From Candidatus Aegiribacteria sp. (GTDB lineage: Bacteria > Fermentibacterota > Fermentibacteria > Fermentibacterales > JCC-6), in contig JAUVLV010000005.1 of assembly GCA_030600545.1 (NCBI GenBank), forward strand, positions 118-64,117: a DNA stretch of 64,000 bases, given 5' to 3'. The position numbers were made by a program, and so were the translations under genes. The first letter of the stretch is position 1; the number at the start of each line of letters is the position of its first letter. Of the stretch, positions 1 through 64,000 are shown in pieces. Under the pieces are notes generated by a model. That model ran no database searches. It was not told the DNA's origin and saw nothing but the letters and a program-made list of their open reading frames with translations.

Positions 1-614
1 TGTTATCAGTCCATCGACGAGTGGCGGACTACCCAACTCTCCATAATAATATACTTCACATAAGTCCGGTTATGGAGAGCTCTACATAACCGGACGTGCA
101 GTTTTCCCGCATCCGGTTCCTCGGTTGTACTCGCTTCCGTGCAAGGCTGGAAGCTTATGCAAACACCCTCTGATACCTCTTCTACATCATCTCAACATTC
201 AGACACAGGTAGAGATCCCTGAATCGGTGTTGCTTCTCCCTTCCTGCCTTGTCTGCTATTCCCCGCAGTGAGGTTGGCTCATGTGTCTCCGATCCTGCAA
301 TGTTCGGCATGAGTTCTCCTTTACAGGTTGCGTACTTCCGTCAGGTCCTTCCCCATGTAGTAGGCTTTCCCCACCTCAGAGTACTACGCCTGATAAGACT
401 CCCCATCAGCATAAGGCGGCTGTTCCCTTTTACAGTAATTCGCCGCCGTCCCGTTCATGTGGTTTCATGTTAATGGTAAGGTTTCAGCTTTGTTCTGTGT
501 CAGGATTTCTCCGTACGTGCCTCAGTAGCTGCATACCATCCAGTAACAATTCCCCACAACGGGAACCAATGAGACCTCCCGGGTTCTCTGACGTATCTCT
601 TCCTGCATGCCACG
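1..614 (-). mobile_element. Putative group II intron RNA, 5' portion (domains I-III/IV), continuing past the window start
   Basis: About 600 nt with no minus-strand ORF >=60 aa and only odd Pro/Ser/Cys-rich plus-strand ORFs. Many short helices, including a near-perfect 30-nt palindrome at 65-94. Minus-strand stretches (GGGAACAGCCGCC, GGGGAAAGCC, CTGTAAAGGAGAAC..ATGCCGAAC, GCACGGAAGCGAGTAC) resemble, from memory, conserved domain I-III segments of bacterial group II introns. The block ends where a GNAT remnant begins. No clean GUGYG 5' end seen and no covariance model run. Confidence 0.35.
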
Positions 615-622
615 GCCTGTTT

Positions 623-763
623 AATGAATCCGTCAAGTGGTTCTTTGAGCTGAAAATCGAGCGAATAGAATTGAAAGTTTTAAGTGATAATGATTTAGCT
701 CAGGGATTCTGGGGAAAGATGGGTTTCAAGCCTTACATGACAACAAAGTATAAAGAAGAGTAA
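623..763 (+). pseudogene. GNAT-family acetyltransferase, C-terminal fragment only
   Basis: The tail NESVKWFFELKIERIELKVLSDNDLAQGFWGKMGFKPY fits the last strands of the GNAT fold (L.V...N..A..fy.k.GF). The upstream part of ORF 281-763 has no GNAT motifs and overlies the structured block. Confidence 0.4.
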
Positions 764-801
764 TAGATGACATAGGAGCATAATGGTTGTAGTGTTGTAA
801 T

Positions 802-1031
802 ATGAAAGAGTCAAAGCATTTCCGGATATTCTGATAGAACGGGGGATCAAGAAAGAATGGGTAGATCTGGTTTTCGATTCTCCCGATAGAGTAGAAGAAA
901 AAGGTGATGGTACTCGACATTTCATCAAGCGGATCCCGGAATTTGGAAATCGATGGTTAAGAATAATCGTAAATACTACTACCACACCGGAAATACTTAT
1001 AACGGCTTACTTTGACAGGGGAGTGAGGTGA
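802..1031 (+). pseudogene. DUF4258-like (toxin-type) small protein with disrupted start region
   Basis: Frame 801-1031 reads PDILIERGIKKEWVDLVFDSPDRVEEKGDGTRHFIKRIPEFGNRWLRIIVNTTTTPEILITAYFDR, the DUF4258 pattern. It has no ATG/GTG/TTG start. An ATG at 802 (MKESKHF) is in another frame and would supply the expected His if one frame change occurred near 819-825. Confidence 0.5.
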
Positions 1032-1035
1032 CATA

Positions 1036-1236
1036 ATGAGAATAAAAATCGATAGAGAGAATGATTCTCTGTATTTCCGACTTGATGAAAACACGATTGT
1101 TGATTCCGAAGAAATCCGCCCGGGTGTTATTCTTGATTTCGACGAAAATGACAGCGTTGTCGGTATTGAGTTTCTCAAAATATCCACTAGAGCAACCAAA
1201 GAAGAACTCTCCAATCTACAGTTTCAAACTTCATAG
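1036..1236 (+). CDS. DUF2283-family small protein (putative antitoxin partner of DUF4258)
   Basis: MRIKIDRENDSLYFRLDENTIVDSEEIRPGVILDFDENDSVVGIEFL matches the DUF2283 signature (D.lY.rl...........vilD.de.g.vvGIE.l). It starts 5 nt after the DUF4258 stop. Confidence 0.75.
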   Translation: MRIKIDRENDSLYFRLDENTIVDSEEIRPGVILDFDENDSVVGIEFLKISTRATKEELSNLQFQTS

Positions 1237-1281
1237 CAAATAGCGAGTTTCAACAACTGGCTGCAGTAGACAAACAGTAAC

Positions 1282-1581
1282 CTATTTGATAACGCCGCCC
1301 GATAAAGTATCGAGCGAAAACACCAGGTTTCCCATGTACCAGCCGTACTCGGTATTTCTGTAGCCGTCGCCGTCCGTGTCAGCGTTAAAGAACTCCACTT
1401 CTCCGTTACTGACTTTTATGCAGCGCCAGCCGACCGTATCTTCGTCTCCCTTCGATCCGTTTTCCTCAGTGATTTCATCGGATTCAAGGGTAATAACCGG
1501 GTTGACCAGCGGTAATTTACGTATTACACTATGTGCGTAACGCAAGATGTGTAATGCAAGATAAAGGGGTATTAATGCCAA
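1282..1581 (-). CDS. Hypothetical protein (weak call, possibly a fragment)
   Basis: A 99-aa ORF with an acidic DTDGDGY-containing tail. Its 5' end overlaps the start region of the ATPase gene on the other strand. No recognisable family. Confidence 0.2.
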   Translation of the reverse strand: MALIPLYLALHILRYAHSVIRKLPLVNPVITLESDEITEENGSKGDEDTVGWRCIKVSNGEVEFFNADTDGDGYRNTEYGWYMGNLVFSLDTLSGGVIK

Positions 1582-2711
1582 ATCCTTTCTCGTACGGTGG
1601 TATCGTTACTGGGAAACAGTTCTGCAACAGGACAAAAGAAATGGATGACCTCATCCGTGCTGGTCTTAACGGAGAAAAGCTGTTTATTCATGGTGAGCGA
1701 CGCATCGGAAAGACATCTCTCTTAAGAAAGGTCATAGAAAAATTCTCAAGTGAAAAAGTAATATCAGTATTAATTAACGTCTGGAAATGTGTTGATTCTG
1801 CAGATTTCGTCAATGTATGCGCTTCAGGATTCGCCGAAGCCGAAGGTTCTGCAGGGATCTTGAAAAGGGTCAGAAAACTGTTCGGTGGTTTATCCCCGGC
1901 CGTCACAATAAGTGACGATGGAAGACCTTCATTGACATTTGAAAGAAGTGCGGGAAAATTGTCCTCCGATCAACTCGAGAACGTTCTTAAAGCGTCATGG
2001 AAAATAGCCGATTCAAACAGTGATAAACGGCTTGTTATAATATTCGACGAATTTCAGCAGGTCAGGCTGCTCGGTGATGACAGGATTGAGCGTCTTTTAA
2101 GGAGTGTGGTGCAGGAACGAAGCGATATTGCGTGGTTCTTCTGTGGAAGTCGTGAACATCTTATAAAGCAGATGTTTCTTGATTCCGGCAGCCCGCTTTA
2201 TCGTAGTGCAGGACATTATCCTATTGAAGCTATTAAAGACGAACACTGGATTCCTTTTGTATCAGGGAATTTCAGGTCCACTGGAAGAAATATTTCAAAT
2301 ACTGTTATAAAAAAACTCCTTGATATAACCTCCGGTCATCCTTTCTATACTCAACTGCTATGCTCATCCCTGTGGGACATATGTGAACCTGAGAGCGTAA
2401 TATCAGATGATATGCTGGAGCAGGCACTGAATATTCTGCTGGAAAGAGAGAACTCAACTTACCACACACTGTGGGATTCTCTTCCGGAGCAATCGAAACG
2501 TATGCTCAGAGCAATTGCGTTTGAAAATCCCCTGAAATCCCCTTACTCTGGAGAAGTTCTCGGGAAATTCGGGTTCACATCACCGTCGAGTGCCGGAAGA
2601 GCAATAGAATATCTTATTTATCATGATCTTATCTCAAAATCCAGGGGTGGTGAATATATAATTATTGATCGCTTTCTTGGTTTGTGGTGCAGGAAGAAAT
2701 TCATTGAGTAG
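1575..2711 (+). CDS. AAA-type ATPase of the archaeal-ATPase (PF01637-like) family with DUF234-like C-terminal region
   Basis: NPFSYGGIVTGKQFCNRTKEMDDL..GEKLFIHGERRIGKTSLL (Walker A) and VIIFDEFQ (Walker B). ATG at 1575 is preceded by AAAGGGG. The earlier in-frame start at 1533 is unlikely. Confidence 0.7.
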   Translation: MPNPFSYGGIVTGKQFCNRTKEMDDLIRAGLNGEKLFIHGERRIGKTSLLRKVIEKFSSEKVISVLINVWKCVDSADFVNVCASGFAEAEGSAGILKRVRKLFGGLSPAVTISDDGRPSLTFERSAGKLSSDQLENVLKASWKIADSNSDKRLVIIFDEFQQVRLLGDDRIERLLRSVVQERSDIAWFFCGSREHLIKQMFLDSGSPLYRSAGHYPIEAIKDEHWIPFVSGNFRSTGRNISNTVIKKLLDITSGHPFYTQLLCSSLWDICEPESVISDDMLEQALNILLERENSTYHTLWDSLPEQSKRMLRAIAFENPLKSPYSGEVLGKFGFTSPSSAGRAIEYLIYHDLISKSRGGEYIIIDRFLGLWCRKKFIE

Positions 2712-2883
2712 CGAGTAGCTGAAGCAATTGAAATTTGTATTTCTCACCAGACCTCTATTTCCGCAACATCGTTTCTTGAGGAAAAATAGTCTGCGCAATG
2801 TAATGCTGAATTTCTTGATCCATCCGATCAAGGATTTAAAGTTCTGATATGAGGGAATCAATTTCAAAATGCAAACCGGTTAG

Positions 2884-4170
2884 TCAGTCGAGTGGATTCA
2901 AAATGCGGCCCATAAATAGTATGGTTCCGGTCTCTCTATCCCTGATAAGGTAAATGAACGGACGGTCTACAATAAATTCGATCGATGACCCCCCATTGAT
3001 TTTTTCCATCACAACAGCTGTTGCAGCCGCGGCTTCAGTGCCTTTTTCGTCAACGGAGACAAAAGCTTTGTGAATCACGCTCGCTATGTAGAGAGAAAAG
3101 GTTCCATCCATTCCAGAAAAATCAGCGGACATTCCGAAAGCCGATGGCATCCCCATTTCTGAGAGAATATCCTCAAGCTGGAATGAGGATACGGTTTCGA
3201 ATTTAGGCATGCTGAGATAAAGGTTAGACTCACTCAGGCTGCTGGTTACTTCGTCGATGAAATCGTTTCCCAGGTTTTCTTCAACTTCCATGAAGCGATT
3301 CGAATCCGGAACAATAACAAGCATTGACATTCTTCTGTTGCTGTATGGCAGTTCCGCCGCGATATAGCCATCCCCCCTTGCCATGGGAAAATGTTCTGTC
3401 TGGTGCATCGTTGGAACGGTCACCTGTTCTCCATCGATTAGATGGAAGGGCTGGTCAAAGGTTCCCATTTCATCGAACTGGAAGAGCCACTGCGCCTTGA
3501 AATAGATAGCGTTTGTTAGCACAAGTCTCGTAGCCGAGTTGAGAATGTTACGGGGAATGAGATCTTCAATTTTACCATTCGTCTGTTCCACAACCCATTC
3601 GTTGATAACTTCGCAACAGAGTTCGGGATTATCGGAGAAATTCAGCAAACTGATGCCTGCGCCGTAATTTGCAGCAATAATTTCAAGGAATTCAGGCAGG
3701 AAAGTGTATCCGGTCTGTCCCCATAGAGCGTTAACGATATGGAGGCTGAAAGTGTTATCCCGCTCAGCAGCAGCAGTAAGGTTCTGATCAAGCAGGTTGA
3801 AAGATGAATGAAGAGGGTCTTCATCGAGTGAGAACTGCAGGACTTCAGCCATCTCAATTTCGGTAATACTCTCTGCCCCGGCATAAGTCATCGCGAGAGC
3901 AGCAGAAATGCTGTACGGAGAGAAGAAAATATTATCATCATTATCGTTTCTGATTGTCTTATAGAGATTGAAAGCAAAAGCGCTGTTTCCCGATGCCAGT
4001 TCCAACAGATCTGTTTCAGCAGCATCCGGATCAGTGATCCTTGGAACACTCGATGAAGGAACTGATGGAGTTTCCTGTGCTGAACACATGCTTATCCCCA
4101 AAACCATAGTTCCTGTTACAAGAGTCATTAAAAATCTAATCATACTGAGTCCTCCAGTTGCAAGTTTCAA
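2884..4170 (-). CDS. Serpin (serine protease inhibitor), secreted
   Basis: FSPYSISAALAMTYAGA, NAIYFKAQW, hinge EKGTEAAAATAVV, and C-terminal DRPFIYLIRDRETGTILFMGRILNP. N-terminal hydrophobic signal sequence. Confidence 0.9.
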   Translation of the reverse strand: MKLATGGLSMIRFLMTLVTGTMVLGISMCSAQETPSVPSSSVPRITDPDAAETDLLELASGNSAFAFNLYKTIRNDNDDNIFFSPYSISAALAMTYAGAESITEIEMAEVLQFSLDEDPLHSSFNLLDQNLTAAAERDNTFSLHIVNALWGQTGYTFLPEFLEIIAANYGAGISLLNFSDNPELCCEVINEWVVEQTNGKIEDLIPRNILNSATRLVLTNAIYFKAQWLFQFDEMGTFDQPFHLIDGEQVTVPTMHQTEHFPMARGDGYIAAELPYSNRRMSMLVIVPDSNRFMEVEENLGNDFIDEVTSSLSESNLYLSMPKFETVSSFQLEDILSEMGMPSAFGMSADFSGMDGTFSLYIASVIHKAFVSVDEKGTEAAAATAVVMEKINGGSSIEFIVDRPFIYLIRDRETGTILFMGRILNPLD

Positions 4171-4483
4171 ATCAAAATTAGTAGTTGATTTCTTCCTATG
4201 TCTTCCTTCTTACTTATCAACACAGCTGATATTCACTGTTACATGTGCAGGGATTCAATTATTCCTTCAAATATGAAGATACCGGATTTCATAAGAGTAG
4301 GATATACCAATGCCTGTTAACCTGACACAATATCTGCCTGCTTCAGTCTATTCGGCTAATATGTGATACATATTAATCCACGGATATATTCCCATATTAA
4401 ATAACCCACTATCCAGTCAATCAATATTCCGTTCGAGAACAGTTCTTTCAAAAGATCTCAGGAGGATAAAGGGAGAACTCCGG

Positions 4484-5046
4484 TTAATAAATCATATCGA
4501 ACTGCTCCATGAAAACCGGTGGAGCAGGTATTCTCGTGTTAATGTAATACTCAATCAGACATTCAGAGTGATTCAGCCTGGCTGCCCCGCGCTGAAAATC
4601 ATCCGGTGATGGCTCGTGGATATCCTCATCACTATACCCGCAGGCAACTGTTTCGCAATCCGAGAAATAGAAACAGTCTTCGTGGAGTAAAGTACCGGAG
4701 TTTCCTGTTTCCCAGATGGAACTGCAAAATGCAAGATTGCCATCTTCATCAAAGAAGTATTCTGATGTGATCAGGTAATCGGTGTATGAATAAGTGTACT
4801 CCATATATGTAAGAATTTCACTCAGGTCATCACTTCTGCCCTCCAGCTTAGCGCGAACCAGAAGTTCAGAGCTTGTGTATCCTACCGGGGGCATGCAGGG
4901 ATTAGTAACATGAAAGCTTCTTGATCCAGGGCAGCTGTCTTCTTCAATAATACTTACGAGTTCATCCATTGAAATCACATAGGAAGCTGTGTCACTGGAC
5001 AGACCCGTAAAAAAAGCAGTGATAATGGAATAAGGAATGAATTCAT
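4484..5046 (-). CDS. Secreted Cys-rich hypothetical protein; reading frame broken at an A7/T7 run
   Basis: The 164-aa ORF (GTG at 4978) has no signal peptide. An SD-preceded ATG at 5046 encodes MNSFLIPLSLLFL.. in another frame. One extra base in the homopolymer 5009-5015 would fuse them into MNSFLIPLSLLFFTGLSSDTASYVISMDE... Confidence 0.45.
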
Positions 5047-5166
5047 GATTTTTCTACCTCTCTAGTTGACCGGATGTGAACAGAAGAAGACCAACATGGG
5101 AAACAAAGGCTTTTATAGCATATCTTTTCGAATAAGAGATTTTATATGTCATATATCAAAATATAT

Positions 5167-6153
5167 TTACAATAATGCCCGGATGCAAGACCTGACCCGA
5201 ATGAGTTGGGCGGCAATGCTTACGGCGATTTCGTTGGGGGTACGGCTTCCTATGGAAATCCCTATGGGGCAATGTACGCTTTCAAGAAAATTCTCGGAAA
5301 TCCCCTTCTGTAAAAGATCCGAATATATCTTCGTCTTCTTTGAGTCGCTTGCCATCATGCCTACATACTTCAGATCTTTACCTGCCAGACTTTCAAGTAC
5401 TTCAGCATCAGCACTGTGAAAAGGAGTCATGATAACTGCGTAGCTGTGGCTGCCTTCGAGTATATAGCTGTGTGCTTCTCCGTATGGAGCGGTGATCCAT
5501 CTGCAACGCGGAGCATTCTCGAAGGAATCCCGCTCCCTCTGATCGATTATCACGGGTTGAAAGGAAAGTCCTTGAAGAAGGTGTGCAATTGCTTGTCCCA
5601 CATGGCCACCTCCAATAACGTATACAGTATCCCGAAGGCCAAGAGGACCGGAGTATTCCCAGTTATTCCCATCGGTCGTTGAAAAATCATGTGTTTCCTG
5701 TTTGGAGGAATCTGTTACGGTAAAACCGGTACTGGAAAGGTATAAAGTACCTGTTCTTCCGTTCTCCAGTATGTTTATTATCAGATTTACGGTTTCCAGC
5801 GTATACGGTTGCATAGGATGAATTGCTGTTGTCTGAGAACCTGAACAGATCATACCGGAGGGAGTATCTCCTCTGTATGCTTCCACGTTATCATTCTCAT
5901 TCACATGATCGAATGTGATAAGTTCGGTGGAATGAATGCCGGACTCAAGCATCTTCCGAGCCTTGTTGACAAGCTGGTGTTCCATGAGGCCACCGCCTGC
6001 AGTTCCTCTGGTTTTGCCGTTGGATGTAACCGCCATCGCCGCTCCGGGTCTGCCGGGGCCGCTTCCTCGAGTTTCAACCGCAAGCAGCAGAGCACATGGA
6101 GTATTCGAACAGATGGCCTCTCTTATGAATTTCCAGAGAGGAATACTGTTCAT
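5167..6153 (-). CDS. xdhC: XdhC/CoxI-family accessory (molybdenum cofactor insertion-type) protein
   Basis: N-terminal XdhC_CoxI-like LLLAVETRGSGPGRPGAAM, Rossmann VIGGGHVGQAIAHLL, and C-terminal PIGISIGSRTPNEIAVSIAAQLI. ATG at 6153 overlaps the upstream stop (ATGA). Confidence 0.8.
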   Translation of the reverse strand: MNSIPLWKFIREAICSNTPCALLLAVETRGSGPGRPGAAMAVTSNGKTRGTAGGGLMEHQLVNKARKMLESGIHSTELITFDHVNENDNVEAYRGDTPSGMICSGSQTTAIHPMQPYTLETVNLIINILENGRTGTLYLSSTGFTVTDSSKQETHDFSTTDGNNWEYSGPLGLRDTVYVIGGGHVGQAIAHLLQGLSFQPVIIDQRERDSFENAPRCRWITAPYGEAHSYILEGSHSYAVIMTPFHSADAEVLESLAGKDLKYVGMMASDSKKTKIYSDLLQKGISENFLESVHCPIGISIGSRTPNEIAVSIAAQLIRVRSCIRALL

Positions 6154-7370
6154 TGAAGGGATTTTTCCTGGAAATATTCCTTTTCTATCTTCTCGAAATA
6201 TTCCATGCATTTTCGCACATATTGCCTTTTCTCGTCGTATCTTCCAGGGAAGAAGCTTCTTTTGAAACCGTAGACAAGGATATTCCTGAGGTTGTTCCTG
6301 GTAAGATTAAAAGTGTTTACCGCCTTATGAAGTTCTTTTGTAACGGTTGTATTGGATACGGTTCTGTTATCGGTACAGATCGTTACTGACAGTTTCTTAT
6401 CCATCATTTTTTTGAATGGATGGTTGGAAAGGTCTCGGAAGGCGGGATTTGTCTGCTGATTTGAAGTGAGGCAGACTTCGATCGTTATCCTTCTATCTGC
6501 AATATAGCCGGCCAGCTCATCTACGTATTTCTCAGGATCACGTATATCTCTGGATTGCACTGCGGCAGGATCAAGAAGTGTTAACCCATGACCTATTCTC
6601 TCGGCGTAAAGATCGGTAATCGCCTGATAAATGCTCTCCGGCCCGTACGCCTCACCCGCATGGACGGTTTTCCTGAGGAAATGTCTCTGGGCTCTGCTGA
6701 ACGCCTCAAGATGATTCAGTGCCGGCCATCCTGCTTCGGAGCCAGCTAAATCGATACCTACTGCCGGAATATCTTCTTCCCACCTTGCCCGGGCTACCGC
6801 TTCCTCAAGTTCAAGGGATGCCAGGGCGAACACCTTTTCTCTGTGAGTGTAATGGTGCATCTCAAAGAATCTTCTGTACCAGTCGGAAAATGCGGGAGTG
6901 AAGAATCGCATGGCACAGGCGATGATTCCGTAGTGAAATGGAGGTTCAAGGCCATCTTTGACTTCACTGCGCGAGTTGAATTCGATCTTTGCACGGAGGA
7001 GTCCATCGTTAACTGCCCTTATGCAGCCTACGATATCCATTTCTTTTGAAGCATGAAGCTGAGGAGCGAATCTTACCTCTACGTATCTGACGCCCTCCTG
7101 CTGGTTGTCAACTGCGACTTCGTAGCTGATCCGCTCAAGCTGCTCCCGGGTTTTCATGACTGAATTGGTATACGCGAAGCCGGTGAGATATTCGTTCAAA
7201 TCTTTGTAATGATCCTTGAATACGGTCTCCCTGAGTCCCTGCTCGGTATATGATGGAAGCTCTACCCCTGACTCCTTTGCAAGCTCTATAAGAGTTGACA
7301 ATCGTACAGAACCGTCAAGGTGCATGTGAAGATCCGTTTTTGGAAGCTTCTTAAGAAATTCGTGATTCAT
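6150..7370 (-). CDS. add: Adenosine deaminase-family metallohydrolase
   Basis: LPKTDLHMHLDGSVR, HAGE, and CTDN motifs of the adenosine/AMP deaminase fold. Confidence 0.85.
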   Translation of the reverse strand: MNHEFLKKLPKTDLHMHLDGSVRLSTLIELAKESGVELPSYTEQGLRETVFKDHYKDLNEYLTGFAYTNSVMKTREQLERISYEVAVDNQQEGVRYVEVRFAPQLHASKEMDIVGCIRAVNDGLLRAKIEFNSRSEVKDGLEPPFHYGIIACAMRFFTPAFSDWYRRFFEMHHYTHREKVFALASLELEEAVARARWEEDIPAVGIDLAGSEAGWPALNHLEAFSRAQRHFLRKTVHAGEAYGPESIYQAITDLYAERIGHGLTLLDPAAVQSRDIRDPEKYVDELAGYIADRRITIEVCLTSNQQTNPAFRDLSNHPFKKMMDKKLSVTICTDNRTVSNTTVTKELHKAVNTFNLTRNNLRNILVYGFKRSFFPGRYDEKRQYVRKCMEYFEKIEKEYFQEKSLQ

Positions 7371-7396
7371 TTATAAGTACCTTTCCGTAAAGTTAT

Positions 7397-8446
7397 TCAG
7401 AACAGCTCTCCCAGCCCCATCTGTATACCAAGCCCCTCGGGTGAAACGGCAAAATCCGCTCTGAGAGTTCCGCCACCTGGCAGAGATATTCTTGCTCCAA
7501 GACCTCCGTCCAGGTGGAATCTGTTCCACCCGCATTCATTAAGATGATCAGCTACCTGACCGGCATCACCGAACAGAACCAGTGAGAAATCCATTGTATT
7601 GTTCTCATCAATCTGGAAAGAGATTATTTTCTGTCTCAGTTCCAGGTTACTCAGTAAAGCCCAGTTTCCTCCGAATCTTCCGTCATTGTATCCTCGCAGT
7701 CCGTTGTTTCCGCCAAGAGAGGGAAGGAAAGAGAATGGTGTAGATGATGTTCCCATATGCCTTTCAACCTTCATCCGGAACGCCGGTGTTGTTGAGCTGC
7801 CTATTGGTGTGAATACTGACATCGCGCATTCAGCACTGGAATATGATATGTCGTTTCCAAGCTGAATATCGTAACCAGCTGACAGATAGCCGTTTATCAT
7901 AATAGGTAGGGACCAGTTTCCCTCGATATAAGGGCCGGCAGTCCATTGAGAAGTGTACTCATCCGTCGGTGACTGGTTCCAGAGCTGCTCATCGGATCTG
8001 TTGTATGCAGTGGAATGTCTGCAGAGAAGACCACCTGTCATAACAAGACCCGACAGGGGACTGAAATGATAGGAAGCTGAGATGTCCTGTATTTCAGCAT
8101 AGAAATATTCGTACAGTTCGTTATTACCTCCGTTGCCCCAGCCAAAGAATTTGTCCTTCTTTTTAACGTAATAATTCGCGTTTAAGGTTACCAATCCTCC
8201 GCCTGCGGGAAACAGGATTTTCGGTTCAGCGGAAATGCTGCCGTTGGTATAACAGTAAGCGATTGAGCTGAAACCAAAGGGTTTGAAAGGGGGTGTCATG
8301 TTATTATTGACGATACCTCCCATAAGGACACCGGAACTTGAACTGTAACTGACTAACGGAAATATCTTCCATGCGTGCAGAGGAAGGGTACAAAGAAGCG
8401 TAATCAGAATTATTATGGTTTTTACTCTGAATTTCATGGTCTCCAT
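7397..8446 (-). CDS. Omp85/surface-antigen (D15)-type outer-membrane beta-barrel without POTRA region
   Basis: Signal peptide, LRGYNDGRFGGNWALLSNLELR, GDAGQV, GGGLGARISLPGGGTLRADF, and a C-terminal aromatic residue (..GLGELF). Confidence 0.55.
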   Translation of the reverse strand: METMKFRVKTIIILITLLCTLPLHAWKIFPLVSYSSSSGVLMGGIVNNNMTPPFKPFGFSSIAYCYTNGSISAEPKILFPAGGGLVTLNANYYVKKKDKFFGWGNGGNNELYEYFYAEIQDISASYHFSPLSGLVMTGGLLCRHSTAYNRSDEQLWNQSPTDEYTSQWTAGPYIEGNWSLPIMINGYLSAGYDIQLGNDISYSSAECAMSVFTPIGSSTTPAFRMKVERHMGTSSTPFSFLPSLGGNNGLRGYNDGRFGGNWALLSNLELRQKIISFQIDENNTMDFSLVLFGDAGQVADHLNECGWNRFHLDGGLGARISLPGGGTLRADFAVSPEGLGIQMGLGELF

Positions 8447-8481
8447 CCGGACTGGATAAAATATGCTGTTTCTGTTCTGTA

Positions 8482-9231
8482 ATGAATAAGTATATTAAAC
8501 AAAATATAGAAAGTGGAGGTCTCTTGAAAACACCTTTGATTATCATTCCCACCTACAACGAGGTGGAGAATATAAGCAGACTGATCCCCGTTCTACTTGA
8601 TCTATCTGTAAAACCCGATGTCCTCGTGGTTGATGACAACAGTCCTGACGGAACAGGGGACGTTGTCCTGGAATTCGAGTCAACTGGCAGGGTACACCTT
8701 CTCAGCCGCCCGTGTAAGGCCGGTCTGGGACAGGCGTACATTGCAGGTTTTAAGTGGGCAATGGATAGAGACGAGTTCGATCCGATCGTCCAGATGGATG
8801 CTGACTTTTCTCACAAACCCGAAAAGGTTGTGGAACTGATAGATACCCTTCATGAGTGCGATCTCGCAATAGGTTCCCGATACTGCAGCGGTGTTAATGT
8901 GGTGAACTGGCCTCTGTCGAGACTCCTTCTCTCCTGGTTCGCAAACAAATATACAAAACTGATAACGGGGCTGCCGATGGAAGATGCTACCGGCGGGTTT
9001 AAGGCATTAAAAAGAGAAGCGCTTGAAAAGCTTGATCTGAACAATATTAAATCTGACGGTTATTCGTTTCAGATAGAAGTCTCTTACAAACTTTTCAATT
9101 CAGGCTGCTCGATAAAGGAAATTCCAATAATTTTCGTTGACAGGCATGCGGGTACATCAAAAATGACTAAAAGCATCGTATGGGAAGCTGTCTGGATGGT
9201 CTGGCATCTTCGTTTTCCCTGGCTGTTTTGA
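8482..9231 (+). CDS. Polyprenol-phosphate mannose synthase-like GT2 (Dpm1 type)
   Basis: IIIPTYNEVENI, VVDDNSPDGTG, and QMDADFSHKPE. Confidence 0.85.
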   Translation: MNKYIKQNIESGGLLKTPLIIIPTYNEVENISRLIPVLLDLSVKPDVLVVDDNSPDGTGDVVLEFESTGRVHLLSRPCKAGLGQAYIAGFKWAMDRDEFDPIVQMDADFSHKPEKVVELIDTLHECDLAIGSRYCSGVNVVNWPLSRLLLSWFANKYTKLITGLPMEDATGGFKALKREALEKLDLNNIKSDGYSFQIEVSYKLFNSGCSIKEIPIIFVDRHAGTSKMTKSIVWEAVWMVWHLRFPWLF

Positions 9232-9246
9232 AAGGTTTCTACTGAT

Positions 9247-11490
9247 ATGATAGCAATTAATCTGGCGCTGATACTAATCTGCAGTACTTCCATCAACTGG
9301 GGTTTTGAAACATCTCAGTCCTACGTTTTCTCAATCATTCCGGATGATGATGGAACCTTTTGGTGCGCGACTGCAGGCGGGATAATACACTATGATCCTG
9401 AAAACGGCTGGCTGGACAGCCTTTCATATCCTGATCAAATGCCCTGGATATCCGCTATAGATCTTTGTTTTACCGATTCTCGCATGTGGGTCGCTACAGG
9501 TGGCGGCGGTTTAGCTTTCCAACAGGGAGATACATGGCAGGTCTTCTCCGTTTACGAAGGTATACCCGGTTCCGGATACGTTTATTCGGTTTACAGTGAT
9601 GGAGGGTATGTATGGGCTGGTACCGATGGTGGACTTACCCGAGGGGATGAAGAAGGCTTTCTGCCCATAGATTCCGATCTTACCGGAGGAGCTTTCAACG
9701 CCGGTGAAGTGACTGATATTGCAGGTATTGGTAATACGATGTACCTTGCGACGGACAGGGGAGTTTACTCCCTTGATCTAAGCGGCAGTGTTTTCAATCC
9801 CGAATCCTGGACAAGTTACTCAGATTCAACAATAACCCTTGGAATTGACGGCATTTACATAGCATCTGCCGATTCCGTTTTCGGATACGGTTCCGGTGGT
9901 GTTTCACAGATGATCGGAAACAGATGGGTGCGTCTGCTGGACTATTCATCCAGCGCTGATTCGGTTGTTACCGGATTACTGGTTACTGAGGATGGTCTTA
10001 TCGCAGGATGCAAAAAGATTGTTCTATACAATAATGGTATCTGGGAGCCATACGGAACCGGATACCCGAATGAAGCCTATGCGTCATGTCTTATAGAAAC
10101 CTGCGGCAGAATCTGGTGCGGTTATGGCTTGCGTGACGAGAATTGCAGGGACACAGGCAAAGGACTCGGCTATCTTGAAAATGGAATATGGGAACAGATA
10201 CCTATATCGGGGATGGCCTGTCCAAGCTGTTATCAAATGGCTCGGGATGAAGACAGGGTATACATCGGCAGCCATCGGCTCGGTCTTATGGTATACTATC
10301 CTGACAGCGGCTGGACAGCCTTCAACAGATATTCGACTGACATGCCCCGTACCCTTAGAACTTACTCAGCAGCCAAATCTGGCTGTTCCGGAATCTGGAC
10401 AGGCAGTTACCACTGGGGTCTCACATGGATCGATGACAGGGGAACGTATTCCATGGAGGACGATACGGTAATAACCTACGTTTCTGATTCTCTTTCGGGA
10501 GTTTCTCCGGGAGTGGTCCAGATTATTTCACCTCTTCTGAATAACCAGGTTGTAATGCTGGCATCACAGGGTGGCGCTCTTCTTGTTGCCCAGGAGGTTT
10601 TCTGGCAGACGCCCGATGAACCCAGTGGTATGACAGCTGTGTCCGGTGAGCCTGAGGAAGGAAATCTTCAGTGGACTACAAGAGTAGAACAAGATGGCCT
10701 TGCGAACAAGAACATACAGATGCTTTACCCTTGCGGAGAAGACAGTCTGTGGATAGCGTTTGCCTCGGAGGGAGGCTGCCAGCTTCTTGTTCATGGAGGA
10801 GATCCGATAGATAAGACTTCGGATACATGGTATCCTAGCCACGGCCAGGCGTATACTGCCTCATTGGGACTTCCCTCAAACCAGGTATTCTGTTTTGCCA
10901 GAAATACCGACGGGGATGTTTTTGCAGGGACTGGAAACGGTATATGTCGCTGGAACGGCAACGCATTTGTTGAAATAGCTGGAATTGCCGGTTCGGTCAA
11001 AGCAATGCAGGTGGACAATAACGGTGTAATCTGGTGTTTGACAGACGATGCGATTTATAGTGTTAACGGTTCGGACGTAATTGAATTCACCAGTTTAAAT
11101 TCAGTCTACATACCCACAAGCAGAGTTGAAAATGAATTCAGTTCATTCAATCCTGAAGATGGAACAGTGTACTTCTCATCACTTCTGGGTATGTGGTCAA
11201 TTTTCTTGCAGCAGAACCATGAGGAAAGCCCGGATTTGCTTTTTTACCCGCAACCTTACCTTCCAGCCGAAGAAGAACTGCATATTGTATGGACGGAGTC
11301 CGATGAACAGATTTCAGTTAAATTCTTTTCCCTTACAGGTGAATATCTGGGCTGTGTTAAAGCGGACACCTGGGAAGAATGGATCTGGGATGGAGCATTG
11401 GATGGAAGTACTCTAACCAGTGGCATATATATCGTGCTTGTTGAAACAGAAAGCAATTCCATTAGAAGTAAGATCGCAGTAGTAAGATGA
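9247..11490 (+). CDS. Secreted beta-propeller-repeat protein with C-terminal FlgD-Ig/T9SS-type sorting domain
   Basis: Recurrent W.ATxGGGL / W.GTdgGL repeats (two-component-regulator propeller type). The tail ..WDGALDGSTLTSGIYIVLVETESNSIRSKIAVVR is typical of the sorting domain. Confidence 0.7.
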   Translation: MIAINLALILICSTSINWGFETSQSYVFSIIPDDDGTFWCATAGGIIHYDPENGWLDSLSYPDQMPWISAIDLCFTDSRMWVATGGGGLAFQQGDTWQVFSVYEGIPGSGYVYSVYSDGGYVWAGTDGGLTRGDEEGFLPIDSDLTGGAFNAGEVTDIAGIGNTMYLATDRGVYSLDLSGSVFNPESWTSYSDSTITLGIDGIYIASADSVFGYGSGGVSQMIGNRWVRLLDYSSSADSVVTGLLVTEDGLIAGCKKIVLYNNGIWEPYGTGYPNEAYASCLIETCGRIWCGYGLRDENCRDTGKGLGYLENGIWEQIPISGMACPSCYQMARDEDRVYIGSHRLGLMVYYPDSGWTAFNRYSTDMPRTLRTYSAAKSGCSGIWTGSYHWGLTWIDDRGTYSMEDDTVITYVSDSLSGVSPGVVQIISPLLNNQVVMLASQGGALLVAQEVFWQTPDEPSGMTAVSGEPEEGNLQWTTRVEQDGLANKNIQMLYPCGEDSLWIAFASEGGCQLLVHGGDPIDKTSDTWYPSHGQAYTASLGLPSNQVFCFARNTDGDVFAGTGNGICRWNGNAFVEIAGIAGSVKAMQVDNNGVIWCLTDDAIYSVNGSDVIEFTSLNSVYIPTSRVENEFSSFNPEDGTVYFSSLLGMWSIFLQQNHEESPDLLFYPQPYLPAEEELHIVWTESDEQISVKFFSLTGEYLGCVKADTWEEWIWDGALDGSTLTSGIYIVLVETESNSIRSKIAVVR

Positions 11491-12455
11491 TTTCCATAAG
11501 ACAGGCAGAACCCGGCGACAGAAACAGTTGGACAGATTTTATTCTCCGTTCCAACAATGGTACCGTTTTCCATTTACCCGATTTTCTGGACTATCATCCT
11601 GAGGGCAGGTTCAGAAATCATCATCTTATTTTCGAAAATAAAAGCGGTATTGTATCCATAATCCCCGGTGCTTTGGCAAAAAAGGAGGATGGGGTATGGT
11701 TCAGATCTTATCCCGGAGCTTCCTATGGCGGCCCGGTGTTCAACGATTCTCTCGGTCTGAGTAAAATCGAACGAATTGTAGATGAACTCATGTTATACTG
11801 CAGATCTCAGGGATTCCGGGGGATCGAAATGACTCCGCCGCCAGCGATCTATTACCGCAGACCCAATAACTACCTTGAATTCTCCCTTGTAAAACGTGGA
11901 TTCAGTTACAGGAAGAGGGAACTGACAGCCGTGATTGACCTCAGCAGGCTTGGAGAAGAACTCAGGCTGGGCTTTCGTTCATCCGCCCTGAGAGGTGTCA
12001 GGAAAGCAGTCAAGAGCGGCGTTGAAGTTAAAGAAAACTCCGATTTTTCACTCTTTTACCATGTACTGGAGTCAAATCTCCAGCAGCGTCATGGCGTTAT
12101 ACCTACTCATACACTTGAGGAGCTTGAAAAACTCCGGAACCTGCTTGGAAAAGACCGTATCAAGCAGTTCATTGCTGTGAAAGATGGAGAGGTTCTTGCG
12201 GGAATGGTAATGTTCCACTGTAATCCCAGGGTCACACTTGCATTCTACATTTCCCATGATCAGGAACACCAGGCACTCAGACCGGTCAACCTTGTCTACA
12301 TGGAAGTCATAAGATGGGCCAAGCAGATGGGGTATCATTATATGGATCTGGGAACATTTACATTGAACATGGAAGTCAACTACGGCCTTTGCCGGTTTAA
12401 AGAATCTTTTTCAGCAAGAGGCATTTTCAGAAATACCATTTACGGAAGCGTTTAG
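11487..12455 (+). CDS. FemAB/GNAT-fold (Acetyltransf_6-like) transferase
   Basis: About 320 aa. N-terminal IRQAEPGDRNSWTDFI..GTVFHLPDFLDY and C-terminal FKESF are typical of FemAB-like proteins in polysaccharide loci. Confidence 0.55.
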   Translation: MISIRQAEPGDRNSWTDFILRSNNGTVFHLPDFLDYHPEGRFRNHHLIFENKSGIVSIIPGALAKKEDGVWFRSYPGASYGGPVFNDSLGLSKIERIVDELMLYCRSQGFRGIEMTPPPAIYYRRPNNYLEFSLVKRGFSYRKRELTAVIDLSRLGEELRLGFRSSALRGVRKAVKSGVEVKENSDFSLFYHVLESNLQQRHGVIPTHTLEELEKLRNLLGKDRIKQFIAVKDGEVLAGMVMFHCNPRVTLAFYISHDQEHQALRPVNLVYMEVIRWAKQMGYHYMDLGTFTLNMEVNYGLCRFKESFSARGIFRNTIYGSV

Positions 12456-13744
12456 TGGAATCAGTTCAGAAATCTCGCCTTCACGCTGTAATTCTTCTGT
12501 GGGCAGCGTTGCTCGTGTTTGTTTTCGGCGGGAGGATGTATACAACTGATGTTCTTGCTCAGTATGAAGTTGCTGGCTCCTTCGTTGGCCAGAGATCATT
12601 CATGACGGTTTCGGGGGATTACGGTTGGACTGTCGCGGGAGCAAGATCTGGCCTTTTCGTTCCTCATGGGGGTGGATTCTCCATCTTCCTCATTCCTGCC
12701 GCACTTGCGGGAAAAGTTCTGGGGTTGAACGGTGGAAAGGTTGCATCGGCTCTGATAAACGCAGGCTTCAGCCTTGCGCTGGTGGGTTTCTGGTATGCTT
12801 CCGCCTTAAAAAAGTACTCGGAAGTTTCTGTTCTGCGATTCATCGCCATTTCCATATGTGGAATGGTTCTCATCTACGGAAGAATGACTTTTGATGTTAC
12901 CGCTGCTGCCGCTGCCGCTATGGCCGGTTACTATTTTTCACTTCATGGCAGAATGTTCGCGGCCGGTCTCTGTCTCGGGGTTGCCATTCTTGTAAGAACT
13001 GACAGCCTGCTTCTGCTTCCTCTGTTCTGGAGCGACTGGAAGGGCATAAAAAAGCTGGCTCTGGGACTTGCTCCCTTTATTTGTCTTATGCTGTTTTTTA
13101 ACTGGTACAGGTTCGGAAGCCCATTTCTTGACGGCCACGGACAGGATCCCGCAATTGCCATTGAACCATTCAAAGGAGGTATCCCAGGGCTTCTTCTGAG
13201 CCCCGGCAAGGGTCTTCTGTATTATGCTCCTCTCTGTATCTTTGCGCTGTTTTTTCAGAAGGACTGGAGACTCTGGACTCCATTTGTTCTTTCTCTCGTT
13301 TTTCATGGTATGCTTTATGACTGGTCAGGTGGTACAGGATGGGGGCCTCGCTTCCTTTTCACCACGCTGCCGTTTCTGCTGATGCCGCTGTCCAGAAAGG
13401 GAACGGGAGGAAAACTGTTCTGGATAATCGCCACAATGGGAATTATCGTGTGCATTCCAGCCTTCTGGAGCAATCCAAGCCTTCTTGAACAGGCATCCGG
13501 CATGGATCTCTTCGATGAAACTTCCCGACATGCAGTACTCTGGACCTATTCCTCATCTCCACTTGTTTCAGCTTTCAGAAATTTCGCAGTGGGGGTTCCG
13601 GACCTCTTCGGAGCGGCGATGGCAGTTTCCTCCGGCATTCCGCCGTGGACAGGAGTCCTTGCTCAATTTGCGGTTGCCGCGATGTTCGCCGCAGTCGGGA
13701 TACGTGTGCTGAAGAAAACCCGATGCAGTGGGAAAATGCTATAA
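12455..13744 (+). CDS. Polytopic membrane protein (candidate GT-C glycosyltransferase or Wzy-type polymerase)
   Basis: About 10 or more hydrophobic segments. GTG start overlaps the preceding stop. Function inferred only from context. Confidence 0.45.
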   Translation: MESVQKSRLHAVILLWAALLVFVFGGRMYTTDVLAQYEVAGSFVGQRSFMTVSGDYGWTVAGARSGLFVPHGGGFSIFLIPAALAGKVLGLNGGKVASALINAGFSLALVGFWYASALKKYSEVSVLRFIAISICGMVLIYGRMTFDVTAAAAAAMAGYYFSLHGRMFAAGLCLGVAILVRTDSLLLLPLFWSDWKGIKKLALGLAPFICLMLFFNWYRFGSPFLDGHGQDPAIAIEPFKGGIPGLLLSPGKGLLYYAPLCIFALFFQKDWRLWTPFVLSLVFHGMLYDWSGGTGWGPRFLFTTLPFLLMPLSRKGTGGKLFWIIATMGIIVCIPAFWSNPSLLEQASGMDLFDETSRHAVLWTYSSSPLVSAFRNFAVGVPDLFGAAMAVSSGIPPWTGVLAQFAVAAMFAAVGIRVLKKTRCSGKML

Positions 13745-14832
13745 TGAAAATTCTTCATATTTCACCGCAGAACTATACCGGGACAATTGATCTATTTGTC
13801 CGGGGGCATAACGAGCTTGGTCACGAGAGCAGGCTTGTTACTTTCTACAGGGCTGCAAATCTCTACGAAGAGGATATTTGCCTGAATCTTCCCTTTGTCG
13901 GTTCCATGGACTGGTTGATGAAGTTCAAAAAACTGGTAAAGGCGGGTAGCCTGAATGTTCCGTTTACAGGAACTACCGAGCGGATATTCTGGAGCCCCAG
14001 GCCGGTTGAAAGACTTATGCTCAAGCTCAGGGATATGCGCTGGACACCTATCATCAACATGGCCGCTGAGGAATACGGACTCTGGGATTTTGACATTTAC
14101 CACCTGGAGGGAGGGATGAGCTTCTACAGAGACGGCAGGGATGTAATTGCACTGAAGAAGGCCGACAAGAAGATTGTATCCTATTACCATGGTCTGGATT
14201 TGAGAATGAGGGGAGCGATCAGACCGGTGTGGGAAGCGACTGATCTGAATCTCACCTGTGAATTTGACCTTTATCAGAGATATCCCGAAATCGAATATTT
14301 ATTTCTGCCTTTTGATCAAAACGCAATGCCCCATGCAGAACCTCTTTCTGAAAAGGTACGTATATGCCATGCCCCCAGGATCAGATCGGTAAAAGGTACC
14401 GAAGAGATAATAAGTGCAGTAGAAGACCTTTCGAAGGAAATACCAGTTGAACTTGTTCTGATCGAGAATATGACGAATGCTGAAGCTCTCAGGATGAAGG
14501 CTACATGTCACATCGCGATCGATCAGGTTGCAAGCGGGGACATGGGTTACGGTGTAAACTCTCTGGAAAGCCTTTCCATGGGTATCGCCACTGTGACCAA
14601 TCTCTCCGGGGCATATCAGGATTTCATACCCGATCATCCATTTTTCCTCACCACGCAGGATACACTGAAGCGCGATCTGAGGGAGCTTACCCTTGACCGG
14701 GAACTCAGAAAAAAACACGCACTTGCAGGCCCTCCATGGATCAGGGCAAGGCACCACTGGTTATCGGTGGCAAAGGAGATTCACAGGATATACCGGGAAC
14801 TCGGGTGGGAGGAAGATCCAGTTCATGACTGA
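13744..14832 (+). CDS. GT-B-fold glycosyltransferase-like protein
   Basis: MKILHISPQNYTG.. N-terminus and a C-terminal half with VKGTEEII..VELVLIENM..SLESLSMGIATV. TAATG overlap with the upstream gene, so the track start at 13645 is unlikely. Confidence 0.5.
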   Translation: MKILHISPQNYTGTIDLFVRGHNELGHESRLVTFYRAANLYEEDICLNLPFVGSMDWLMKFKKLVKAGSLNVPFTGTTERIFWSPRPVERLMLKLRDMRWTPIINMAAEEYGLWDFDIYHLEGGMSFYRDGRDVIALKKADKKIVSYYHGLDLRMRGAIRPVWEATDLNLTCEFDLYQRYPEIEYLFLPFDQNAMPHAEPLSEKVRICHAPRIRSVKGTEEIISAVEDLSKEIPVELVLIENMTNAEALRMKATCHIAIDQVASGDMGYGVNSLESLSMGIATVTNLSGAYQDFIPDHPFFLTTQDTLKRDLRELTLDRELRKKHALAGPPWIRARHHWLSVAKEIHRIYRELGWEEDPVHD

Positions 14833-16261
14833 GCATTCCACGTCTGAGCATAATAGAGACCTTTCGCGGGAATCCACCTTCTACGCCCTGGCAATGGTTT
14901 TCAGCGGAATGGTTCAGGTAGCCTTCTTGCCGTTCATGTCAAAATACCTTACGGCTGACGCTGCCGGAGAACTGGGCACATTGAGGATAATAGCGGAAGC
15001 TATTGCCGGTATAGTTGTTCTGGGTCTTCCGACTGCGCTCATCAGAGCATGGCATAGAACATCACAGCACAGGAGCGTTCTAATAAGGGGAATTACATTT
15101 CCACTTGTTCCATCGGTGCTGATGGTTGTTGTAATTCTGTTCCTGCAGGGCTATTTAAAAACCTTTCTGAACCTGCAGCACCCGGACTATTTGTTTCATG
15201 CGATCCTTCTGGGAATCGGTATTGCATACGTTCAGATCGCTCTTACTCTGCCAAGGGCCGCAGGCTTTGCGGGAAGGTATCTTATTCTTCAGGTGATCAG
15301 AGGGATTATGGCTCTGGGCCTTCTGATTCTGCTGCTTTTTTCAACAACTCTGGATACTATACCTTCGTTCATGACCGCGAGGTGGGCACCTTCATTTCTG
15401 ATAGCCTTTGCTGCAGTTGCAATGATGTGGAGAAAAACCGCTGATTCTAAACAACATAAGGAGCAGAAGGGGCTTACGAGGGAGATCCTTACATTCAGTC
15501 TTCCTCTCATCCCCGCGACTCTTTCCATGATAGTTCTTTCTTCAGCCGATATGTTCATGCTCAGAAGTATTTATCCCGATATGGCTGAAAGCGGATATTA
15601 CGAATGGGCCAGCAGAGCCTGTCTTGTTCTCATGCCGATGATACTGGGTTTCAATATGGCATGGAAGCGATTCATCTTCCGGAAAAAGAGAACCGGAGGC
15701 ACACTGGCCGAGTTGGGAAGAGCGGGACTGCTTTTCATGCTGCTTGTCAACTGGGGTTCATTGATTCTGGCCATGTCTTCCGCCTGGATCGTTCCTTTGG
15801 CAGGAGGGGGAAACTTCCTTCCGGCTGCCAGGGTTCTGCCGACCCTTGCAGGAGCAGGAGCTCTATACGGACTGTTCCTCATCTCACAGACCGGGTGTCT
15901 GCTTACAGGACAGACCAGGTTTATCGCTGTCATGACTTTATTCGGAGCCATGCTTAACATAGGCTTCAACTTCCGTTTAATTCCAGTGGCTGGAGCTCTC
16001 GGCGCAGCTTTTGCCACACTTGGAACGAATCTGTTCATGGCCCTGAGCCTTTTCTGGCTTGGGAGAAAGGTGTTCCCGATAAGTTTCTTTGTGGTGGTGC
16101 TGACCGTGATACCTCCAATCGCATTTGGCGCTCTGGCAACCCTGAGCCCCGGCTGGAGAGCAGCTATCGTCATTGTTTCCACGCTTATCACGGTTTCCGC
16201 AATAGGTTATCTCAGGCTCCCGGGTACACGACTGGAAGGCAGCGCTCTCGATGAAACCTGA
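14825..16261 (+). CDS. Wzx-type polysaccharide flippase (MOP superfamily)
   Basis: About 478 aa and 12-14 hydrophobic helices. The internal ATG at 14825 overlaps the upstream stop by 8 nt. Confidence 0.6.
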   Translation: MTEHSTSEHNRDLSRESTFYALAMVFSGMVQVAFLPFMSKYLTADAAGELGTLRIIAEAIAGIVVLGLPTALIRAWHRTSQHRSVLIRGITFPLVPSVLMVVVILFLQGYLKTFLNLQHPDYLFHAILLGIGIAYVQIALTLPRAAGFAGRYLILQVIRGIMALGLLILLLFSTTLDTIPSFMTARWAPSFLIAFAAVAMMWRKTADSKQHKEQKGLTREILTFSLPLIPATLSMIVLSSADMFMLRSIYPDMAESGYYEWASRACLVLMPMILGFNMAWKRFIFRKKRTGGTLAELGRAGLLFMLLVNWGSLILAMSSAWIVPLAGGGNFLPAARVLPTLAGAGALYGLFLISQTGCLLTGQTRFIAVMTLFGAMLNIGFNFRLIPVAGALGAAFATLGTNLFMALSLFWLGRKVFPISFFVVVLTVIPPIAFGALATLSPGWRAAIVIVSTLITVSAIGYLRLPGTRLEGSALDET

Positions 16262-17189
16262 AATATCCCTTCAGATTCCGATTAAGGATGGCGGAGATAA
16301 CTTCCGGGTATGTCTTGAAAGTCTTCGTAAACAGGATACAGGGGGGATTCCCTGGGAACTGATAATAGTCGATGATGGCAGCAGGATCCCTGTGGAAGAT
16401 GATTTTGACCTGAGTTTTCCCGGGACGGTGGACGTCAGTGTAATCCGGCTTGAGAGCAGTGGGAAAAGGTCAGAAGCCCGAAACCGCGGCTGGATGGAAT
16501 CGAGCGCTCCGATCTCATTTCTTTCGGATGCTGACATCAGATTTCCACCTGACATCATAAGAAAACATCTTGAATTACACCGAATGGGACGCGGAGACGT
16601 GATCATGGGTGCCAGGGTGGATGCATGGCGGGGGAAAACAACTCCATGGCAGAAATGGTTTGATACAAGAGGTATGGGGAACCGCAGGCCGGGAAGGTTC
16701 CCTCCCCGGTATTTCGTTACCGGTAACATCAGCCTTCCCCTGTCTCTCTTTGAATCGACTGGAGGATTTGATGTCGCCATAGATCACTGGGGCGGAGAGG
16801 ATACCGAATTCGGATTCAGGCTGGCCAGGAAAGGAGTATCCCTGTACTGGGATCCCGATTTGAGGGTGTATCATCTTGAGACTGATGTTTCTGTTCGGAA
16901 GCATTCGGCGAAAATGTTCGAGTACGGGAAATACGGGATTGGATATATTCTTGATAAATTTCCTGAAGCTGAAGGCCTTCAGGGAAGCAACTGGATTAAA
17001 CCGGTATTCTCAAGACCCGCAAGCCTGGCAACCATGGCTATGAGAGTACTGGTAAAACTTGTTCTTCTCCCGCCGGTTTACAGATGTGTACTGAAATGGA
17101 TGGAAAAGTTCGGCAAACCCTCTTTTCTGTTCACATACCTTTCGGTCGGTGGATGTTTAATGGGATTGTCAGGCAGGGATTTCGAATAA
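16251..17189 (+). CDS. Family 2 glycosyltransferase
   Basis: WELIIVDDGSR, SDADIRF, and GGEDTEFGFRL. Confidence 0.75.
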   Translation: MKPEISLQIPIKDGGDNFRVCLESLRKQDTGGIPWELIIVDDGSRIPVEDDFDLSFPGTVDVSVIRLESSGKRSEARNRGWMESSAPISFLSDADIRFPPDIIRKHLELHRMGRGDVIMGARVDAWRGKTTPWQKWFDTRGMGNRRPGRFPPRYFVTGNISLPLSLFESTGGFDVAIDHWGGEDTEFGFRLARKGVSLYWDPDLRVYHLETDVSVRKHSAKMFEYGKYGIGYILDKFPEAEGLQGSNWIKPVFSRPASLATMAMRVLVKLVLLPPVYRCVLKWMEKFGKPSFLFTYLSVGGCLMGLSGRDFE

Positions 17190-17190
17190 C

Positions 17191-18108
17191 ATGATATCAG
17201 TGCGTTCTTTACTCAGTGAGCATTTTCCGTCGGATGTCGAGATAATGCAGCTGAGTGAATTGACTACCTGGCGGACCGGAGGCCCTGCGGTTTCGGTAAC
17301 TGTAACCTCTTCCGGGATGCTTGCCGATCTTCTAGGACTTACGTTCGGAGAAGGAATTCCCTGGTTCATTCTCGGTCAGGGATCGAATGTACTGGCTTCG
17401 GACACTGGATGCGAAGAAGTAATAATCAGGCTTTCGGGGAATCTGGCGAAAACCTTCTGGCGCCCCCTGGAAAATAGCTGGATTCTGAAAAGCGGTGGGG
17501 GAGTTCACCTCCCGTCACTATCAGGAGCTGCCTGCAGCAGGGGAGCTTCGGGACTGGAATTCGCCATAGGCATTCCCGGGACAGTTGGTGGAGCAGTGTT
17601 CATGAACGCCGGGGCTTACGGGAGTGCCGTATCGGATCGACTGAAAAGAGTATCAGTATTGGATTTCAGGGGTTCAGAGGATATTATAGACCGGGATGAA
17701 TGCTGTTTTGGTTACAGATTCAGCAGATTCCAGGATGAGAAAAGCGTTATCACAGGGGTAGAGATGTTGCTCGAGTTCGATGATCCCGATGTCCTCCGTT
17801 CCGAAGGGAAGAGAATACTGGATCTGCGCAGAAAGAAGTTTCCCCTCCAGTACCCCAACGCAGGAAGCGTATTCAGAAAACCCGAAAAAAGTGTTTCGCC
17901 CGGAAAGCTGATAGAGGATGCCGGATTAAAAGGGAGAAGGGCAGGTGGTGCCATGGTTTCAGAAAAACATGCGAATTTTATTATTAATACCGGAGACGCG
18001 ACATCTGCTGATATAGCGGAACTTATTGAAATCGTCCGGGAAGTTGTCTTCTCCTTCAGCGGTATTCTGCTCAAAGAGGAGATCCGGTATCTTGGTCGGA
18101 GGAATTGA
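17191..18108 (+). CDS. murB: UDP-N-acetylenolpyruvoylglucosamine reductase
   Basis: TTWRTGGPA, GQGSNVL, GIPGTVGGAVFMNAGAYG, PNAGSVFRKP, and GGAMVSEKHANFIIN. Confidence 0.9.
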   Translation: MISVRSLLSEHFPSDVEIMQLSELTTWRTGGPAVSVTVTSSGMLADLLGLTFGEGIPWFILGQGSNVLASDTGCEEVIIRLSGNLAKTFWRPLENSWILKSGGGVHLPSLSGAACSRGASGLEFAIGIPGTVGGAVFMNAGAYGSAVSDRLKRVSVLDFRGSEDIIDRDECCFGYRFSRFQDEKSVITGVEMLLEFDDPDVLRSEGKRILDLRRKKFPLQYPNAGSVFRKPEKSVSPGKLIEDAGLKGRRAGGAMVSEKHANFIINTGDATSADIAELIEIVREVVFSFSGILLKEEIRYLGRRN

Positions 18109-18111
18109 ACA

Positions 18112-19062
18112 ATGTCAGATATACACTATCACAGAAATATCAGCCTGGAGCCCGGGCCTGTCCTTATAACCGGCGCGGCAGGTTTCGCGGGTTATCATCT
18201 CATGAACGAACTCGGTATGGGAAAGGGTGACATTGCAGTTGATGTAACCGATTCTTTCAAAGTTCCCGACGGTGTCAGGAAAATTTGCTGGAATCTTCCC
18301 TCACCACCACCAGAAGAGCTTGGAGAAGTACGGTATATAGTACATCTTGCGGCCATGAGTTCTGTTTCTAAATCACTTAGAGAGATCCATAAGGCATATG
18401 AGATAAACCTTATGGGAACTGTGTCTGTCCTGGAATACATGGTCTCGAAATGTCCCCGGGGAAGAATGCTTCTTGCAAGTTCAGCCGAGGTGTACAAGTC
18501 AACGGACGATCTTATTACTGAAAACAGCGAGATTGGTCCCCAAAATCCATACGGAACTACCAAGGCCGCAGCAGAAATAGCGGCCTTTCAATTTGCAAGG
18601 AACTACGAACTGGATATCGTTATTACTCGTGCTTTTCCTCATTTTGGTCCGGGACAGTCCGAGGATTTCGCATTTCCATCATTCTGCAGAAGGATCATTG
18701 AATCACCCCGGAGCGGGAACAGCTCCATTCGTGTTGGAAACCTGAATCCCGTAAGAGACTACCTGTATGTAACCGATGTGGCAAGAGCCTACAGGTATAT
18801 TCTGAGCAGAGGTCATTCGGGGAGTATTTACAATATCTGTACGGGGCAGGGTAACAGTATCGGTGACATGGTCAGAATGCTTATCGAGATATCCGGCCTG
18901 GATATCGAACTTGAAGTTGATAGTGACCTGTTCAGACCGGCAGATGTTGAATTCCAGGTTGGTGATCCCTCAAGGCTTCAATCACTGCTTGGGTGGAAGC
19001 CCGAAGTTGACAGATTGGATGGATTGAAAAAACTATTCTCATGGTGGAAGGCAAGAATATGA
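18112..19062 (+). CDS. NAD-dependent epimerase/dehydratase (extended SDR; GDP-sugar reductase-like)
   Basis: ITGAAGFAGYHL and the YGTTKAAAE catalytic YxxxK. Confidence 0.8.
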   Translation: MSDIHYHRNISLEPGPVLITGAAGFAGYHLMNELGMGKGDIAVDVTDSFKVPDGVRKICWNLPSPPPEELGEVRYIVHLAAMSSVSKSLREIHKAYEINLMGTVSVLEYMVSKCPRGRMLLASSAEVYKSTDDLITENSEIGPQNPYGTTKAAAEIAAFQFARNYELDIVITRAFPHFGPGQSEDFAFPSFCRRIIESPRSGNSSIRVGNLNPVRDYLYVTDVARAYRYILSRGHSGSIYNICTGQGNSIGDMVRMLIEISGLDIELEVDSDLFRPADVEFQVGDPSRLQSLLGWKPEVDRLDGLKKLFSWWKARI

Positions 19063-21227
19063 CCCTGCTGATGATATGCAGCATAATCCTTACAGGTAGA
19101 ATCTCCGAATGGAACCACTATACGCATTTTGGTGGAGTCAGTGATATTCTTGTTGAGGAATCCCTGGTGACAGGTGCGACAACCGGTGGCGTTATTTTTG
19201 GTTCAATTCAATCAGGCGAAATTGTCTGGGATTCAACCTGGGTCTGTCCGGGGAATCTTTCTCACAGTGACGCAAGGTGTCTGGTAAGGGATACAAATGG
19301 AAATCTCTGGATAGGAACGTACGGAGGCGGTATTGATGTCAGTCTGGCTTCGGGAGGATTTCAGCATTACGGACAGCTTGAGGGGCTGCCGATATCACTT
19401 AAGATCAACTGTATTCTTCCCGATACGACCGTATGGGTTGGTACCACTGCCGGGCTGTGCAGCAAGGAACTTGGATATTTTGATGTCTGGACTGAATTCA
19501 CAACTGATGGCGGATTACCTTCAGATATAATAAACTGTGTTGCCAGCGTTGATTCCGGACTCTTTGTCGGAACTTCAAACGGCCTTGTCATGCTTCGAGC
19601 TGGCGAGTATCCCGGACAATCCGATTCCTGGCTGGAGTTTTCTTCTGTCTCAAATCTTATAGTGCTGGATATTGAAGTTGCGGGTGATACCGTATGGGCT
19701 GCTTCAACGGAAGATCTTTATTACATGACAGCGGGTCAGGATTGGCAGAGGGACGTCTCATATCCAGGCAGCTATCCCGTATCTCTTGCATCGGCGAACG
19801 GACTTCTTGCGGTAGGGGATAAGGGTAATGTTGCAGTATTCGACGGATCGCAGTGGATCTCCGGATCGGGTAGTCTTGGAATTCAGGTTGTTCAGACAAT
19901 CAGCTGGATTTCTGGTGACAGTCTGGTTATAGGACAGTACTCGGATTATGCAGTGAACAGAGCATCCGGTAACGGAGTGGCAATAGGAACCATAGACTCC
20001 TGGACTTCTTCATGGCCTCAGGGTACTCCATCCAACGATCTTTATGCGGTTGATGTGGATTCGAGAGACGATGTATGGGTTACAAGCAACAGAAGGGGTG
20101 CTGCAGTTTACAGTGAATACGGATGGGTTGAGTTTATAAACGAACTGCCTAATGCAAATCAGGTTTTTGCCTGCCTTGCAGACAATTCCGGAGGTGTATT
20201 CATTGCTCCCTGGCATTTCGGAGTCACCTGGCTTGACTGGAAGGGAACACCGGAAAAAAGTGACGACGTCGTACTGAATATGAATGTAGAGAACAGCGGA
20301 CTGCTGAACAACCAGATAACGGAGATGGCTATTTCGGAATCAGGTGAAATATGGTTCGCCCAGGAGGCTTACTGGCAGACCGAGGCTGAACCCAGTGGTA
20401 TCTGCCGCCTTTCCTGGACTCCCGGCCAGGAGGAAACTGCATCCTGGAAGACATTTGATCCTTCCGATGGACTTCTCTCCGGAAACGTAAGATCGGTAGA
20501 AGCAACATCTTCACCCCTGATTGCCTGGATGGGAACAGAAGAAGGCCTCGTAAAAGGGAATATCCAGACAGGGCAGGTCCTGTTTTCCGCGGGAGGAGGT
20601 CTTCCTTCGGAAGATGTTCAAGCCCTTGCACTCTCAAGAGATGGCAGGCTTTATATAGGCACAACGGGAGGACTTGTGCTTCTGAGAACTGATAACGAGA
20701 CCATTTCGGAAGTCGATCAGATCACCGGCAATACATCCATGCTCTGTTTCGATAACTTGTCCTGCCTTTGGGCGGCATCGGGTGAGGGTTTGTACAGGAT
20801 TTATCCCGATGGGACAATTGAGGAGTACAATGTTCTTAACTCACCTCTTCAATCCCTTAATATTAGAAATGCTGTCTGTGACTCAGATAATGGATTTCTT
20901 TACATTGTAACAGATCACGGTTTGTGGAAACTTACTCTTGAACAGGGAATGGACGGCATCCTTGAAACTGCCTCTATTTACCCCAATCCGTTCGTATCCG
21001 GGGATGGACAGGTACTCGGCGTAGCGAGACTGCCGGACGAAGAATTCGATATCAGTCTGTTTGACCTGACGGGAGGACTTGTTTATGAGTCGCTGTCACA
21101 GCACAGAGACACATTCTCGTGGGATGGGTATGATCTTGAAGGAAATCCTGTGACATCCGGGACCTATATGGTCCGGATAACACAGAGCGGGAATGACAGA
21201 TTCCTGAAACTGGCCATTGTACGATAA
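19059..21227 (+). CDS. Secreted beta-propeller-repeat protein with C-terminal FlgD-Ig/T9SS-type sorting domain (paralog of 9247-11490)
   Basis: LWIGTYGGGI / VWVGTTAGL repeats. Tail IYPNPFVSGDG...WDGYDLEGNPVTSGTYMVRITQSGNDRFLKLAIVR. ATGA overlap with the upstream gene. Confidence 0.7.
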   Translation: MTLLMICSIILTGRISEWNHYTHFGGVSDILVEESLVTGATTGGVIFGSIQSGEIVWDSTWVCPGNLSHSDARCLVRDTNGNLWIGTYGGGIDVSLASGGFQHYGQLEGLPISLKINCILPDTTVWVGTTAGLCSKELGYFDVWTEFTTDGGLPSDIINCVASVDSGLFVGTSNGLVMLRAGEYPGQSDSWLEFSSVSNLIVLDIEVAGDTVWAASTEDLYYMTAGQDWQRDVSYPGSYPVSLASANGLLAVGDKGNVAVFDGSQWISGSGSLGIQVVQTISWISGDSLVIGQYSDYAVNRASGNGVAIGTIDSWTSSWPQGTPSNDLYAVDVDSRDDVWVTSNRRGAAVYSEYGWVEFINELPNANQVFACLADNSGGVFIAPWHFGVTWLDWKGTPEKSDDVVLNMNVENSGLLNNQITEMAISESGEIWFAQEAYWQTEAEPSGICRLSWTPGQEETASWKTFDPSDGLLSGNVRSVEATSSPLIAWMGTEEGLVKGNIQTGQVLFSAGGGLPSEDVQALALSRDGRLYIGTTGGLVLLRTDNETISEVDQITGNTSMLCFDNLSCLWAASGEGLYRIYPDGTIEEYNVLNSPLQSLNIRNAVCDSDNGFLYIVTDHGLWKLTLEQGMDGILETASIYPNPFVSGDGQVLGVARLPDEEFDISLFDLTGGLVYESLSQHRDTFSWDGYDLEGNPVTSGTYMVRITQSGNDRFLKLAIVR

Positions 21228-21245
21228 ACCGGAAGAGGAGAACAT

Positions 21246-21980
21246 ATGAAAGGCGTAGTGCTGGCCGGCGGGCTTGGTACGCGGCTGCGGCCTTTGACAA
21301 GTATTACCAACAAGCATCTTCTGCCTGTTTACGATCAGCCGATGATCTTCTATCCGCTGCAGAAACTTGCTGAAGCCGGGATAAAGGATGTTATGCTGGT
21401 TACGGGAGGAAACAGCGCTGGTGATTTTCTGAGGCTTCTGGGGGATGGGTCGAAGTTCGGGTTAAATACACTTAACTATGCATATCAGGTAAACGAGGGG
21501 GGAATCGCCGAAGCAATAGGCCTTACAAAAACCTTTGTAGGGGGCGATAAATTCGTCGTGATCCTGGGTGACAATATTCTTGAAGATTCCCTTGCCGAGA
21601 AAGTAGCTGCATTTAAAAACCAGGAAAACGGAGCAAGAATTCTCCTTAAAAAGGTTAGCAATCCCAGTGATTACGGAGTTGCGGAACTGGAAGGCAACAG
21701 AGTTGTCTCGATCGAAGAGAAACCCGAGAGGCCCAGGAGCAGTTATGCGGTGATAGGTGTTTACATGTTCGATAGTTTCGCGTTTGAGATTATCGACAGC
21801 CTTGAACCATCTGCAAGGGGCGAACTTGAGGTTACAGATATCAATAATGCATATCTGAAGGAAAACAAACTTCATGCTGATATAATTGATGGATGGTGGG
21901 CCGATTCCGGGTGCAGTATAGACGGCCTGCTGCAGGCGGGGATCATGGCAAAAAGCCTTCGGAGGGAACATACTGTATGA
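21246..21980 (+). CDS. Sugar-1-phosphate nucleotidylyltransferase (RmlA-like, short form)
   Basis: MKGVVLAGGLGTRLRPLTSITNKHLLPVYDQPMIFYPL. Confidence 0.8.
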   Translation: MKGVVLAGGLGTRLRPLTSITNKHLLPVYDQPMIFYPLQKLAEAGIKDVMLVTGGNSAGDFLRLLGDGSKFGLNTLNYAYQVNEGGIAEAIGLTKTFVGGDKFVVILGDNILEDSLAEKVAAFKNQENGARILLKKVSNPSDYGVAELEGNRVVSIEEKPERPRSSYAVIGVYMFDSFAFEIIDSLEPSARGELEVTDINNAYLKENKLHADIIDGWWADSGCSIDGLLQAGIMAKSLRREHTV

Positions 21981-23002
21981 AATTACTGGTTACGGGTGGA
22001 GCCGGTTTTATAGGGAGCAACTTTACCAGATTGGCACTTAAGACTAAGTCTGACTGGGAAGTAACCGTTCTTGATAAACTGACGTACGCAGGCAGACGAG
22101 AGAACCTGGAAGATCTTGATGATGAACCACGTTTCGAATTTATCCACGGAGACATCTGCGATGAAAAAGCGGCCTTATGTGCGATGGAAGGGTGTGACAC
22201 GGTGGTTAATTTTGCTGCGGAAACCCACGTTGACAGATCCATTGATGATTCCTCCTCTTTCGTCAGAACGGATATAGAAGGCGTAAGAGTTCTTCTTGAA
22301 GCCTTCAGAAGAGAAGACAGACATCTCTTCCTGCAGATTTCAACGGATGAGGTGTACGGGAGTGTGGAAAAAGGCAGATCCAATGAAACGGACCAGCTTG
22401 CCCCCAGAAGCCCGTACGCGGCATCGAAGGCCGGAGGCGAACTTCTGGCAATGAGCTACTGGATCACTTATGGAGTTCCTGTAACCGTTACCAGGGCTTC
22501 AAATAACTATGGCCCCTTCCAATATCCCGAAAAGCTTATTCCGCTGTTCATAACCAACGCCATGAACGGCGAGCCTCTACCTGTTTACGGAGACGGGCTT
22601 AACAAAAGGGACTGGCTGTTCGTTGAGGATCACTGCAATGCCCTGCTCAAGGTTATCGAGAAATCTGAGCCGGGCAGGATATACAATATCGGCGCAGGGC
22701 AGGAATACACCAATCGGGAGGTTACTTCTTCAATTCTTGAGGTAACTGGTACCGACAGGGAGCTTGTAAGGTATATTGAAGACCGTCCCGGCCACGACAG
22801 GCGGTACGCACTGAATGTCGATCTTATCGAAAATGAGATTGGCTGGAAGGCTGAAACCGGATTCGATGAAGGTATAAGGAAGACTGCGGACTGGTATATT
22901 GAAAACCGTGCATGGTGGCAGAGTATAAAGTCCGGTGAATTCAGGGAATATTACCGGTCCATGTATGCAGACAGATTAAAGAACTCCAGGGGGAGCATAT
23001 GA
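21977..23002 (+). CDS. rfbB: dTDP-glucose 4,6-dehydratase
   Basis: [23 protein letters not shown], and [13 protein letters not shown] overlap with the upstream gene. Confidence 0.9.
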
Positions 23003-23931
23003 GAATTCTGGTAACCGGCGGTGCGGGTTTTATCGGCAGCCATCTTTGCGAAAGACTTCTGACGGACGGGCACGAAGTTCTGGCCATGGACAATCTGCTT
23101 ACGGGAACAACTGACAATATCGCGCATTTGGCAGGCAGGGATGATTTTTCTTTCATACATCATGATGTAACTAACTATATTTTTGTAAATGGAAAGCTCG
23201 ATTTTATCTTTCATCTTGCTTCTCCTGCAAGCCCTGCGGACTATCTCGCCTACCCTATCCAAACCCTGAAGGTAGGTTCTCTCGGCACACATAAAACCCT
23301 TGGTCTGGCACTTGTCAAGGAAGCAGGTTTCGTTCTTGCTTCGACAAGCGAGATATACGGAGATCCTCTCGTTCATCCCCAGTCAGAAGATTACTGGGGA
23401 AACGTGAACCCGGTTGGACCGAGAGGTGTTTACGATGAAGCCAAAAGATTTGCTGAAGCCATAACTTATGCATACAGAAGGTTTCACGGTTTGAACACAA
23501 AGGTTGCCCGAATCTTTAATACTTATGGGCCACGAATGAGAGCGGACGACGGACGAGTAGTCCCGGCCTTTATTTCACAGGCGCTTTCCGGCAGGAACCT
23601 TACAGTTTTTGGCGATGGTAGCCAGACACGGAGTTTCTGTTATGTTTCGGATACGGTTGATGGCCTTGTGCGTTTAATGGAATCGGATTTTCCAGGTCCA
23701 GTTAACATCGGTAACCCCGATGAGATGACAATTTCGGATTTCTCGGAATTTGTACTGGGACGAATTGATTCGCGAAGCTCCATAGTCCGCATGGAATTAC
23801 CTGAGGATGACCCGAAGGTAAGAAAGCCGGATATTTCCCTGGCCATGGAAAAACTGGGATGGAAACCGGTCGTGGGGTTGGAGGAAGGTATGGATAGAAC
23901 CATTGATTATTTCAGAGAAAAAAAGCATTGA
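22999..23931 (+). CDS. UDP-glucuronate decarboxylase (UDP-xylose synthase)-like SDR
   Basis: [31 protein letters not shown], and [11 protein letters not shown]. Confidence 0.85.
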
Positions 23932-23991
23932 TGATATTACAGCTGTGAAAAATGATTCTGGCGGCTGGCTTTCGGTGGAAACAGGTACGTT

Positions 23992-25128
23992 ATGCTGATA
24001 TTTATGATAGTTCTTGGAAGTGTATCCCTGCCTTTTTCTTCACAGGAGGGGATACAGAATCCCGATTTGTCTGTTCATGAACTGGCGGACAGGAGTACTT
24101 ACGTACTTGGGCCCGGAGACATTGTAACTGTTGTAGTAGAAGGCGGATCAAGCCAGATTCTAACGAGTGCGGGTGTTTCCCCCTGGATAGAATGTACAGT
24201 AGGGGGAGACGGTTATCTCTCAGTACCAGGAATCGGCGCTGTCAGCGTGGATGGACTGACAATTGATGAGGGTCAGCAATCTCTTCAGAGAATAGCATCA
24301 GGTTATTATCCCTCAATCCGTGTTACCCTTTCCCTCCTTGAACCCAGGATGCTTCGGGCCAGCGTTGGTGGTATGGTGAATCAACCTGGTACATTTGTGC
24401 TGACAGCTCTTGACAGAGTGTCTGATGCTGTTCTGATTGCAGGCGGGATATCAACCTACGGGTCCCGCAGAGGAACAGTGTATACAGATAACGGAGATAT
24501 ACTTGATGTGGATCTTAATATCCGACCGGGAAGCGTTTCTTACGTTTCCGACCCGTTTCTTACCAACAACGCCGGAATTATTATCGATGTTTGTGAGAAT
24601 CCTGTCTACCTTCTCAGTACCGGGAATGCACTTGAAACCCGTGAACTGCAGCCGGGGGAAAATTTAGAATCTCTGATGGCCAGAATGGGTGGAGTGACAG
24701 GTAATATCGACCTCCTCAGCAGCAGTATAATCAGGGATGAAACCATGATAAATGTTTGGAATCAGGAAGCAGGTTTCACCGATACAGAGCTTTTACCCGG
24801 GGATACAATAGTATTTGTCTCGTTCAGAGAATCAATCACTGTAGGAGGGGCAGTCAGTATTCCAGGACTGATACCCTACAGTCCGGAAAACACGGTTCTG
24901 GATTATATTATTACCGCTGGTGGTTTTGAGAGTGAGGCCAGCAGCAGAATTACCGTCCAGAGAAACGGCCGGGAAGCTAAACTTGAAGGAGATGTTGAAA
25001 ATGCTCATCTTCTGCCCGGAGATATTGTAAACGTAGAGTATAGCTGGTTCAACAGGAACGCGGCTATGATTTCGCTGATAACTTCGGCAATTTCAATTGG
25101 TTTAACAATTTATGCGATCAGTAACTAG
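23992..25128 (+). CDS. Polysaccharide export protein (Wza-like Poly_export + SLBB)
   Basis: YVLGPGDIVTVVV, DGYLSVPGIGAVSVDGLTIDE, and VGGMVNQPGTFVL..AGG. C-terminal TM segment. Confidence 0.6.
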   Translation: MLIFMIVLGSVSLPFSSQEGIQNPDLSVHELADRSTYVLGPGDIVTVVVEGGSSQILTSAGVSPWIECTVGGDGYLSVPGIGAVSVDGLTIDEGQQSLQRIASGYYPSIRVTLSLLEPRMLRASVGGMVNQPGTFVLTALDRVSDAVLIAGGISTYGSRRGTVYTDNGDILDVDLNIRPGSVSYVSDPFLTNNAGIIIDVCENPVYLLSTGNALETRELQPGENLESLMARMGGVTGNIDLLSSSIIRDETMINVWNQEAGFTDTELLPGDTIVFVSFRESITVGGAVSIPGLIPYSPENTVLDYIITAGGFESEASSRITVQRNGREAKLEGDVENAHLLPGDIVNVEYSWFNRNAAMISLITSAISIGLTIYAISN

Positions 25129-25137
25129 AATGCAGTC

Positions 25138-26379
25138 ATGAAAAAAAATATAGAAAGCTCCTTTGCCGGGAAATGGATAAGCTCCATTGTGTCGAACATA
25201 CGCAGAATTGCGATACTCTGTTTTGTAGTTGCTCTTGTTGCTTCTGCCTGGGCACTGACCAGAAAACAGCTCTGGACAGCCTCTGCAATTGCTGTTGTTC
25301 CAGGCGGCCAGCAGTCATCCGCGGGTCTTTCCGGAATTGGCGGGCTGGCGGGCGATCTGGTATCCGATCAGCTGACCGGTCTTGGAAGCATGATGAGTAT
25401 TGGGGGAACAACTGCCCTGGATATGAATCTTGTTTTCCAGGTTCTCACCTCCAGGACGGTTTTTGAACGAGTAATATTCAAACATCATCTTCTGGCGGGT
25501 TTTAAAGTTCCCACGATGGATGATGCCTTGGGGGTATTTAGGAAGAGTGCTTCCATTTCCCTTACTCCCGAAGGCTTCTTCGTGGTATCAATGGAAACTG
25601 ACAGCAGGGAAAAAGCTGCTGCACTGGTAAACGATATCATCGAATTTGCCAATCTGGAGCTTTCAACGATAATCACCAGCAGGGCCAGGAGAAGCAGGCT
25701 GGTTGCCGAAGAGCTTTTTGTGGCAGCTGAGGAATCTCTTCTCATCGCTCAGAACAGAATGGAACAGTTCCGCGAGGAAACCGGACTGCTGTTTCCGGAA
25801 CAGCAGGGCATTCAATCCATGGAATTGCTGGGTTCCCTTGAAACACAACTGCTTCTTGCTGAAGCTGAATTTGCCGGAATCAGCGGGACAATGTCATCAT
25901 CCAGTGCGACCTATTCTGAGATAGCCAGGAGGGTAGCATCACTCAGAAGCAGCATGATGGACAGGGCTGCAGGTGACAGCCTCAGTTACTTCCCCGGGTT
26001 GGACAGCATGCCTTACATGCTCAAGGAGTACGAGAACATTTCCATAAATCTCGAGACCAGACGGGCGATCTATCTGATGCTGAGGCAGGAACTCGAATCC
26101 CTTAAACTCGAGGAAGCGAAAGACAGCCCCACGATAGAGGTTCTGGTACCAGCGGTTCCGTCTGCCCTGAGATCCTATCCTAAACGCGGAAAAATGGTGA
26201 TAAAGTACACTATAATTGTTTTCTTCCTTTCTCTTCTCTGGATTGCGGTAATTACATATGCGAAGCAGCTTCTTGATGATGAGAACACCGGTCCATTCTG
26301 GAAAAATGTAGTTAGAACCGCGGGAAGTCAGCTTTTTCTCGTACGGAAAAGGAAAACTGATAAGAGCAGTCCTTTCTAA
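25138..26379 (+). CDS. Wzz/GumC-like chain-length determinant
   Basis: N- and C-terminal TM helices flank a long helical periplasmic region. It follows the Wza-like gene. Confidence 0.55.
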   Translation: MKKNIESSFAGKWISSIVSNIRRIAILCFVVALVASAWALTRKQLWTASAIAVVPGGQQSSAGLSGIGGLAGDLVSDQLTGLGSMMSIGGTTALDMNLVFQVLTSRTVFERVIFKHHLLAGFKVPTMDDALGVFRKSASISLTPEGFFVVSMETDSREKAAALVNDIIEFANLELSTIITSRARRSRLVAEELFVAAEESLLIAQNRMEQFREETGLLFPEQQGIQSMELLGSLETQLLLAEAEFAGISGTMSSSSATYSEIARRVASLRSSMMDRAAGDSLSYFPGLDSMPYMLKEYENISINLETRRAIYLMLRQELESLKLEEAKDSPTIEVLVPAVPSALRSYPKRGKMVIKYTIIVFFLSLLWIAVITYAKQLLDDENTGPFWKNVVRTAGSQLFLVRKRKTDKSSPF

Positions 26380-26568
26380 TTCTATTCTTTCATTAAAAGC
26401 GGGTTTATATTCAGTAGGTATCTCTGTGCTCATCATCGAATGGAGTATATCTAAACCATGATACACAGAATATTTGATGAGAAAAAGGATTTGGAAGCCT
26501 GCCCAAGAATCGACTGGGAATACTGAGGAGTATATGAAACCGTATGTATCCGGCAAAGGTACTGTATA

Positions 26569-27465
26569 ATGCTGACAGGAATACATCTTCTTCTAACTTA
26601 CATGTGCAATTTAAAATGTGACCATTGTTTTGTATACAGCGGCCCGGATGCCAGGGGTACTTTCACTTTGAAGCAAATACGGACAGTTCTTGATGAAGCA
26701 ACTAAGATTGGTACAATAAAATGGATATACTTTGAAGGTGGTGAGCCATTCTTGTTCTACCCTCTAATGCTTGAAGGAATCAAAATTGCCCGTAGAATGG
26801 GGTTCAAAGTAGGTGTTGTAACTAATGCGTATTACGCAACATCTGAGGAAGACGCAGAACTTTGGCTCACCCCTCTCTGTGAATCAGGAATATCTGATCT
26901 AAGTATAAGTGACGATTCATTCCACTATGAAGAGGAGAAAGATAACCTTCCTAAACGAGCTTTAGTTGCGGCAAAAAGATTAGGTATACCTGTCAATTCG
27001 ATTTGCATTGAGAAGTCTACAGTTGAAGCAGATAAGAAGCAGAATAAAGGATCATCAGTTTATGGTGGTGGTGCTATGTATAGAGGGAGGGCAGTTGAAA
27101 AGCTGGTTGAAGGGCTTCCGCAAAGAAGGTGGGAAGAATTCACAGAATGTCCGTATGAAGATTTGAAAGAACCAGAGAGAATTCATCTCGATCCATATGG
27201 TAACGTCCACCTCTGTCAGGGGTTGAGTATAGGTAATATGTGGGAAACCTCTCTATCAATGCTGGTTAAGAACTATAATGCTGATTCACATCCGATATGT
27301 GGACCTTTGATTAGAGGAGGACCTGCTCTTTTAGCAAAAAAATATAATGTTGAACATGAAGATAATTATGTTGACGAATGTCATTTCTGTTATCTTGTTC
27401 GCCTGGCCCTTTTAAATAAATTCCCAGAGTATCTTGCACCAAGACAAATCTATGGATTGGAATAG
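26569..27465 (+). CDS. Radical SAM protein with Cys-containing C-terminal extension, unknown substrate
   Basis: LLLTYMCNLKCDHCF (CX3CX2C) and FEGGEPF. C-terminal HLCQG...DECHFCY. Visibly more A/T-rich than its neighbours. Confidence 0.8.
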   Translation: MLTGIHLLLTYMCNLKCDHCFVYSGPDARGTFTLKQIRTVLDEATKIGTIKWIYFEGGEPFLFYPLMLEGIKIARRMGFKVGVVTNAYYATSEEDAELWLTPLCESGISDLSISDDSFHYEEEKDNLPKRALVAAKRLGIPVNSICIEKSTVEADKKQNKGSSVYGGGAMYRGRAVEKLVEGLPQRRWEEFTECPYEDLKEPERIHLDPYGNVHLCQGLSIGNMWETSLSMLVKNYNADSHPICGPLIRGGPALLAKKYNVEHEDNYVDECHFCYLVRLALLNKFPEYLAPRQIYGLE

Positions 27466-27591
27466 ATATCGGCAACTTCATATAACAAAGTATATTTGTC
27501 TTGTACCTTCGTCACTTCGCCCCAAGTCTGAGAATACTTTTCACTGATGAATTTGTATTACAAAGCATTTTCCTGCAGTACCTCACAGAAA

Positions 27592-27975
27592 TCAGTTAAT
27601 TTTTTCGAGCATTTCCGATGTCAGCTTCCTGTAGATACGGAAACGCAGTCCACCCAAGTGTTTGCCTCCGTACCATCTGGCAACAGCGACAAGAGTGTTT
27701 TCGGCAGAGGATTTCCGCAGGACATCCAGGATAGCATTTCCCGCACCGCTCTCGCCCCCGTCACCCTTCATATCGTCAATTCTATTATTTCGCACGATGC
27801 GGCAGGCCCAGCTCACATGACTGGCCTTTCGCATACGGCAGTAACGAATCAGCTCTTCAATGGCTTTCGCAGTATCCTGCTCCGGTTCCAGCCGGACACC
27901 CCCGGCAACGAATCTGCAGGCACCGGCCCTGATTTTCGAACCCTTTATCGGTGTTGCCAGTGTGTACGTCCCTAT
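27592..27975 (-). CDS. IMPACT/YigZ-family (UPF0029) N-terminal-domain protein; start codon unresolved
   Basis: PIKGSKIRAGA..., ASHVSWACRI, GDGGESGAGNAILDVL, and VAVARWYGGKHLGGLRF. The conserved region extends upstream of the only ATG (27834) with no ATG/GTG/TTG in frame. Confidence 0.6.
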   Translation of the reverse strand: MGTYTLATPIKGSKIRAGACRFVAGGVRLEPEQDTAKAIEELIRYCRMRKASHVSWACRIVRNNRIDDMKGDGGESGAGNAILDVLRKSSAENTLVAVARWYGGKHLGGLRFRIYRKLTSEMLEKIN

Positions 27976-28940
27976 CTTCTGAAGAAGTACCGGTAAAAAG
28001 CGTTATCTGATATTTTCCTGACAAAGCGAACAAGCACTGAGATGATGATCCAGGTGAAAGCTATCCTGGCGAAGAGAACACCTGAAATATTTCCACCAAG
28101 GGACATCATCAGAAGAGTATCCTCAACAATAGCATGTGAGAGCCCCATGAGGGACATGGAGAAGAAAACATCCCTGTTGGAAAGCTTTCCCGAGTTCATA
28201 TCCCGGATAATCAGCCCTCCTCCGTAGGAGATGCCCAGGACCATGCCGAGTATTGTAACGGTGGAAGCTGATTTTCCGATACCCATCGAAGTAAGTACAG
28301 GTTCAAAAATCCTGTTCATGAGACTGGTTATGCCGAGTCTGTCCAGAATTTTCATAAGCATGATAAGCACAAGTACTATCAGGAATATGGTTATGAGATT
28401 CTGAAGCTGTGAAAGACCCCACGAACCAAGGCTGTCACTGCCGGGTGACGCTTCCCACAGTATCCGTCCTTCCTCCTGAAGGAAACCTCCCACAGAGTAA
28501 GCAGTGTTAAGCAAGAATCCTAAAAGGAGTGCGCAAAGGAGCCTGAAAGGAACCATGAAACGTACCCTAACTCCGGTTTTTCTTGCAATGGTTGTTTCAA
28601 CCGGCATGGAGTGAGCGACGAGGATCATGCAGGCTATGACCGTTATCTGAGCTGTTGACATGTGGAGGCCGGGGGCGATTGAGGCGAAAACCACAATCCC
28701 GCCGTACATATTGGTTATCACGGCGGTCGCCCATACCAGCCCCATTTCGCCGGGCAGGCCCACCAGGTTCATTACAGGGGAGAAGGCAGCTGCGATATAC
28801 TTGACCAGGCCAAGCTCACTCAGGATTTTAACAGCGATGACAACCGGCACCATTATCCGGAAAAGGATGATACTTACCCCGCCCGCCTCCCTGATCTGTT
28901 TCCATGCTGTTGGCAGTATTGACAAAGCCTGTCCTTTCAT
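27972..28940 (-). CDS. Nucleoside-recognition (Gate) domain membrane protein
   Basis: A 322-aa polytopic protein with paired Gate-like halves (..MNLVGLPGEMGLVWATAVITNMYGG.. / ..GMVLGISYGGGLII..). Confidence 0.5.
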   Translation of the reverse strand: MKGQALSILPTAWKQIREAGGVSIILFRIMVPVVIAVKILSELGLVKYIAAAFSPVMNLVGLPGEMGLVWATAVITNMYGGIVVFASIAPGLHMSTAQITVIACMILVAHSMPVETTIARKTGVRVRFMVPFRLLCALLLGFLLNTAYSVGGFLQEEGRILWEASPGSDSLGSWGLSQLQNLITIFLIVLVLIMLMKILDRLGITSLMNRIFEPVLTSMGIGKSASTVTILGMVLGISYGGGLIIRDMNSGKLSNRDVFFSMSLMGLSHAIVEDTLLMMSLGGNISGVLFARIAFTWIIISVLVRFVRKISDNAFYRYFFRR

Positions 28941-29027
28941 GTTCTACGGAAGATAAACATTTTTCGTATAATCCGGATAGCTGAAGCAAAGATGATTCTG
29001 TTTTGTTTTTGATCGGAGTTAGAGGAA

Positions 29028-30416
29028 TTGATTAAGAGACTGTTCGAACTGTTCCATGAAAACGGGGAAGAACTTTATCTGGTGGGAGGTTACGTAAGGG
29101 ACCGGCTGCTGGGCAGCGAAAACGGAGATTACGATTTTGCGACAAGCGCCAGGCCGGAAGTAACAAAGAATATTCTTGAATCGGGAGGCTTCAGGGCTAT
29201 TCCCATCGGAATGGAATTCGGTACAGTCGCAACAGTTATAAATAATGATACAGGCCCTGTAGAGATTCAGATAACTACTTACAGGTGCAAAGAGAGGTAT
29301 CGAAAAGGATCCCGTCATCCTGAGGTTGTATTCGGTAAAATTCTTGAAGAGGACCTTGTAAGGCGGGATTTCACCATAAACGCCATGGCCATGGATGAGA
29401 ACGGCAACATTGTTGATCCTCTGGGGGGTCGGAGAGATCTGAAGAATGAAGTCATCAGGACTCCACTGAACCCTGAAGAGACCTTCAGCGAAGATCCCCT
29501 TCGGATGCTCAGGGCGTTCCGCTTTGCCTGCCGACTTGGTTTTTCAATAGAGAATAAAACCCTTGAGGCAATAAGAATGAACCATTCAGCGATTCTGGAT
29601 ATATCCCGGGAACGCTGGAAAATGGAAATGGATTCACTGCTTGCAGCCGAAGACGGCAATAAGGTCTCCAGAGTTCTGAAGTTAATGAGGGAAACGGGAA
29701 TTCTTCAGGATATGATCCCGCAGTTTACAATAATGTTCACTCTGAATGGAGTATCTCAGGGCAAAGCTCATTATGGAGATATCTGGGAGCATACACTCGA
29801 TGTGGTGAAGAATACTTCAGGGAACAATCGATGTATTCGGTGGGCTGCACTTCTGCATGACATAGGAAAACCTATGTGCAGAACCGTTGATGAAGATGGG
29901 AATACACATTTCTACGGTCACGAGAAGATAGGCTTTGATTATGCGAATAAAACTGCCGAGCGGTTCAGGTTTTCAAAAAAGGAAAGGAAGTGTGTATCTT
30001 TCCTGGTGAAGAATCATATGAGACCGGTTCTTTACTCCAACGAATGGTCCGACAGAGCTGTAAGAAAACTTGCCAGTGAATCCGGAGAATACCTGGATAT
30101 TCTGCTTGATCTTGCTTCGGCGGATATAGCTGCCCATGCTGAACCCTGCGCTTCGGAAGGAGCTGCGAGGATGGCTGAACTTCGGGAGAGGCTGCTCAGG
30201 CTTGTGCCCGATACCCGAAGGAGGATACTTCCCGTAGATCTTGGAGAGATTCTAATGAAAAGGGCAAGCGGGGATTCATTTCCTGAAATTGGAATAATCC
30301 TCAGTAATCTTGAAGAATTGATTCACCAGGGAATCCTCCCGAAAATGGCGCTCCCACAGATCTATCTTGATTACCTTGCAGAACATCCGGAGCTGAAACA
30401 GAAACAGGATATCTGA
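29028..30416 (+). CDS. cca: CCA-adding tRNA nucleotidyltransferase with HD domain
   Basis: LYLVGGYVRDRLLG, RRDFTINAMA, DPLRMLRAFRFA, and LLHDIGKP. TTG start after GAGGAA. Confidence 0.85.
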   Translation: MIKRLFELFHENGEELYLVGGYVRDRLLGSENGDYDFATSARPEVTKNILESGGFRAIPIGMEFGTVATVINNDTGPVEIQITTYRCKERYRKGSRHPEVVFGKILEEDLVRRDFTINAMAMDENGNIVDPLGGRRDLKNEVIRTPLNPEETFSEDPLRMLRAFRFACRLGFSIENKTLEAIRMNHSAILDISRERWKMEMDSLLAAEDGNKVSRVLKLMRETGILQDMIPQFTIMFTLNGVSQGKAHYGDIWEHTLDVVKNTSGNNRCIRWAALLHDIGKPMCRTVDEDGNTHFYGHEKIGFDYANKTAERFRFSKKERKCVSFLVKNHMRPVLYSNEWSDRAVRKLASESGEYLDILLDLASADIAAHAEPCASEGAARMAELRERLLRLVPDTRRRILPVDLGEILMKRASGDSFPEIGIILSNLEELIHQGILPKMALPQIYLDYLAEHPELKQKQDI

Positions 30417-30447
30417 ACTCTCACAACCTCATCCATTTTCGTGTTGC

Positions 30448-30491
30448 TTGACAAATTTAGTTTTTTTATTATTACTGACTGAATGGTCAGT
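30448..30491 (+). promoter_or_regulatory. Candidate sigma70-type promoter plus inverted-repeat operator upstream of the TetR-RND operon
   Basis: TTGACA (30448-30453), 16 nt, then TATTAC (30470-30475). Inverted repeat ACTGAC-N6-GTCAGT (30474-30491) overlaps the -10 element, about 20 nt upstream of the TetR ATG. Confidence 0.35.
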
Positions 30492-30511
30492 CAATCAGAA
30501 AAGAGTGAATT

Positions 30512-31111
30512 ATGAGTACAAGAGACAACATACTGGATGCCGCCGAAGACGTTTTTGTTGACAGGGGATTCTCAGGTTCCTCAATGAAAAGCATCGCTGA
30601 AAAGGCTCAAGTGGCAAAGAGCCTTCTTTATCACTACTTTGCATCCAAAAGGGAACTGTGGGACGAAGTCATTCATAGAAGGATATCTCAGGCGAGCCTT
30701 CCGGAGAGGATGATAGAAATGGTATCATCAATTCTATCCGATGGCCTGGAGGCGGTAAGGAAAAAGAAGAATCATACCACCTATTTTGAGTTTCTCAGGA
30801 GTAACCCCCAGTTCGTGAGAATGCTGGCATGGTTGAACGCCGAGCAGTCTCTATGGATCTGCCCTCCCACCGAAGTGAGAAATGAAGTCATTAAAAAGCT
30901 TAAGGAGCTGCAGGAAAAAGGAATATTCAGAGATGACATAGACCCCGGAATGTTCGTTGTATGTTTCATGTCCATCTGCGAGATGTGGTTCATGTCCCGG
31001 AACAGGATTTCCGTATGGTTCGACGAGGACATGAGTAGGAATGAAATAAACGAGAAATTCATAGACGCAGTCGGAAAAATTCTCATCGATGGAATGGCAG
31101 GAGATAAATGA
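30512..31111 (+). CDS. TetR-family transcriptional regulator
   Basis: ILDAAEDVFVDRGFSGSSMKSIAEKAQVAKSLLYHYFASKRELW. Confidence 0.85.
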   Translation: MSTRDNILDAAEDVFVDRGFSGSSMKSIAEKAQVAKSLLYHYFASKRELWDEVIHRRISQASLPERMIEMVSSILSDGLEAVRKKKNHTTYFEFLRSNPQFVRMLAWLNAEQSLWICPPTEVRNEVIKKLKELQEKGIFRDDIDPGMFVVCFMSICEMWFMSRNRISVWFDEDMSRNEINEKFIDAVGKILIDGMAGDK

Positions 31112-32166
31112 AAAGGAATGCCTGTCTGCTTTTGCCAGTTATCTTGCTGCTGCTATCATGCGGCCAGCCGGAAGAAATTGTCGAAAAGCCTATTCCAGTC
31201 ACGGTAATTGTGCCGGAATTGCAGGTAATAAGCTCCACGGTTGTGGCTGCCTGCAGACTCGAATCGAGCAGCGAAGCGATAATTACCGCTTTACATCCAG
31301 GAAGAATACTGGAAGTTGTCGTAAATGAAGGTGATGAAGTCCGGGAGGGAGATGTTCTTGTTGAGCTTTCCACCGATCAGCAGTACAGCAGCGCTGTTTC
31401 AGCTTCATCAGCACAGCTTACGGCCGCCAGAACATTGGCATCGAACGCCGGAGATGATCTTCTGAGGGCTGAGAGGCTAAGGGCGGACGGGGCTATAAGC
31501 GAAAGTGAATACGAAATGGCCGTGTCCGTATCGGCTGCTTCCGAAGCAACGGTAAGACAGGCTCTTGCAGTGTACGAAAACGCAAGGAGCATGGAGGAAA
31601 GCGGAAAGATCCTTGCCCCTTTCAGCGGTACAGTCACCAGAGTCTGGGCAAGGGAAGGGCAAATTGCATCGGGACCACTTGCTTCAATTGCGGATAGCGG
31701 AATAATGAAATCCGAACTGCTTATCGCAGGACGTCATCTTAAATATCTGACCGAAGGGTTGCCTCTTGTCTTTTCCACTTCGCACTATCCCGGAGTGCTT
31801 TTTCACGGAGAGGTAATATCCTTCTCATCCTCTGTTGATCCGGTATCGGGGCTGGTTTCCGTCATTGTCCAGCTTCATGAGGGTTCGGGCAGGCTTCGTT
31901 CGGGGATGACCGGTACAGCGACCATTGGGCTTGAAACCTCTGAGAATACGGTGGTTCTTCCCCTTCTGGTGCTGCTTCATGAAGATGAATCCTCATGGGA
32001 AGTGGCACTTGTTCGTAACAGCGAAGCTGAAATCGTCCCGGTAAAGATCGGAATCGTAAACGGAACGGATTTCGAAATAACTCAGGGTATTGAGCCTGGA
32101 GACTCGGTCATTTTTCTCGGTCATCATCTTGTTGCTGATGGTTCGCCGGTAAAGGTCGTGCGATAA
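31108..32166 (+). CDS. RND efflux periplasmic adaptor (membrane fusion protein)
   Basis: Lipoprotein-like N-terminus (LLLSCG), a biotinyl-lipoyl-like GDEVREGDVLVEL, and a coiled-coil hairpin. ATGA overlap with the TetR gene. Confidence 0.85.
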   Translation: MKRNACLLLPVILLLLSCGQPEEIVEKPIPVTVIVPELQVISSTVVAACRLESSSEAIITALHPGRILEVVVNEGDEVREGDVLVELSTDQQYSSAVSASSAQLTAARTLASNAGDDLLRAERLRADGAISESEYEMAVSVSAASEATVRQALAVYENARSMEESGKILAPFSGTVTRVWAREGQIASGPLASIADSGIMKSELLIAGRHLKYLTEGLPLVFSTSHYPGVLFHGEVISFSSSVDPVSGLVSVIVQLHEGSGRLRSGMTGTATIGLETSENTVVLPLLVLLHEDESSWEVALVRNSEAEIVPVKIGIVNGTDFEITQGIEPGDSVIFLGHHLVADGSPVKVVR

Positions 32167-35100
32167 TGAGCCTTCCCGGACTTGTCGTTAAACGGAGAAT
32201 AACCTTCCTGATGATCTTCATTCTCATGGCAGGCGCCGGCCTCTTCGCTGTAACGCAGCTTGGCATCGATTACTTTCCCAAGGTGGACCTTGGCCGGATA
32301 GCTGTCATTACTATGCTTCCCGGTGCTGGACCTTCCGAAGTCGAAGGGTTGATAACCGAGGTAATTGAAGTCGCAGTTTCAGGGGTCGAGGGAATTGAAA
32401 CGGTCGTTTCCACGTCAAAAAACGGTGTAAGCCTTATTACACTGGAACTTATGAACAGTGCCGATATTGACCAGGCTGAAGTGGATGTAAGGGACGCTGT
32501 TGACAGAGTGAAAGATCAGCTTCCGGAAAGTTCAAGCGATCCGGTGATAATGGCGATGGAATCAAGCATGAAGCCATTGATCATGGTAACTTTCAGCAGT
32601 GATATGATGACTGGAACTCAGCTTCGAAACCTTGTTGATGAAGAGATCTCTCCGAGGCTGGGGAGGGTAGAAGGTATAGCTTCCGTTGATATCAGCGGCG
32701 GGCAGATCAGGCAGATAAATGTTGAAGTCGATCCGGTCCTGCTTGCAGAATTGGAAATGCCGATTTCTCAGCTATACGGTGCTCTCAGCGCTATAGGAGT
32801 CGATCAACCCGGTGGTGCTATAGAGGATGGGGACATGGAATTCTCCGTCAGTGTAAAATCCGGGTTCGATGATCTCAGCAGTATCAGGGAACTCGTGATA
32901 GGTGTACACGAGGGAAGACCGGTAAGGCTTGAAGAAGTGGCTCACGTTGTTGACGGTCATGCCGAACAGACAGACTTCACCCATCTTGATCAGGGCGAGG
33001 CGATACTGCTTGTTTTCAGAAAAAGCTCGGATGCTAACACAGTTAATACATGCAGCAGGCTTGAATCGGCAATAGAGGAACTTTCGGAGGACTATGCAGG
33101 TACTCTGGAAACCGAGATAATTTACAACCAGGAGCGTTTCATAACGGGGTCCATGAAGGATCTCATGCTGACTGCGGTTCAGGCGGTTATTCTTGCCGCG
33201 GCGGTACTTACATTCTTCCTGGGTTCGGTATCCAACGCGGGGATAGTCAGCCTTTCAATGCCACTTTCATTTGTGGCAACATTTGCTGTGATGTACCTGC
33301 TGGGAGTGAGCCTTAATATCATGTCCCTCGCCGGGTTGAGCATTTCAATCGGCATGATTGTGGATAACTCGGTTGTTGTGCTTGAGAACATTCACAGGTG
33401 GCGAAGGGAAGGCGAAGACCGGGCAAAGGCGGCAGAACACGGTGCGGCACAGGTTGGGATGGCGGTAACCGCGTCAACGCTTACAACCGTGGCTGTTTTC
33501 ATCCCGATGCTGTTTGTACCCGGGATGACGGGACAGATATTCAGGGATCTGAGCCTGACAATTGCTGCTGCTCTCTTCATATCACTGTTCGTTTCACAGT
33601 CACTTATACCTCTGCTTGCGTCAAGATCAAAAAACCTGATCAAACCGCATTCACAGCGTTCGATTGCAACAAGGGTACAGGGATGGCTGAGCAGGCTTGA
33701 GGAGAGGTATTCCAGAGCTATAGGCTGGTTGACCGAACATTCGAAATTCGTTTTTATTCCGGTAATACTGATTTTCATATTATCTATTTTCATGATGAGA
33801 TTCATCCCGAAGACTTACCTCCCGGAACCAAAGGAGGGAGTCATTGACATCGATATAAGCCTAGCTCCCGGGACCGGTCTTGAATTCACAGACAGCCTGC
33901 TGGTGGAGATTGAAACCAGGATTTTCGAGATTCTGCAGCCGGGTGATCTTGCGAATTCCTATATGAATGTAGGCAAGCGGGAGGGCATAGGTGCTCTCTT
34001 CGGTTCTTCATCCTCATCAAACGGAGAGATAAATCTATATTTCGTTAAAGAGAGTGAACGTTCCGGAAGCATTGAATACTACGACGCAGCCATACGTGAA
34101 ATGTTGGGCGAAGTTCCTGGGATCGAATACAGTCTTTCAAGCGGAATGCCTATCGGTAACGAATTCCCTGTAAGAATAGTCCTATACGGAACGGATCTTG
34201 CTGAACTTCGAAACATCGGGGAAATAGTGAAATCGGAAATGTATCGTATTCCCGGAGCGGTCGACATTTCATCCTCTCTTGGAAACCAGCTTATGCAGGT
34301 GGATTTTATACCTGATGAGAACGTGCTTTTTTTAAGAGGACAGTCTCCGGCCAGGATAGGATCGGAGGTCACCATCGGCTTGCTGGGATTGAATGCCTCA
34401 ACATATACTGAAAACAGTCGGGAGTACGATGTTAACATTCGCTACGCGGAGGAAGGAAGGTCGAGCAGGGAAGCTGTATCGGGACTTATCGCATACGGCA
34501 TGCCACTTGATGCATGGGGCAGCTTCCGTAACACTCTTGTTCCGGAAGAAATAGGAAGAAGGAACAGAACGAGAACTGTGGAGATTACCTGCAGGATTAA
34601 CGACAGAGCCCTTGGTGAAGTGGCTGCCGATGTTGAAATCATGATGGATACACTGAATCTGGGCGGCCACAGATACGAAATAATCGGTGATATAAAAGAC
34701 AGGGGAGAAGCGTTCGGAAGCATGGCGATCGCCATCGGTGTTGCGATAATCCTCGTTTACATGGTTATGGCTTCCCAGTTCGAATCACTCCTTGAACCAT
34801 TTATTATCATCGTTGAAGTTCCCCTGGCACTGATCGGGGTTATCTGGACTCTGCTTCTGACCGGAAGCACTATGGGACTTACTGCACTTGTAGGATTGCT
34901 TATGCTTACAGGAATAGTGGTGAACAATGGTATTGTATTTATTGATTACGCCAACCAGCTCAGGCGTAAGGAAGGTATGTCATCCAGGGAAGCTATTGTC
35001 ATAGCCGGAAGAAAAAGGATGCGCCCCATTCTCATGACCGCGATAACTACGATCCTTGCACTTATGCCGCTGGCCATAGGGGCTACGGAAAGCTCCGTAA

Positions 35101-35219
35101 TGTGGGCTCCCATGGCAAGAACCGTTGCCGGAGGCCTTGCGGTAGCCACGGTTCTGACGCTGGTCGTTCTGCCCTGCCTTTATGTGAAATTGGACAGGTG
35201 GCGTAAGGACACGGGCTAA
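32166..35219 (+). CDS. RND efflux permease (AcrB/AcrD/AcrF family)
   Basis: 1017 aa with 12-TM RND architecture. GMIVDNSVVVLENI and GIVVNNGIVFIDY motifs. Confidence 0.9.
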   Translation: MSLPGLVVKRRITFLMIFILMAGAGLFAVTQLGIDYFPKVDLGRIAVITMLPGAGPSEVEGLITEVIEVAVSGVEGIETVVSTSKNGVSLITLELMNSADIDQAEVDVRDAVDRVKDQLPESSSDPVIMAMESSMKPLIMVTFSSDMMTGTQLRNLVDEEISPRLGRVEGIASVDISGGQIRQINVEVDPVLLAELEMPISQLYGALSAIGVDQPGGAIEDGDMEFSVSVKSGFDDLSSIRELVIGVHEGRPVRLEEVAHVVDGHAEQTDFTHLDQGEAILLVFRKSSDANTVNTCSRLESAIEELSEDYAGTLETEIIYNQERFITGSMKDLMLTAVQAVILAAAVLTFFLGSVSNAGIVSLSMPLSFVATFAVMYLLGVSLNIMSLAGLSISIGMIVDNSVVVLENIHRWRREGEDRAKAAEHGAAQVGMAVTASTLTTVAVFIPMLFVPGMTGQIFRDLSLTIAAALFISLFVSQSLIPLLASRSKNLIKPHSQRSIATRVQGWLSRLEERYSRAIGWLTEHSKFVFIPVILIFILSIFMMRFIPKTYLPEPKEGVIDIDISLAPGTGLEFTDSLLVEIETRIFEILQPGDLANSYMNVGKREGIGALFGSSSSSNGEINLYFVKESERSGSIEYYDAAIREMLGEVPGIEYSLSSGMPIGNEFPVRIVLYGTDLAELRNIGEIVKSEMYRIPGAVDISSSLGNQLMQVDFIPDENVLFLRGQSPARIGSEVTIGLLGLNASTYTENSREYDVNIRYAEEGRSSREAVSGLIAYGMPLDAWGSFRNTLVPEEIGRRNRTRTVEITCRINDRALGEVAADVEIMMDTLNLGGHRYEIIGDIKDRGEAFGSMAIAIGVAIILVYMVMASQFESLLEPFIIIVEVPLALIGVIWTLLLTGSTMGLTALVGLLMLTGIVVNNGIVFIDYANQLRRKEGMSSREAIVIAGRKRMRPILMTAITTILALMPLAIGATESSVMWAPMARTVAGGLAVATVLTLVVLPCLYVKLDRWRKDTG

Positions 35220-36061
35220 CCCTTAAGCAAACCCTGAAGTACTTGCTCGACTAGAGAGACAGTCCTATCCTCGGGGTCGCGATAGGGAATCTCGAGGGAT
35301 ATTTCCTGAATAAGAGCAGATGCCCGATTTTCAAGAGCATGCTCCAGAATGGATTTGATTGATACTACGGTATTTCGGGTGAATGTTCTTGCGAGGTCAT
35401 ATCCAAGTACGAATGCCGAAGCTAATTCAACATCATAACCTAAATTCTCTAGCTTACTTGGGAATTCTTCATGAAGAAACTCCAGACCATACCATTCCTC
35501 AGCATGCCGCAAGAAGTACGCGAGGTCGTGCGCATCCTCTGAATCTTTCTGCAAGTAGTGGCGATCAGCCCATACAAGCACCTTCAATCCAAACTGCTCT
35601 GCATAGCCGGCAACACGAACCGGGAATGCCCCATTGATTATGACAACCAGGGCTGACTTATGAGCTTCTTCGAATCCAAGTACATTCATTTCGTATCGAT
35701 CGTCTTTCCCCCATCGGTAAACCTTCCCTGGACCGGCAAATTCACCGAATGGAACGATATTGATGGTGGATCCACTATTGTGTACCAGGCGCTGGACTTC
35801 TCCCTCGACAGGATCGAATCGGTGCCTTTCGCACAGGTGGTTACGAAGTGAATCATACTCATCAAGTGAGTCTACACATACGCCAAGATCCAGGTCTCCC
35901 GTGGCTCGCCCAGGTCTCATTTCTGACAGATACTCGCATATGAAAACTCTTGCAGAGGCACCACATATGAACCATTCAATTTCCATGTCTTCTGCCACTT
36001 CAGTTACAGCCTTCAGGATCACTGCATATGCTTCGCAGACTCTGATAGAATTACTTCTCAA
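35216..36061 (-). CDS. AbiEii/AbiGii-like nucleotidyltransferase (type IV TA / abortive-infection toxin type)
   Basis: N-terminal CGASARVF..RATGDLDLGV (GG.A....R.T.D.D. type) and later FGLKVLVWADRHYLQKDSEDAHDLAYFL (K...a.R....D..Dl). Overlaps the upstream partner by 11 nt. Confidence 0.5.
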   Translation of the reverse strand: MRSNSIRVCEAYAVILKAVTEVAEDMEIEWFICGASARVFICEYLSEMRPGRATGDLDLGVCVDSLDEYDSLRNHLCERHRFDPVEGEVQRLVHNSGSTINIVPFGEFAGPGKVYRWGKDDRYEMNVLGFEEAHKSALVVIINGAFPVRVAGYAEQFGLKVLVWADRHYLQKDSEDAHDLAYFLRHAEEWYGLEFLHEEFPSKLENLGYDVELASAFVLGYDLARTFTRNTVVSIKSILEHALENRASALIQEISLEIPYRDPEDRTVSLVEQVLQGLLKG

Positions 36062-37160
36062 GGAACTGCTCCCTGATCATTTCCGCGACCTCAATGTTTC
36101 GAGCTCCTCCAGTCGCATGCAAGTCAGCATAGACAAGCAAAGGAGGAGCGATTCCATGAGGAGTATTGTCATCGGGTAGGGCATGCCAGAATTTATCAAG
36201 CACATTGACTTCTCCCTGGTCATCCTTCCTGAGTCTGAGCGCACGAGCAAATTCAGGGAAGTCATCTCCGATGTAGACGGTCGCAACCTCTGGATGGAGG
36301 TAGTGGGTTAATTCTTCTGCTGCCACTTCACCGCCGAGATATACATCTATAGCTTGGAAATTCTTGTTCTTCCACCACTTTGGTAATTCCGTCGTAAAAC
36401 GCCTTGGATTCAGTTTCGGTCTCAGTTCAGTCGCGTACGCATCAACCCATCGATCTATTAAGACCTTCCTTCGATTCAGCACTGTGCCTTCTCGTAGTCT
36501 GCTGATGTAGCCATACTCTCGAAGGTCCGTAATAGTGTTGCCTACCGTCCCAAGTGCAACACCAGCCATTTTCGCGATCTCTCGATACGGTTGACGGATT
36601 ATGTGCCGGTTACATAGAAGAACGAATAATACTCTCAGCCCAGCGTTTCTGAAGAGACGAACCCTGTCGAAGGTTGCTATGCCTCGGTCTTTGTACCCAA
36701 CAATGTTGATAAATACTCCAGGATCATTTTGTACGATAAACATGTTCCCTGCAGTATCCAGAAATTGGATGTTCTGTTTCTTAAGTCTTTCAGCAATTGG
36801 AGGTGTCACATGCTTCGTGACTAGTAGAAATGGATTCGGGATACGCTCTTTCAGAATTGCGATCGCAGCGATTGTTTCTTGTCTCAGCTCATTCTTCACT
36901 AGCACATGATAAGGCTCAAGCAACTCGTCGAATTCCACGATCGCATCAATGAATGTGTCATCAACCCGCGCCTCCAATTTATACCTTACACCTTCAACAG
37001 GGATAACTCCCTTCAGGTGATCGAAGGCCTCTTTCAGGATTCTCTCCATGGTATACTTCTCAGTTCTCATATTGTTCTGCCTCTCCTCGGCGTTCAATAT
37101 TTTAGCGTGTTCATTGGCGGTGAACATATGAATAAATTGAACAATGTGAAATCCTGTCAA
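36051..37160 (-). CDS. AbiEi-like wHTH protein (putative cognate antitoxin/regulator)
   Basis: Central YREIAKMAGVALGTVGNTITDLREYGYI (HTH-like) followed by RKVLIDRWVDAYATELRPKL. Position and overlap with the NTase gene fit AbiEi/AbiEii organisation. Family recalled from memory only. Confidence 0.4.
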   Translation of the reverse strand: MTGFHIVQFIHMFTANEHAKILNAEERQNNMRTEKYTMERILKEAFDHLKGVIPVEGVRYKLEARVDDTFIDAIVEFDELLEPYHVLVKNELRQETIAAIAILKERIPNPFLLVTKHVTPPIAERLKKQNIQFLDTAGNMFIVQNDPGVFINIVGYKDRGIATFDRVRLFRNAGLRVLFVLLCNRHIIRQPYREIAKMAGVALGTVGNTITDLREYGYISRLREGTVLNRRKVLIDRWVDAYATELRPKLNPRRFTTELPKWWKNKNFQAIDVYLGGEVAAEELTHYLHPEVATVYIGDDFPEFARALRLRKDDQGEVNVLDKFWHALPDDNTPHGIAPPLLVYADLHATGGARNIEVAEMIREQFLEK

Positions 37161-37234
37161 GCGTTATGGCGTCTGATAAGGACAGGTGGCATATGAGCAG
37201 CAGAAACATGATAGATTGTTATATTGGGAGTATT

Positions 37235-37426
37235 TTACCAACAAAACCAACAGAACTGGAAACTGATGCATCTGAAGAAGTCCGTTCATCATGCTCCTGC
37301 CGCAGAAGACAGCTGTGGGCTGTGCTTCTCAAGAAAGTCTGGGACATCGATGCTTTGAAATGTCCGAAGTGCGGTGGAAAAATGAGCCATGCAACAAGTT
37401 GTGGAATTCTGACTCGAAGGGTTTAA
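37235..37426 (+). pseudogene. IS91-family (HUH Y2) transposase, C-terminal relic
   Basis: ..RRRQLWAVLLKKVWDIDALKCPKCGGKM.. matches the conserved IS91-type C-terminus (R..sWa.LL.rVF.iD.l.CP.CGg.M). No upstream catalytic region is present and the downstream tail is compressed. Confidence 0.55.
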
Positions 37427-37624
37427 CCCGGAAATTGATAGTCTATAACATTGACTATGGCGAGTGGAATACAGTATCATCAGTCTAGGATGATGAATTG
37501 ATCATATGAAAAATTTTATGAACCATGTTCGGAGAAAATACATGTATCGAGCAAATTCCAGTTCACCAATTATTATTGTATTGAATACGGATTTGAAATC
37601 AATCCTCAAAAAGGAAATAGTACT

Positions 37625-39061
37625 ATGATCGACGATTCATCAACCGATTTCTATCTCGCCCATCCGGATGTGTCCACCAGAATACTGGAGGACAGAGGAG
37701 CGGTTCTGTTTAATCCTGATACAGGCCGGAAAAAGATCATCAATACCACCGGAGCATTCATCTGGGCACGCCTTGACGGTTCTCGACACCCGAAAGAGAT
37801 CATCGAGGAAATGCTGGATAATTTTAGCGACGTGCCCCGCAATCAGGTTAGAGACGATCTTGTTACGTTCTTGAACAGGATGACAGATGAAGGGATTGTT
37901 TCCGTTCAACAGTCGCGGGCAGCTACCGGCGGGACTATCAGGACCTTTCCCGACGCTACTGACGGACCGGAATCGTTCGATTTGTCACTGACCGGCAGGT
38001 GTAACCTGCACTGCGCTTATTGCTTTTACAGTCAGGAAATGAAATCCCTCCATGATCTGCCGAAGGATGAGTGGCTGAGTTTTTTTAAAGAACTGCGAGA
38101 CCTTGCGGTTCGGGACGTTTGTTTAAGCGGAGGAGAAGTTTTTCTCCGCCCGGATCTCTGGGAGTTGATCGACGCGTTAACTGACTGCCGAATGCGTTAC
38201 AGCTTACTGACCAACGGTACTCTTGTAACCGAAGATACCCTGGCACAGTTTGAAGCCGGAAAGCGCCGTCAGCGGTTAAGCAGCATCCAGATCTCAATTG
38301 ACGGGTCCTGCGCCGATGTGCACGATAGAAGTCGCGGTCAGGGCAGCTTTAAAAATGCCATCAGGGGGTTACGCCTTCTTAAAGATGCCGGTTTTCCGAT
38401 TACTGTTCGGGTAACGATTAATCAGCACAATGTGGACGACCTGGACAATATCGCCAGGTTGCTCCTTGATGATATAAAGATCGCCAGTTTCGGCACCAAC
38501 GATGTCATGCCCATGGGCGCCGGTTGCGATAATCAGAAAACGATTACGTTGCTCCCGCTGCAGCAGGTAAAGGCCATGAAAACACTGGCGAGGCTGGCTG
38601 ATCAATACGACGGGCGAATTACCGCTAGTGCAGGTCCCCTTGCCAAGTGGCGCACTTACCAGGAAATGGAGCATGCCCGCGCTACCGGTGAGATGTCCAC
38701 CCGCTGGAAAATGGGCTATTTGGCGGCCTGCGGCTGCATGTACAATAAGCTGTCCGTGCATCATAACGGCATTATTACGCCATGCAACATAATGGCCAAA
38801 ATGGAGCTGGGGCGGATCAACCGGGATGTGCTGACGGATATCTGGAAAACCCAACCTCTGCTTCAGTCTCTGAAGGACAGACGCCAAATTCCCATGACCG
38901 AAGTTCCCGGCTGCGAGGATTGCGAATGGGCGCCCTTTTGTAATGGAAGTTGTCCGGGGCTGGCCTATGAACTGACCGGTGATGTCAACCAGGCCAATCC
39001 GCATGATTGCTACTACCGGTTTTTGCAGAACACCGGGGGAATGAATTTTGAGTACGATTAA
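37625..39061 (+). CDS. Radical SAM/SPASM peptide-maturase-type enzyme with fused N-terminal PqqD-like (RRE) domain
   Basis: N-terminus ILEDRGAVLFNPDTGRKKIINTTGAFIWARLDG...DDLVTFLNRMTDEGIV (PqqD-like). LTGRCNLHCAYCF (CX3CX2C). C-terminus ACGCMYNK..ITPCN..PGCEDCEWAPFCNGSCPG (SPASM-type Cys pattern). Confidence 0.9.
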   Translation: MIDDSSTDFYLAHPDVSTRILEDRGAVLFNPDTGRKKIINTTGAFIWARLDGSRHPKEIIEEMLDNFSDVPRNQVRDDLVTFLNRMTDEGIVSVQQSRAATGGTIRTFPDATDGPESFDLSLTGRCNLHCAYCFYSQEMKSLHDLPKDEWLSFFKELRDLAVRDVCLSGGEVFLRPDLWELIDALTDCRMRYSLLTNGTLVTEDTLAQFEAGKRRQRLSSIQISIDGSCADVHDRSRGQGSFKNAIRGLRLLKDAGFPITVRVTINQHNVDDLDNIARLLLDDIKIASFGTNDVMPMGAGCDNQKTITLLPLQQVKAMKTLARLADQYDGRITASAGPLAKWRTYQEMEHARATGEMSTRWKMGYLAACGCMYNKLSVHHNGIITPCNIMAKMELGRINRDVLTDIWKTQPLLQSLKDRRQIPMTEVPGCEDCEWAPFCNGSCPGLAYELTGDVNQANPHDCYYRFLQNTGGMNFEYD

Positions 39062-39225
39062 TATTGAGTTGCAGATAAGCGGTTCCTCGGTGCATTCCTG
39101 CAGTATAACAACGGTTTCGTGTTCCGCGACCTGTAACTGCAGTGAAATCGGATTTTAAGACACATATGGATTGGAAGACCGATAGCATAATGCCAGGAGA
39201 ATTGCCAAATGATAATGTATAACGT

Positions 39226-40323
39226 ATGTATAATACTATGAATGATAATGTGAAAATAGTAGTACCGCCGTTAAGCGTTATTTACCTGTACATTACGGGT
39301 TCGTGCAACCTTAACTGCCGCCATTGCTGGATAGACCCGGTCTTTGAAAAAGATGGCATCTCACCTGACAAATATCTCCCCTGGGCGGACATTAAGAAGA
39401 TCGCTGAAGATGCCCGGGAATTGGGGCTGGGGCTAATCAAGATAACGGGAGGAGAACCGTTCCTCCACCCGGAAATGTGTGATATTCTCTATAGACTGAA
39501 GGAGATGGGGTTATCTCTGAGTATGGAGACGAACGGCACCCTTATCGGCGAGCGGGAAGCAGTGGCGCTTAAAGACAATGCTGTCAGATTCTCGGTTTCC
39601 ATAGACGGGCCGACAGCCGAGATGCATGACAGCCTGCGTGGTGTTAAAGGTGCTTTTGATAGAACAATGACCGGTCTGAAACATGTGCGGCGGGAAAAGC
39701 TCGATTTTCAGATCATCTCCTGTCTTTACCGCGGCAATTCAGACCGACTGGCTGAAATGGTTGAATTTGCCCGACAGGTGGGTGCCAGTTCTCTGAAAAT
39801 TAATGTCATCAACAGTATCGCCCGGTCTGATCAAATGAACAAGGCAGGTGAATTGCTGACCGTGCCGGAAGTCCTGTCGGTTTACCGTGATTTTAAGCAG
39901 GAGCTTGTTGATCTTGAGAATTTCCGCGTAATTTTTGATATTCCCCCGGCGTTCAAAAGTTTGAAAGAGATCCGGACCCACGGCTTTGGTACCTGCGGTA
40001 TTCTTTACATACTGGGGGTGCTTCACAATGGTCATGCAGGGTTATGCGGAATTGGTCTGCATGTAAAAGAACTGGATTTCGGCGATCTGAAAACACTTGG
40101 AATAAAACAAATATGGGAGGAGAACGCTATTCTCAACTCCATAAGGGAAAACCTGCCCCACAGCCTGGAGGGTATCTGCGGCCGGTGCGCACTGCGATCG
40201 TACTGCCTTGGTAAATGCATTGCAAATACGTATAATATTAAGCAAAACCTTTTTGGAGCCTATGGATTCTGCCAGGACGCGTACAGCATGGGACTGTTCC
40301 CTGAGACGAGGATTGTTAATTGA
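39226..40323 (+). CDS. Radical SAM/SPASM enzyme (second maturase candidate)
   Basis: ITGSCNLNCRHCW and ITGGEPFLHPE. C-terminus GTCGILY..HAGLCGIG..GICGRCALRSYCLGKC. An alternative start at 39238 is coupled to a 10-codon uORF. Confidence 0.9.
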   Translation: MYNTMNDNVKIVVPPLSVIYLYITGSCNLNCRHCWIDPVFEKDGISPDKYLPWADIKKIAEDARELGLGLIKITGGEPFLHPEMCDILYRLKEMGLSLSMETNGTLIGEREAVALKDNAVRFSVSIDGPTAEMHDSLRGVKGAFDRTMTGLKHVRREKLDFQIISCLYRGNSDRLAEMVEFARQVGASSLKINVINSIARSDQMNKAGELLTVPEVLSVYRDFKQELVDLENFRVIFDIPPAFKSLKEIRTHGFGTCGILYILGVLHNGHAGLCGIGLHVKELDFGDLKTLGIKQIWEENAILNSIRENLPHSLEGICGRCALRSYCLGKCIANTYNIKQNLFGAYGFCQDAYSMGLFPETRIVN

Positions 40324-40949
40324 AACATTCGGCAGAGGAAAACTACTCAGCGGTTAAAAACCTCACCAGCAGAGAAAATTTCTGTCTTTATATGCTTGAA
40401 GGCGGGAGTATGCGCCCCGCTTTTCATGAGGGAGATCTCCTTCTTTTGAAAAAAGTGCCGTCGGTATCACTGAAACCGGGCAATGTTATCGCCTTTTATT
40501 CACCTTGTCTCCAGAAAACTGTCATACACCGGATCATTGGATTCCGGAATACCGATACAGATCGTTTATTGCTTACCCGGGGAGACAGCTCCGGCCGTCC
40601 GGACGAACCGGTACAGCTGCAATTTGTTAAGGGACGTGTTTCCGCGCGATTGAGTAACGGCCATTTTCAGCCAGGCAAACGGTATCATGAATTATTCTGG
40701 CTTCACGCATCCCGGTGGCGCCGATCATTTCGTCGTTTAGTTAAATACCTGGCTGTTAAAATCACACAGATAGTATTTCCTGTTCTGCCAGTTCGGGTTC
40801 GAGCGCGGCTGAGAGGTCTGAAAATATTGAAAACTGCTTTTCCGGGTAAAAGAATGATTGAGGAAGAACTCCGGCCGGGCACCGGGAATCGTGTCTGGAT
40901 TCATCCGCTGTTCGCGAAAACAAGGCTGAATGACAGGTTCAGAATATGA
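40320..40949 (+). CDS. S26-type peptidase (Ser/His, archaeal/SipW-like signal-peptidase fold); leader-peptidase candidate
   Basis: GGSMRPAFHEGDLLLLKK (nucleophile Ser), TVIHRIIGF (His in place of the bacterial Lys), and LLTRGDSSGRPDEP (GDxN-type box). TTG start overlaps the rSAM stop. No N-terminal TM anchor is evident. Confidence 0.6.
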   Translation: MKHSAEENYSAVKNLTSRENFCLYMLEGGSMRPAFHEGDLLLLKKVPSVSLKPGNVIAFYSPCLQKTVIHRIIGFRNTDTDRLLLTRGDSSGRPDEPVQLQFVKGRVSARLSNGHFQPGKRYHELFWLHASRWRRSFRRLVKYLAVKITQIVFPVLPVRVRARLRGLKILKTAFPGKRMIEEELRPGTGNRVWIHPLFAKTRLNDRFRI

Positions 40950-41221
40950 CAGACTTACAGTACAGATTAAATCCGAAGATCGTTTTCCGGGAAGAGGAGG
41001 GTGAGTCCCTGCTGTTTGATCCCGATACCGGCCGGGTCAAGATTCTCAACGAAACCGGTACTCTGATCTATGAGCTGTTAACGCAGAAATTGAGCAGGGA
41101 AAAGATAGTTGATTCCATCACATCCGAATACGACAATATGAACCGTCAGGACCTGGAGCAGGATCTTGACGAATTTGCGGCTCAAATGGAGCAATCGGGC
41201 ATTTTAACAGTTATTACATAA
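40946..41221 (+). CDS. Stand-alone PqqD-family (RRE-type) peptide-binding protein
   Basis: IVFREEEGESLLFDPDTGRVKILNETGTLIYELL..SREKIVDSITSEY..DLDEFAAQMEQSGIL. ATGA overlap with the upstream gene. Confidence 0.75.
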   Translation: MTDLQYRLNPKIVFREEEGESLLFDPDTGRVKILNETGTLIYELLTQKLSREKIVDSITSEYDNMNRQDLEQDLDEFAAQMEQSGILTVIT

Positions 41222-41231
41222 GGAGAAGATA

Positions 41232-41486
41232 ATGACAGTCAAAAAGAAAGCATACGAAAAGCCGATGATTCAGGATCTCGGGCGGATATTGACCGGTTCA
41301 GCGCAAATGCCGATGGGCTATTGCACTTCTGGTGATTCTCCCTCCGGAGCACAGCAGGAATGTACGGGAGGAAGCGGCGTTTCGACTGCGTGCGTCGGTG
41401 GGAATTTATTCAACTATCCTCAGGATGTCTGCCAGGCCGGGGGAGTGGCAGCTGATTATTGCGGCTTCGGGGGATCTGTTGGTTGA
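41232..41486 (+). CDS. RiPP precursor-peptide candidate (84 aa): Lys-rich leader and Cys/Gly-rich repetitive core
   Basis: AGGAG 6 nt upstream of the ATG. The leader is MTVKKKAYEKPMIQDLGRILTGSA. The core has 5 Cys, each in a CxxG context, with spacing C-x12-C-x9-C-x12-C-x9-C. It sits inside the rSAM/PqqD cassette. Confidence 0.7.
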   Translation: MTVKKKAYEKPMIQDLGRILTGSAQMPMGYCTSGDSPSGAQQECTGGSGVSTACVGGNLFNYPQDVCQAGGVAADYCGFGGSVG

Positions 41487-41522
41487 GGTTTTGGAGCGAC
41501 GCCTTAAATCGGAGAGGAATTA

Positions 41523-42404
41523 TTGCGTTTCAGCATCCGGCTTCCATTAACAGAGACTGCAGTCTCATTGGTCATAAGGGACAGTGTATTATTCAATCCT
41601 GATTCCTCACCGCCGGTATTCAAACCTTTTGATATTGAACAGTCCGATTCGTTCAGGAAAGTGTATACAATCGACCTTGTCATGGCCGATGGAAAAACCC
41701 GGCCGACCGGTCGGCAGCTTCTGAATTATCGCGATGTTGTTAGTATCTATGAAAATGATATGCAGCTCTTTGTTGAACTGGCTGAAACTGCTTCAGATGA
41801 TTGCCAGGTTCTGGCCAACATGGGCGTTTCACTCGCACTCTGTCATATACTCTGCCGGGAGAATATTTTCCTCCTTCATGCCGCCTCGATCGTCAGAAAC
41901 AACCAGGGGTTTATTTTCCCAGGCCGAAGCGGCTCCGGCAAAACAACTCTTTCCAGATTGTCTATCGACGAAAACCACGTACTGTGCGATGAGCACTCCG
42001 CGGTGATGGGCAATAGTGCTTGCCGTGCGGATGAAACCGGCAGTGCCTACAGTGTTTTTCCCGGTCCCCGGTGGGCTCAGTTCACGTTTGATCCTGAATA
42101 TTACAGTGAAGCAGCCTGGCGGGATGAGCCCTATCGCGCCTTCCCCCTGAAGGCCATCATTTTCCCGAGCAGGTCGGGCCTGCGCGACGACACATGGCTT
42201 GAGAGGCTCGACAAAATTGACGCAACCGTTTCATTGATTGAGCGGTTCATTGACACCTCCTTTGTAAAAGCACTGCCGGCTGAAACCCATAGAAAAGCTT
42301 TTCATTTCTTCTCGCAGCTTGCGCGAAGCATCCCCTGCTACAGCATTCATGCTAATCTTCAGACCGATTTCTGGAAGACAATCGATGAAACAGTCGGGCG
42401 GTAA
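41523..42404 (+). CDS. HPr-kinase-C-terminal-like P-loop protein
   Basis: LLHAASIVRNNQGFIFPGRSGSGKTTLSRLS...VLCDEHSAV resembles the HprK C-terminal G.SG.GKS/T...L..DD block. TTG start after GGAGAGGA. Confidence 0.55.
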   Translation: MRFSIRLPLTETAVSLVIRDSVLFNPDSSPPVFKPFDIEQSDSFRKVYTIDLVMADGKTRPTGRQLLNYRDVVSIYENDMQLFVELAETASDDCQVLANMGVSLALCHILCRENIFLLHAASIVRNNQGFIFPGRSGSGKTTLSRLSIDENHVLCDEHSAVMGNSACRADETGSAYSVFPGPRWAQFTFDPEYYSEAAWRDEPYRAFPLKAIIFPSRSGLRDDTWLERLDKIDATVSLIERFIDTSFVKALPAETHRKAFHFFSQLARSIPCYSIHANLQTDFWKTIDETVGR

Positions 42405-42666
42405 GACAATGTCGGCCAGGGAAGATTTTGCCGTCGAGGAATTCGGCGGAGAAGCTTTGATAGTAAGGCTTGCAGATATGCGTTTATTCAGGGTCAACAA
42501 ACATGCCCTGGTATTATTTGAGATGTTGCTGGAGTCCAACTGTAATGCTGCCGCTGCTGTAGAGACTGCTGAAAAACATAAGATGGATCTGGATCCTAAG
42601 GATATTGAATCGGTTCAGAAGATTTTGTTTTCCTCAGAAAAAGATCGAGGGAAAAGTCAGCTGTAG
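42385..42666 (+). CDS. Small PqqD-like protein (third RRE-type module); start 42385 or 42409
   Basis: FAVEEFGGEALIVRLADMRLFRVNKHALVLFEMLLESN...DPKDIESVQKIL follows the PqqD pattern (v.e.vdge.vl.....g.l..lN.tA..i...l). The track start at 42319 lies inside the upstream gene. Confidence 0.45.
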   Translation: MKQSGGKTMSAREDFAVEEFGGEALIVRLADMRLFRVNKHALVLFEMLLESNCNAAAAVETAEKHKMDLDPKDIESVQKILFSSEKDRGKSQL

Positions 42667-42683
42667 GCACTGGCCTGAATGGT

Positions 42684-42911
42684 TTACATCTCATGGTACT
42701 TGGCATAGTCCTGGAAGATGACTCTTATATTCCCGCGGTGCTCCTCCACTACAAAATCCTTTATGGATATACCATCAATATTTATGCTGCCTGATGCAGG
42801 ATCACAAAGCCCCGCCAGATTTCCCAGGAGATACCGGTACTTCCCGGTGGAACCTGCAGTGTTTACCATCCACATTTCAGATAGTATTTTAACATCTGTG
42901 CGGTACTTATC
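42684..42911 (-). pseudogene. ABC-transporter ATP-binding domain relic (Walker A to Q-loop segment only)
   Basis: DVKILSEMWMVNTAGSTGKYRYLLGNLAGLCDPASGSINIDGISIKDFVVEEHRGNIRVIFQDYA aligns with l.dvs..i..Ge.v.ivG.SGSGKSTll.ll.gl..p..G.I.iDG.di......lR..i..v.Qd. Walker A is degenerate, and stops bound an open frame of about 76 codons. Confidence 0.5.
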
Positions 42912-42962
42912 TCATAGCATTTCATGATTTTTTATAGAATGCTTAAAAGGAGAATTTCATAA

Positions 42963-43460
42963 ATGGATTACCGACTTATAATTTTCGATGCTGATGGAAC
43001 ACTCAGGTACTGCACGGTTGAGGGGCAGCCTTGCCCGAACAGGGCCGGTGAATGGAAGCTTTATCCGGGTGTGATCGAGACGCTCGAACGATTCAACTGG
43101 GCGCATCCCGGAGAAGAAACCGGAGTTGGCTATGGTATTGCCAGTAATCAGGGAGGCGTGGGCGTTGGCTACTTTGCTGAGAGTACTGCCATCGCACTCC
43201 TTGAGGATACATTCATTGAGGCGTTCGGTTTCAGCCCTGCTGAGGAAACTATCGAGATATGTCCTCACGTTCCGCACAGTGGATGTGGTTGCCGAAAACC
43301 TGAGCCCACGATGCTTAACCGCCTTATGAAACTTTACGGGACCTCTCCCGATCATGTTCTTTTCGTAGGTGATCGAGATGCCGACAGGAAGGCTGCTTTC
43401 AACGCCGGATGTGATTTTCAGTGGGCCAGTGAGTTCTTTGACAGAGATCCTGAATCATAA
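42963..43460 (+). CDS. HAD-IIIA phosphatase (GmhB/HisB-N-like)
   Basis: LIIFDADGTLR, GIASNQGGVG, CPHVPHSGCGCRKPEPTML (Zn-finger-like insert plus the CRKP motif), and FVGDRDADRKAAFNAGC. Confidence 0.75.
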   Translation: MDYRLIIFDADGTLRYCTVEGQPCPNRAGEWKLYPGVIETLERFNWAHPGEETGVGYGIASNQGGVGVGYFAESTAIALLEDTFIEAFGFSPAEETIEICPHVPHSGCGCRKPEPTMLNRLMKLYGTSPDHVLFVGDRDADRKAAFNAGCDFQWASEFFDRDPES

Positions 43461-43515
43461 TCAGGAATGGAAGTGGCTCTATGGATAAATTGTGTAGGAA
43501 TACGGAAATCCCGCT

Positions 43516-44721
43516 TCAGAAGTAATATCCCGATGACATAAAACATACTCCTGGCCAGGAGCCGAACTCTGATAAAGGGGTAGCATCGCAGGAAAGAGGT
43601 TTTTTCCCCACTCCTTGCCTGTAACCCATATTTAGAACAATATCTTCCCGGACACTGTATTCTCCCGATAGAGAGATGTAGGCTGATGGGTCGGCAAGGT
43701 TAAAGAGGGCGCTTGCGTTGAGGTTCAGGAGCGGGCTGAGTGTCCATGAAAGGCCGGGGCACAGGTAGTGCCTTCCCAGAAGGTAGATTCCGCCGTTCGT
43801 CCATGCCGGGCCTGTGATAATGTCAGTATAATCCGCAGCATCGTCCGACCCGGAGGAATTGAAATGGTATTCAAGGTATCCATACAGAGTGGCATTAAAC
43901 CAGCTCCTGTCGTAACCTGTTGAAATGCTCCAGAAAGTATCTTCATCCTCCGTTTCTTCCTCTCCGAAAAAGCTTGTGGTTACTACTGCTAATTCCATCC
44001 ATCCCGTTCCCCTTCCAAGGGAACGGTTGAGGCTTCCTCCTATCATGAGATTTTTCCTGAAGCATGCTGTAATAAGGGTGGCATCCGTCCGGAACAGATA
44101 AAACCTGCCACGAAGCCAGCAGCCGCTTTCTGAGAATCGTCCGTTCTTACCAAAAACATAACCCGCGTCCAGTTCGGACATCATACCAACTGGAAAAACC
44201 GACCTTATTGCATCTACGCCTGTTCTGTATTCTGTATTCACTGTGCCGTACTGAAAGGGCGCAATAAAATCGGTTGGGCTTATGGATTTGGCAACTCCCC
44301 AGAAAATGGCCTGTCTTCCAGCTGTCAATGTTGCTATTGAGGTTCTCAGAGAGAGATTCAGCCTGTCAAGGTTCTGAAGTATGCTGAAGGATTCGTCACC
44401 GTTCCAGCCGGAAGGAAATATTCTTCTTTCAAGCTCAGCCATTCTGAATATATGTGAATCATTTCCACTGGTATTACCGCTGAGAGCAGGATTACCCGCA
44501 GTAGGAACTGGAACCCATGCTGAATTGAAATCCAATTCTCCGATTTCATGATGCAGCATCAATCTGAGTGGAACCTGGAATACGTAACGAAGGGAGGAGT
44601 CGGGAAAGGTCTGATCTGTTATTGAAAACTCCGGTTTAAGGACACCGGATATTTCGATTTCGTTGGCTGTTACTCCGTTGATCACTGACAGGATGAAAGT
44701 AAAGAATATGATCGATTTCAT
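43516..44721 (-). CDS. Predicted outer-membrane beta-barrel protein, last gene of the ABC cassette
   Basis: Signal peptide, alternating beta-strand-like pattern rich in G/S/Y/W, and a C-terminal ..SSGYYF. ATGA-type overlap with the ATPase gene. Confidence 0.5.
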   Translation of the reverse strand: MKSIIFFTFILSVINGVTANEIEISGVLKPEFSITDQTFPDSSLRYVFQVPLRLMLHHEIGELDFNSAWVPVPTAGNPALSGNTSGNDSHIFRMAELERRIFPSGWNGDESFSILQNLDRLNLSLRTSIATLTAGRQAIFWGVAKSISPTDFIAPFQYGTVNTEYRTGVDAIRSVFPVGMMSELDAGYVFGKNGRFSESGCWLRGRFYLFRTDATLITACFRKNLMIGGSLNRSLGRGTGWMELAVVTTSFFGEEETEDEDTFWSISTGYDRSWFNATLYGYLEYHFNSSGSDDAADYTDIITGPAWTNGGIYLLGRHYLCPGLSWTLSPLLNLNASALFNLADPSAYISLSGEYSVREDIVLNMGYRQGVGKKPLSCDATPLSEFGSWPGVCFMSSGYYF

Positions 44722-45428
44722 TCAAATTTTTCCGGGGATGTGTTTCCATCCAGCTTTCCATCCCTCAGAACAACAATCTTCTTTGCCCTCTGTATTACGA
44801 TCTCATCATGGGTTGAAAACAGAAAAGTCATTCCAGTTTCCTCGTTGAGCTTTCGCATCATATCAAGAAGGGCTCCACTGGTTTTTGAATCAAGGTTCGC
44901 TGTAGGCTCATCGGCAATAACAAGGGAAGGACGGGAGACCACCGCTCTGGCCACCGCCACTCTCTGTTGCTGGCCTCCCGATAACTGAAGGGGCAGCCTT
45001 GTGGCGTATTCGGCGATTCCTACTTTTTCCAGACTGTTCATTACCCTTTTGTGGCGTTCAGCGGGAGGAATTCCCTGGAGAAGCATTATGTATTCAACAT
45101 TTTCCTCTACCGTGAGTACCGGAAACAGATTGTAAGCCTGGAAAACAAAGCCTATATGATCCCTCCTGAAGTCGGAAAGCTCTCTTCCGCTCATCTCGGA
45201 AATCAGTTTTCCTGATAGCCATACTTTCCCCTCGGTGGGCGTATCGAGCCCGGCCAGAACATTGAGAAAGGTCGTTTTTCCCGAACCGGATGGTCCAATT
45301 ATGGCAGTGAATTCTCCTTTTGTAAGGGTGTAGTCTATGCCCCTTACCGCATGGACAGGAACACCGGAATCATCGTAGGTTTTTACAATTCCTTCAGCGA
45401 CTATTACATTGGTATCAACCATATACAT
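44718..45428 (-). CDS. ABC transporter ATP-binding protein (MacB/LolD type)
   Basis: GPSGSGKTTFLNVLAGLD, LSGGQQQRVAVARA, and LVIADEPTANLD. Confidence 0.9.
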   Translation of the reverse strand: MYMVDTNVIVAEGIVKTYDDSGVPVHAVRGIDYTLTKGEFTAIIGPSGSGKTTFLNVLAGLDTPTEGKVWLSGKLISEMSGRELSDFRRDHIGFVFQAYNLFPVLTVEENVEYIMLLQGIPPAERHKRVMNSLEKVGIAEYATRLPLQLSGGQQQRVAVARAVVSRPSLVIADEPTANLDSKTSGALLDMMRKLNEETGMTFLFSTHDEIVIQRAKKIVVLRDGKLDGNTSPEKFE

Positions 45429-45437
45429 CTCCGTGAT

Positions 45438-46661
45438 CTATAAGCTTTTACGTATTGCTTCAGCCGGGTTCAGCCTGCCGGCGTGGATCCCCGGACAAAT
45501 TCCTGCAGCCGTTGTAAGAATCAGAGTGAAGAGAGGATATATCCATACCCGGCTGAGCTTGAGTATTGGATATAGCGGTTTGTTAAATACAACACCTGAT
45601 ACATCGAACTCGCCGAAGTTTATCCCTGTTCTTGAGGTTATCCATATTATCAGCAGACCAATTATGCTTCCTGTCAGTGTACTGATCACCGCGATCCAGA
45701 AAGCCTCAAGAATAACCATGGCGTTTATTGTTCCTGCTCTGGTTCCTACAGCCTTCATAACCCCGAATTCGTACATTCTCTCAAATATTGACATGAATAG
45801 GGAATTAACTATTCCGAAAACAACAAGAGCAAAAAGAATCATGGCAGTTATTGCCATGCCCAGATCAACCATGTTGAGCATTGTGCTGACCTGTGGTGCT
45901 AGTTCCGGCCATCCGAGGGCGCTGTTTCTAAAAACAGAGAATTTACTCCAGAATCCAAGAGTGGTATCAGCCCCCATCTCCGATTCTGCGAATCTCACTG
46001 CTATTTCATGAATACTCCCCGGTATGCCGAGCATTCTGCCTGCCGTGTTCAGGTTAATAAAAGCGGAATATCGATCAAGGTCATCGCTGCCGAAACGGCA
46101 TATACCTGACACAAAGAACATATTGCTCGATAGTCCGCTGTCAGCCTGGGCAGCAGTGATAACGATTACATCACCAGGGGCGGCGTTCAGATCATCCGCC
46201 AGTTTGTATCCGATAATGAGTTCGGTGCTGTCTCCGCTCAGGTAAGAACCCGAATCGATGGCAGCTTCCAGCATTGTCACTGCAGGATCGGTTTCACTGT
46301 CAACGCCGATGAGGGTGACTGGCTTCAGTTCCGTAGTTGATGTTGCCGATGCAGGGGACAGAATCCGCGGGGTGCAGGCGCTTACTGTTGAATCCTGTCC
46401 GAGCATGAATAGAACCGAATCTGGCCTCTCAACAGTAAGGTCAATCCTCTTTGTGTCCAGAAAACCGTCACGATGGATCTGGGCATCTCCCATCCAGGAT
46501 TCAGTCGTTGTCTGTATCATATGCTCGCTCATGCCCTGCATAAGAGCTTCGTAAAAGATCATTGAACCAAGACCCATACCAACGGCAAGACCGGTTATCA
46601 CAGTTCTCCTGCCATTCCTCCAGATGCTTCTCCAGGCGAACTTCACAAGCCTGCAGAACAT
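45438..46661 (-). CDS. FtsX-family ABC permease (MacB/LolC/E-like)
   Basis: N-terminal TM, a large periplasmic domain, then 3 TM segments. FGVMKAVGTRAG and a C-terminal AGRLNPAEAIR. Confidence 0.85.
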   Translation of the reverse strand: MFCRLVKFAWRSIWRNGRRTVITGLAVGMGLGSMIFYEALMQGMSEHMIQTTTESWMGDAQIHRDGFLDTKRIDLTVERPDSVLFMLGQDSTVSACTPRILSPASATSTTELKPVTLIGVDSETDPAVTMLEAAIDSGSYLSGDSTELIIGYKLADDLNAAPGDVIVITAAQADSGLSSNMFFVSGICRFGSDDLDRYSAFINLNTAGRMLGIPGSIHEIAVRFAESEMGADTTLGFWSKFSVFRNSALGWPELAPQVSTMLNMVDLGMAITAMILFALVVFGIVNSLFMSIFERMYEFGVMKAVGTRAGTINAMVILEAFWIAVISTLTGSIIGLLIIWITSRTGINFGEFDVSGVVFNKPLYPILKLSRVWIYPLFTLILTTAAGICPGIHAGRLNPAEAIRKSL

Positions 46662-46662
46662 G

Positions 46663-47928
46663 CTATACCGTCCTCAGAGATTTAGCGGCTTTAGTATGGG
46701 CAGCCTTGAGCGCCGGAAGGAAGCTTACCGTTGAAGCGGTAATGATCACGCATATGGCAGGGATCCAGTAACAGTCCGGAGATATTGAGGCGATCATCTC
46801 GCTGAAGACTGTGCCTCCGTAATTAATTGGCGGGTCAAGGACCAGACCATGTTTCGAAAGGAAAAGAAGCCCTCCTGTACTCAGTATGCTGCCGGCGATT
46901 ATGCTGATAATTCCCATGATATTGGCTTCCAGGACTATCATCCTTACGATGAACCCGGGTTTAGTCCCGAGGGCTTTCATCACACCGAATTCCCGCCTCC
47001 GCTCGAGGACCATCATAAGAATTGTGTTGAGAACTCCCATTGCGGCTACAAACATTATTATGAAAATCATTACCTTAAGGCTTGATTCATCGGCCTTCAT
47101 CCCGTTATAGAATTCCTTCGCGAAAGTTTTCCAGGAATCGGTTTCAACATCTCTTCCCGATAACCTTGCGGATATATCTTCCGTAAGATCATCGACTGTG
47201 CCCAGCGAATTGGTCATTACGGCCAGTTCGTGCACCTTCCCCGATAGGGCGAACATGATACGGGCATCGGCCAGCGTAATGTAACAGGTGTTTCTGTCGA
47301 TATCGGCATTACCGGTGCTTACAATGCCCTGGATTACATACTTCCTGTCCGCGCTTGCGCCGTCAGCTGCCTGTGAAAGCATGATGAGGGAGTCTCCTGC
47401 TGAGGCATCAAGAATAATAGACAGTTCCTGTCCGAGTATGATCTGACCGGTGGCGTAGTAGAATGAATCCGCTGCGGAAGCTGTCAGCATCCCTCCGCTT
47501 ACGATATTACTCGAGAAATCCGTGGCTGCATCCTCCATTGAAGGGTCCAATCCGATCACCGACGCTGCCGCCGAGTTGGAGAACACGTTTCCGGACTCAG
47601 CGTCACCTGACCTGACTGCAAGAAGAGCTCCGGAATAGATCCTGGGTGCCCATGTTCTGACACCGGGCAAGGAATCCAGAACAGCTCCAATTGACTGGTA
47701 ATCGCTGATCGTTGAATAGATGGATGGATCTTCGAGATAGCCGCTGTGGTGTATCTGGATCTGACCAGTCCTGCCGTTCGTGAAGAACATGATAATGCTG
47801 CCATACGAGCCGTTCATCCACCCGATGGAAATGGAGGAGAGGAAAAAACCGCCGGTCATGGTCAGAAGAGTTAAAATCGTTCTTCTTTTCTGCCGGAACA
47901 CGTTCCGCCAGGCCAGTTTTAAAAGCAT
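46663..47928 (-). CDS. FtsX-family ABC permease (second subunit)
   Basis: MLLKLAWRNVFRQKRRT, FGVMKALGTKPG, and LPALKAAHTKAAKSLR. ATG at 47928 lies 1 nt after the upstream stop. Confidence 0.85.
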   Translation of the reverse strand: MLLKLAWRNVFRQKRRTILTLLTMTGGFFLSSISIGWMNGSYGSIIMFFTNGRTGQIQIHHSGYLEDPSIYSTISDYQSIGAVLDSLPGVRTWAPRIYSGALLAVRSGDAESGNVFSNSAAASVIGLDPSMEDAATDFSSNIVSGGMLTASAADSFYYATGQIILGQELSIILDASAGDSLIMLSQAADGASADRKYVIQGIVSTGNADIDRNTCYITLADARIMFALSGKVHELAVMTNSLGTVDDLTEDISARLSGRDVETDSWKTFAKEFYNGMKADESSLKVMIFIIMFVAAMGVLNTILMMVLERRREFGVMKALGTKPGFIVRMIVLEANIMGIISIIAGSILSTGGLLFLSKHGLVLDPPINYGGTVFSEMIASISPDCYWIPAICVIITASTVSFLPALKAAHTKAAKSLRTV

Positions 47929-47929
47929 A

Positions 47930-48700
47930 TCACCGGGACTGAAGGTTTCTGAGGGAAAAGATATTTTCGTCCACACCCTGGTTGAATTCAGCGTTAGACC
48001 AGGTTATGGTTGTGCTCTGATCTTCATTATAAGCGGGGATTACCTGCATCTGCGAAGGTATTGTTCTGCAGCCCATTTCCTGTACATCGGAGTAGGTGAC
48101 AGTTTTAATCAGGCTGTCGTGACTGTCGAAGTACTTTTCCCAGAGGGGAATTGTGTCAGAAATACTGACTGCGCAGACGATGCTGGACCATACCACTGCG
48201 GTGGATGATTTCGGAACCAGTCTGACGTATACAACCCCCTCCGCAGTATCACCTGTAAGATCAGTATCGGTTGTGTACGAGTAAGTGTAATCCTCCGCGT
48301 AGGTGATTTCTCTGACTATATCGTTATTAGTGATGTCCGAACCCATCCACGAGCCTGCCATCATCGAGGGTGGTACTCTGACTGTGCTGTTGGTATTAGG
48401 AAGGTAATTCCACATTTCGGTACCGATTCTGAGGGTTGCCATTCCGGCTTCCCTTACGGGGGATAGTACCCTGATGAAGGTATTGTCCGTTCCATGGGAC
48501 CAGGCATTCATTGTAAGTGTTCGTTCCCAGTGTTCCGTTACGATGTGCATCGACATCTCAGTGTAACTGTCGTCGCTTCTGTAAAGCCGGTCCAGAGAAT
48601 GTACAAGGTCGTCTATATCAGGCTGGGAACAGGCTGTGGAAATGAAACCGGGAATGCATATCATGGTAAAGATTATTGTCAGATATTTCATTCTTCTCAC
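47930..48700 (-). CDS. LolA-like outer-membrane lipoprotein-sorting-type protein
   Basis: Signal peptide with Cys (FISTACS). ..TMNAWSHGTDNTFIRVLSPVREAGMATLRIGTEMWNYLPNTN..VRVPPSMMAGSWMGSDITNNDI resembles the LolA_like pattern. GTGA overlap with the TetR gene. Confidence 0.6.
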   Translation of the reverse strand: MRRMKYLTIIFTMICIPGFISTACSQPDIDDLVHSLDRLYRSDDSYTEMSMHIVTEHWERTLTMNAWSHGTDNTFIRVLSPVREAGMATLRIGTEMWNYLPNTNSTVRVPPSMMAGSWMGSDITNNDIVREITYAEDYTYSYTTDTDLTGDTAEGVVYVRLVPKSSTAVVWSSIVCAVSISDTIPLWEKYFDSHDSLIKTVTYSDVQEMGCRTIPSQMQVIPAYNEDQSTTITWSNAEFNQGVDENIFSLRNLQSR

Positions 48701-49308
48701 CGTTCAGGCGCAAGTCCACTGAAAAGAACCTCAAGCATTTTCTCAAGGGATTCCATTAACTGTTCTGAAGTTCTTTTCTCATCCGCTGCATACCACATGA
48801 GCGCGGTACTGACTGTTCCATATATCACCATTGACGCATGTTCGATATCCGCATCGGAAGTAAGCATATGGTTTTCTTTCAATTCCAGCAGCACTCTGTT
48901 AAGTCCGTTTAAAAGAGTCAGATCCCGCCTGATAAGGCCGTTGCTCAATGTAGTATCAATGCTCCATGCTTCTCTCATCAATTCGCGAATAAGCCGTTTC
49001 GGATACATTGACAGACTTTCCATAAAAGTATCTACATATTGCAACACACCTTCAATTCCCGTGCAGGATTCAGGGAGCTGAAATTTCTCGTACAGAGCCT
49101 CTGATGTATCATCGGCGGTAATGGCCAGAATTATTGCGCTTTTCGATTCGAAATAATTATATACCGTCCCCACTGCGACCTCAGCCTTCTCTGCTATAGC
49201 TTCTATTGTTGTTCCATCGAAGCCTCGGCTGAAGAACATGTTCCTTGCCGCTTTCAGTATAGATTTTCGCGAGCGATCCTTTTTGATTTCTCTCAGTCCC
49301 ATGAACAA
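48697..49308 (-). CDS. TetR-family transcriptional regulator (probable ATG at 49302)
   Basis: ILKAARNMFFSRGFDGTTIEAIAEKAEVAVGTVYNYFESKSAI. GGGGGG lies upstream of the ATG at 49302. Confidence 0.85.
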   Translation of the reverse strand: MFMGLREIKKDRSRKSILKAARNMFFSRGFDGTTIEAIAEKAEVAVGTVYNYFESKSAIILAITADDTSEALYEKFQLPESCTGIEGVLQYVDTFMESLSMYPKRLIRELMREAWSIDTTLSNGLIRRDLTLLNGLNRVLLELKENHMLTSDADIEHASMVIYGTVSTALMWYAADEKRTSEQLMESLEKMLEVLFSGLAPER

Positions 49309-49318
49309 CCCCCCAAAA

Positions 49319-49347
49319 TGAATATATTCATAAATATAATATATTCA
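49319..49347. promoter_or_regulatory. Candidate TetR operator: perfect 12-bp palindrome plus a 17-nt-spaced second half-copy
   Basis: TGAATATATTCA (49319-49330) is self-complementary. ATAATATATTCA (49336-49347) repeats AATATATTCA with a 17-nt period. The sites start 11 nt upstream of the TetR TTG (49308). Confidence 0.4.
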
Positions 49348-49418
49348 CGAAATGTCAATCCTGCTTTAAGAATCCGGCATTAACCAGCAACAATTTAACT
49401 GAAGGAATCTGCTAATTT

Positions 49419-50717
49419 CTATTGCGCCATAATTGAATCAAGGAATTTCCCAACACGCTTCATTATGAGTTTTCCATCGAAGACCTTCGCTATACCTTCA
49501 AAATCCGAAGTATGTTTAAGAGTATTATTCTGCCAATCGGAGAGAATCTGACGGATGACTCTGGCGATACTCATTGTATCAGGCTCAGCTGTGTAACCCG
49601 CGTGGAAGTTTTTCACATAACCTGTCATGGTGCCTTCAGGCGCTACAGCGAAAATCGGCTTGCCGGATCTCAGGTATTCCGCGGTTTTTGATGAGTTCTT
49701 AACTTCACTTCCCCGAAGCGGTGAAAGGCATGCCAGCAATACATCAGATTCGATCTGATACTTCATTACATCGGAGAATGGCACAACACCTTTCATTATC
49801 AGATTGCTGCTGATGCCGTACTCTTCAGGAAGGTGTCTGAATCTGGGGGCAAGACTTCCAATAAGCTGAAGCTTCAGAGGAGCATCAGGCCAGTCTTTCA
49901 GAAAATTTCTGAGCCCGGCAAAAATGTACTTCGGACTATGTTCCCCCCAGAAATTCCCTGTGAATGTTAAGAGCAAATAATCCCTGTCTGTATAATCGTT
50001 GCTCTCGGGAATTACTGTTTCAGGATCGTATCCATTGTCAAGCGTTTCGACAGGGGGGCAGTTATTACCGTATTCTTTGCGGAAATAGTTCCCCGATTCG
50101 GGTGTTGACGCCAGAATCCCATCAGCATGCTTTACTATGAGACCTTCCAATGCTTTTTCAAGGTGAAAGTTGAATTTACTGTCCCAGATAGAGTTGGAAT
50201 CATAGATCCATAGGTCGCCGAAATAAGCTACATGAGGAATGCCAGCCAATCTGCTGAGAATCCGGGCAAGGATGTGTGTTGAATGATGCGGGCCATGCGA
50301 GATAATAAGATCAGCCTGTTCTCGTTCTATCAATGCGGCTCCGGCAGGAATGAGAGTCGGTAGCCAGGTAATAACTCTGTCCGGTATGAGAAGGTAGTTG
50401 TGAATAAGGCGCTTAAAAAATCCTTTGTTTTCCGATATCCGGGTATCTGCAATTGGCTGTGCTTTCCCCTTTCCTCCCCTTAGACGTGACAGGATCTGCA
50501 TGGGATCGGGGTGGATTACCTTTGTGACTTTTAGGTTATCGGGGAGCCTGTCCCGCAAAGACGGATCCATCGGCATTATACCGCTCGGATTGCTTGCTGT
50601 AAGAGGAAGCACTTCCCATCCGGAGGAAGGCAGGTATTTGACCATGTTCATTATTACTGGCGTAGCTCCGCTTGTCTGCGGCGGGAATGTATATGTCAGA
50701 AGAACTACCTTGCGCAT
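49419..50717 (-). CDS. GT-B-fold glycosyltransferase (GT4-like)
   Basis: MRKVVLLTYTFPPQTSGATPV N-terminus and a C-terminal SKTAEYLRSGKPIFAV. The upstream part of the track ORF (to 50837) lacks homology-like features. Confidence 0.65.
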   Translation of the reverse strand: MRKVVLLTYTFPPQTSGATPVIMNMVKYLPSSGWEVLPLTASNPSGIMPMDPSLRDRLPDNLKVTKVIHPDPMQILSRLRGGKGKAQPIADTRISENKGFFKRLIHNYLLIPDRVITWLPTLIPAGAALIEREQADLIISHGPHHSTHILARILSRLAGIPHVAYFGDLWIYDSNSIWDSKFNFHLEKALEGLIVKHADGILASTPESGNYFRKEYGNNCPPVETLDNGYDPETVIPESNDYTDRDYLLLTFTGNFWGEHSPKYIFAGLRNFLKDWPDAPLKLQLIGSLAPRFRHLPEEYGISSNLIMKGVVPFSDVMKYQIESDVLLACLSPLRGSEVKNSSKTAEYLRSGKPIFAVAPEGTMTGYVKNFHAGYTAEPDTMSIARVIRQILSDWQNNTLKHTSDFEGIAKVFDGKLIMKRVGKFLDSIMAQ

Positions 50718-51025
50718 TTTTTCCAGAAGCCTCCTTATTCTATCAAGCCTTACAGTTTCAAGTTCCGAAATATGGATTGGTGTATTCCATGAAACAGTAA
50801 AGGTATACCTGATTTCCAGACAGCTGCAATATAGCAAATAGATTATTGTAATCCAGCGCAGTCGGCAAGAGACTCGCCGTACATTTCAGGATCATGTTAG
50901 ATTTGTAAGTTGGAACCTGCAGAAAAGATGCTGTTTTGCATCACCTCTGCTGTAGTGCTGGAATACTCAGTGTTATGGTCATAGCCGGTGGAAATGCATA
51001 CAAAGATAACTATACTTGACCTACC

Positions 51026-51979
51026 ATGGAAGAAAATATGAAAGTAAGCGTTGTCATACCAGTTTATAATGCAGAGCAATTTGTGAGAAGCGCTGTTGTG
51101 TCCGCTCTCGATCAGTTTGAAACAGCTGAGGTAATACTCGCTGAGGATAACTCAAATGATGACAGTTTAAATGTATGCAGATCCCTGGAAGCTGAATACA
51201 GCCGTGTATTGCTGGTCTGCCATCCTGATGGAAAAAATCACGGGGCGGGAGCGACGCGTAATCTGGGTGTGAGAAATGCAACCATGGAATACGTGGCTTT
51301 CCTTGATGCTGACGATCTTTATCTGACTGATCGATTCAGGGTTGCTGAAGAGTTTTTCGTCAGATATGAAAATATTGATGGAGTATATGAGGCCATAGGT
51401 GTATTCTTTGAGGATAAGGAAGCTGAGAATAAATGGATCTCTTACGGCGAAGACGATATTACAACTTTATCGGAACGTGTTTGTCCGGAGAAACTGTTCG
51501 ATGTGCTTATGAAAGGTGGAAAAGGGACATTTCACCTTGATGGACTTACGGTAAAGAAAGGCATATTCGAGAAGTGTGGCTTTTTCTTTGAGAATCTCAA
51601 ATTGCATCAGGATACAGCCATGAATTTTCAGATGGCTCAGTTTGGAAGGTTGTATCCGGGCAGACTTGATACGCCGGTTGCCCTCCGGAGGGTTCACAGC
51701 GGCAACAGGTTTGTATCAGATTATAACCGATATCTCACGAGCAGCCTCATGTGGAAGACTCTCTTTAAATGGGCACTTAAAAATAAAGTGCAGAATAACA
51801 GGATGACTGCGATTTTTCTGAACCACCTGTATTTCATATACTGCAATGTTATTGACAGACATTCTGAGAAGAGAATAAATATTCAGGAATTGTGGAAACT
51901 TATTCTTGAACCACTAAAGCATCCGATTCTGTTTATCAGAGTGCTCATTGAGCATTTCAGAAGAAAGATCAGCTGTTAA
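51026..51979 (+). CDS. Family 2 glycosyltransferase
   Basis: VSVVIPVYNAEQFV, ILAEDNSNDDS, and FLDADDL. Confidence 0.8.
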   Translation: MEENMKVSVVIPVYNAEQFVRSAVVSALDQFETAEVILAEDNSNDDSLNVCRSLEAEYSRVLLVCHPDGKNHGAGATRNLGVRNATMEYVAFLDADDLYLTDRFRVAEEFFVRYENIDGVYEAIGVFFEDKEAENKWISYGEDDITTLSERVCPEKLFDVLMKGGKGTFHLDGLTVKKGIFEKCGFFFENLKLHQDTAMNFQMAQFGRLYPGRLDTPVALRRVHSGNRFVSDYNRYLTSSLMWKTLFKWALKNKVQNNRMTAIFLNHLYFIYCNVIDRHSEKRINIQELWKLILEPLKHPILFIRVLIEHFRRKISC

Positions 51980-52117
51980 TAATCACGCGTTTGTTAAATT
52001 TAACATACTATGACAGCATAACCTTGCCGGCAGTATACTTGTTATTCAGTAAGTAAGCATTCAGGAAATCACGGCAAATGAAAGGAAATATTTATTCCCG
52101 CCAGAATTGTCTTCGTA

Positions 52118-53173
52118 ATGCTCGGCAAGAAGGATTTCCATTCGGGGGGTTACGGTTTCAACTTCAAAATGGTGGAATACCTCAGGTCTCATGGTGTTGA
52201 AGTGGATATAATTCACTTTACAACGGTTCCCCGGGGACTTCCCTTGAGATGGTTCAAAGCATCGAGGTATATCTGTGGAAAAATCCGGAGAGAAAAACCT
52301 GATCTTGTAATCGTAAGCAAGAGTTATCAGTACGTACCATTGCTCCGTATAATGAGTACGTTCATGGGTACTCCGGTGATCTACCTCATGCATCATCTGG
52401 AATGGATGGACGTAAGGAATAAATTCAAAGCTTCTCTGTATAGAACGTATGTGAGATGGCTGCTTGGAATGGCGGACTTTCTCTGGGTTAACAGCAGGAA
52501 TACGGAAGAAGCCATGGAAGATATCGGAATTAACAGGAACTTTATCTGTCTTATCAATCCGGGTTTTGACAAAAACCATACATCTCTTCCTGATCGTTCC
52601 AGCCGAGAAGGCCCTGCAAGGTTGCTCTGCGTTGGCAGTATTTCTCCAAGAAAGGCGCAGAATGTTCTGGTTAAGGCATGTACTTATCTTGACAGGGGAA
52701 GCTACGAAATGGAATTTGCTGGAAGTGTTGAATCTGACGAAGAATACACTGTGAGCGTGAAGGATCTGATAAAGGAGAATAACCTATCCGATTCCATCCA
52801 AATATCAGGGGAGCTTTCAAGCGAAGATCTTGTCAAAGCGTACATGAATGCCGATATACTTGTTCATCCATCCATCTGGGAAGCTTTCGGCATGTCCATT
52901 CTAGAGGGGATGTGGTACGGGCTGCCCGTAATCGCTTCGGATATCGCAGCCATACCCGAACTGGTTCACCATGGGGAAAATGGTCTACTTACACCCCCGA
53001 GAAATGTTGAGGAACTTTCGGGCGCGATGAAAAAGCTTATCAGAAACAGGGAATTAAGGCTGCATATGGGAGAAAAAAGCCGTATGTTCGCCGAAAGAAT
53101 GAACGACTGGAATGATACCGGGAAGGAATTCATGGAGCTTGTTATTAAAGCGGCGGCGGGGCAGAAACAGTGA
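52118..53173 (+). CDS. Family 4 (group 1) glycosyltransferase; true start possibly 52078 with a frame break
   Basis: VGSISPRKAQNVLV and EAFGMSILEGMWYGLPVIASDIAAIPELVHHGENGLL. The open frame continues upstream as KEIFIPARIVFV with no start codon. Confidence 0.85.
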   Translation: MLGKKDFHSGGYGFNFKMVEYLRSHGVEVDIIHFTTVPRGLPLRWFKASRYICGKIRREKPDLVIVSKSYQYVPLLRIMSTFMGTPVIYLMHHLEWMDVRNKFKASLYRTYVRWLLGMADFLWVNSRNTEEAMEDIGINRNFICLINPGFDKNHTSLPDRSSREGPARLLCVGSISPRKAQNVLVKACTYLDRGSYEMEFAGSVESDEEYTVSVKDLIKENNLSDSIQISGELSSEDLVKAYMNADILVHPSIWEAFGMSILEGMWYGLPVIASDIAAIPELVHHGENGLLTPPRNVEELSGAMKKLIRNRELRLHMGEKSRMFAERMNDWNDTGKEFMELVIKAAAGQKQ

Positions 53174-54360
53174 GTAATCTTTGCGTTATGAAATTCGGCG
53201 GAACATGCCTTGCGACCGAAGAGGACAGGCGGAAGTCAGTAGATTTTTGTATTAAGGAACTTGAATCGTACTGCAATGCTGTTATTGTTGTTTCCGCGAT
53301 GGGCAGAACAGGGGATCCCTACTCAACGGATTCATTGCTGGAACTTGTATCATCCCCGGTTCCCCTTGAAAAATCCTGTCTGATGGCCTGTGGAGAAATA
53401 ATATCCGCAGCTGTTTTTGCCGACATGCTCCGTCAGAAGGGAATCTCCGCGAAGGCGGTAACCGGCTGGAACGCGGGGCTGCGTACCGATGAGCAGCATT
53501 GTGGTGCCGATCTGGAATCGGTCGAAAAGGAATATCTTCAGGCATCCCTCAAAGAGAACGATTGCGTAGTTGTGGCAGGATTCCAGGGAATGAGCAGCAA
53601 AGGAACGATATCCACGCTCAGAAGAGGAGGCAGCGATATTACAGCAACAGCGATAGCAGCGGCCCTGAATGCAGATGAGTTGATGCTCTTCAAGAAGATC
53701 GATTCTGTTTATACCGCCGACCCTGAAAGGGTTCCGGGAGCCCTGAAGGTAGACAGAATAAGTGCGGAGGACATCAGGCAACTGGCATGGCAGGGGGCGA
53801 AGGTTGTGCATCCGCGAGCCTCTGAGATCGCAGGCGATGCCGGAATCAGAATCAGCGTCAAATCTCATCGTACCGGCGAACCGGTTACAGAGATAGAACC
53901 TTTTGTACTCAGAAGCGGAATGTACATAACCGGTGTGGCATCGGGATTTGATGCTGTGCAATTCAGAATCAGGACGGACAGTTGTGCTTCAATGCATGAA
54001 TTCTACTCACGTGCCTTCGGCCTTGTCGCGGATGCAGGTGTATCAATGGATATGTTCAGCGTTTTTGATAAAGCAGCCATGTTTACCGTTCCGATGGAGG
54101 ATGAACACAGGGTTTCGGAAGTACTTAGCGACAACGGAATAGACTACAGGACAATATCTCCCTGCGCAAAGGTTTCAATCGTTGGAGCTGGTATGCACGG
54201 GATTAAAGGTGTTATGGCCAGGTTCTCCTCCGCCCTTGATAAAGCAGGTATCGATATGCTCCAGTCGGTTGACTCGCACGCCACCATTTCAGCACTGGTT
54301 CTTCTGCAGCAGAGGGACGAAGCTCTCAGAGCTCTTCACAGGGAATTCCTTGAACAATGA
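53170..54360 (+). CDS. Aspartate kinase (monofunctional, DapG-like)
   Basis: VMKFGGTCL, VVSAMGRTGDPYSTDSLL, and RGGSDITATAIAAAL, with C-terminal ACT-like repeats. GTGA overlap with the upstream GT4. Confidence 0.85.
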   Translation: MSNLCVMKFGGTCLATEEDRRKSVDFCIKELESYCNAVIVVSAMGRTGDPYSTDSLLELVSSPVPLEKSCLMACGEIISAAVFADMLRQKGISAKAVTGWNAGLRTDEQHCGADLESVEKEYLQASLKENDCVVVAGFQGMSSKGTISTLRRGGSDITATAIAAALNADELMLFKKIDSVYTADPERVPGALKVDRISAEDIRQLAWQGAKVVHPRASEIAGDAGIRISVKSHRTGEPVTEIEPFVLRSGMYITGVASGFDAVQFRIRTDSCASMHEFYSRAFGLVADAGVSMDMFSVFDKAAMFTVPMEDEHRVSEVLSDNGIDYRTISPCAKVSIVGAGMHGIKGVMARFSSALDKAGIDMLQSVDSHATISALVLLQQRDEALRALHREFLEQ

Positions 54361-55136
54361 CATTTTTATCCGTTATCGTATTAGCCATTATTCAGGGACT
54401 TACAGAATTCCTGCCGATTTCCAGTTCAGGCCATTTAGCCCTTGCCGGAATGATCATGAAAGTCCCGGAGGGCGATATTACCTTTGAAATCGTGGTTCAT
54501 CTGGGTACGCTCATGGCGGTTCTGGCGGTTTACAGAAAAGATCTGGTGGAACTTGCAGCAGGAATTCTCAGGAAGAAGAGGGAATCGCTTGTCCTTGCAG
54601 GGCTGCTTCTCACTGGTTCGATTCCTGCCGGTGTGGCTGGATTTCTCCTTGCGGATTCCATTGAGAAAATCTTCGACAACCCTTTAATTGTTTCGGTAAT
54701 GCTGTTAGTAACTGGCTGTATTCTCTTCAGCACAAGGTTCGCGAAAAGGGGAAACAGGGATAATCCCACTCTCATCGGAAGTTTTATTGTAGGTATTTCT
54801 CAGGCAATGGCAATTATGCCGGGAATATCCCGTTCAGGATTCACCATTTCTACCGGCCTTTTTGCGGGGATAAAAAGGGAGAAGGCTGCCCGGTTCTCCT
54901 TTTTCCTTTCAATACCTGCCATTGCCGGGGCGGCAGTTCTTAAGCTGGGAGATGCCGGATCCAGCGGGATAGATACTTTCATGCTTATCACGGGGTTCGT
55001 TATTTCAGCGATTACCGGATACTTTGCCCTCATGATTCTGCTGAGATTCCTGCGAGCCGGAAAATTCTCTGTCTTTGCCTGGTACTGCTGGTTGCTGGGG
55101 CTTACCGGTTTGACTGTTGTCCTGATCGGAAGCTGA
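54357..55136 (+). CDS. uppP: Undecaprenyl-diphosphate phosphatase
   Basis: IIQGLTEFLPISSSGHL and MPGISRSGFTI. Confidence 0.9.
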   Translation: MTFLSVIVLAIIQGLTEFLPISSSGHLALAGMIMKVPEGDITFEIVVHLGTLMAVLAVYRKDLVELAAGILRKKRESLVLAGLLLTGSIPAGVAGFLLADSIEKIFDNPLIVSVMLLVTGCILFSTRFAKRGNRDNPTLIGSFIVGISQAMAIMPGISRSGFTISTGLFAGIKREKAARFSFFLSIPAIAGAAVLKLGDAGSSGIDTFMLITGFVISAITGYFALMILLRFLRAGKFSVFAWYCWLLGLTGLTVVLIGS

Positions 55137-55137
55137 A

Positions 55138-57942
55138 GTGCTGCTAATTCTGCTATGCATACTTGCGTCATACGACTTGTCTGATTGGCAGGACAGCTAT
55201 GCATCGGGGAACTGGGACAATGCTTACACTCAGGCTGAAGCTGCCGTTGAAAATGATTCCACAAGTTCCGATGCCTGGGCAGCCCTGGCATTTTCCGCTA
55301 CGGCTCTGGGGTACGATATCGAAGCATCGGTCTATGCACATAAAGCAATTGAACTTGATTCACTTTCGGCAATGTCATGGGGAGCCCTTGGCAGAACATG
55401 CACCGATAATATAGAGGAATCGCTGAACAGTTTTCAGACAGCACTCGAATACGATTCGACCTTCATTCTCGGCCTTGTGGGGGAAGCCCACTGTCTTATG
55501 GTTCAGGGAAACTATTCTGAGGCACTCAGTGAACTAACTCGAGCTATATACATAGATCCTTCCTGGATTTCCATCTGGCTTAAAACCACGGAAATTTATC
55601 GGTATCAGCAGGAATTCGAGAAAGCTTTGAAATGTGTAATGACTGCCCTTGCCAGGTGGCCGGCGAATATGCAGCTATTATCTGAAGCGGGATGGATTCT
55701 GGAACTTGAAGGCAAGAATTATGCGGCGGAGATGATCTACAGGAAAATAGCTGATATCTTTCCAGATGATACCGGTTGCCTTATCGACCTTGGTCTGTTA
55801 CTTGAAAGCCAGGATAAATATGGTGAGGCAATCAAAGCTTACAGGGAATTGTTCAGACGAGACCCTGAGAATTTCTGGAGCCTTGGTGAGATAGGTGTAT
55901 GCCTTGAAAGCAGCGGTAATTCAGATGCTGCCCGCAGAAGTTATCTGGAGGGAATCGAGGTTAATCCCGATTACGCCTTTGCCCAGTACAGGCTGGGTCT
56001 CATAGCTGAGGGAAACGCGGATATTGATGAGGCTATAGAATGGTATATCGAGTGTGCTGAATCCGACAGCAGCTTCGTGGACGCCTGGATAGCCCAGGGG
56101 CTTCTGTACGAAGACAAAAGGACTTACACTTCGGCTGAAACTGCTTACCGTAGGGCTCTGGAGATCGATCCGGGTAACACCTGGACATGGGGAGAACTGG
56201 GTCTTGTGCTGGAGCAGCTGGGGAAACCTGAAGAAGCGGGAGAGGCATTCGAAAACGGAATAGCAGTTGACAATGAATATATGTGGGCCTGGGAACAGAG
56301 AGGGCTTCTCTTCGAAAACGAAGGAGATCTGGAAGCCGCCGCCGACTGGTACAGAAGAGCGGTTACAGAAACGACAGATCCGGGAACATGGCTCCTCGGG
56401 GAACTGGGGTTTGTGTTGGAGCAGCTGGGATATCCTGACAGCGCAGCTGTTTATTACACTGAAGCCATATCTGTTGATTCCACCTACATTTTTGGTTACC
56501 AGCGGCTGGCACCCATTCTCGCGAGGGGAGGAAGTTCCGGTGAAGCTCTGGAAATGTGGGACATTTACATTAAAGCCGGAGGATTTGAAAGCACAGCTTT
56601 GTGCGAAACAGCACTGATCTACGAGAGTACTGGCAGAGATGAAGAAGCAGATAGTCTCAACAGATTTATAGCGAATGAGTATCCCTGCGCCTGGGTAGAT
56701 CTGGCCTGGACATATTCGGTGGTAAATCCCGCGATATCACTTCAACTTGCCCGGAAAGCGGAGGAGGAAAGCGAAACCGGTGATTCTGAATTCTGGCTGC
56801 AGATGGCCGGTCTTTATGCCGAACTTGATAAAGAAGATGAAACCGCAGCAAGTTACGAAACAGCCTCTGTTATCGCCCCGGACAGTATCAATGTATGGCT
56901 TGACTGGGGATACTACCTCTTTGAAAAAGATGATGAGAAAGCGGCTGATAAGTACAGACAGGCAACTGAGCTTGATAGCCTGTCTTTCAGTGCGTGGAGC
57001 GCTCTGGGAGAAGCCCTGCTGTTCTCCGATCAATACGATCAGGCTCTGGTAGCTCTTGAAAAATCTCTTGAGCTGGACCCCGGTTCTTCCTGGATATATG
57101 CTTACATCGGGCTCGCATACGAGCAGATGGGCGACTCGGACAGAGCTATGGATTACTATTTTCAGGCTCTGAGCATTTCGCCCGGTTACGATTATGCGGA
57201 AACAAGAATAAGAAATATAACTGACAGAGGCTTTGATCCTGAATGGAATCGGAGACAGGCCAGACGCTTCAATGCTACTGTGTACGTTGACACAAGGGTT
57301 GATAACGGAAACGTAAGGGAAAGGAATTACTCTGGAGGATTGGAGGTTTCCTTCGAGTATGACGAAAGTGGCAGCGAGGTATCCCTTGAAACCGATTACA
57401 GATTCATAGAAACTTCGAAGGATTACAAGAACGATTACACCTGGACATCGGTTTCCCTCAGCCTTGAGCGTGTTCTGTCTGACTATTTCACATTGAATAC
57501 GAGCAGCTCATGGGACAGGCAGCCGGGAACCGTAAGACCCTGGCAGATCAGTTCATATTTATCCTTTGCATATACAAAATGGCTTAACGGCTGGCTATGG
57601 GTATCACCCTCGCTTGGTATCGGACAGGTTAATACGCACTGGGCTTCCGGTCTTGAGAACGAACGAACCGATAGAACCACTCTGTACGGTTCCGTGTCAG
57701 TATGGCTTACAAAGGACGATTCTATCTGGCCATCATTGTGGCTCTGGGGAAACTTCTATATCCCTCCCGAGGAGTCCGAAAAAACTCTCATGAACGCATT
57801 TGCTGAACTCAGTTTTGAAATGTGGGATCCCTTCTCACTTACACTTGGATACAGCGCAGGATACGAAAGAACTCCCGCCTACGAGTATTGGGAGAAATAC
57901 GATACCGAATTTTATTCCAGACTGAACCTGAGGCTTTTCTGA
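55138..57942 (+). CDS. TPR-repeat protein with C-terminal predicted beta-barrel domain
   Basis: About 650 aa of TPR-like repeats (..A...Y..AlelDP....aw..lG..) followed by about 230 aa with an alternating aromatic/polar strand pattern, ending ..YSRLNLRLF. Confidence 0.65.
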   Translation: MLLILLCILASYDLSDWQDSYASGNWDNAYTQAEAAVENDSTSSDAWAALAFSATALGYDIEASVYAHKAIELDSLSAMSWGALGRTCTDNIEESLNSFQTALEYDSTFILGLVGEAHCLMVQGNYSEALSELTRAIYIDPSWISIWLKTTEIYRYQQEFEKALKCVMTALARWPANMQLLSEAGWILELEGKNYAAEMIYRKIADIFPDDTGCLIDLGLLLESQDKYGEAIKAYRELFRRDPENFWSLGEIGVCLESSGNSDAARRSYLEGIEVNPDYAFAQYRLGLIAEGNADIDEAIEWYIECAESDSSFVDAWIAQGLLYEDKRTYTSAETAYRRALEIDPGNTWTWGELGLVLEQLGKPEEAGEAFENGIAVDNEYMWAWEQRGLLFENEGDLEAAADWYRRAVTETTDPGTWLLGELGFVLEQLGYPDSAAVYYTEAISVDSTYIFGYQRLAPILARGGSSGEALEMWDIYIKAGGFESTALCETALIYESTGRDEEADSLNRFIANEYPCAWVDLAWTYSVVNPAISLQLARKAEEESETGDSEFWLQMAGLYAELDKEDETAASYETASVIAPDSINVWLDWGYYLFEKDDEKAADKYRQATELDSLSFSAWSALGEALLFSDQYDQALVALEKSLELDPGSSWIYAYIGLAYEQMGDSDRAMDYYFQALSISPGYDYAETRIRNITDRGFDPEWNRRQARRFNATVYVDTRVDNGNVRERNYSGGLEVSFEYDESGSEVSLETDYRFIETSKDYKNDYTWTSVSLSLERVLSDYFTLNTSSSWDRQPGTVRPWQISSYLSFAYTKWLNGWLWVSPSLGIGQVNTHWASGLENERTDRTTLYGSVSVWLTKDDSIWPSLWLWGNFYIPPEESEKTLMNAFAELSFEMWDPFSLTLGYSAGYERTPAYEYWEKYDTEFYSRLNLRLF

Positions 57943-59468
57943 TGTATGCAGTGATGCTGTTGATCCTGTTCACCTTTGTTCCCGAGAACCTTCAGTCCTG
58001 GTACTCCAGCTGCTCAGAAGGTAACTGGGCAACTGCAGCGGAGAGGGCGGAAGAGGTTCTTGCCTCCGATTCTACTGATACCGAAGTCCTCGCAGCCATT
58101 GTAATAGCATCGGTCCTTGAGAACGATATAAATACCGGTATCGATTATATAACGGAAGCCTCTGTATCTGATTCTCTGTCATCCCTTTCCAGGGCAGCCC
58201 TGGGGGGTCTTCTGATGTCGGGTACCGATTCACTTCTGGAGAATGCTGAGAACCAGCTGTTGAAATCCATCCAGCTGGAACCGGAAAACGTACTGGCCTG
58301 GTATCTGATGGGCATCCTGAAAACAGAATGTGACAGTACAGCCTCTGCGATGAACTGCTTCAGCAAAGTGGTATCTCTTGATCCGGATTTTCTCCCGGCT
58401 CAGCTTGAGATATCAAGGCTATTCATTGAACTTAACGAGTATCGTAGAGCAATAACGATTTCGCGGAATCTTCTTGAGTCTGCCTCAGCTGACAGTGTGG
58501 AAGTTCTGGAAACACTTGGTGTCGCCTATTTTGAAGATCATGAGATCAACAAAGCTGAAGAGACATTTCTTGTCCTTCTTGAAATTGACCCCATATGCCT
58601 GTCCGCTCTTTTATACCTTGGTAATATTGCTGAACAGAAGGCCAGGACCGAAGAGGCTGTGAATTACTATCTCAGTGCACTTGAATTGGACGTTTACAAC
58701 GGAGAGGCAAGAAGCCGCTTGAGAGTAATTGCGGGTGATTCCTACGACTCTGAGTCTACAACCGGGGCTTCAAGGGGTTTCAGCGCGTCTACGGCAGCTG
58801 ATCTTTCAATCGAGAGGGGAAACCGCGCATTGATTGAATGGGGGGGCAGCGCCAGTATTTCTTACCGATTCGACCGCAGGGGAACTTCGTTTGACGCGGC
58901 TTTTGGTGGTAGATCTGTCACATGGGAGGAAACCTCAGGTTTTAAGAAAGATACACTCAATACTGACAGGGGATGGGCCAGTATTGGAATTGATTACTGG
59001 TTCAGCGACGACTATTACATTGAAGCAGCCTCGAATTGGGACAGACAGATGTATACCGAACGTCCATGGAAGATAAGTTCGTACACTGCATTTGGATGGC
59101 AAAAGTGGATGCTGTCCTGGTTCTGGTTCTCACCGAAGATAGGGCTTGGATCAGTCAACTCGAGGTGGACCTCAGGCGCGGGGGAAGCGTATGTAAATGA
59201 TTTTTCGGTTTATGCAGCTGCCGGTTTGCGGTACAGGAAACCTCACGCGTTCATCAGAGAGGCGAAAATATCGGGGAACGTATACTTCCCGCCGGATAAT
59301 CCTGAAAATTTCATCTCCGAGGGGAGTGTATCCCTGGCTTTTAGAACATGGAGCCCACTTTACGTGAGCGTAGGTTACAATGTGAACTACACCAGAACAC
59401 CTGAAATCTCCACCTGGGAAAAGTTCAACACCAGCTTCACAACCTCGATCAACTTCGACCTTCGTTAG
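57942..59468 (+). CDS. TPR-repeat protein with C-terminal predicted beta-barrel domain (shorter paralog)
   Basis: TGATG junction with the upstream gene. The C-terminal WDRQMYTERPWKISSYTAFGWQKWMLSWFWFSPKIGLGSVNSRWTSG parallels WDRQPGTVRPWQISSYLSFAYTKWLNGWLWVSPSLGIGQVNTHWASG in the upstream protein. Confidence 0.6.
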   Translation: MYAVMLLILFTFVPENLQSWYSSCSEGNWATAAERAEEVLASDSTDTEVLAAIVIASVLENDINTGIDYITEASVSDSLSSLSRAALGGLLMSGTDSLLENAENQLLKSIQLEPENVLAWYLMGILKTECDSTASAMNCFSKVVSLDPDFLPAQLEISRLFIELNEYRRAITISRNLLESASADSVEVLETLGVAYFEDHEINKAEETFLVLLEIDPICLSALLYLGNIAEQKARTEEAVNYYLSALELDVYNGEARSRLRVIAGDSYDSESTTGASRGFSASTAADLSIERGNRALIEWGGSASISYRFDRRGTSFDAAFGGRSVTWEETSGFKKDTLNTDRGWASIGIDYWFSDDYYIEAASNWDRQMYTERPWKISSYTAFGWQKWMLSWFWFSPKIGLGSVNSRWTSGAGEAYVNDFSVYAAAGLRYRKPHAFIREAKISGNVYFPPDNPENFISEGSVSLAFRTWSPLYVSVGYNVNYTRTPEISTWEKFNTSFTTSINFDLR

Positions 59469-59566
59469 CCCGCATCTCCTGAGTAAGCATTCATAATCCT
59501 TCAAACAATGCAAATCCCTGAGCCACAATTTGAAAATCTGTGTATCCACGCCAGAGTATCTGATGA

Positions 59567-59854
59567 CCGAGAGGAGGATCATTCTTCCGCCCGAGATACC
59601 CTCCAATCTTTGCTGCCCGAAACCATCCCCTGTCAACAAAACAAGAAGCTGATAAACTCTCGGAATCCCACATAAGAATACACCTGTCCCCTGAAGTAAA
59701 GGATTTACTCTCCTGCCCCAATCCCAACTGTGCCATCAATCAACTGGGAGCCGGGAAGCGCTTCCTGCTTGAGAACAGAGATACAGTTACTTACAGATGC
59801 GTATACTGCGAAAGAGCCACAGTGGTCAATGCTGATATGCTTACAACTAAGTGA
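59567..59854 (+). pseudogene. Aspartate carbamoyltransferase regulatory-chain (PyrI) relic: zinc domain retained
   Basis: The open frame without any ATG/GTG/TTG reads ..LSTKQEADKLSESHIRIHLSPEVKDLLSCPNPNCAINQLGAGKRFLLENRDTVTYRCVYCERATVVNADML. CPNPNCI..(x)..RF....(x)..Y.C.YCE is the PyrI C-terminal Zn-domain signature. The N-terminal allosteric domain and pyrB are absent. Confidence 0.5.
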
Positions 59855-59896
59855 AACCTTACTGAATTGCAGAAAATCCAGTTTGCAAAAGAATGA

Positions 59897-59923
59897 GGGC
59901 CGGAGCTTTGAATGCTCCGGCCC
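59897..59923. terminator. GC-rich hairpin, probable intrinsic terminator (better T-tract on the minus strand)
   Basis: GGGCCGGAGC-tttgaat-GCTCCGGCCC is a 10-bp perfect stem. The minus-strand downstream sequence is TCATTCTTTTGC. It lies between convergent units. Confidence 0.45.
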
Positions 59924-59983
59924 CGTCCTTATAGGAAGAACAGGCTAAACCTTATTCTCCCCGCATTTGTTTTTGTTTCCTAC

Positions 59984-60089
59984 CATGTGCACCTCCTCTG
60001 TTGGGGTTTCTGATATAGAGGGCTGAGCTAGGCCAGCACCTCCGTGCGTATGCCTTTCTCTATCCTCATGTGCACCTCCTTTCGGTTGG
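59984..60089 (-). repeat. Duplicated ~21-23-nt module CCAAC(N)GA(A)AGGAGGTGCACATG, each copy opening a 13-codon mini-ORF
   Basis: Copies lie at 60067-60089 and 59984-60004 (minus-strand sense), with 14 nt identical (AGGAGGTGCACATG). The mini-ORFs are 60069-60028 (MRIEKGIRTEVLA) and 59986-59945 (MVGNKNKCGENKV), both exactly 42 nt. Confidence 0.5.
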
Positions 60090-60215
60090 AGTTGGTAACA
60101 CCTAATAGAATAAAAAGCATGTTCATCCGTCAAGTGATGAGAAATTGCAGAACTACAAATCCCTGAATGCGTTATCTGCAGGATTGATTTAAAACTGATC
60201 ACTCAGATGCTTCTA

Positions 60216-60803
60216 TCATTCCAGCATGTTAATCAGATATACGCAATAGTAACTTTCCGGGTCTTCCGGAACGGCCAGAATGCCGCGTTTGGATATATGA
60301 AACTTCAGGTGAACCGTATCATCCCTGTCCGGCAGCACCGCAGTCATCAGATATTCACCGGAAGTGTCAAACAGATCAAAAGCTGGATACCGTTCAAAAC
60401 CCCGCTGTACCCATATCCGGTTCAACCCGTCAACAGCGAGATTTGATATCATAGGCTTGTTGGGGAAAGGCTCCCAGTCAACTGAATGCTGGGATGTGTG
60501 ATGGAAGAACTCCTCAATGAAGCGTTTCTGCTCTTGGATTTCTTCTTCTGTTCTGGCAACTTCCGGGTAGGGAAGCATCAGAGTATCCATTACCGAGCCA
60601 TCTGCATGAAAGAGAAGCAGCACAGGTTCGGAGCGGGGCTCAGGGGCAATGCACATAAAGCCTTCACCCGCCGCAAAGAGTAACGGAAAAAAATCGATTC
60701 TGATAAGATCCCTGTAGAACTCGCTCATGTCTCCAAGAGGACCAATCAGATACTGTTTGCTGAAATACTCAGTTTCAACGGAGTCAGGATCATGAACAAA
60801 GAA
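60216..60803 (-). pseudogene. C-terminal fragment of a larger protein (possibly beta-propeller type); truncated ORF
   Basis: The open frame extends 25 codons upstream of the first Met (FFVHDPDSVETEYFSKQYLIGPLGD-MSEFY..) to a stop at 60804-60806, with no start codon. The family assignment is tentative. Confidence 0.35.
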
Positions 60804-61286
60804 CTACGATCGATGCTAAGGAAGATGATCATCCGCAGGGTTGATCATCTTCCCCTGGTTTGCAGATAGTAGAATGTGAAGGGATCAGACAGCTCACAAG
60901 ACCGCTTACAACTGCTCAGAAGGAGTATCTTGAAGCACTGGATCTGAGCGAAGAGCAACTTGTAATGTATGAAGGCGTGGGGAATGACAGCGGTTATGGT
61001 TAGCATTCTGAAGATAGACCTTCGAAACACTTTGAAAATGGCTTCCTGTGGGGATCCATATACTCTCAGAAGGGCAGAGTACATTCTGGAACGAGAATGG
61101 CAGTTGAATGAAGATAAATGGGGGAGAAAAACGAAATAATTCCGGCAAATTACTTCTCAGGGATGGGGAATGTAATGTATATAATGATAGCAAGAACAAA
61201 GCTGCACTGTCAATATCAATTCCCGATGGAATGGCGTTAGTTACAAGTGTATTATTAAGGATATAAATACGCCGCAAGAGAGAATG

Positions 61287-62588
61287 TCAGGGTCTGAGCA
61301 GTCTTGTTACAGGGGTTTTCAGTATGCGGCCGAAGAAGATGTACGCCGCACCGGTTGAAGTGGCAAGCATTACGCCTATACCGGTCGCAAGCCATGTTGC
61401 GGGGAATACGGCAAGGCTGTCAACTGACGCTCTAAGAACCGGGCTGAGAGAAAGAAGCGCGCTGCTTGCTCCCCAGGAGAAAATGCAGCCCAGAGCGGCT
61501 CCGAGAACCATTGTTACGAATGACATGAAGAATATCTGAAAAGCGAAGATCATGGCAAGCCTGTTATGAGGAGTACCGAGGGCCATCAGAACCCCCAGAG
61601 CGAAGCGCCTGTTCTTCAGATCGGCAACAAGAGTATGAATAGCGCTGGATAACGCGGATAGTAGTATTGCCGCGGCAAGGGCGGCGAGTGCTGCTGTTAC
61701 CGCTCCCACAAGTATCTCAGCCTTCTGGGCTATACCCCTTCTGGTCTCGGCCCGCAGACCGGTTTCCTCGACAGCCCTTACGATCTCCGGCACATCCTCC
61801 GCCGTCTTCGCGGTTAATACGAGGGCACTGTACCTTCTTGTATCGTCAGGGAGGAACATGGAGTTCATCTCGTCCACGAATTCGAATGGAACGCCTATTG
61901 CGAAGAGGTTCATATTGCGGGAAGTTGCTTCTATTCTTGCCCTCACGGTTACGGGGGGATGGTCGAGGTTCGCTATCGAACTTCTTCCCAGTGTAACGAT
62001 ACATTCCGTTCCCAGAACGCCTTCGGGAGTCAACCCCAGAAGATCGTTGGATTCGGCGAAACCAGCGTTGTAAAGAATCAAGAGGTTCTCACTGAGTATT
62101 ATTGGAAGAAAGCTGCTTGAGGAATCCTCAAGCATGTATGACCAGTCAATGTCTTTCAGAAGAGAATCCCCCAGGAATTCCCCTGTTACCCCTTCCAGAG
62201 TGATATCCGTGTAGTAGGGCTGTCCTCCCAGCTGCCCCCGAAGAAGGGCTGGAACATGGGCATATATCTGAGGGTCTACCCGCTCGACAAGGGGTGAACT
62301 CTCCAGTTCATTCTTGATTTCTTCGGTAATTTCCATACCGCCCGTTTCGGTCTGAAAGAACCCGGCCTGCAATCCGGCAGGAGTGACACGTACCTGTTCC
62401 GCAGGCAGATCGTTGGAAAGGAACCGGTCAAGAAGGTTCTGCACTCCAAGGCCGATGGTTAGAAAAAAAACAAGTAACAGAGATGCTGTGAAGAGCATTC
62501 CCTGGCTGAAAATGTAATCCTTCCAATGGCCGCGGTTCCACAGGTGGAGGGCCAGCTTCACTTCAGACGGTTTCATGAAGAGTTCCAT
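61287..62588 (-). CDS. FtsX-family ABC permease
   Basis: N-terminal TM, a large extracytoplasmic domain, and C-terminal TM segments with FALGVLMALGTPHNR. Overlaps the upstream ATPase gene. Confidence 0.75.
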   Translation of the reverse strand: MELFMKPSEVKLALHLWNRGHWKDYIFSQGMLFTASLLLVFFLTIGLGVQNLLDRFLSNDLPAEQVRVTPAGLQAGFFQTETGGMEITEEIKNELESSPLVERVDPQIYAHVPALLRGQLGGQPYYTDITLEGVTGEFLGDSLLKDIDWSYMLEDSSSSFLPIILSENLLILYNAGFAESNDLLGLTPEGVLGTECIVTLGRSSIANLDHPPVTVRARIEATSRNMNLFAIGVPFEFVDEMNSMFLPDDTRRYSALVLTAKTAEDVPEIVRAVEETGLRAETRRGIAQKAEILVGAVTAALAALAAAILLSALSSAIHTLVADLKNRRFALGVLMALGTPHNRLAMIFAFQIFFMSFVTMVLGAALGCIFSWGASSALLSLSPVLRASVDSLAVFPATWLATGIGVMLATSTGAAYIFFGRILKTPVTRLLRP

Positions 62589-63225
62589 CCTTCAGCTCGA
62601 GAACTCTGTCAGCCCGGTGGAGAATGACTGTGGAATGAACTACGGCTATCAGGGCGAAATTCTGCTGCTTGCGGAGATCATCCAGAAGATCGAAAAGGGT
62701 TTGTTCGCTCTCCTCGTCAAGGCTCGCACTCGGTTCATCCGCAAGAAGAACCGAAGGTTTGTTGACAAGTCCTCTGGCTACAGCCACCCTCTGTCTCTCG
62801 CCTCTTGAAAGGAGTGATGTTGGAGTATCATCGATTCTTACCGACAACTTCTCAAGGACTTCTCCAGCATGATTTCGGGCATATTCAAGATTGCCCCCGG
62901 AAAATACAACCGGAAGTATCACGTTTTCCATTGCCGTCAGTGAGGGCAGCAGATGAAAATCCTGAAAGACAAAACCCAGATATTCCCTGCGGAGAACTGC
63001 CAGCTCCGATGAGGAGAGTTTCCCCGTATCCTTATCGGCTACTATGAGTGTTCCGTCATGATTGAGATCATGTGTACCAAGAATTGCAAGGAGGGTGCTT
63101 TTCCCAACTCCGCTTTTTCCTGTTATCGCCAGGAATTCGCCTTTCCTAACATCAAGATTCAGCCCTGACAACACGTTCATGTCATCGAAACTTCTTGAAA
63201 TATTTCTGGCTTCAATGATGCTCAT
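62563..63225 (-). CDS. ABC transporter ATP-binding protein
   Basis: ITGKSGVGKSTLLAILG, LSRGERQRVAVARG, and VLLADEPSASLD. Confidence 0.9.
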   Translation of the reverse strand: MSIIEARNISRSFDDMNVLSGLNLDVRKGEFLAITGKSGVGKSTLLAILGTHDLNHDGTLIVADKDTGKLSSSELAVLRREYLGFVFQDFHLLPSLTAMENVILPVVFSGGNLEYARNHAGEVLEKLSVRIDDTPTSLLSRGERQRVAVARGLVNKPSVLLADEPSASLDEESEQTLFDLLDDLRKQQNFALIAVVHSTVILHRADRVLELKDGTLHETV

Positions 63226-64000
63226 TCAGCTGCCTATCATCATCATTCGTACAGTTGTAACTCCTTCGCGAGTGCTGAGCCTGCAGAAGTAAATTCCTGA
63301 CGAGGCAGGTTCACCCGGGGCAGTTTCGCCGTTCCAAGTAACCTCATGATATCCTTCCTGAAGCTGACTGTTTTCAGCGATGGTATTCACCAGTTTTCCT
63401 GAAATATCGTACACTGTAATGCTGACCACAGCTGCTTCGGGCAGAATGAATCCTATCGTTGTTATACCGGAGAACGGATTGGGAACGTTCTGGTAAAGGG
63501 CAACTGAAGCTGCCTGGAATTCCCCGCTTTCCACGGAAGTGGGATCGTAAATTAACAGAACATATTCCGGATGGTCTATGAATGGATTCCGGTTATGCTG
63601 AATAACGTAGACCGCATCGTTGCGATCGAGTTCCTTTGTGCTGACAGGATCGTTCAAATGCCACTCGATAAGCATCGCTTCCGCCCAGGGTTTTAGTACA
63701 GCTCCGTTGACCATGGCATTGTTGTCCCATCCGTTGTCATCGTTCAGATATCGTGTGGCCATGTAGAAGTAATTACGGGCGAAATCGCCTTTGTAACCAT
63801 CGATAGGTTCGAAGACTGTACCCGAATATTCCGGATACGAGCAGGGTCCAAGGTAACTTTTGTTCAATGATGTCCAGGTAGGGTTACTGACCTCTCCGTA
63901 GGGGTATTTATCTCTTTTGCTGTTCACGTAGGTATCCGTTGGAACTATATGGAAAAGATCTGTTCTCATGGGGTAAGCATCGTTGAACCAGCTGCTCGGC
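63226..64000 (-). CDS. Endonuclease I-family secreted nuclease with FlgD-Ig/T9SS-type C-terminal sorting domain (5' end outside the window)
   Basis: ..PSSWFNDAYPMRTDLFHIVPTDTYVNSKRDKYPYGEV and NRNPFIDHPE (Endonuclease_1 motifs). Tail LYQNVPNPFSGITTIGFILPE..ITVYDISGKLV..GYHEVTWNG..SGIYFCRL. The frame is open to the window edge. Confidence 0.8.
   Translation of the reverse strand, partial: PSSWFNDAYPMRTDLFHIVPTDTYVNSKRDKYPYGEVSNPTWTSLNKSYLGPCSYPEYSGTVFEPIDGYKGDFARNYFYMATRYLNDDNGWDNNAMVNGAVLKPWAEAMLIEWHLNDPVSTKELDRNDAVYVIQHNRNPFIDHPEYVLLIYDPTSVESGEFQAASVALYQNVPNPFSGITTIGFILPEAAVVSITVYDISGKLVNTIAENSQLQEGYHEVTWNGETAPGEPASSGIYFCRLSTREGVTTVRMMMIGS

Follow-up and report, generated by a model that had tools for sequence, protein, structure and literature searches.

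Gene content and family of the cassette

A stretch of DNA of 64,000 nucleotides (the window) from a Fermentibacteria-like organism carries a compact group of genes which a preliminary description likened to the SynChlorMet (Scm) cassette. This raises the question of what pathway the genes encode and which of them specifies its substrate. The ORF list of the window contains seven tightly packed ORFs at 37625-42666, all on the plus strand as described (Table 1). All seven reading frames are uninterrupted, their starts and stops are coupled, and there are 4-bp overlaps at g2/g3 and at g3/g4. The spacing between g1 and g2 is unusual at 164 bp, compared with 27-41 bp in relatives. The GC content of the cassette is unremarkable relative to its flanks.

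Judged by its sequence, the cassette is an intact RiPP biosynthetic cluster and a divergent branch of the Scm family. The likeness to SynChlorMet is upheld: g1 scores above the ScmE cut-off, and the best NCBIfam matches of g2, g4 and g6 are ScmF, ScmD and ScmC. Of the four Scm markers, these three miss the curated equivalog cut-offs, which counts against the assignment. Scm cassettes are already known bioinformatically, without prior characterisation, and the present locus is a variant of this kind. A literature search for the Scm cassette found no paper and no assigned precursor or product; to our knowledge, the TIGRFAMs description of SynChlorMet identifies no precursor either. As the preliminary description had noted, genes for a lasso cyclase, a lanthipeptide enzyme or a YcaO protein are missing; none was found within about 12 kb of the cassette. 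It is likely that the seven genes form one RiPP cassette of a divergent Scm branch, in which g5 is the substrate and the enzymes have the roles proposed below.

Table 1. Features of the cassette and its flanks (positions in the window)
Feature	Position	Strand	Assignment	Size and basis
g1, ScmE	37625..39061	+	Radical SAM (rSAM)-SPASM peptide maturase with N-terminal PqqD/RRE	478 aa; Pfam, TIGR04250
g2, ScmF-like	39226..40323	+	Second rSAM/SPASM enzyme, without own RRE	365 aa; Pfam, TIGR04251
g3	40320..40949	+	Sec11/SipW-type S26 serine peptidase, putative leader peptidase	209 aa; TIGR02228, SEC11A/C alignment
g4	40946..41221	+	Stand-alone PqqD-family RRE, ScmD-like, also lasso-B1-like	91 aa; Pfam PqqD
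g5	41232..41486	+	Predicted precursor peptide, leader and Cys/Gly-rich core	84 aa; Shine-Dalgarno, homologs, synteny, dN/dS
g6, ScmC-like	41523..42404	+	PEPCK/HprK-fold P-loop protein, putative peptide kinase	293 aa, TTG start; TIGR04249
g7	42409..42666	+	Protein of unassigned family, directly 3' of long-type ScmC	85 aa from ATG
Exporter relic	42693..42869	-	Cassette-type ABC exporter, about 60 codons of nucleotide-binding domain	Fragmentary PF00005
Transposase relic	37256..37387	+	Possible C-terminal relic of IS91/ISCR-family transposase, just 5' of cassette	NF052416

Radical SAM enzymes

The two rSAM/SPASM enzymes of the preliminary description, the first with a fused N-terminal PqqD-like domain, are both recovered. 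g1 matches Pfam PqqD (5e-14), Radical_SAM (6e-26) and SPASM (1e-7), and reaches 409.3 bits against TIGR04250 (cut-off 400); it has already been named ScmE by JGI. It has at least 1581 homologs at E<=1e-40, and the PqqD fusion is present in all but one of the 120 homologs listed. The second enzyme, g2, matches Radical_SAM (4e-24), while its SPASM score of 21.1 bits is just below the gathering score of 21.5. Its best NCBIfam match is TIGR04251 with 333.6 bits (cut-off 400). A gene caller chose an alternative start for g2, at 39238.

The rSAM motif reads CNLHCAYC in g1 and CNLNCRHC in g2, where CGRCALRSYCLGKC is also found; both enzymes have CX3CX2C and the full SPASM cysteine pattern CX2CX5CX3C. 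The next-best family matches behind the Scm models include AhbD and NirJ (heme/cofactor rSAM enzymes) and WgkB (a Trp-Gly-Lys cross-linker), a point against the pathway proposed below. The two proteins do not both cluster with enzymes of unrelated function. The nearest solved structure to g1 is the sactisynthase SkfB (E 8.5e-20).

Predicted precursor peptide

g5 is preceded by a strong Shine-Dalgarno sequence, AAGGAGAAGATAATG, as previously noted. The peptide divides into a leader of approximately residues 1-24 (KKxYEKPxIxDLGxILTGSA) and a core of approximately residues 25-84, in which C31, C44, C54, C67 and C77 belong to five C-x-x-G modules. The leader motif Y-E-K-P-x-I-x-D-L-G resembles the YxxPxL motif of lasso leaders. 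Close relatives form eight homolog clusters in which Y8, P11, G17 and the five cysteines are invariant. In the wider family of 23 peptides, the Tyr, the Pro and the C-x-x-G repeats are invariant; core length (70-97 aa), the number of cysteines in C-x-x-G modules (3-7) and the C-terminus vary. Conservation is far stronger in the N-terminal third than in the remainder. The peptides escape all Pfam and NCBIfam models, and only about 13 short relatives have been called among 1.84 billion representative proteins.

Gene order points in the same direction. The order ScmF, S26 peptidase, PqqD, peptide, ScmC, g7 is kept in all seven independently retrieved metagenome contigs, and the core order extends to the more distant loci L004 and L006. 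Every gene compared has dN/dS below 1 (0.09-0.60); for g5 it is 0.21-0.60, consistent with purifying selection. In more typical ScmE/ScmF cassettes, a related KKxxYEKP Cys/Gly-rich peptide lies directly 3' of ScmC in five of five cases (L047, L048, L049, L059, L060), all from outside the founding Scm genomes (Syntrophobacter, Chlorobium, Methanocella and NaphS2); two of the five peptides had been overlooked by gene callers. In these five cassettes the S26-like gene, with the same triad, comes after the peptide. A second type of peptide, again with a KKxYxKP leader, is found in sister ScmC cassettes that have one rSAM enzyme; 18 of 18 candidate precursors in them end in Ser, and several lasso peptides are phosphorylated at this position.

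Conservation beside homologs had been singled out as decisive for g5, and the peptide adjoins ScmC in every related cassette retrieved; a search of the cassette for further small conserved ORFs gave none. Invariance of leader and cysteine residues, adjacency to ScmC, purifying selection and the relatives in more typical Scm cassettes thus support the proposal that g5 is the substrate peptide of the cassette.

RRE proteins and g7

The stand-alone PqqD-like protein reported after the peptidase is confirmed: g4 matches Pfam PqqD with E 1.9e-13. Its best NCBIfam matches are tied between ScmD (36.6 bits) and a lasso PqqD chaperone model (36.4 bits), both below cut-offs.

g7 had been read as a third PqqD-like module. 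It has no match in Pfam or NCBIfam, and hhalign against PqqD alignments gives probabilities of 2-22%, always in the same register; this leaves two demonstrated PqqD modules, the g1 fusion and g4. A single-sequence structure model of g7 (pLDDT 57) is unusable. Homologs of g7 directly follow ScmC in L004, L006, L050, L051 and L052, and dN/dS is 0.09-0.26. g7 is possibly a divergent RRE-like partner of ScmC.

S26-type peptidase

Assignment of g3 to the Ser/His S26-type peptidases is borne out by a score of 64.5 bits against TIGR02228 (archaeal/ER-type signal peptidase I; cut-off 51.85). Catalytic Ser, His and Asp are retained in alignment with human SEC11A/C, and the triad Ser30 (GGSMRP), His70 (IHRI) and Asp88 (TRGD) is conserved in all cassette types. 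g3 does not contain an N-terminal membrane anchor; the maximum KD19 hydrophobicity is 1.55, reached only at residues 140-158. It has a family-specific basic C-terminal extension and weakly matches the Ni-SOD maturation protease model. The preliminary description could not map the combination with such a peptidase to a characterised RiPP class. An S26-like peptidase is not peculiar to this locus: all five of the ScmE-anchored cassettes inspected carry one, as do at least 21 of 37 ScmC loci of other phyla.

ScmC-like protein

The HPr-kinase-like P-loop protein of the preliminary description does have a P-loop and a PEPCK/HprK fold; it is not an addition to the Scm cassette, as had been supposed, since it is ScmC, the 'conserved hypothetical' of that cassette. 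The best match of g6 is TIGR04249 (50.4 bits; cut-off 125), with weak matches to HprK_rel_A and PEPCK and a profile match to the PEPCK kinase-1a motif. Its homologs carry the precomputed Pfam family PF27840 'ScmC'. Foldseek with an AF2 model (pLDDT 81) finds ATP-PEPCK first and HprK/P next.

Conserved residues are His119, Walker A G134-x-S-G-S-G-K140-T-T and Asp156-Glu157; all are invariant in 14 homologs, down to 18% identity. The HprK-like kinases of lasso clusters require the equivalent His, Gly, Lys-Ser and Asp-Asp residues; they phosphorylate the precursor and are accelerated by the RRE (PMC10368454). The acidic pair of ScmC is Asp-Glu whereas that of the lasso kinases is Asp-Asp, which counts against a kinase reading. 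Nor is any Ser or Thr position kept throughout the 23 type-1 precursors, so that conservation singles out no kinase target.

Flanking relics

The exporter relic shares 50% identity with residues 381-440 of the exporter of sister cassette L006, compared with approximately 27% for other ABC genes of the window, and matches models of fused permease/ATPase exporters. The reported ABC relic is therefore substantiated; it is the only trace of a dedicated exporter in the window, where an intact one had been noted as missing. In L006 and in the five more typical cassettes, an ABC exporter adjoins the cassette.

The reported IS91 relic is weakly supported: the region matches positions 426-469 of 509 of the ISCR/IS91-family transposase model NF052416 (E 1.2e-4), and it has no Pfam match and no tblastn match in plasmids. 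An AbiE toxin-antitoxin pair also adjoins the island.

Proposed pathway

In the proposed pathway, g5 would be the substrate, with a leader of approximately 24 residues and a core of approximately 60 residues containing the five C-x-x-G modules. Two RREs, the one fused to ScmE and the stand-alone g4, would hold the leader. The B1 RRE of lasso systems binds leaders at the YxxPxL motif (PMC10368454). ScmE and ScmF would then modify the cysteine modules, probably by forming thioether cross-links from Cys sulfur to carbon as in sactipeptides and ranthipeptides. This chemistry is proposed by analogy, because the core is Cys-rich and SkfB is the nearest solved structure.

By analogy with lasso clusters, ScmC is most probably a kinase that acts on a Ser or Thr of g5, possibly aided by g7, with which it is tightly coupled. 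The soluble g3 peptidase, with its Ser-His-Asp triad, would remove the leader. A plausible cleavage site is after G22-S23-A24, since small residues would then occupy positions -3 and -1. The product would be exported in relatives by the dedicated ABC exporter. Loss of the exporter here and the relics flanking the island make expression and function in the present organism uncertain.

Alternative explanations

The cassette might instead use the peptide to make a small molecule or a redox cofactor similar to PQQ or mycofactocin, in which few precursor residues are kept. The RRE, rSAM/SPASM and peptidase toolkit is common to those pathways, the secondary matches include models for PqqE, MftC, NirJ and AhbD, and the window lacks an intact dedicated exporter. 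In cofactor precursors the reactive end is strictly conserved. In contrast, the variable length, cysteine number and C-terminus of the g5 core are typical of natural-product RiPPs, and a dedicated exporter adjoins the cassette in relatives; a cofactor pathway is unlikely. A further explanation is that the island is the decaying remnant of a horizontally acquired cluster and makes no product here. The transposase and exporter relics on its two sides, the adjoining AbiE pair and the long ScmE-ScmF gap fit such decay. However, seven intact and coupled ORFs, a seven-gene order retained in relatives at 61-87% identity, the constraint on every gene compared and a GC content not set apart from the flanks make it improbable.

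It is very unlikely that g5 is an accessory Cys-rich protein, for example for metal binding or immunity, while the enzymes act on a precursor elsewhere or on a non-peptide substrate. g5 is long for a RiPP precursor, the TIGRFAMs description is not known to list a precursor, and the link between g5 and the enzymes is drawn from sequence comparison. Against this role stand the far stronger conservation of the N-terminal third with its motif resembling an RRE-binding YxxPxL, the association of peptide with ScmC in seven of seven metagenome loci, L004, L006 and five of five more typical Scm cassettes, the shared leader of the second peptide type in sister cassettes, and the lack of any other small conserved ORF in the cassette.

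Comparison with known systems

The preferred reading, a divergent Scm cassette acting on g5, can be compared with several known systems. SynChlorMet (TIGR04248 ScmD, TIGR04249 ScmC, TIGR04250 ScmE, TIGR04251 ScmF; PF27840) likewise has two rSAM/SPASM enzymes, a PqqD homolog and ScmC. The present locus differs in its sub-cut-off ScmF, ScmD and ScmC, in a single-domain PqqD where more typical cassettes inspected have a 200-aa double PqqD, in a long ScmC (293 aa) followed by the clade-specific g7, and in the position of the peptidase gene between ScmF and PqqD.

Sactipeptide and ranthipeptide systems (SkfB/SkfA, AlbA/subtilosin, PapB/freyrasin) share an RRE fused or coupled to an rSAM/SPASM maturase and a Cys-rich precursor in which short Cys motifs recur. 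The present cassette adds a second, distinct rSAM/SPASM enzyme, a P-loop kinase-like protein and an S26-type peptidase; its repeats are of the C-x-x-G type, not the C-x3-D type, and its cross-link chemistry is putative. No sactipeptide or ranthipeptide NCBIfam model comes near its cut-off on the cassette proteins.

Lasso clusters with an HprK-like kinase (paeninodin-type; BsfK/BsfB1 of Bradymonas) share the Y-x-x-P-x-(L/I) leader motif, a stand-alone PqqD-type RRE (g4 scores equally on lasso-B1 models and ScmD) and an HprK-fold kinase with His, P-loop and acidic pair; NTP_transf_5 genes adjoin the cassettes of relatives of the present locus. Unlike these clusters, the present cassette has no Asn-synthetase-like C cyclase and no transglutaminase-like B2 peptidase; it has rSAM/SPASM enzymes and an S26-type peptidase.

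PQQ and mycofactocin pathways also combine a PqqD-family RRE, an rSAM/SPASM enzyme, a small precursor and a peptidase. The present cassette differs by its variable, multi-modular core, two rSAM enzymes, a kinase-like protein and an exporter in relatives; PqqE and MftC models are far below cut-offs on its proteins. Among S26 maturation proteases (SodX; Sec11/SipW), g3 shares the Ser/His(/Asp) S26B core and is anchorless like SodX. It differs by its location in a RiPP cassette, its basic C-terminal extension and its presumed substrate, a RiPP leader rather than a Sec signal peptide.

The Scm assignment of the cassette

The SynChlorMet (Scm) cassette of TIGRFAMs/NCBIfam is, to our knowledge, an orphan: it comprises two radical SAM enzymes, a PqqD protein and one protein of no assigned function, and no substrate is assigned to it. 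The seven-gene cassette g1-g7 (see table) had been likened to this system from its sequence, and the resemblance is borne out. Four Scm-type genes (ScmE, ScmF-, ScmD- and ScmC-like) are clustered within 5 kb on one strand; g1 scores above the ScmE cut-off, and the ScmF, ScmD and ScmC models are the best matches of g2, g4 and g6. Membership is partial. Of the four curated equivalog cut-offs, g1 exceeds that of ScmE, and the other three models are best matches below threshold. Long ScmC accompanied by g7, a single-domain PqqD protein and a different gene order are specific to the clade described here. A search of the literature outside subscription journals for SynChlorMet, ScmC or radical SAM RiPPs with HPr kinase or signal peptidase returned nothing on this system; we file the cassette as a divergent form of a bioinformatically known, experimentally uncharacterised system.

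Coordinates of the genes and features discussed, with Nei-Gojobori dN/dS ratios against five relatives (L-numbers are loci from other genomes or metagenomes, with locus-internal coordinates)
Feature	Sequence	Position	Strand	Length and remarks	dN/dS
g1, ScmE	window	37625-39061	+	478 aa	
g2, ScmF-like	window	39226-40323	+	365 aa	
g3, S26-like peptidase	window	40320-40949	+	209 aa	0.29-0.42
g4, PqqD-type RRE	window	40946-41221	+	91 aa	0.11-0.23
g5, candidate precursor	window	41232-41486	+	84 aa	0.21-0.60
g6, ScmC-like	window	41523-42404	+	293 aa (also in five homologs); TTG start	0.15-0.24
g7	window	42409-42666	+	85 aa, counted from ATG 5 nt past g6 stop	0.09-0.26
ORF in g1-g2 gap	window	39048-39158	+	36 aa; MSTINIELQISGSSVHSCSITTVSCSATCNCSEIGF	
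Polysaccharide or NTP_transf_5 genes	window	23992-25128; 49419-53173			
Separate radical SAM gene	window	26569-27465	+	298 aa	
AbiEi- and AbiEii-like genes	window	35216-37160	-		
ORF with signal-peptide-like N-terminus	window	43516-44721	-	401 aa	
MacB/FtsX operon genes	window	44718-49308			
Second ScmC fragment	L004	6073-6537		154 aa	
Uncalled peptide ORF	L047	10977-11243			
Uncalled peptide ORF	L049	10811-11101			
Type-2 peptide	L013	6916-7092			
Type-2 peptide	L017	7044-7226			
Type-2 peptide	L019	6944-7153			
Type-2 peptide	L040	7002-7169			
Fusion and type-2-like peptide features	L048	13537-15443; 12472-12660			
Fusion and type-2-like peptide features	L059	14796-14984			
Polysaccharide or NTP_transf_5 genes	L047	1375-3381			
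Polysaccharide or NTP_transf_5 genes	L049	2099-5323			
Polysaccharide or NTP_transf_5 genes	L060	937-6702			

The g1 protein contains PqqD, Radical_SAM and SPASM domains (Pfam) and is already named ScmE by JGI; it matches the ScmE model TIGR04250 at 409.3 bits (cut-off 400) over model positions 2-356 of 358, and among solved structures the sactisynthase SkfB is closest to it. The g2 protein matches Radical_SAM, while its SPASM match (21.1 bits) falls just below the Pfam gathering score of 21.5. Its best match is the ScmF model TIGR04251, at 333.6 bits (cut-off 400) and over the full model length (2-353 of 353); the runner-up family reaches 148 bits. The sub-cut-off ScmF score marks a divergent subfamily. 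Both g1 and g2 carry CX3CX2C and the complete SPASM Cys pattern (G-x4-C ... CX2CX5CX3C ... C) when read from the sequence. ScmE-like proteins with fused PqqD are abundant in anaerobic metagenomes (at least 1581 matches at E<=1e-40). NCBI or JGI apply the name ScmE to several of them, from Fermentibacteria, Desulfobacteraceae and other groups. The closest named relative among the matches listed is from Candidatus Fermentibacteria (84% identity), which makes this group the probable source of the window.

The seven-gene cassette of the preliminary description is real overall, but support does not extend to the third of its three PqqD-like modules. Two of these stand, the g1-fused domain and g4. 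The latter is a PqqD-family leader-binding protein (RRE) with a clear Pfam PqqD match; it scores 36.6 bits against the ScmD model TIGR04248 (cut-off 100), tied with the lasso B1 PqqD chaperone model at 36.4 bits. For g7 there is no Pfam or NCBIfam match, even at E<=1-10. Its hhalign alignments to PqqD are weak (probability 2-22%) and fall in the same register each time, over the strand and first-helix region; the AF2 single-sequence model is poor (pLDDT 57).

A conserved family of probable precursor peptides

The most useful result of this analysis is a precursor family. It makes the orphan Scm system directly testable by co-expression and mass spectrometry. The peptides are conserved and combine a recognisable leader with a modular C-x-x-G core. 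The 84-aa g5 product had been proposed as a precursor candidate, and this is supported by conservation, synteny with ScmC and dN/dS.

Searching 5.8 billion proteins recovered eight clusters of close g5 homologs, with 66-100% identity. When these are aligned, the N-terminal third hardly varies (Y8-E-K-P11-x-I13-x-D-L-G17-x-I-L-T-G-S-A-Q), and the Cys residues at 31, 44, 54, 67 and 77 are invariant. A profile run against 1.84 billion representative proteins gives only 24 matches, of which about 13 are short peptides (71-97 aa) built in the same way; the long Cys/Gly-rich proteins that it also retrieved (P0157 and others) were treated as compositional matches. When 23 peptides are aligned, no variation is seen at Y8, P11 and three C-x-x-G pairs, and conservation of a fourth pair is 90% or higher; the core of the family consists of C-x-x-G modules spaced 10-13 residues apart. 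None of the peptides is recognised by any Pfam or NCBIfam (June 2026) model. Among known peptide families, the sole match of g5 is a sub-threshold one to DUF5972 on the leader, and its relatives have none.

The small ORF is also conserved beside homologs of its neighbours. A DNA-level metagenome scan with the peptide found seven loci, all of which keep ScmF, S26, PqqD, peptide, ScmC and g7 in order as far as each contig extends. In two more distant cassettes, one from a Candidatus Fermentibacteraceae MAG (L004/L005/L009; ScmC 49% identical) and one at L006, ScmC is immediately preceded by the peptide and immediately followed by a g7 homolog. The alternative that the ORF is not conserved is refuted by the homolog alignment, the synteny and the dN/dS ratios together.

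The genes around g5 are closely packed, with 4-bp overlaps at g2/g3 and g3/g4 and a spacing of 10 nt between g4 and g5, where AAGGAGAAGATAATG precedes g5. A 36-aa Cys-rich ORF in the 164-bp gap between g1 and g2 was considered as a second precursor. It was rejected because the ScmE-ScmF gap is just 27-41 bp in relatives, and it is probably a chance ORF.

Probable precursor and peptidase genes in other Scm cassettes

Five ScmE-anchored cassettes on long contigs (L047, L048, L049, L059 and L060) were inspected. All five share the order ScmE, a 200-aa double PqqD, ScmF (in L047, 367 bits against TIGR04251), a short ScmC of ~190 aa, a ~90-aa peptide (for example MPNKKIKYEKPKSMAVGKIASVLGESCSDGTSAGDQC... 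and MKKIRYEKPTCMDAGPVAAIQGASCSSYGSG...) and an S26-like gene with the same Ser/His/Asp boxes as g3. An ABC exporter is nearby in each, and an NTP_transf_5 gene in L047, L049 and L060. The presence of both the peptide and the peptidase in these five cassettes implies that Scm-type cassettes regularly include a precursor and an S26 peptidase, which had gone unrecognised. Gene callers overlooked the peptide in L047 and in L049 and started the downstream S26-like gene too early, so that it overlaps the peptide ORF; such missed calls may be one reason why no precursor had been assigned to the Scm cassette.

ScmC and a sister system with one radical SAM enzyme

The preliminary description had treated an HprK-like protein (g6) as an addition to the Scm set. 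This protein appears to be ScmC itself: the best match of g6 is the ScmC model TIGR04249 (50.4 bits, cut-off 125; model positions 125-290), and a precomputed PF27840 ScmC match is recorded for all 23 g6 homologs found and for the identical JGI gene. HprK_rel_A and PEPCK match g6 weakly; Pfam Hpr_kinase_C does not match g6, and a faint match is recorded for one relative. Foldseek with the AF2 model of g6 (pLDDT 81, pTM 0.83) retrieves ATP-dependent PEPCK (E 8e-8), then HprK/P (E 1.6e-3), and the ScmC family profile aligns with the PEPCK kinase-1a motif 'H...GLSGTGKTTLS'. Three elements are invariant in 14 ScmC homologs (down to 18% identity), namely His119, a Walker A motif G-x-S-G-S-G-K-T-T (G134-K140-T141) and Asp156; Glu157 is at least 90% conserved among them. 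The model and the conserved positions point to a PEPCK/HprK kinase-fold protein with a catalytic His, Walker A GxxGxGK[ST] and an acidic pair. Equivalent His, Walker A and acidic positions matter by mutagenesis in an HprK-like lasso peptide kinase (PMC10368454).

A genome scan with ScmC found at least 37 further loci, mostly in Acidobacteriota and also in Omnitrophota, Thermomonas, Polyangia and Kiritimatiellia. A single rSAM/SPASM gene is adjacent in 36 of the 37 loci listed, and an S26-like gene lies just upstream of ScmC in at least 21. Seventeen carry a second type of peptide, ...KKPYxKPxFRxExVFETxALxCGKxxxTQxxCxxNRKxS; these type-2 peptides all end in Ser (18/18 found), and four that were scanned have no Pfam or NCBIfam match. 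The sister cassette (L010-L046), widespread in Acidobacteriota, consists of S26-like, ScmC-like, PqqD and one rSAM/SPASM gene, with peptides of ~55-60 aa.

By analogy, the C-terminal Ser of type-2 peptides is likely the kinase target: according to work cited in PMC10368454, HprK-like kinases phosphorylate the C-terminal Ser of several lasso peptides. The shared terminal residue gives indirect support to ScmC as a peptide kinase.

In L048 a radical SAM domain is fused to an ScmC domain in one protein. The fusion adjoins a second, type-2-like peptide (MKKRKWKTPKLEII...CSARGQS) beside a type-1 cassette (g5-like peptide with KKxYEKP leader and C-x-x-G core), which suggests that two related RiPP systems lie side by side there. 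L004 has a second ScmC fragment (PF27840) between the g7 homolog and the S26-like gene, which possibly represents a duplicate of ScmC or a decayed copy. Together, the findings describe a superfamily of kinase-fold-containing radical SAM RiPP clusters that is partly invisible to standard gene callers and HMM libraries.

The S26-like peptidase

The g3 protein scores above the cut-off of TIGR02228, a model of archaeal/ER-type signal peptidase I (64.5 bits, cut-off 51.85), and its alignment with human SEC11A/C takes in the catalytic Ser (GGSMRP) and His (IHRI) as well as the GD box; it is under the gathering scores of the Pfam S24 and S26 models. The Ser/His/Asp triad is kept in 11 cassette peptidases covering all related cassette types. 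Since g3 and the equivalent cassette peptidases lack the N-terminal anchor that holds true signal peptidases in the membrane, g3 is predicted to be a soluble or peripheral maturation protease. We know of no report of a soluble Sec11-type S26 peptidase in RiPP maturation.

Proposed maturation and comparison with known RiPP classes

In the route proposed here we infer the chemistry, kinase target, cleavage site and biological role. The ScmE RRE and g4 presumably dock the leader at a Y-x-x-P-x-(I/L) motif. Y8-E-K-P11-x-I13 is invariant or conservative in the g5 family and matches the lasso YxxPxL leader motif, which is bound by PqqD-type RREs (PMC10368454). ScmC probably phosphorylates the peptide, with the RRE-accelerated lasso kinase BsfK as a precedent (PMC10368454), and g7, always coupled to long ScmC, may serve as its adaptor. 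The Cys modules are the most likely site of cross-linking by ScmE and ScmF. By analogy, thioethers would be the favoured linkage, given the abundance of Cys in the core, the complete SPASM domains and SkfB as the closest structure. Leader removal is probably the task of the S26-like enzyme, with a predicted cut after A24 of g5. Type-1 peptides have small residues at the G22- and A24-equivalent positions in nearly all aligned sequences, and type-2 peptides have A-L-[ASTR] just ahead of the first Cys; in both, small residues near the leader end fit the -3/-1 rule of S26 enzymes.

Two known groups share parts of this design. The prerequisites of sactipeptides and ranthipeptides are present in the cassette (a Cys-rich core, an RRE and full SPASM motifs), but their maturase models are not matched: StsB scores 118 bits against a cut-off of 625, AlbA 91 against 850, PapB 86 against 340 and SkfB 81 against 300. 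Lasso clusters share the YxxPxL-like leader and a PqqD-type RRE, and the likeness is confined to leader recognition. As the preliminary description had noted, a lasso (Asn-synthetase-like) cyclase is missing from the cassette. Neither it nor the B2 transglutaminase-like leader peptidase is found over a distance of about 12 kb, and no other RiPP enzyme is found there. Tentatively, and with less than even confidence, we propose that the Scm cassettes define a new RiPP class. Its KKxYEKP-leader (C-x-x-G)n peptides would be modified by two rSAM/SPASM enzymes in a pattern unlike that of sactipeptides and ranthipeptides, phosphorylated by ScmC with RRE assistance, and freed of their leader by a soluble Sec11-type S26 peptidase.

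Surroundings of the cassette

The cassette region is not distinct from its flanks in GC content, no Rfam family is found anywhere in the window, and promoter and terminator scans are near shuffle expectation and uninformative. Downstream on the minus strand lie ~60 codons of an ABC nucleotide-binding domain. This relic shares 50% identity with the exporter next to the L006 cassette, versus about 27% for the other ABC genes of the window, indicating that the cognate exporter has been lost here.

Further downstream, a 401-aa ORF with a signal-peptide-like N-terminus and without Pfam or NCBIfam match heads a MacB/FtsX ABC operon with a TP_0789-like gene and a TetR gene. A separate radical SAM protein with no SPASM match is encoded about 11 kb upstream and has no obvious link to the cassette. 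Polysaccharide synthesis and export genes and NTP_transf_5 genes repeatedly adjoin Scm-type cassettes (Poly_export/SLBB, glycosyltransferases, Bac_transf, DegT and Polysacc_synt_2, for example); this neighbourhood may reflect coincidence or a functional link.

Directly upstream lies a probable type IV toxin-antitoxin pair, formed by an AbiEi-like antitoxin gene (PF09952, 1.4e-35) and an overlapping gene with weak similarity to AbiEii nucleotidyltransferases. Between this pair and the cassette is a possible transposase C-terminal relic of ISCR/IS91 type, with a weak NCBIfam ISCR match, no Pfam match and no plasmid match by tblastn. An AbiEii gene is found near the L047 cassette as well.

Follow-up and report, generated by a model that had tools for sequence, protein, structure and literature searches.

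Does the small open reading frame (ORF) at positions 41232-41486 (+), which lies among genes for radical SAM (rSAM) enzymes in a 64,000-nucleotide stretch of Candidatus Aegiribacteria DNA (hereafter, the window), encode the substrate of those enzymes, and if so, what might they make of it? The initial annotation of the locus had regarded the ORF as a candidate precursor peptide of its rSAM neighbors. The evidence assembled here indicates that the peptide encoded by the ORF is very probably the substrate of the adjoining two-enzyme rSAM cassette, and we consider it likely that it is a genuine RiPP precursor, specifically a long and divergent version of the ScmA peptide predicted for the SynChlorMet (SCM) cassette. 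A likely substrate is now supplied for a large sister branch of SCM systems (526 cluster representatives, from anaerobes of at least five phyla) that falls outside all Pfam and NCBIfam models. The minimal iterated unit, C-x-x-G, is defined as well, together with a leader motif and a predicted cleavage site.

A probable precursor gene

Translation of 41232-41486 (84 codons plus a stop) matches exactly the 84-amino acid peptide quoted in the initial annotation. A Shine-Dalgarno sequence, AGGAG (41221-41225, +), is seen 6 nt upstream of the ATG, as originally described, and shares nucleotides with the stop codon of the preceding, ScmD-like PqqD gene. The precursor gene follows ScmD by 10 nt and precedes ScmC by 36 nt. 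No Pfam or NCBIfam model recognizes it, and it is labelled “hypothetical protein” by every source that names it, as might be expected if it were an intergenic ORF that had arisen by chance in G+C-rich sequence. That reading is exceedingly improbable and is refuted by the comparative data, namely 526 representatives with invariant residues and a dN/dS below 1 (0.26-0.53, relative to two relatives with identical synteny). The Shine-Dalgarno sequence, the operon packing, and the calling of the ORF as a gene by three independent pipelines also argue against it.

The family to which the peptide belongs is extensive. Seven close homologues were found, a word-seeded profile search raised the number to 74, and an exhaustive profile HMM search yielded the 526 representatives of 50% clusters. 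Of 30 related loci, 17, representing at least five phyla, carry a precursor homologue that follows ScmF or otherwise adjoins ScmE/ScmF, as scored with an HMM built from the window peptide’s subfamily only. Small ORFs detected by this HMM beside ScmE/ScmF occur in Desulfobacteraceae, Clostridia, Aminicenantes, Anaerolineae, and Fermentibacteria. Close relatives of the window share the same gene order around the precursor, and several loci possess two precursors or two cassettes. No recognizable peptide was present in the fetched sequence of five Kiritimatiellia/Verrucomicrobiota loci or of two other loci (L013 and L021), despite the ScmE homologues that they encode. Two of the tests by which the initial annotation could have been refuted, a search of homologous cassettes for a similar peptide and an alignment of its Cys positions, were run, and neither refuted its central claim: a similar peptide is present in the 17 loci just described, and its Cys residues are 92-100% conserved.

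An AlphaFold2 model of the precursor, computed from a 74-sequence alignment, is disordered (mean pLDDT of 45.7) and is uninformative with regard to ring topology.

The leader and its cleavage site

Residues 1-24 (MTVKKKAYEKPMIQDLGRILTGSA; 41232-41303, +) constitute the predicted leader, with a cut after A24 predicted from the family junction. The leader motif to which the initial annotation drew attention, Y8-E-K-P11-M-I13-Q-D15-L16-G17 (41253-41282, +), proves to be real: among the 207 family members used to compute all leader and module conservation figures, Y8 and P11 are each 99% conserved, L16 is 93% conserved, and D15 is 89% conserved. The motif resembles YxxPxL of lasso-peptide leaders, which spans positions -17 to -12 (PMC10368454), and a cut after A24 would put the Y, P, and I of the window peptide at -17, -14, and -12, respectively. 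Most family members are one residue shorter between the Tyr and the junction, giving a Tyr register of -16, and the position that matches the lasso “L” is Ala, rather than Leu or Ile, in 69% of members. A conserved leader motif, in a cassette with three PqqD-like domains, marks the peptide at the sequence level as a predicted RRE-recognized precursor.

The family junction, [V/A]-x-G(95%)|Q(62%), aligns to TGSA|Q in the window. Leader removal after A24, the site suggested in the initial annotation, would be consistent with both this junction and the conserved, soluble S26-type Ser/His peptidase encoded nearby. The Lys-rich N-terminus, the small-x-small G-S-A sequence before Q25, and the neighboring S26-family peptidase could also be taken to indicate a small, secreted, Cys-rich disulfide protein with a Sec signal peptide, in which case the rSAM genes would be unrelated neighbors. 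We regard this as very unlikely. The maximum 8-residue Kyte-Doolittle value of the leader is 0.66, and there is no hydrophobic h-region, so the leader is not a Sec signal peptide; likewise, the peptidase has no membrane anchor. In addition, disorder is predicted for the peptide, which possesses an odd number of Cys residues (five) and co-occurs with ScmE/ScmF across phyla in a conserved order. A Sec signal peptide was rejected as a candidate on the first two of these grounds, the missing h-region and the missing anchor.

The core and its CxxG modules

The predicted core, residues 25-84 (41304-41483, +), comprises 60 amino acids with an unmodified monoisotopic mass of 5799.372 Da. Cys residues are located at positions 31, 44, 54, 67, and 77, with a spacing of x12/x9/x12/x9, and each is followed by x-x-G (CTSG, CTGG, CVGG, CQAG, and CGFG). 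The five Cys positions and the five motifs stand as given in the initial annotation, and Gly accounts for 14 of the 60 residues (23%). The modules are C31-T-S-G34 (41322-41333, +; C and G both 99% conserved), C44-T-G-G47 (41361-41372, +; both 100%), C54-V-G-G57 (41391-41402, +; C 99%, G 100%), C67-Q-A-G70 (41430-41441, +; both 97%), and C77-G-F-G80 (41460-41471, +; C 92%, G 91%). A73, which follows the fourth module, is 76% conserved in the family alignment. When the core was shuffled 200,000 times, Gly fell at +3 of all five Cys residues on just 40 occasions; the five-fold CxxG pattern is therefore beyond chance, and it is retained in hundreds of homologues.

Across the family, 353 of 385 core Cys residues are found in a C-x-x-G context, each peptide contains between 3 and about 22 modules, and the residues between the Cys-Gly anchors are hypervariable. 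The most common Cys spacing is 9,9,10,10,9, and the x12/x9/x12/x9 arrangement is restricted to the close subfamily of the window peptide. The 23-residue period reported in the initial annotation thus holds as a description of the spacing within this subfamily and fails as a repeat unit, since residues 29-51 agree with residues 52-74 at only 5 of 23 positions (two Cys, two Gly, and one Gln) and the spacing varies across the family. The repeat unit is a single CxxG module of approximately 10-13 residues.

The proposed analogy of the Cx3[D/S/N/G] contexts to Cys-X3-acceptor rings is not supported. The residue at Cys+4 varies within the family (G 31%, S 19%, T 9%, and P 8%), and no preference for Asp, Asn, or Thr was found in the family at Cys offsets from -6 to +7. 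Conservation near the Cys is limited to Gly+3, plus a preference for Pro/Ala at +6/-4, with no acceptor side chain at a fixed offset; the conserved partner is Gly+3. The family alignment also revealed no conserved Ser or Thr in the core that would be an obvious kinase site.

The rSAM cassette

The genes of the cassette are translationally packed in the order ScmE, ScmF, S26-like protease, ScmD, precursor, ScmC, and a third PqqD-like ORF. ScmE (37625-39061, +; 478 amino acids) is a predicted rSAM/SPASM maturase with an N-terminal PqqD/RRE domain. It passes TIGR04250 with 409.3 bits (E=1.2e-122; cutoff of 400), possesses Pfam PqqD (residues 26-92), Radical_SAM, and SPASM domains, and contains a CX3CX2C motif at 126/130/133 and eight Cys residues in the SPASM region, conserved in 23-28 of 28 homologues. 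The second maturase is ScmF-like and has no RRE (39226-40323, +; 365 amino acids, or 361 from the start at 39238 chosen by gene callers). Its best match, by more than 180 bits, is TIGR04251 at 333.6 bits, which is below the 400-bit cutoff. Its CX3CX2C motif lies at 27/31/34, and 23 of 24 homologues retain seven SPASM Cys residues. A PADLOC search for defense systems matched the generic rSAM core to viperins and nothing else.

The predicted leader peptidase is a soluble, signal-peptidase-I-like protease of the S26 family (ER/SipW-type Ser/His; 40320-40949, +), with 209 amino acids from a TTG start or 185 from an alternative start at 40392. It matches TIGR02228 (64.5 bits; cutoff of 51.85) and, weakly, Peptidase_S24 and S26, and its GGS30M, VIH70R, and RGDS motifs are conserved in 12 cassette homologues. 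No 19-residue window exceeds a Kyte-Doolittle value of 1.6, as a membrane anchor would. The protein is thus predicted to have S26-like catalytic Ser/His motifs, yet not to be a canonical membrane signal peptidase.

The remaining genes encode two small PqqD-like proteins and a putative kinase. The stand-alone, ScmD-like PqqD/RRE protein (40946-41221, +; 91 amino acids) matches Pfam PqqD (E=1.9e-13; 51 bits; cutoff of 23.4). Its matches to TIGR04248 ScmD (E=4e-9; 36.6 bits against a cutoff of 100) and to the lasso PqqD chaperone model NF033530 (E=4.7e-9) are below the cutoffs. The ScmC-like, HPr-kinase-related P-loop protein (41523-42404, +; 293 amino acids; alternative start at 41568) matches TIGR04249 over its C-terminal half only, below the 125-bit cutoff (50.4 bits; E=2e-13), and HprK_rel_A at E=2.7e-7. 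A Walker A motif, GRSGSGKT, is found at residues 133-140, and PF27840 (ScmC) is precomputed for a gene identical to that of the window. Finally, the third PqqD/RRE-like ORF, orf93 (42385-42666, +; 93 amino acids), overlaps the end of ScmC. It has no Pfam match, and jackhmmer links it to ScmD and to the N-terminal half of double-PqqD ORFs of about 200 amino acids, which relatives carry between their ScmE and ScmF genes. Gene callers recognize orf93 in identical contigs, and an 87-amino acid ORF occupies the same place in a related locus (L037).

No dedicated exporter adjoins the cassette in the window, and a HAD-family phosphatase follows at 42963-43460. These features, along with the PqqD plus PqqE-like rSAM/SPASM logic of the cassette, would fit the precursor of a peptide-derived, intracellular redox cofactor resembling PQQ or mycofactocin. 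We consider such a role improbable. In relatives, an ABC exporter of about 610 amino acids (ABC_membrane/ABC_tran) comes directly after the peptidase, and several loci carry paired precursors or cassettes. Furthermore, cofactor precursors have a fixed reactive dipeptide, whereas a hypervariable core with 3 to about 22 modules is typical of secreted RiPPs.

Relationship to the SCM system

Judged by its profile matches, the cassette is of the SCM type, which has already been catalogued and has its own model for a predicted precursor, ScmA (TIGR04252). For the neighboring ScmF-, ScmD-, and ScmC-like proteins, the corresponding SCM models score highest. The SCM models, TIGR04248-TIGR04252 of NCBIfam/TIGRFAMs, are reportedly owed to D. 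Haft’s in silico work on rSAM systems, and all parts of SCM are covered by curated models. Within the literature library that was searched, there was no paper on the SCM cassette and no experimentally characterized SCM product.

The ScmA model has 49 positions and a cutoff of 35 bits, and the window peptide does not match it at E<=10. The best relative, a 63-amino acid peptide from a related locus (L008), reaches 24.6 bits (E=2e-5), below the cutoff, and is also matched by the window-subfamily HMM at E=2e-4; a homologue search begun with this ScmA-like peptide returned only itself. Weak matches to TIGR04252 were likewise obtained for 7 of the 74 family members (best E=3e-4). Like SCM, the window system encodes two PqqE-like rSAM/SPASM enzymes, a PqqD-like protein, and an HPr-kinase-like ScmC, and its precursor resembles ScmA as a small Cys/Gly-rich peptide starting with K-x-Y-[EQ]-K-P. 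The profile links from the window family to TIGR04252 are weak but direct. The differences are also clear. The window peptide, at 84 amino acids, is longer than the ScmA model and has at least five modules. The matches of ScmF, ScmD, and ScmC fall short of the curated SCM cutoffs, the cassette includes in addition a third RRE-like ORF and a soluble peptidase of the S26 type, and the gene order differs from that of many relatives. Taken as a whole, these comparisons place the window system, at the level of profiles and gene content, as a divergent variant of the predicted SCM system.

A proposed pathway and its chemistry

By conservation and analogy, the Lys-rich, 24-residue leader, with its Y8-x-x-P11-x-I13-x-D-L motif, would be bound by the RREs of the ScmE N-terminus, ScmD, and orf93. 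Iterative action of ScmE and ScmF on the disordered, 60-residue core would follow, with its five C-x-x-G modules as the targets. The likeliest chemistry would be the formation of one Cys-derived, intramolecular crosslink per module, with Gly+3 as a candidate acceptor. Thioethers are favored as the crosslinks, with a confidence that stops a little short of even.

It is also possible, although we lean somewhat against it, that the peptide is a precursor with a chemistry other than thioether crosslinking. The Cys residues could become something else, for example a heterocycle of the thiooxazole type (reportedly made by SbtM, a GeoRSP-type maturase), or could undergo a formylglycine-type oxidation, as catalyzed by anSME. 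In another option, the invariant Gly or other residues would be modified through epimerization or C-C bonds, and the Cys residues would serve as metal ligands or in disulfides of the exported product. Consistent with such alternatives, ScmE and ScmF score about equally against many SPASM families of different chemistries (WgkB, 140 bits; AhbD, 127-148; StsB, 118; GeoRSP, 103-108; MftC, 83-109; and PapB, 63-86), and their PDB matches are SkfB, PqqE, and anSME. With equal scores and mixed structural matches, the sequence does not pick a chemistry. The lack of a conserved acceptor side chain at a fixed offset from the Cys points the same way, and the presence of two distinct rSAM enzymes hints at two distinct reactions. 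On the other side, thioether formation is the most common outcome among characterized SPASM maturases that act on Cys-rich repeat cores, including PapB, CteB, and the sactisynthases. A further, weak argument is the seven-Cys SPASM pattern of ScmF; in thioether synthases, such a pattern accompanies an open auxiliary-cluster site that binds a substrate Cys.

Following this favored, thioether-forming modification or its alternatives, the leader would be removed at T-G-S-A|Q25 by the soluble, signal-peptidase-I-like Ser/His protease. We know of no other RiPP pathway in which a soluble signal-peptidase-I homologue serves as the leader protease. The product would then be exported; relatives have a dedicated ABC exporter by the cassette, and the window does not. 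By analogy, ScmC, which is HPr-kinase-like, may phosphorylate the peptide while its leader is bound, as BsfK, also HPr-kinase-like and stimulated by an RRE protein, phosphorylates a lasso precursor (PMC10368454).

It is tempting to go further and suggest that this family of more than 500 clusters represents a new RiPP class, in which two SPASM enzymes iteratively convert C-x-x-G to an undescribed structure, with an RRE-guided, HPr-kinase-like enzyme for tailoring and a soluble homologue of signal peptidase I to remove the leader; we offer this tentatively and with some doubt. Candidate structures would be a ladder of four-residue micro-rings, each linking the Cys sulfur to the alpha carbon of Gly+3, or a new Cys-derived heterocycle. 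With a probable precursor identified, an SCM-type system becomes directly testable by co-expression and mass spectrometry. Among rSAM RiPPs, the predicted roles of the soluble, signal-peptidase-like leader protease and of the HPr-kinase-like partner are unusual; both proteins could widen the enzyme toolkit for peptide engineering.

Comparison with known systems

Ranthipeptides and sactipeptides offer several examples of repeated Cys motifs, including PapB/freyrasin (with six CX3D repeats), CteB/SCIFF, AlbA, and SkfB. Like these, the window system pairs an rSAM/SPASM maturase, predicted to be RRE-dependent, with a Cys-rich core in which a short motif is iterated. The best PDB match of ScmE is SkfB, in the core domain only (E=8.5e-20). 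Unlike ranthipeptides of the PapB type, with CX3D, the window family has no conserved Asp, Asn, Thr, or other acceptor at a fixed offset and instead has the invariant Gly+3. The scores of ScmE and ScmF against PapB, AlbA, SkfB, and StsB are far below the cutoffs and are no better than those against heme and PQQ enzymes.

Lasso systems offer a further comparison. As in these, Y-x-x-P-x-[L/I] lies at -17 to -12 from the predicted cut (PMC10368454). In addition, an HPr-kinase-like P-loop protein is present, as in the lasso BsfA/BsfB1/BsfK cluster, and ScmD matches lasso PqqD chaperone models. Unlike lasso clusters, the cassette has neither a lasso cyclase nor a B2 transglutaminase-type protease, most family members have Ala at the “L” position and a register of -16, and the core chemistry is entirely different.

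Finally, variable iteration of a short motif is shared with the HxS-repeat system of HxsA (PMC13128918) and with the TVGG/cyclopropylglycine peptides (PMC10878394), although the motif and enzymes of the window differ from those of both. These two systems employ one or two SPASM enzymes, and each was first recognized by comparative genomics and later characterized (PMC13128918; PMC10878394).

A probable precursor peptide beside ScmE and ScmF

The initial annotation took the 84-residue ORF at 41232-41486 (+) for the precursor of the adjacent radical SAM (rSAM) enzymes, and this main reading is very probably right: homologous peptides with conserved Cys residues lie beside ScmE and ScmF, the rSAM/SPASM enzymes of the SynChlorMet (SCM) cassette. 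A scan of a genome collection with ScmE yielded 30 loci from Fermentibacteria, Desulfobacteraceae, Clostridia, Aminicenantes, Anaerolineae, and Kiritimatiellia/Verrucomicrobiota, the nearest ScmE (84% identity) belonging to the Fermentibacteria. An HMM built from the window peptide's close subfamily alone matched small ORFs adjoining ScmE/ScmF in these loci, with one or two such peptides in 17 of the 30. A lack of similar peptides in homologous cassettes would have refuted the precursor hypothesis, which withstands this test. The locus peptides share a plan comprising a Lys/Arg-rich start, Y-E-x-P...D-L, and then four to seven Cys, nearly all in C-x-x-G. No recognisable peptide was found within the fetched flanks of five Kiritimatiellia/Verrucomicrobiota loci, L013, and L021; at most other peptide-less loci, the contig ends before or just past ScmF. 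L037 and L038, both close relatives, share the window's gene order, and the peptide gene has a dN/dS of 0.26-0.53 against theirs.

Several loci are organised differently. The Kiritimatiellia/Verrucomicrobiota loci L014-L018 carry homologues of ScmE, a double-PqqD ORF, and ScmF (with ScmC in L016 and L017), and may act on another kind of substrate or on one whose gene lies elsewhere; from its sequence, a 111-aa ORF between ScmF and ScmC in L017 is presumably a four-helix-bundle protein of the 23S-rRNA-IVS type. Some genomes have two distinct precursor genes and two ScmC copies per cluster, and in others two complete cassettes adjoin, one with a short ScmA-like peptide (L023/L034 on Anaerolineales contig CAYZGO010000001.1, L008, L012, L026, and L027 are the cases of either kind). 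In L026/L035, an rSAM-ScmC fusion has a methyltransferase close by.

The CxxG module

The quoted 84-residue sequence is the exact translation of the ORF, which reproduces the five Cys at 31, 44, 54, 67, and 77 (gaps of 12, 9, 12, and 9), all in C-x-x-Gly; the annotated AGGAG is present 6 nt before the ATG, at 41221-41225, and shares bases with the stop codon of the upstream gene. Gly makes up 14 of the 60 residues of the predicted core (residues 25-84). Since only 40 of 200,000 shuffles of this core placed Gly at +3 from all five Cys, the CxxG motif is no by-product of Gly richness.

A database search returned seven close homologues (66-80% identity), across which all five Cys and YEKPxIxDLGxILTGSAQxPMG are invariant. 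A profile search found 74 proteins, always "hypothetical" where named at all, and when 1.84 billion cluster representatives were searched exhaustively with an HMM, 526 matched at E<=1e-3, of which 163 reached E<=1e-10; almost all are 70-105 aa long. Among 207 members aligned to the profile, the Cys are conserved at 99, 100, 99, 97, and 92% (C31, C44, C54, C67, and C77) and the +3 Gly of modules 1-5 at 99, 100, 100, 97, and 91%, while the residues between them are hypervariable; on this count too, the precursor hypothesis stands.

In the 74 peptides, C-x-x-G occurs at 353 of 385 core Cys, the remainder being mainly C-S-P-x-G. In general form, a module reads [P/A](-4)-x-G(-2)-x-C-x-x-G-[G/S]-x-[P/A](+6); successive Cys are separated by 8-12 residues, most frequently in the spacing 9,9,10,10,9. 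The 23-residue repeat unit originally proposed does not hold: residues 29-51 and 52-74 are identical at only 5 of 23 positions (Cys, Gly, and one Gln). The smallest forms, of 57-66 aa, have 3 modules and the largest about 22, and the 12,9,12,9 spacing is restricted to the window's subfamily; the repeat unit of the family is therefore the single CxxG module, and the 23-residue period is one long plus one short module. The giant member P0158 (265 aa) has the same type of leader (YISPEIF...) and about 22 CxxG modules in succession, showing that module number is freely expandable. Likewise, the analogy first drawn with Cys-x3-acceptor rings, such as those of PapB-type enzymes, is unsupported because Cys+4 varies (G 31%, S 19%, T 9%), and Gly+3 is the sole invariant partner of Cys. 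In the AlphaFold2 model based on the 74-sequence alignment, the peptide is disordered (pLDDT 45.7), as would be expected of a substrate peptide, unlike a folded small protein.

Cassette genes

The peptide gene lies inside a tightly packed plus-strand operon. It is preceded by ScmE, a PqqD-fused rSAM/SPASM protein (37625-39061, +; TIGR04250, 409 bits, above the cutoff of 400); a second, ScmF-like rSAM/SPASM protein (39226-40323, +; TIGR04251, far the best model at 334 bits, under the cutoff of 400); a signal-peptidase-I-like protein (40320-40949, +; TIGR02228, 64.5 bits, above the cutoff of 51.85); and a ScmD-like PqqD protein (40946-41221, +), whose best models, ScmD and lasso PqqD chaperones, are sub-threshold. 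It is followed by a ScmC-like, HPr-kinase-like protein (41523-42404, +; TIGR04249 sub-threshold, Walker A GRSGSGKT) and, overlapping its end, a 93-aa ORF without a Pfam match (42385-42666, +). A jackhmmer search shows this ORF to be a homologue of the double-PqqD ORFs (~200 aa) that relatives carry between ScmE and ScmF, over the N-terminal half of those ORFs; with it, the cassette has three RRE-like (PqqD-type leader-recognition) domains. ScmE and ScmF each possess a CX3CX2C triad and the full SPASM cysteine set, conserved among homologues. The non-coding gap between their genes (39062-39225) spans 164 nt, versus about 41 nt in L037 and L038. A toxin-antitoxin pair is encoded directly upstream on the other strand (35216-37160, -): an AbiEi antitoxin (PF09952, E=1.4e-35) with an AbiEii-like nucleotidyltransferase as the toxin.

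Leader and cleavage

The leader (predicted as residues 1-24) was rightly called RRE-type, with a conserved motif among the 207 members (Y8 99%, P11 99%, D15 89%, L16 93%). Enzymes of the S26 type prefer a small residue at -1 and a small or aliphatic one at -3. At the aligned family junction, V (47%) or A (43%), any residue, and G (95%) precede Q (62%), which would fit this specificity, and the cut annotated after T-G-S-A, before Q25, is plausible. The peptidase keeps the motifs GGS30M, VIH70R, and RGDS, conserved in 12 cassette homologues, which is the Ser/His pattern of ER/SipW-type S26 enzymes. No hydrophobic core was found in the leader and no hydrophobic segment in the peptidase, which argues against Sec processing and for a predicted soluble leader peptidase of signal-peptidase ancestry.

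Given a cut after A24, Y8, P11, and I13 fall at -17, -14, and -12, in register with the lasso-peptide leader motif YxxPxL at -17 to -12 (PMC10368454), and the window's ScmD matches lasso PqqD chaperone models. Most CxxG family members differ, however, in having Ala at the "L" position and a Tyr-to-junction distance one residue shorter. A lasso precursor is phosphorylated by an HPr-kinase-like enzyme that an RRE protein strongly stimulates (PMC10368454). By analogy, this enzyme would be the strongest precedent available for ScmC; in the 207-member alignment, the core has no conserved Ser/Thr that would mark a kinase site.

Proposed pathway and chemistry

In the proposed pathway, RRE domains would bind the leader, and ScmE and ScmF would then act iteratively, modifying one CxxG module after another. 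Phosphorylation of the peptide by ScmC may follow, after which the S26-like protease would cleave A24|Q25 and the product would be exported. ScmE and ScmF score alike against thioether, C-C, heme, and cofactor enzyme models, their PDB neighbours (SkfB, PqqE, anSME, and MoaA) cover the core domain only, and sequence alone does not settle their chemistry. Thioether crosslinking is the likeliest single chemistry, at a little under an even chance, with the Gly+3 C-alpha as candidate acceptor; other Cys-derived products are possible.

Relatives encode a ~610-aa ABC_membrane/ABC_tran exporter directly after the peptidase. Since such a dedicated exporter is absent beside the window's cassette, a convergent operon (43516-49308, -) encoding a TetR regulator, a LolA-like protein, two FtsX/MacB-type permeases, and an ABC ATPase could export the product here; it also encodes a 401-aa protein without a family match. 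An RND efflux pair, comprising an HlyD-type membrane fusion protein and a 1017-aa AcrB-family pump, lies at 31108-35219 (+). The ORF at 26527-27462 (+) weakly matches ScmF (phmmer, 22 bits), possibly through the common radical SAM core. A HAD-IIIA family phosphatase (GmhB/histidinol-phosphatase-like; 42963-43460, +) is encoded shortly after the cassette and in its direction. Should ScmC be a kinase, this enzyme could be its phosphatase partner; no such phosphatase was seen in the related cassettes inspected.

Relation to the SynChlorMet cassette

A precursor for SCM has already been predicted, as NCBIfam includes a model for it, TIGR04252 ("SynChlorMet cassette protein ScmA"), which has 49 positions and a cutoff of 35 bits; that the system type was thus catalogued escaped the initial annotation. 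The window peptide does not match this model even at E<=10. The 63-aa peptide of L008 matches it at 24.6 bits (E=2e-5) and is also found by the window-subfamily HMM (E=2e-4), and weak matches occur in 7 of 74 family members. These weak links through relatives, together with the window peptide's lack of a match, place the window ORF in a large sister branch of ScmA without its own model. The literature searched yielded no paper on the chemistry of SCM, and PADLOC gave no defence-system match.

The peptide offers a well-defined, directly testable entry to an unsolved rSAM peptide system, and the accessory enzymes of its cassette are unusual. Judged by its genes, the cassette is SCM-like and modified: ScmE passes its cutoff, whereas F, D, and C are sub-threshold, and it differs from SCM in having a soluble S26 peptidase in addition, RRE genes that are split, and a larger number of modules. 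The SCM kind is known by prediction, and the window system is a divergent form of it.
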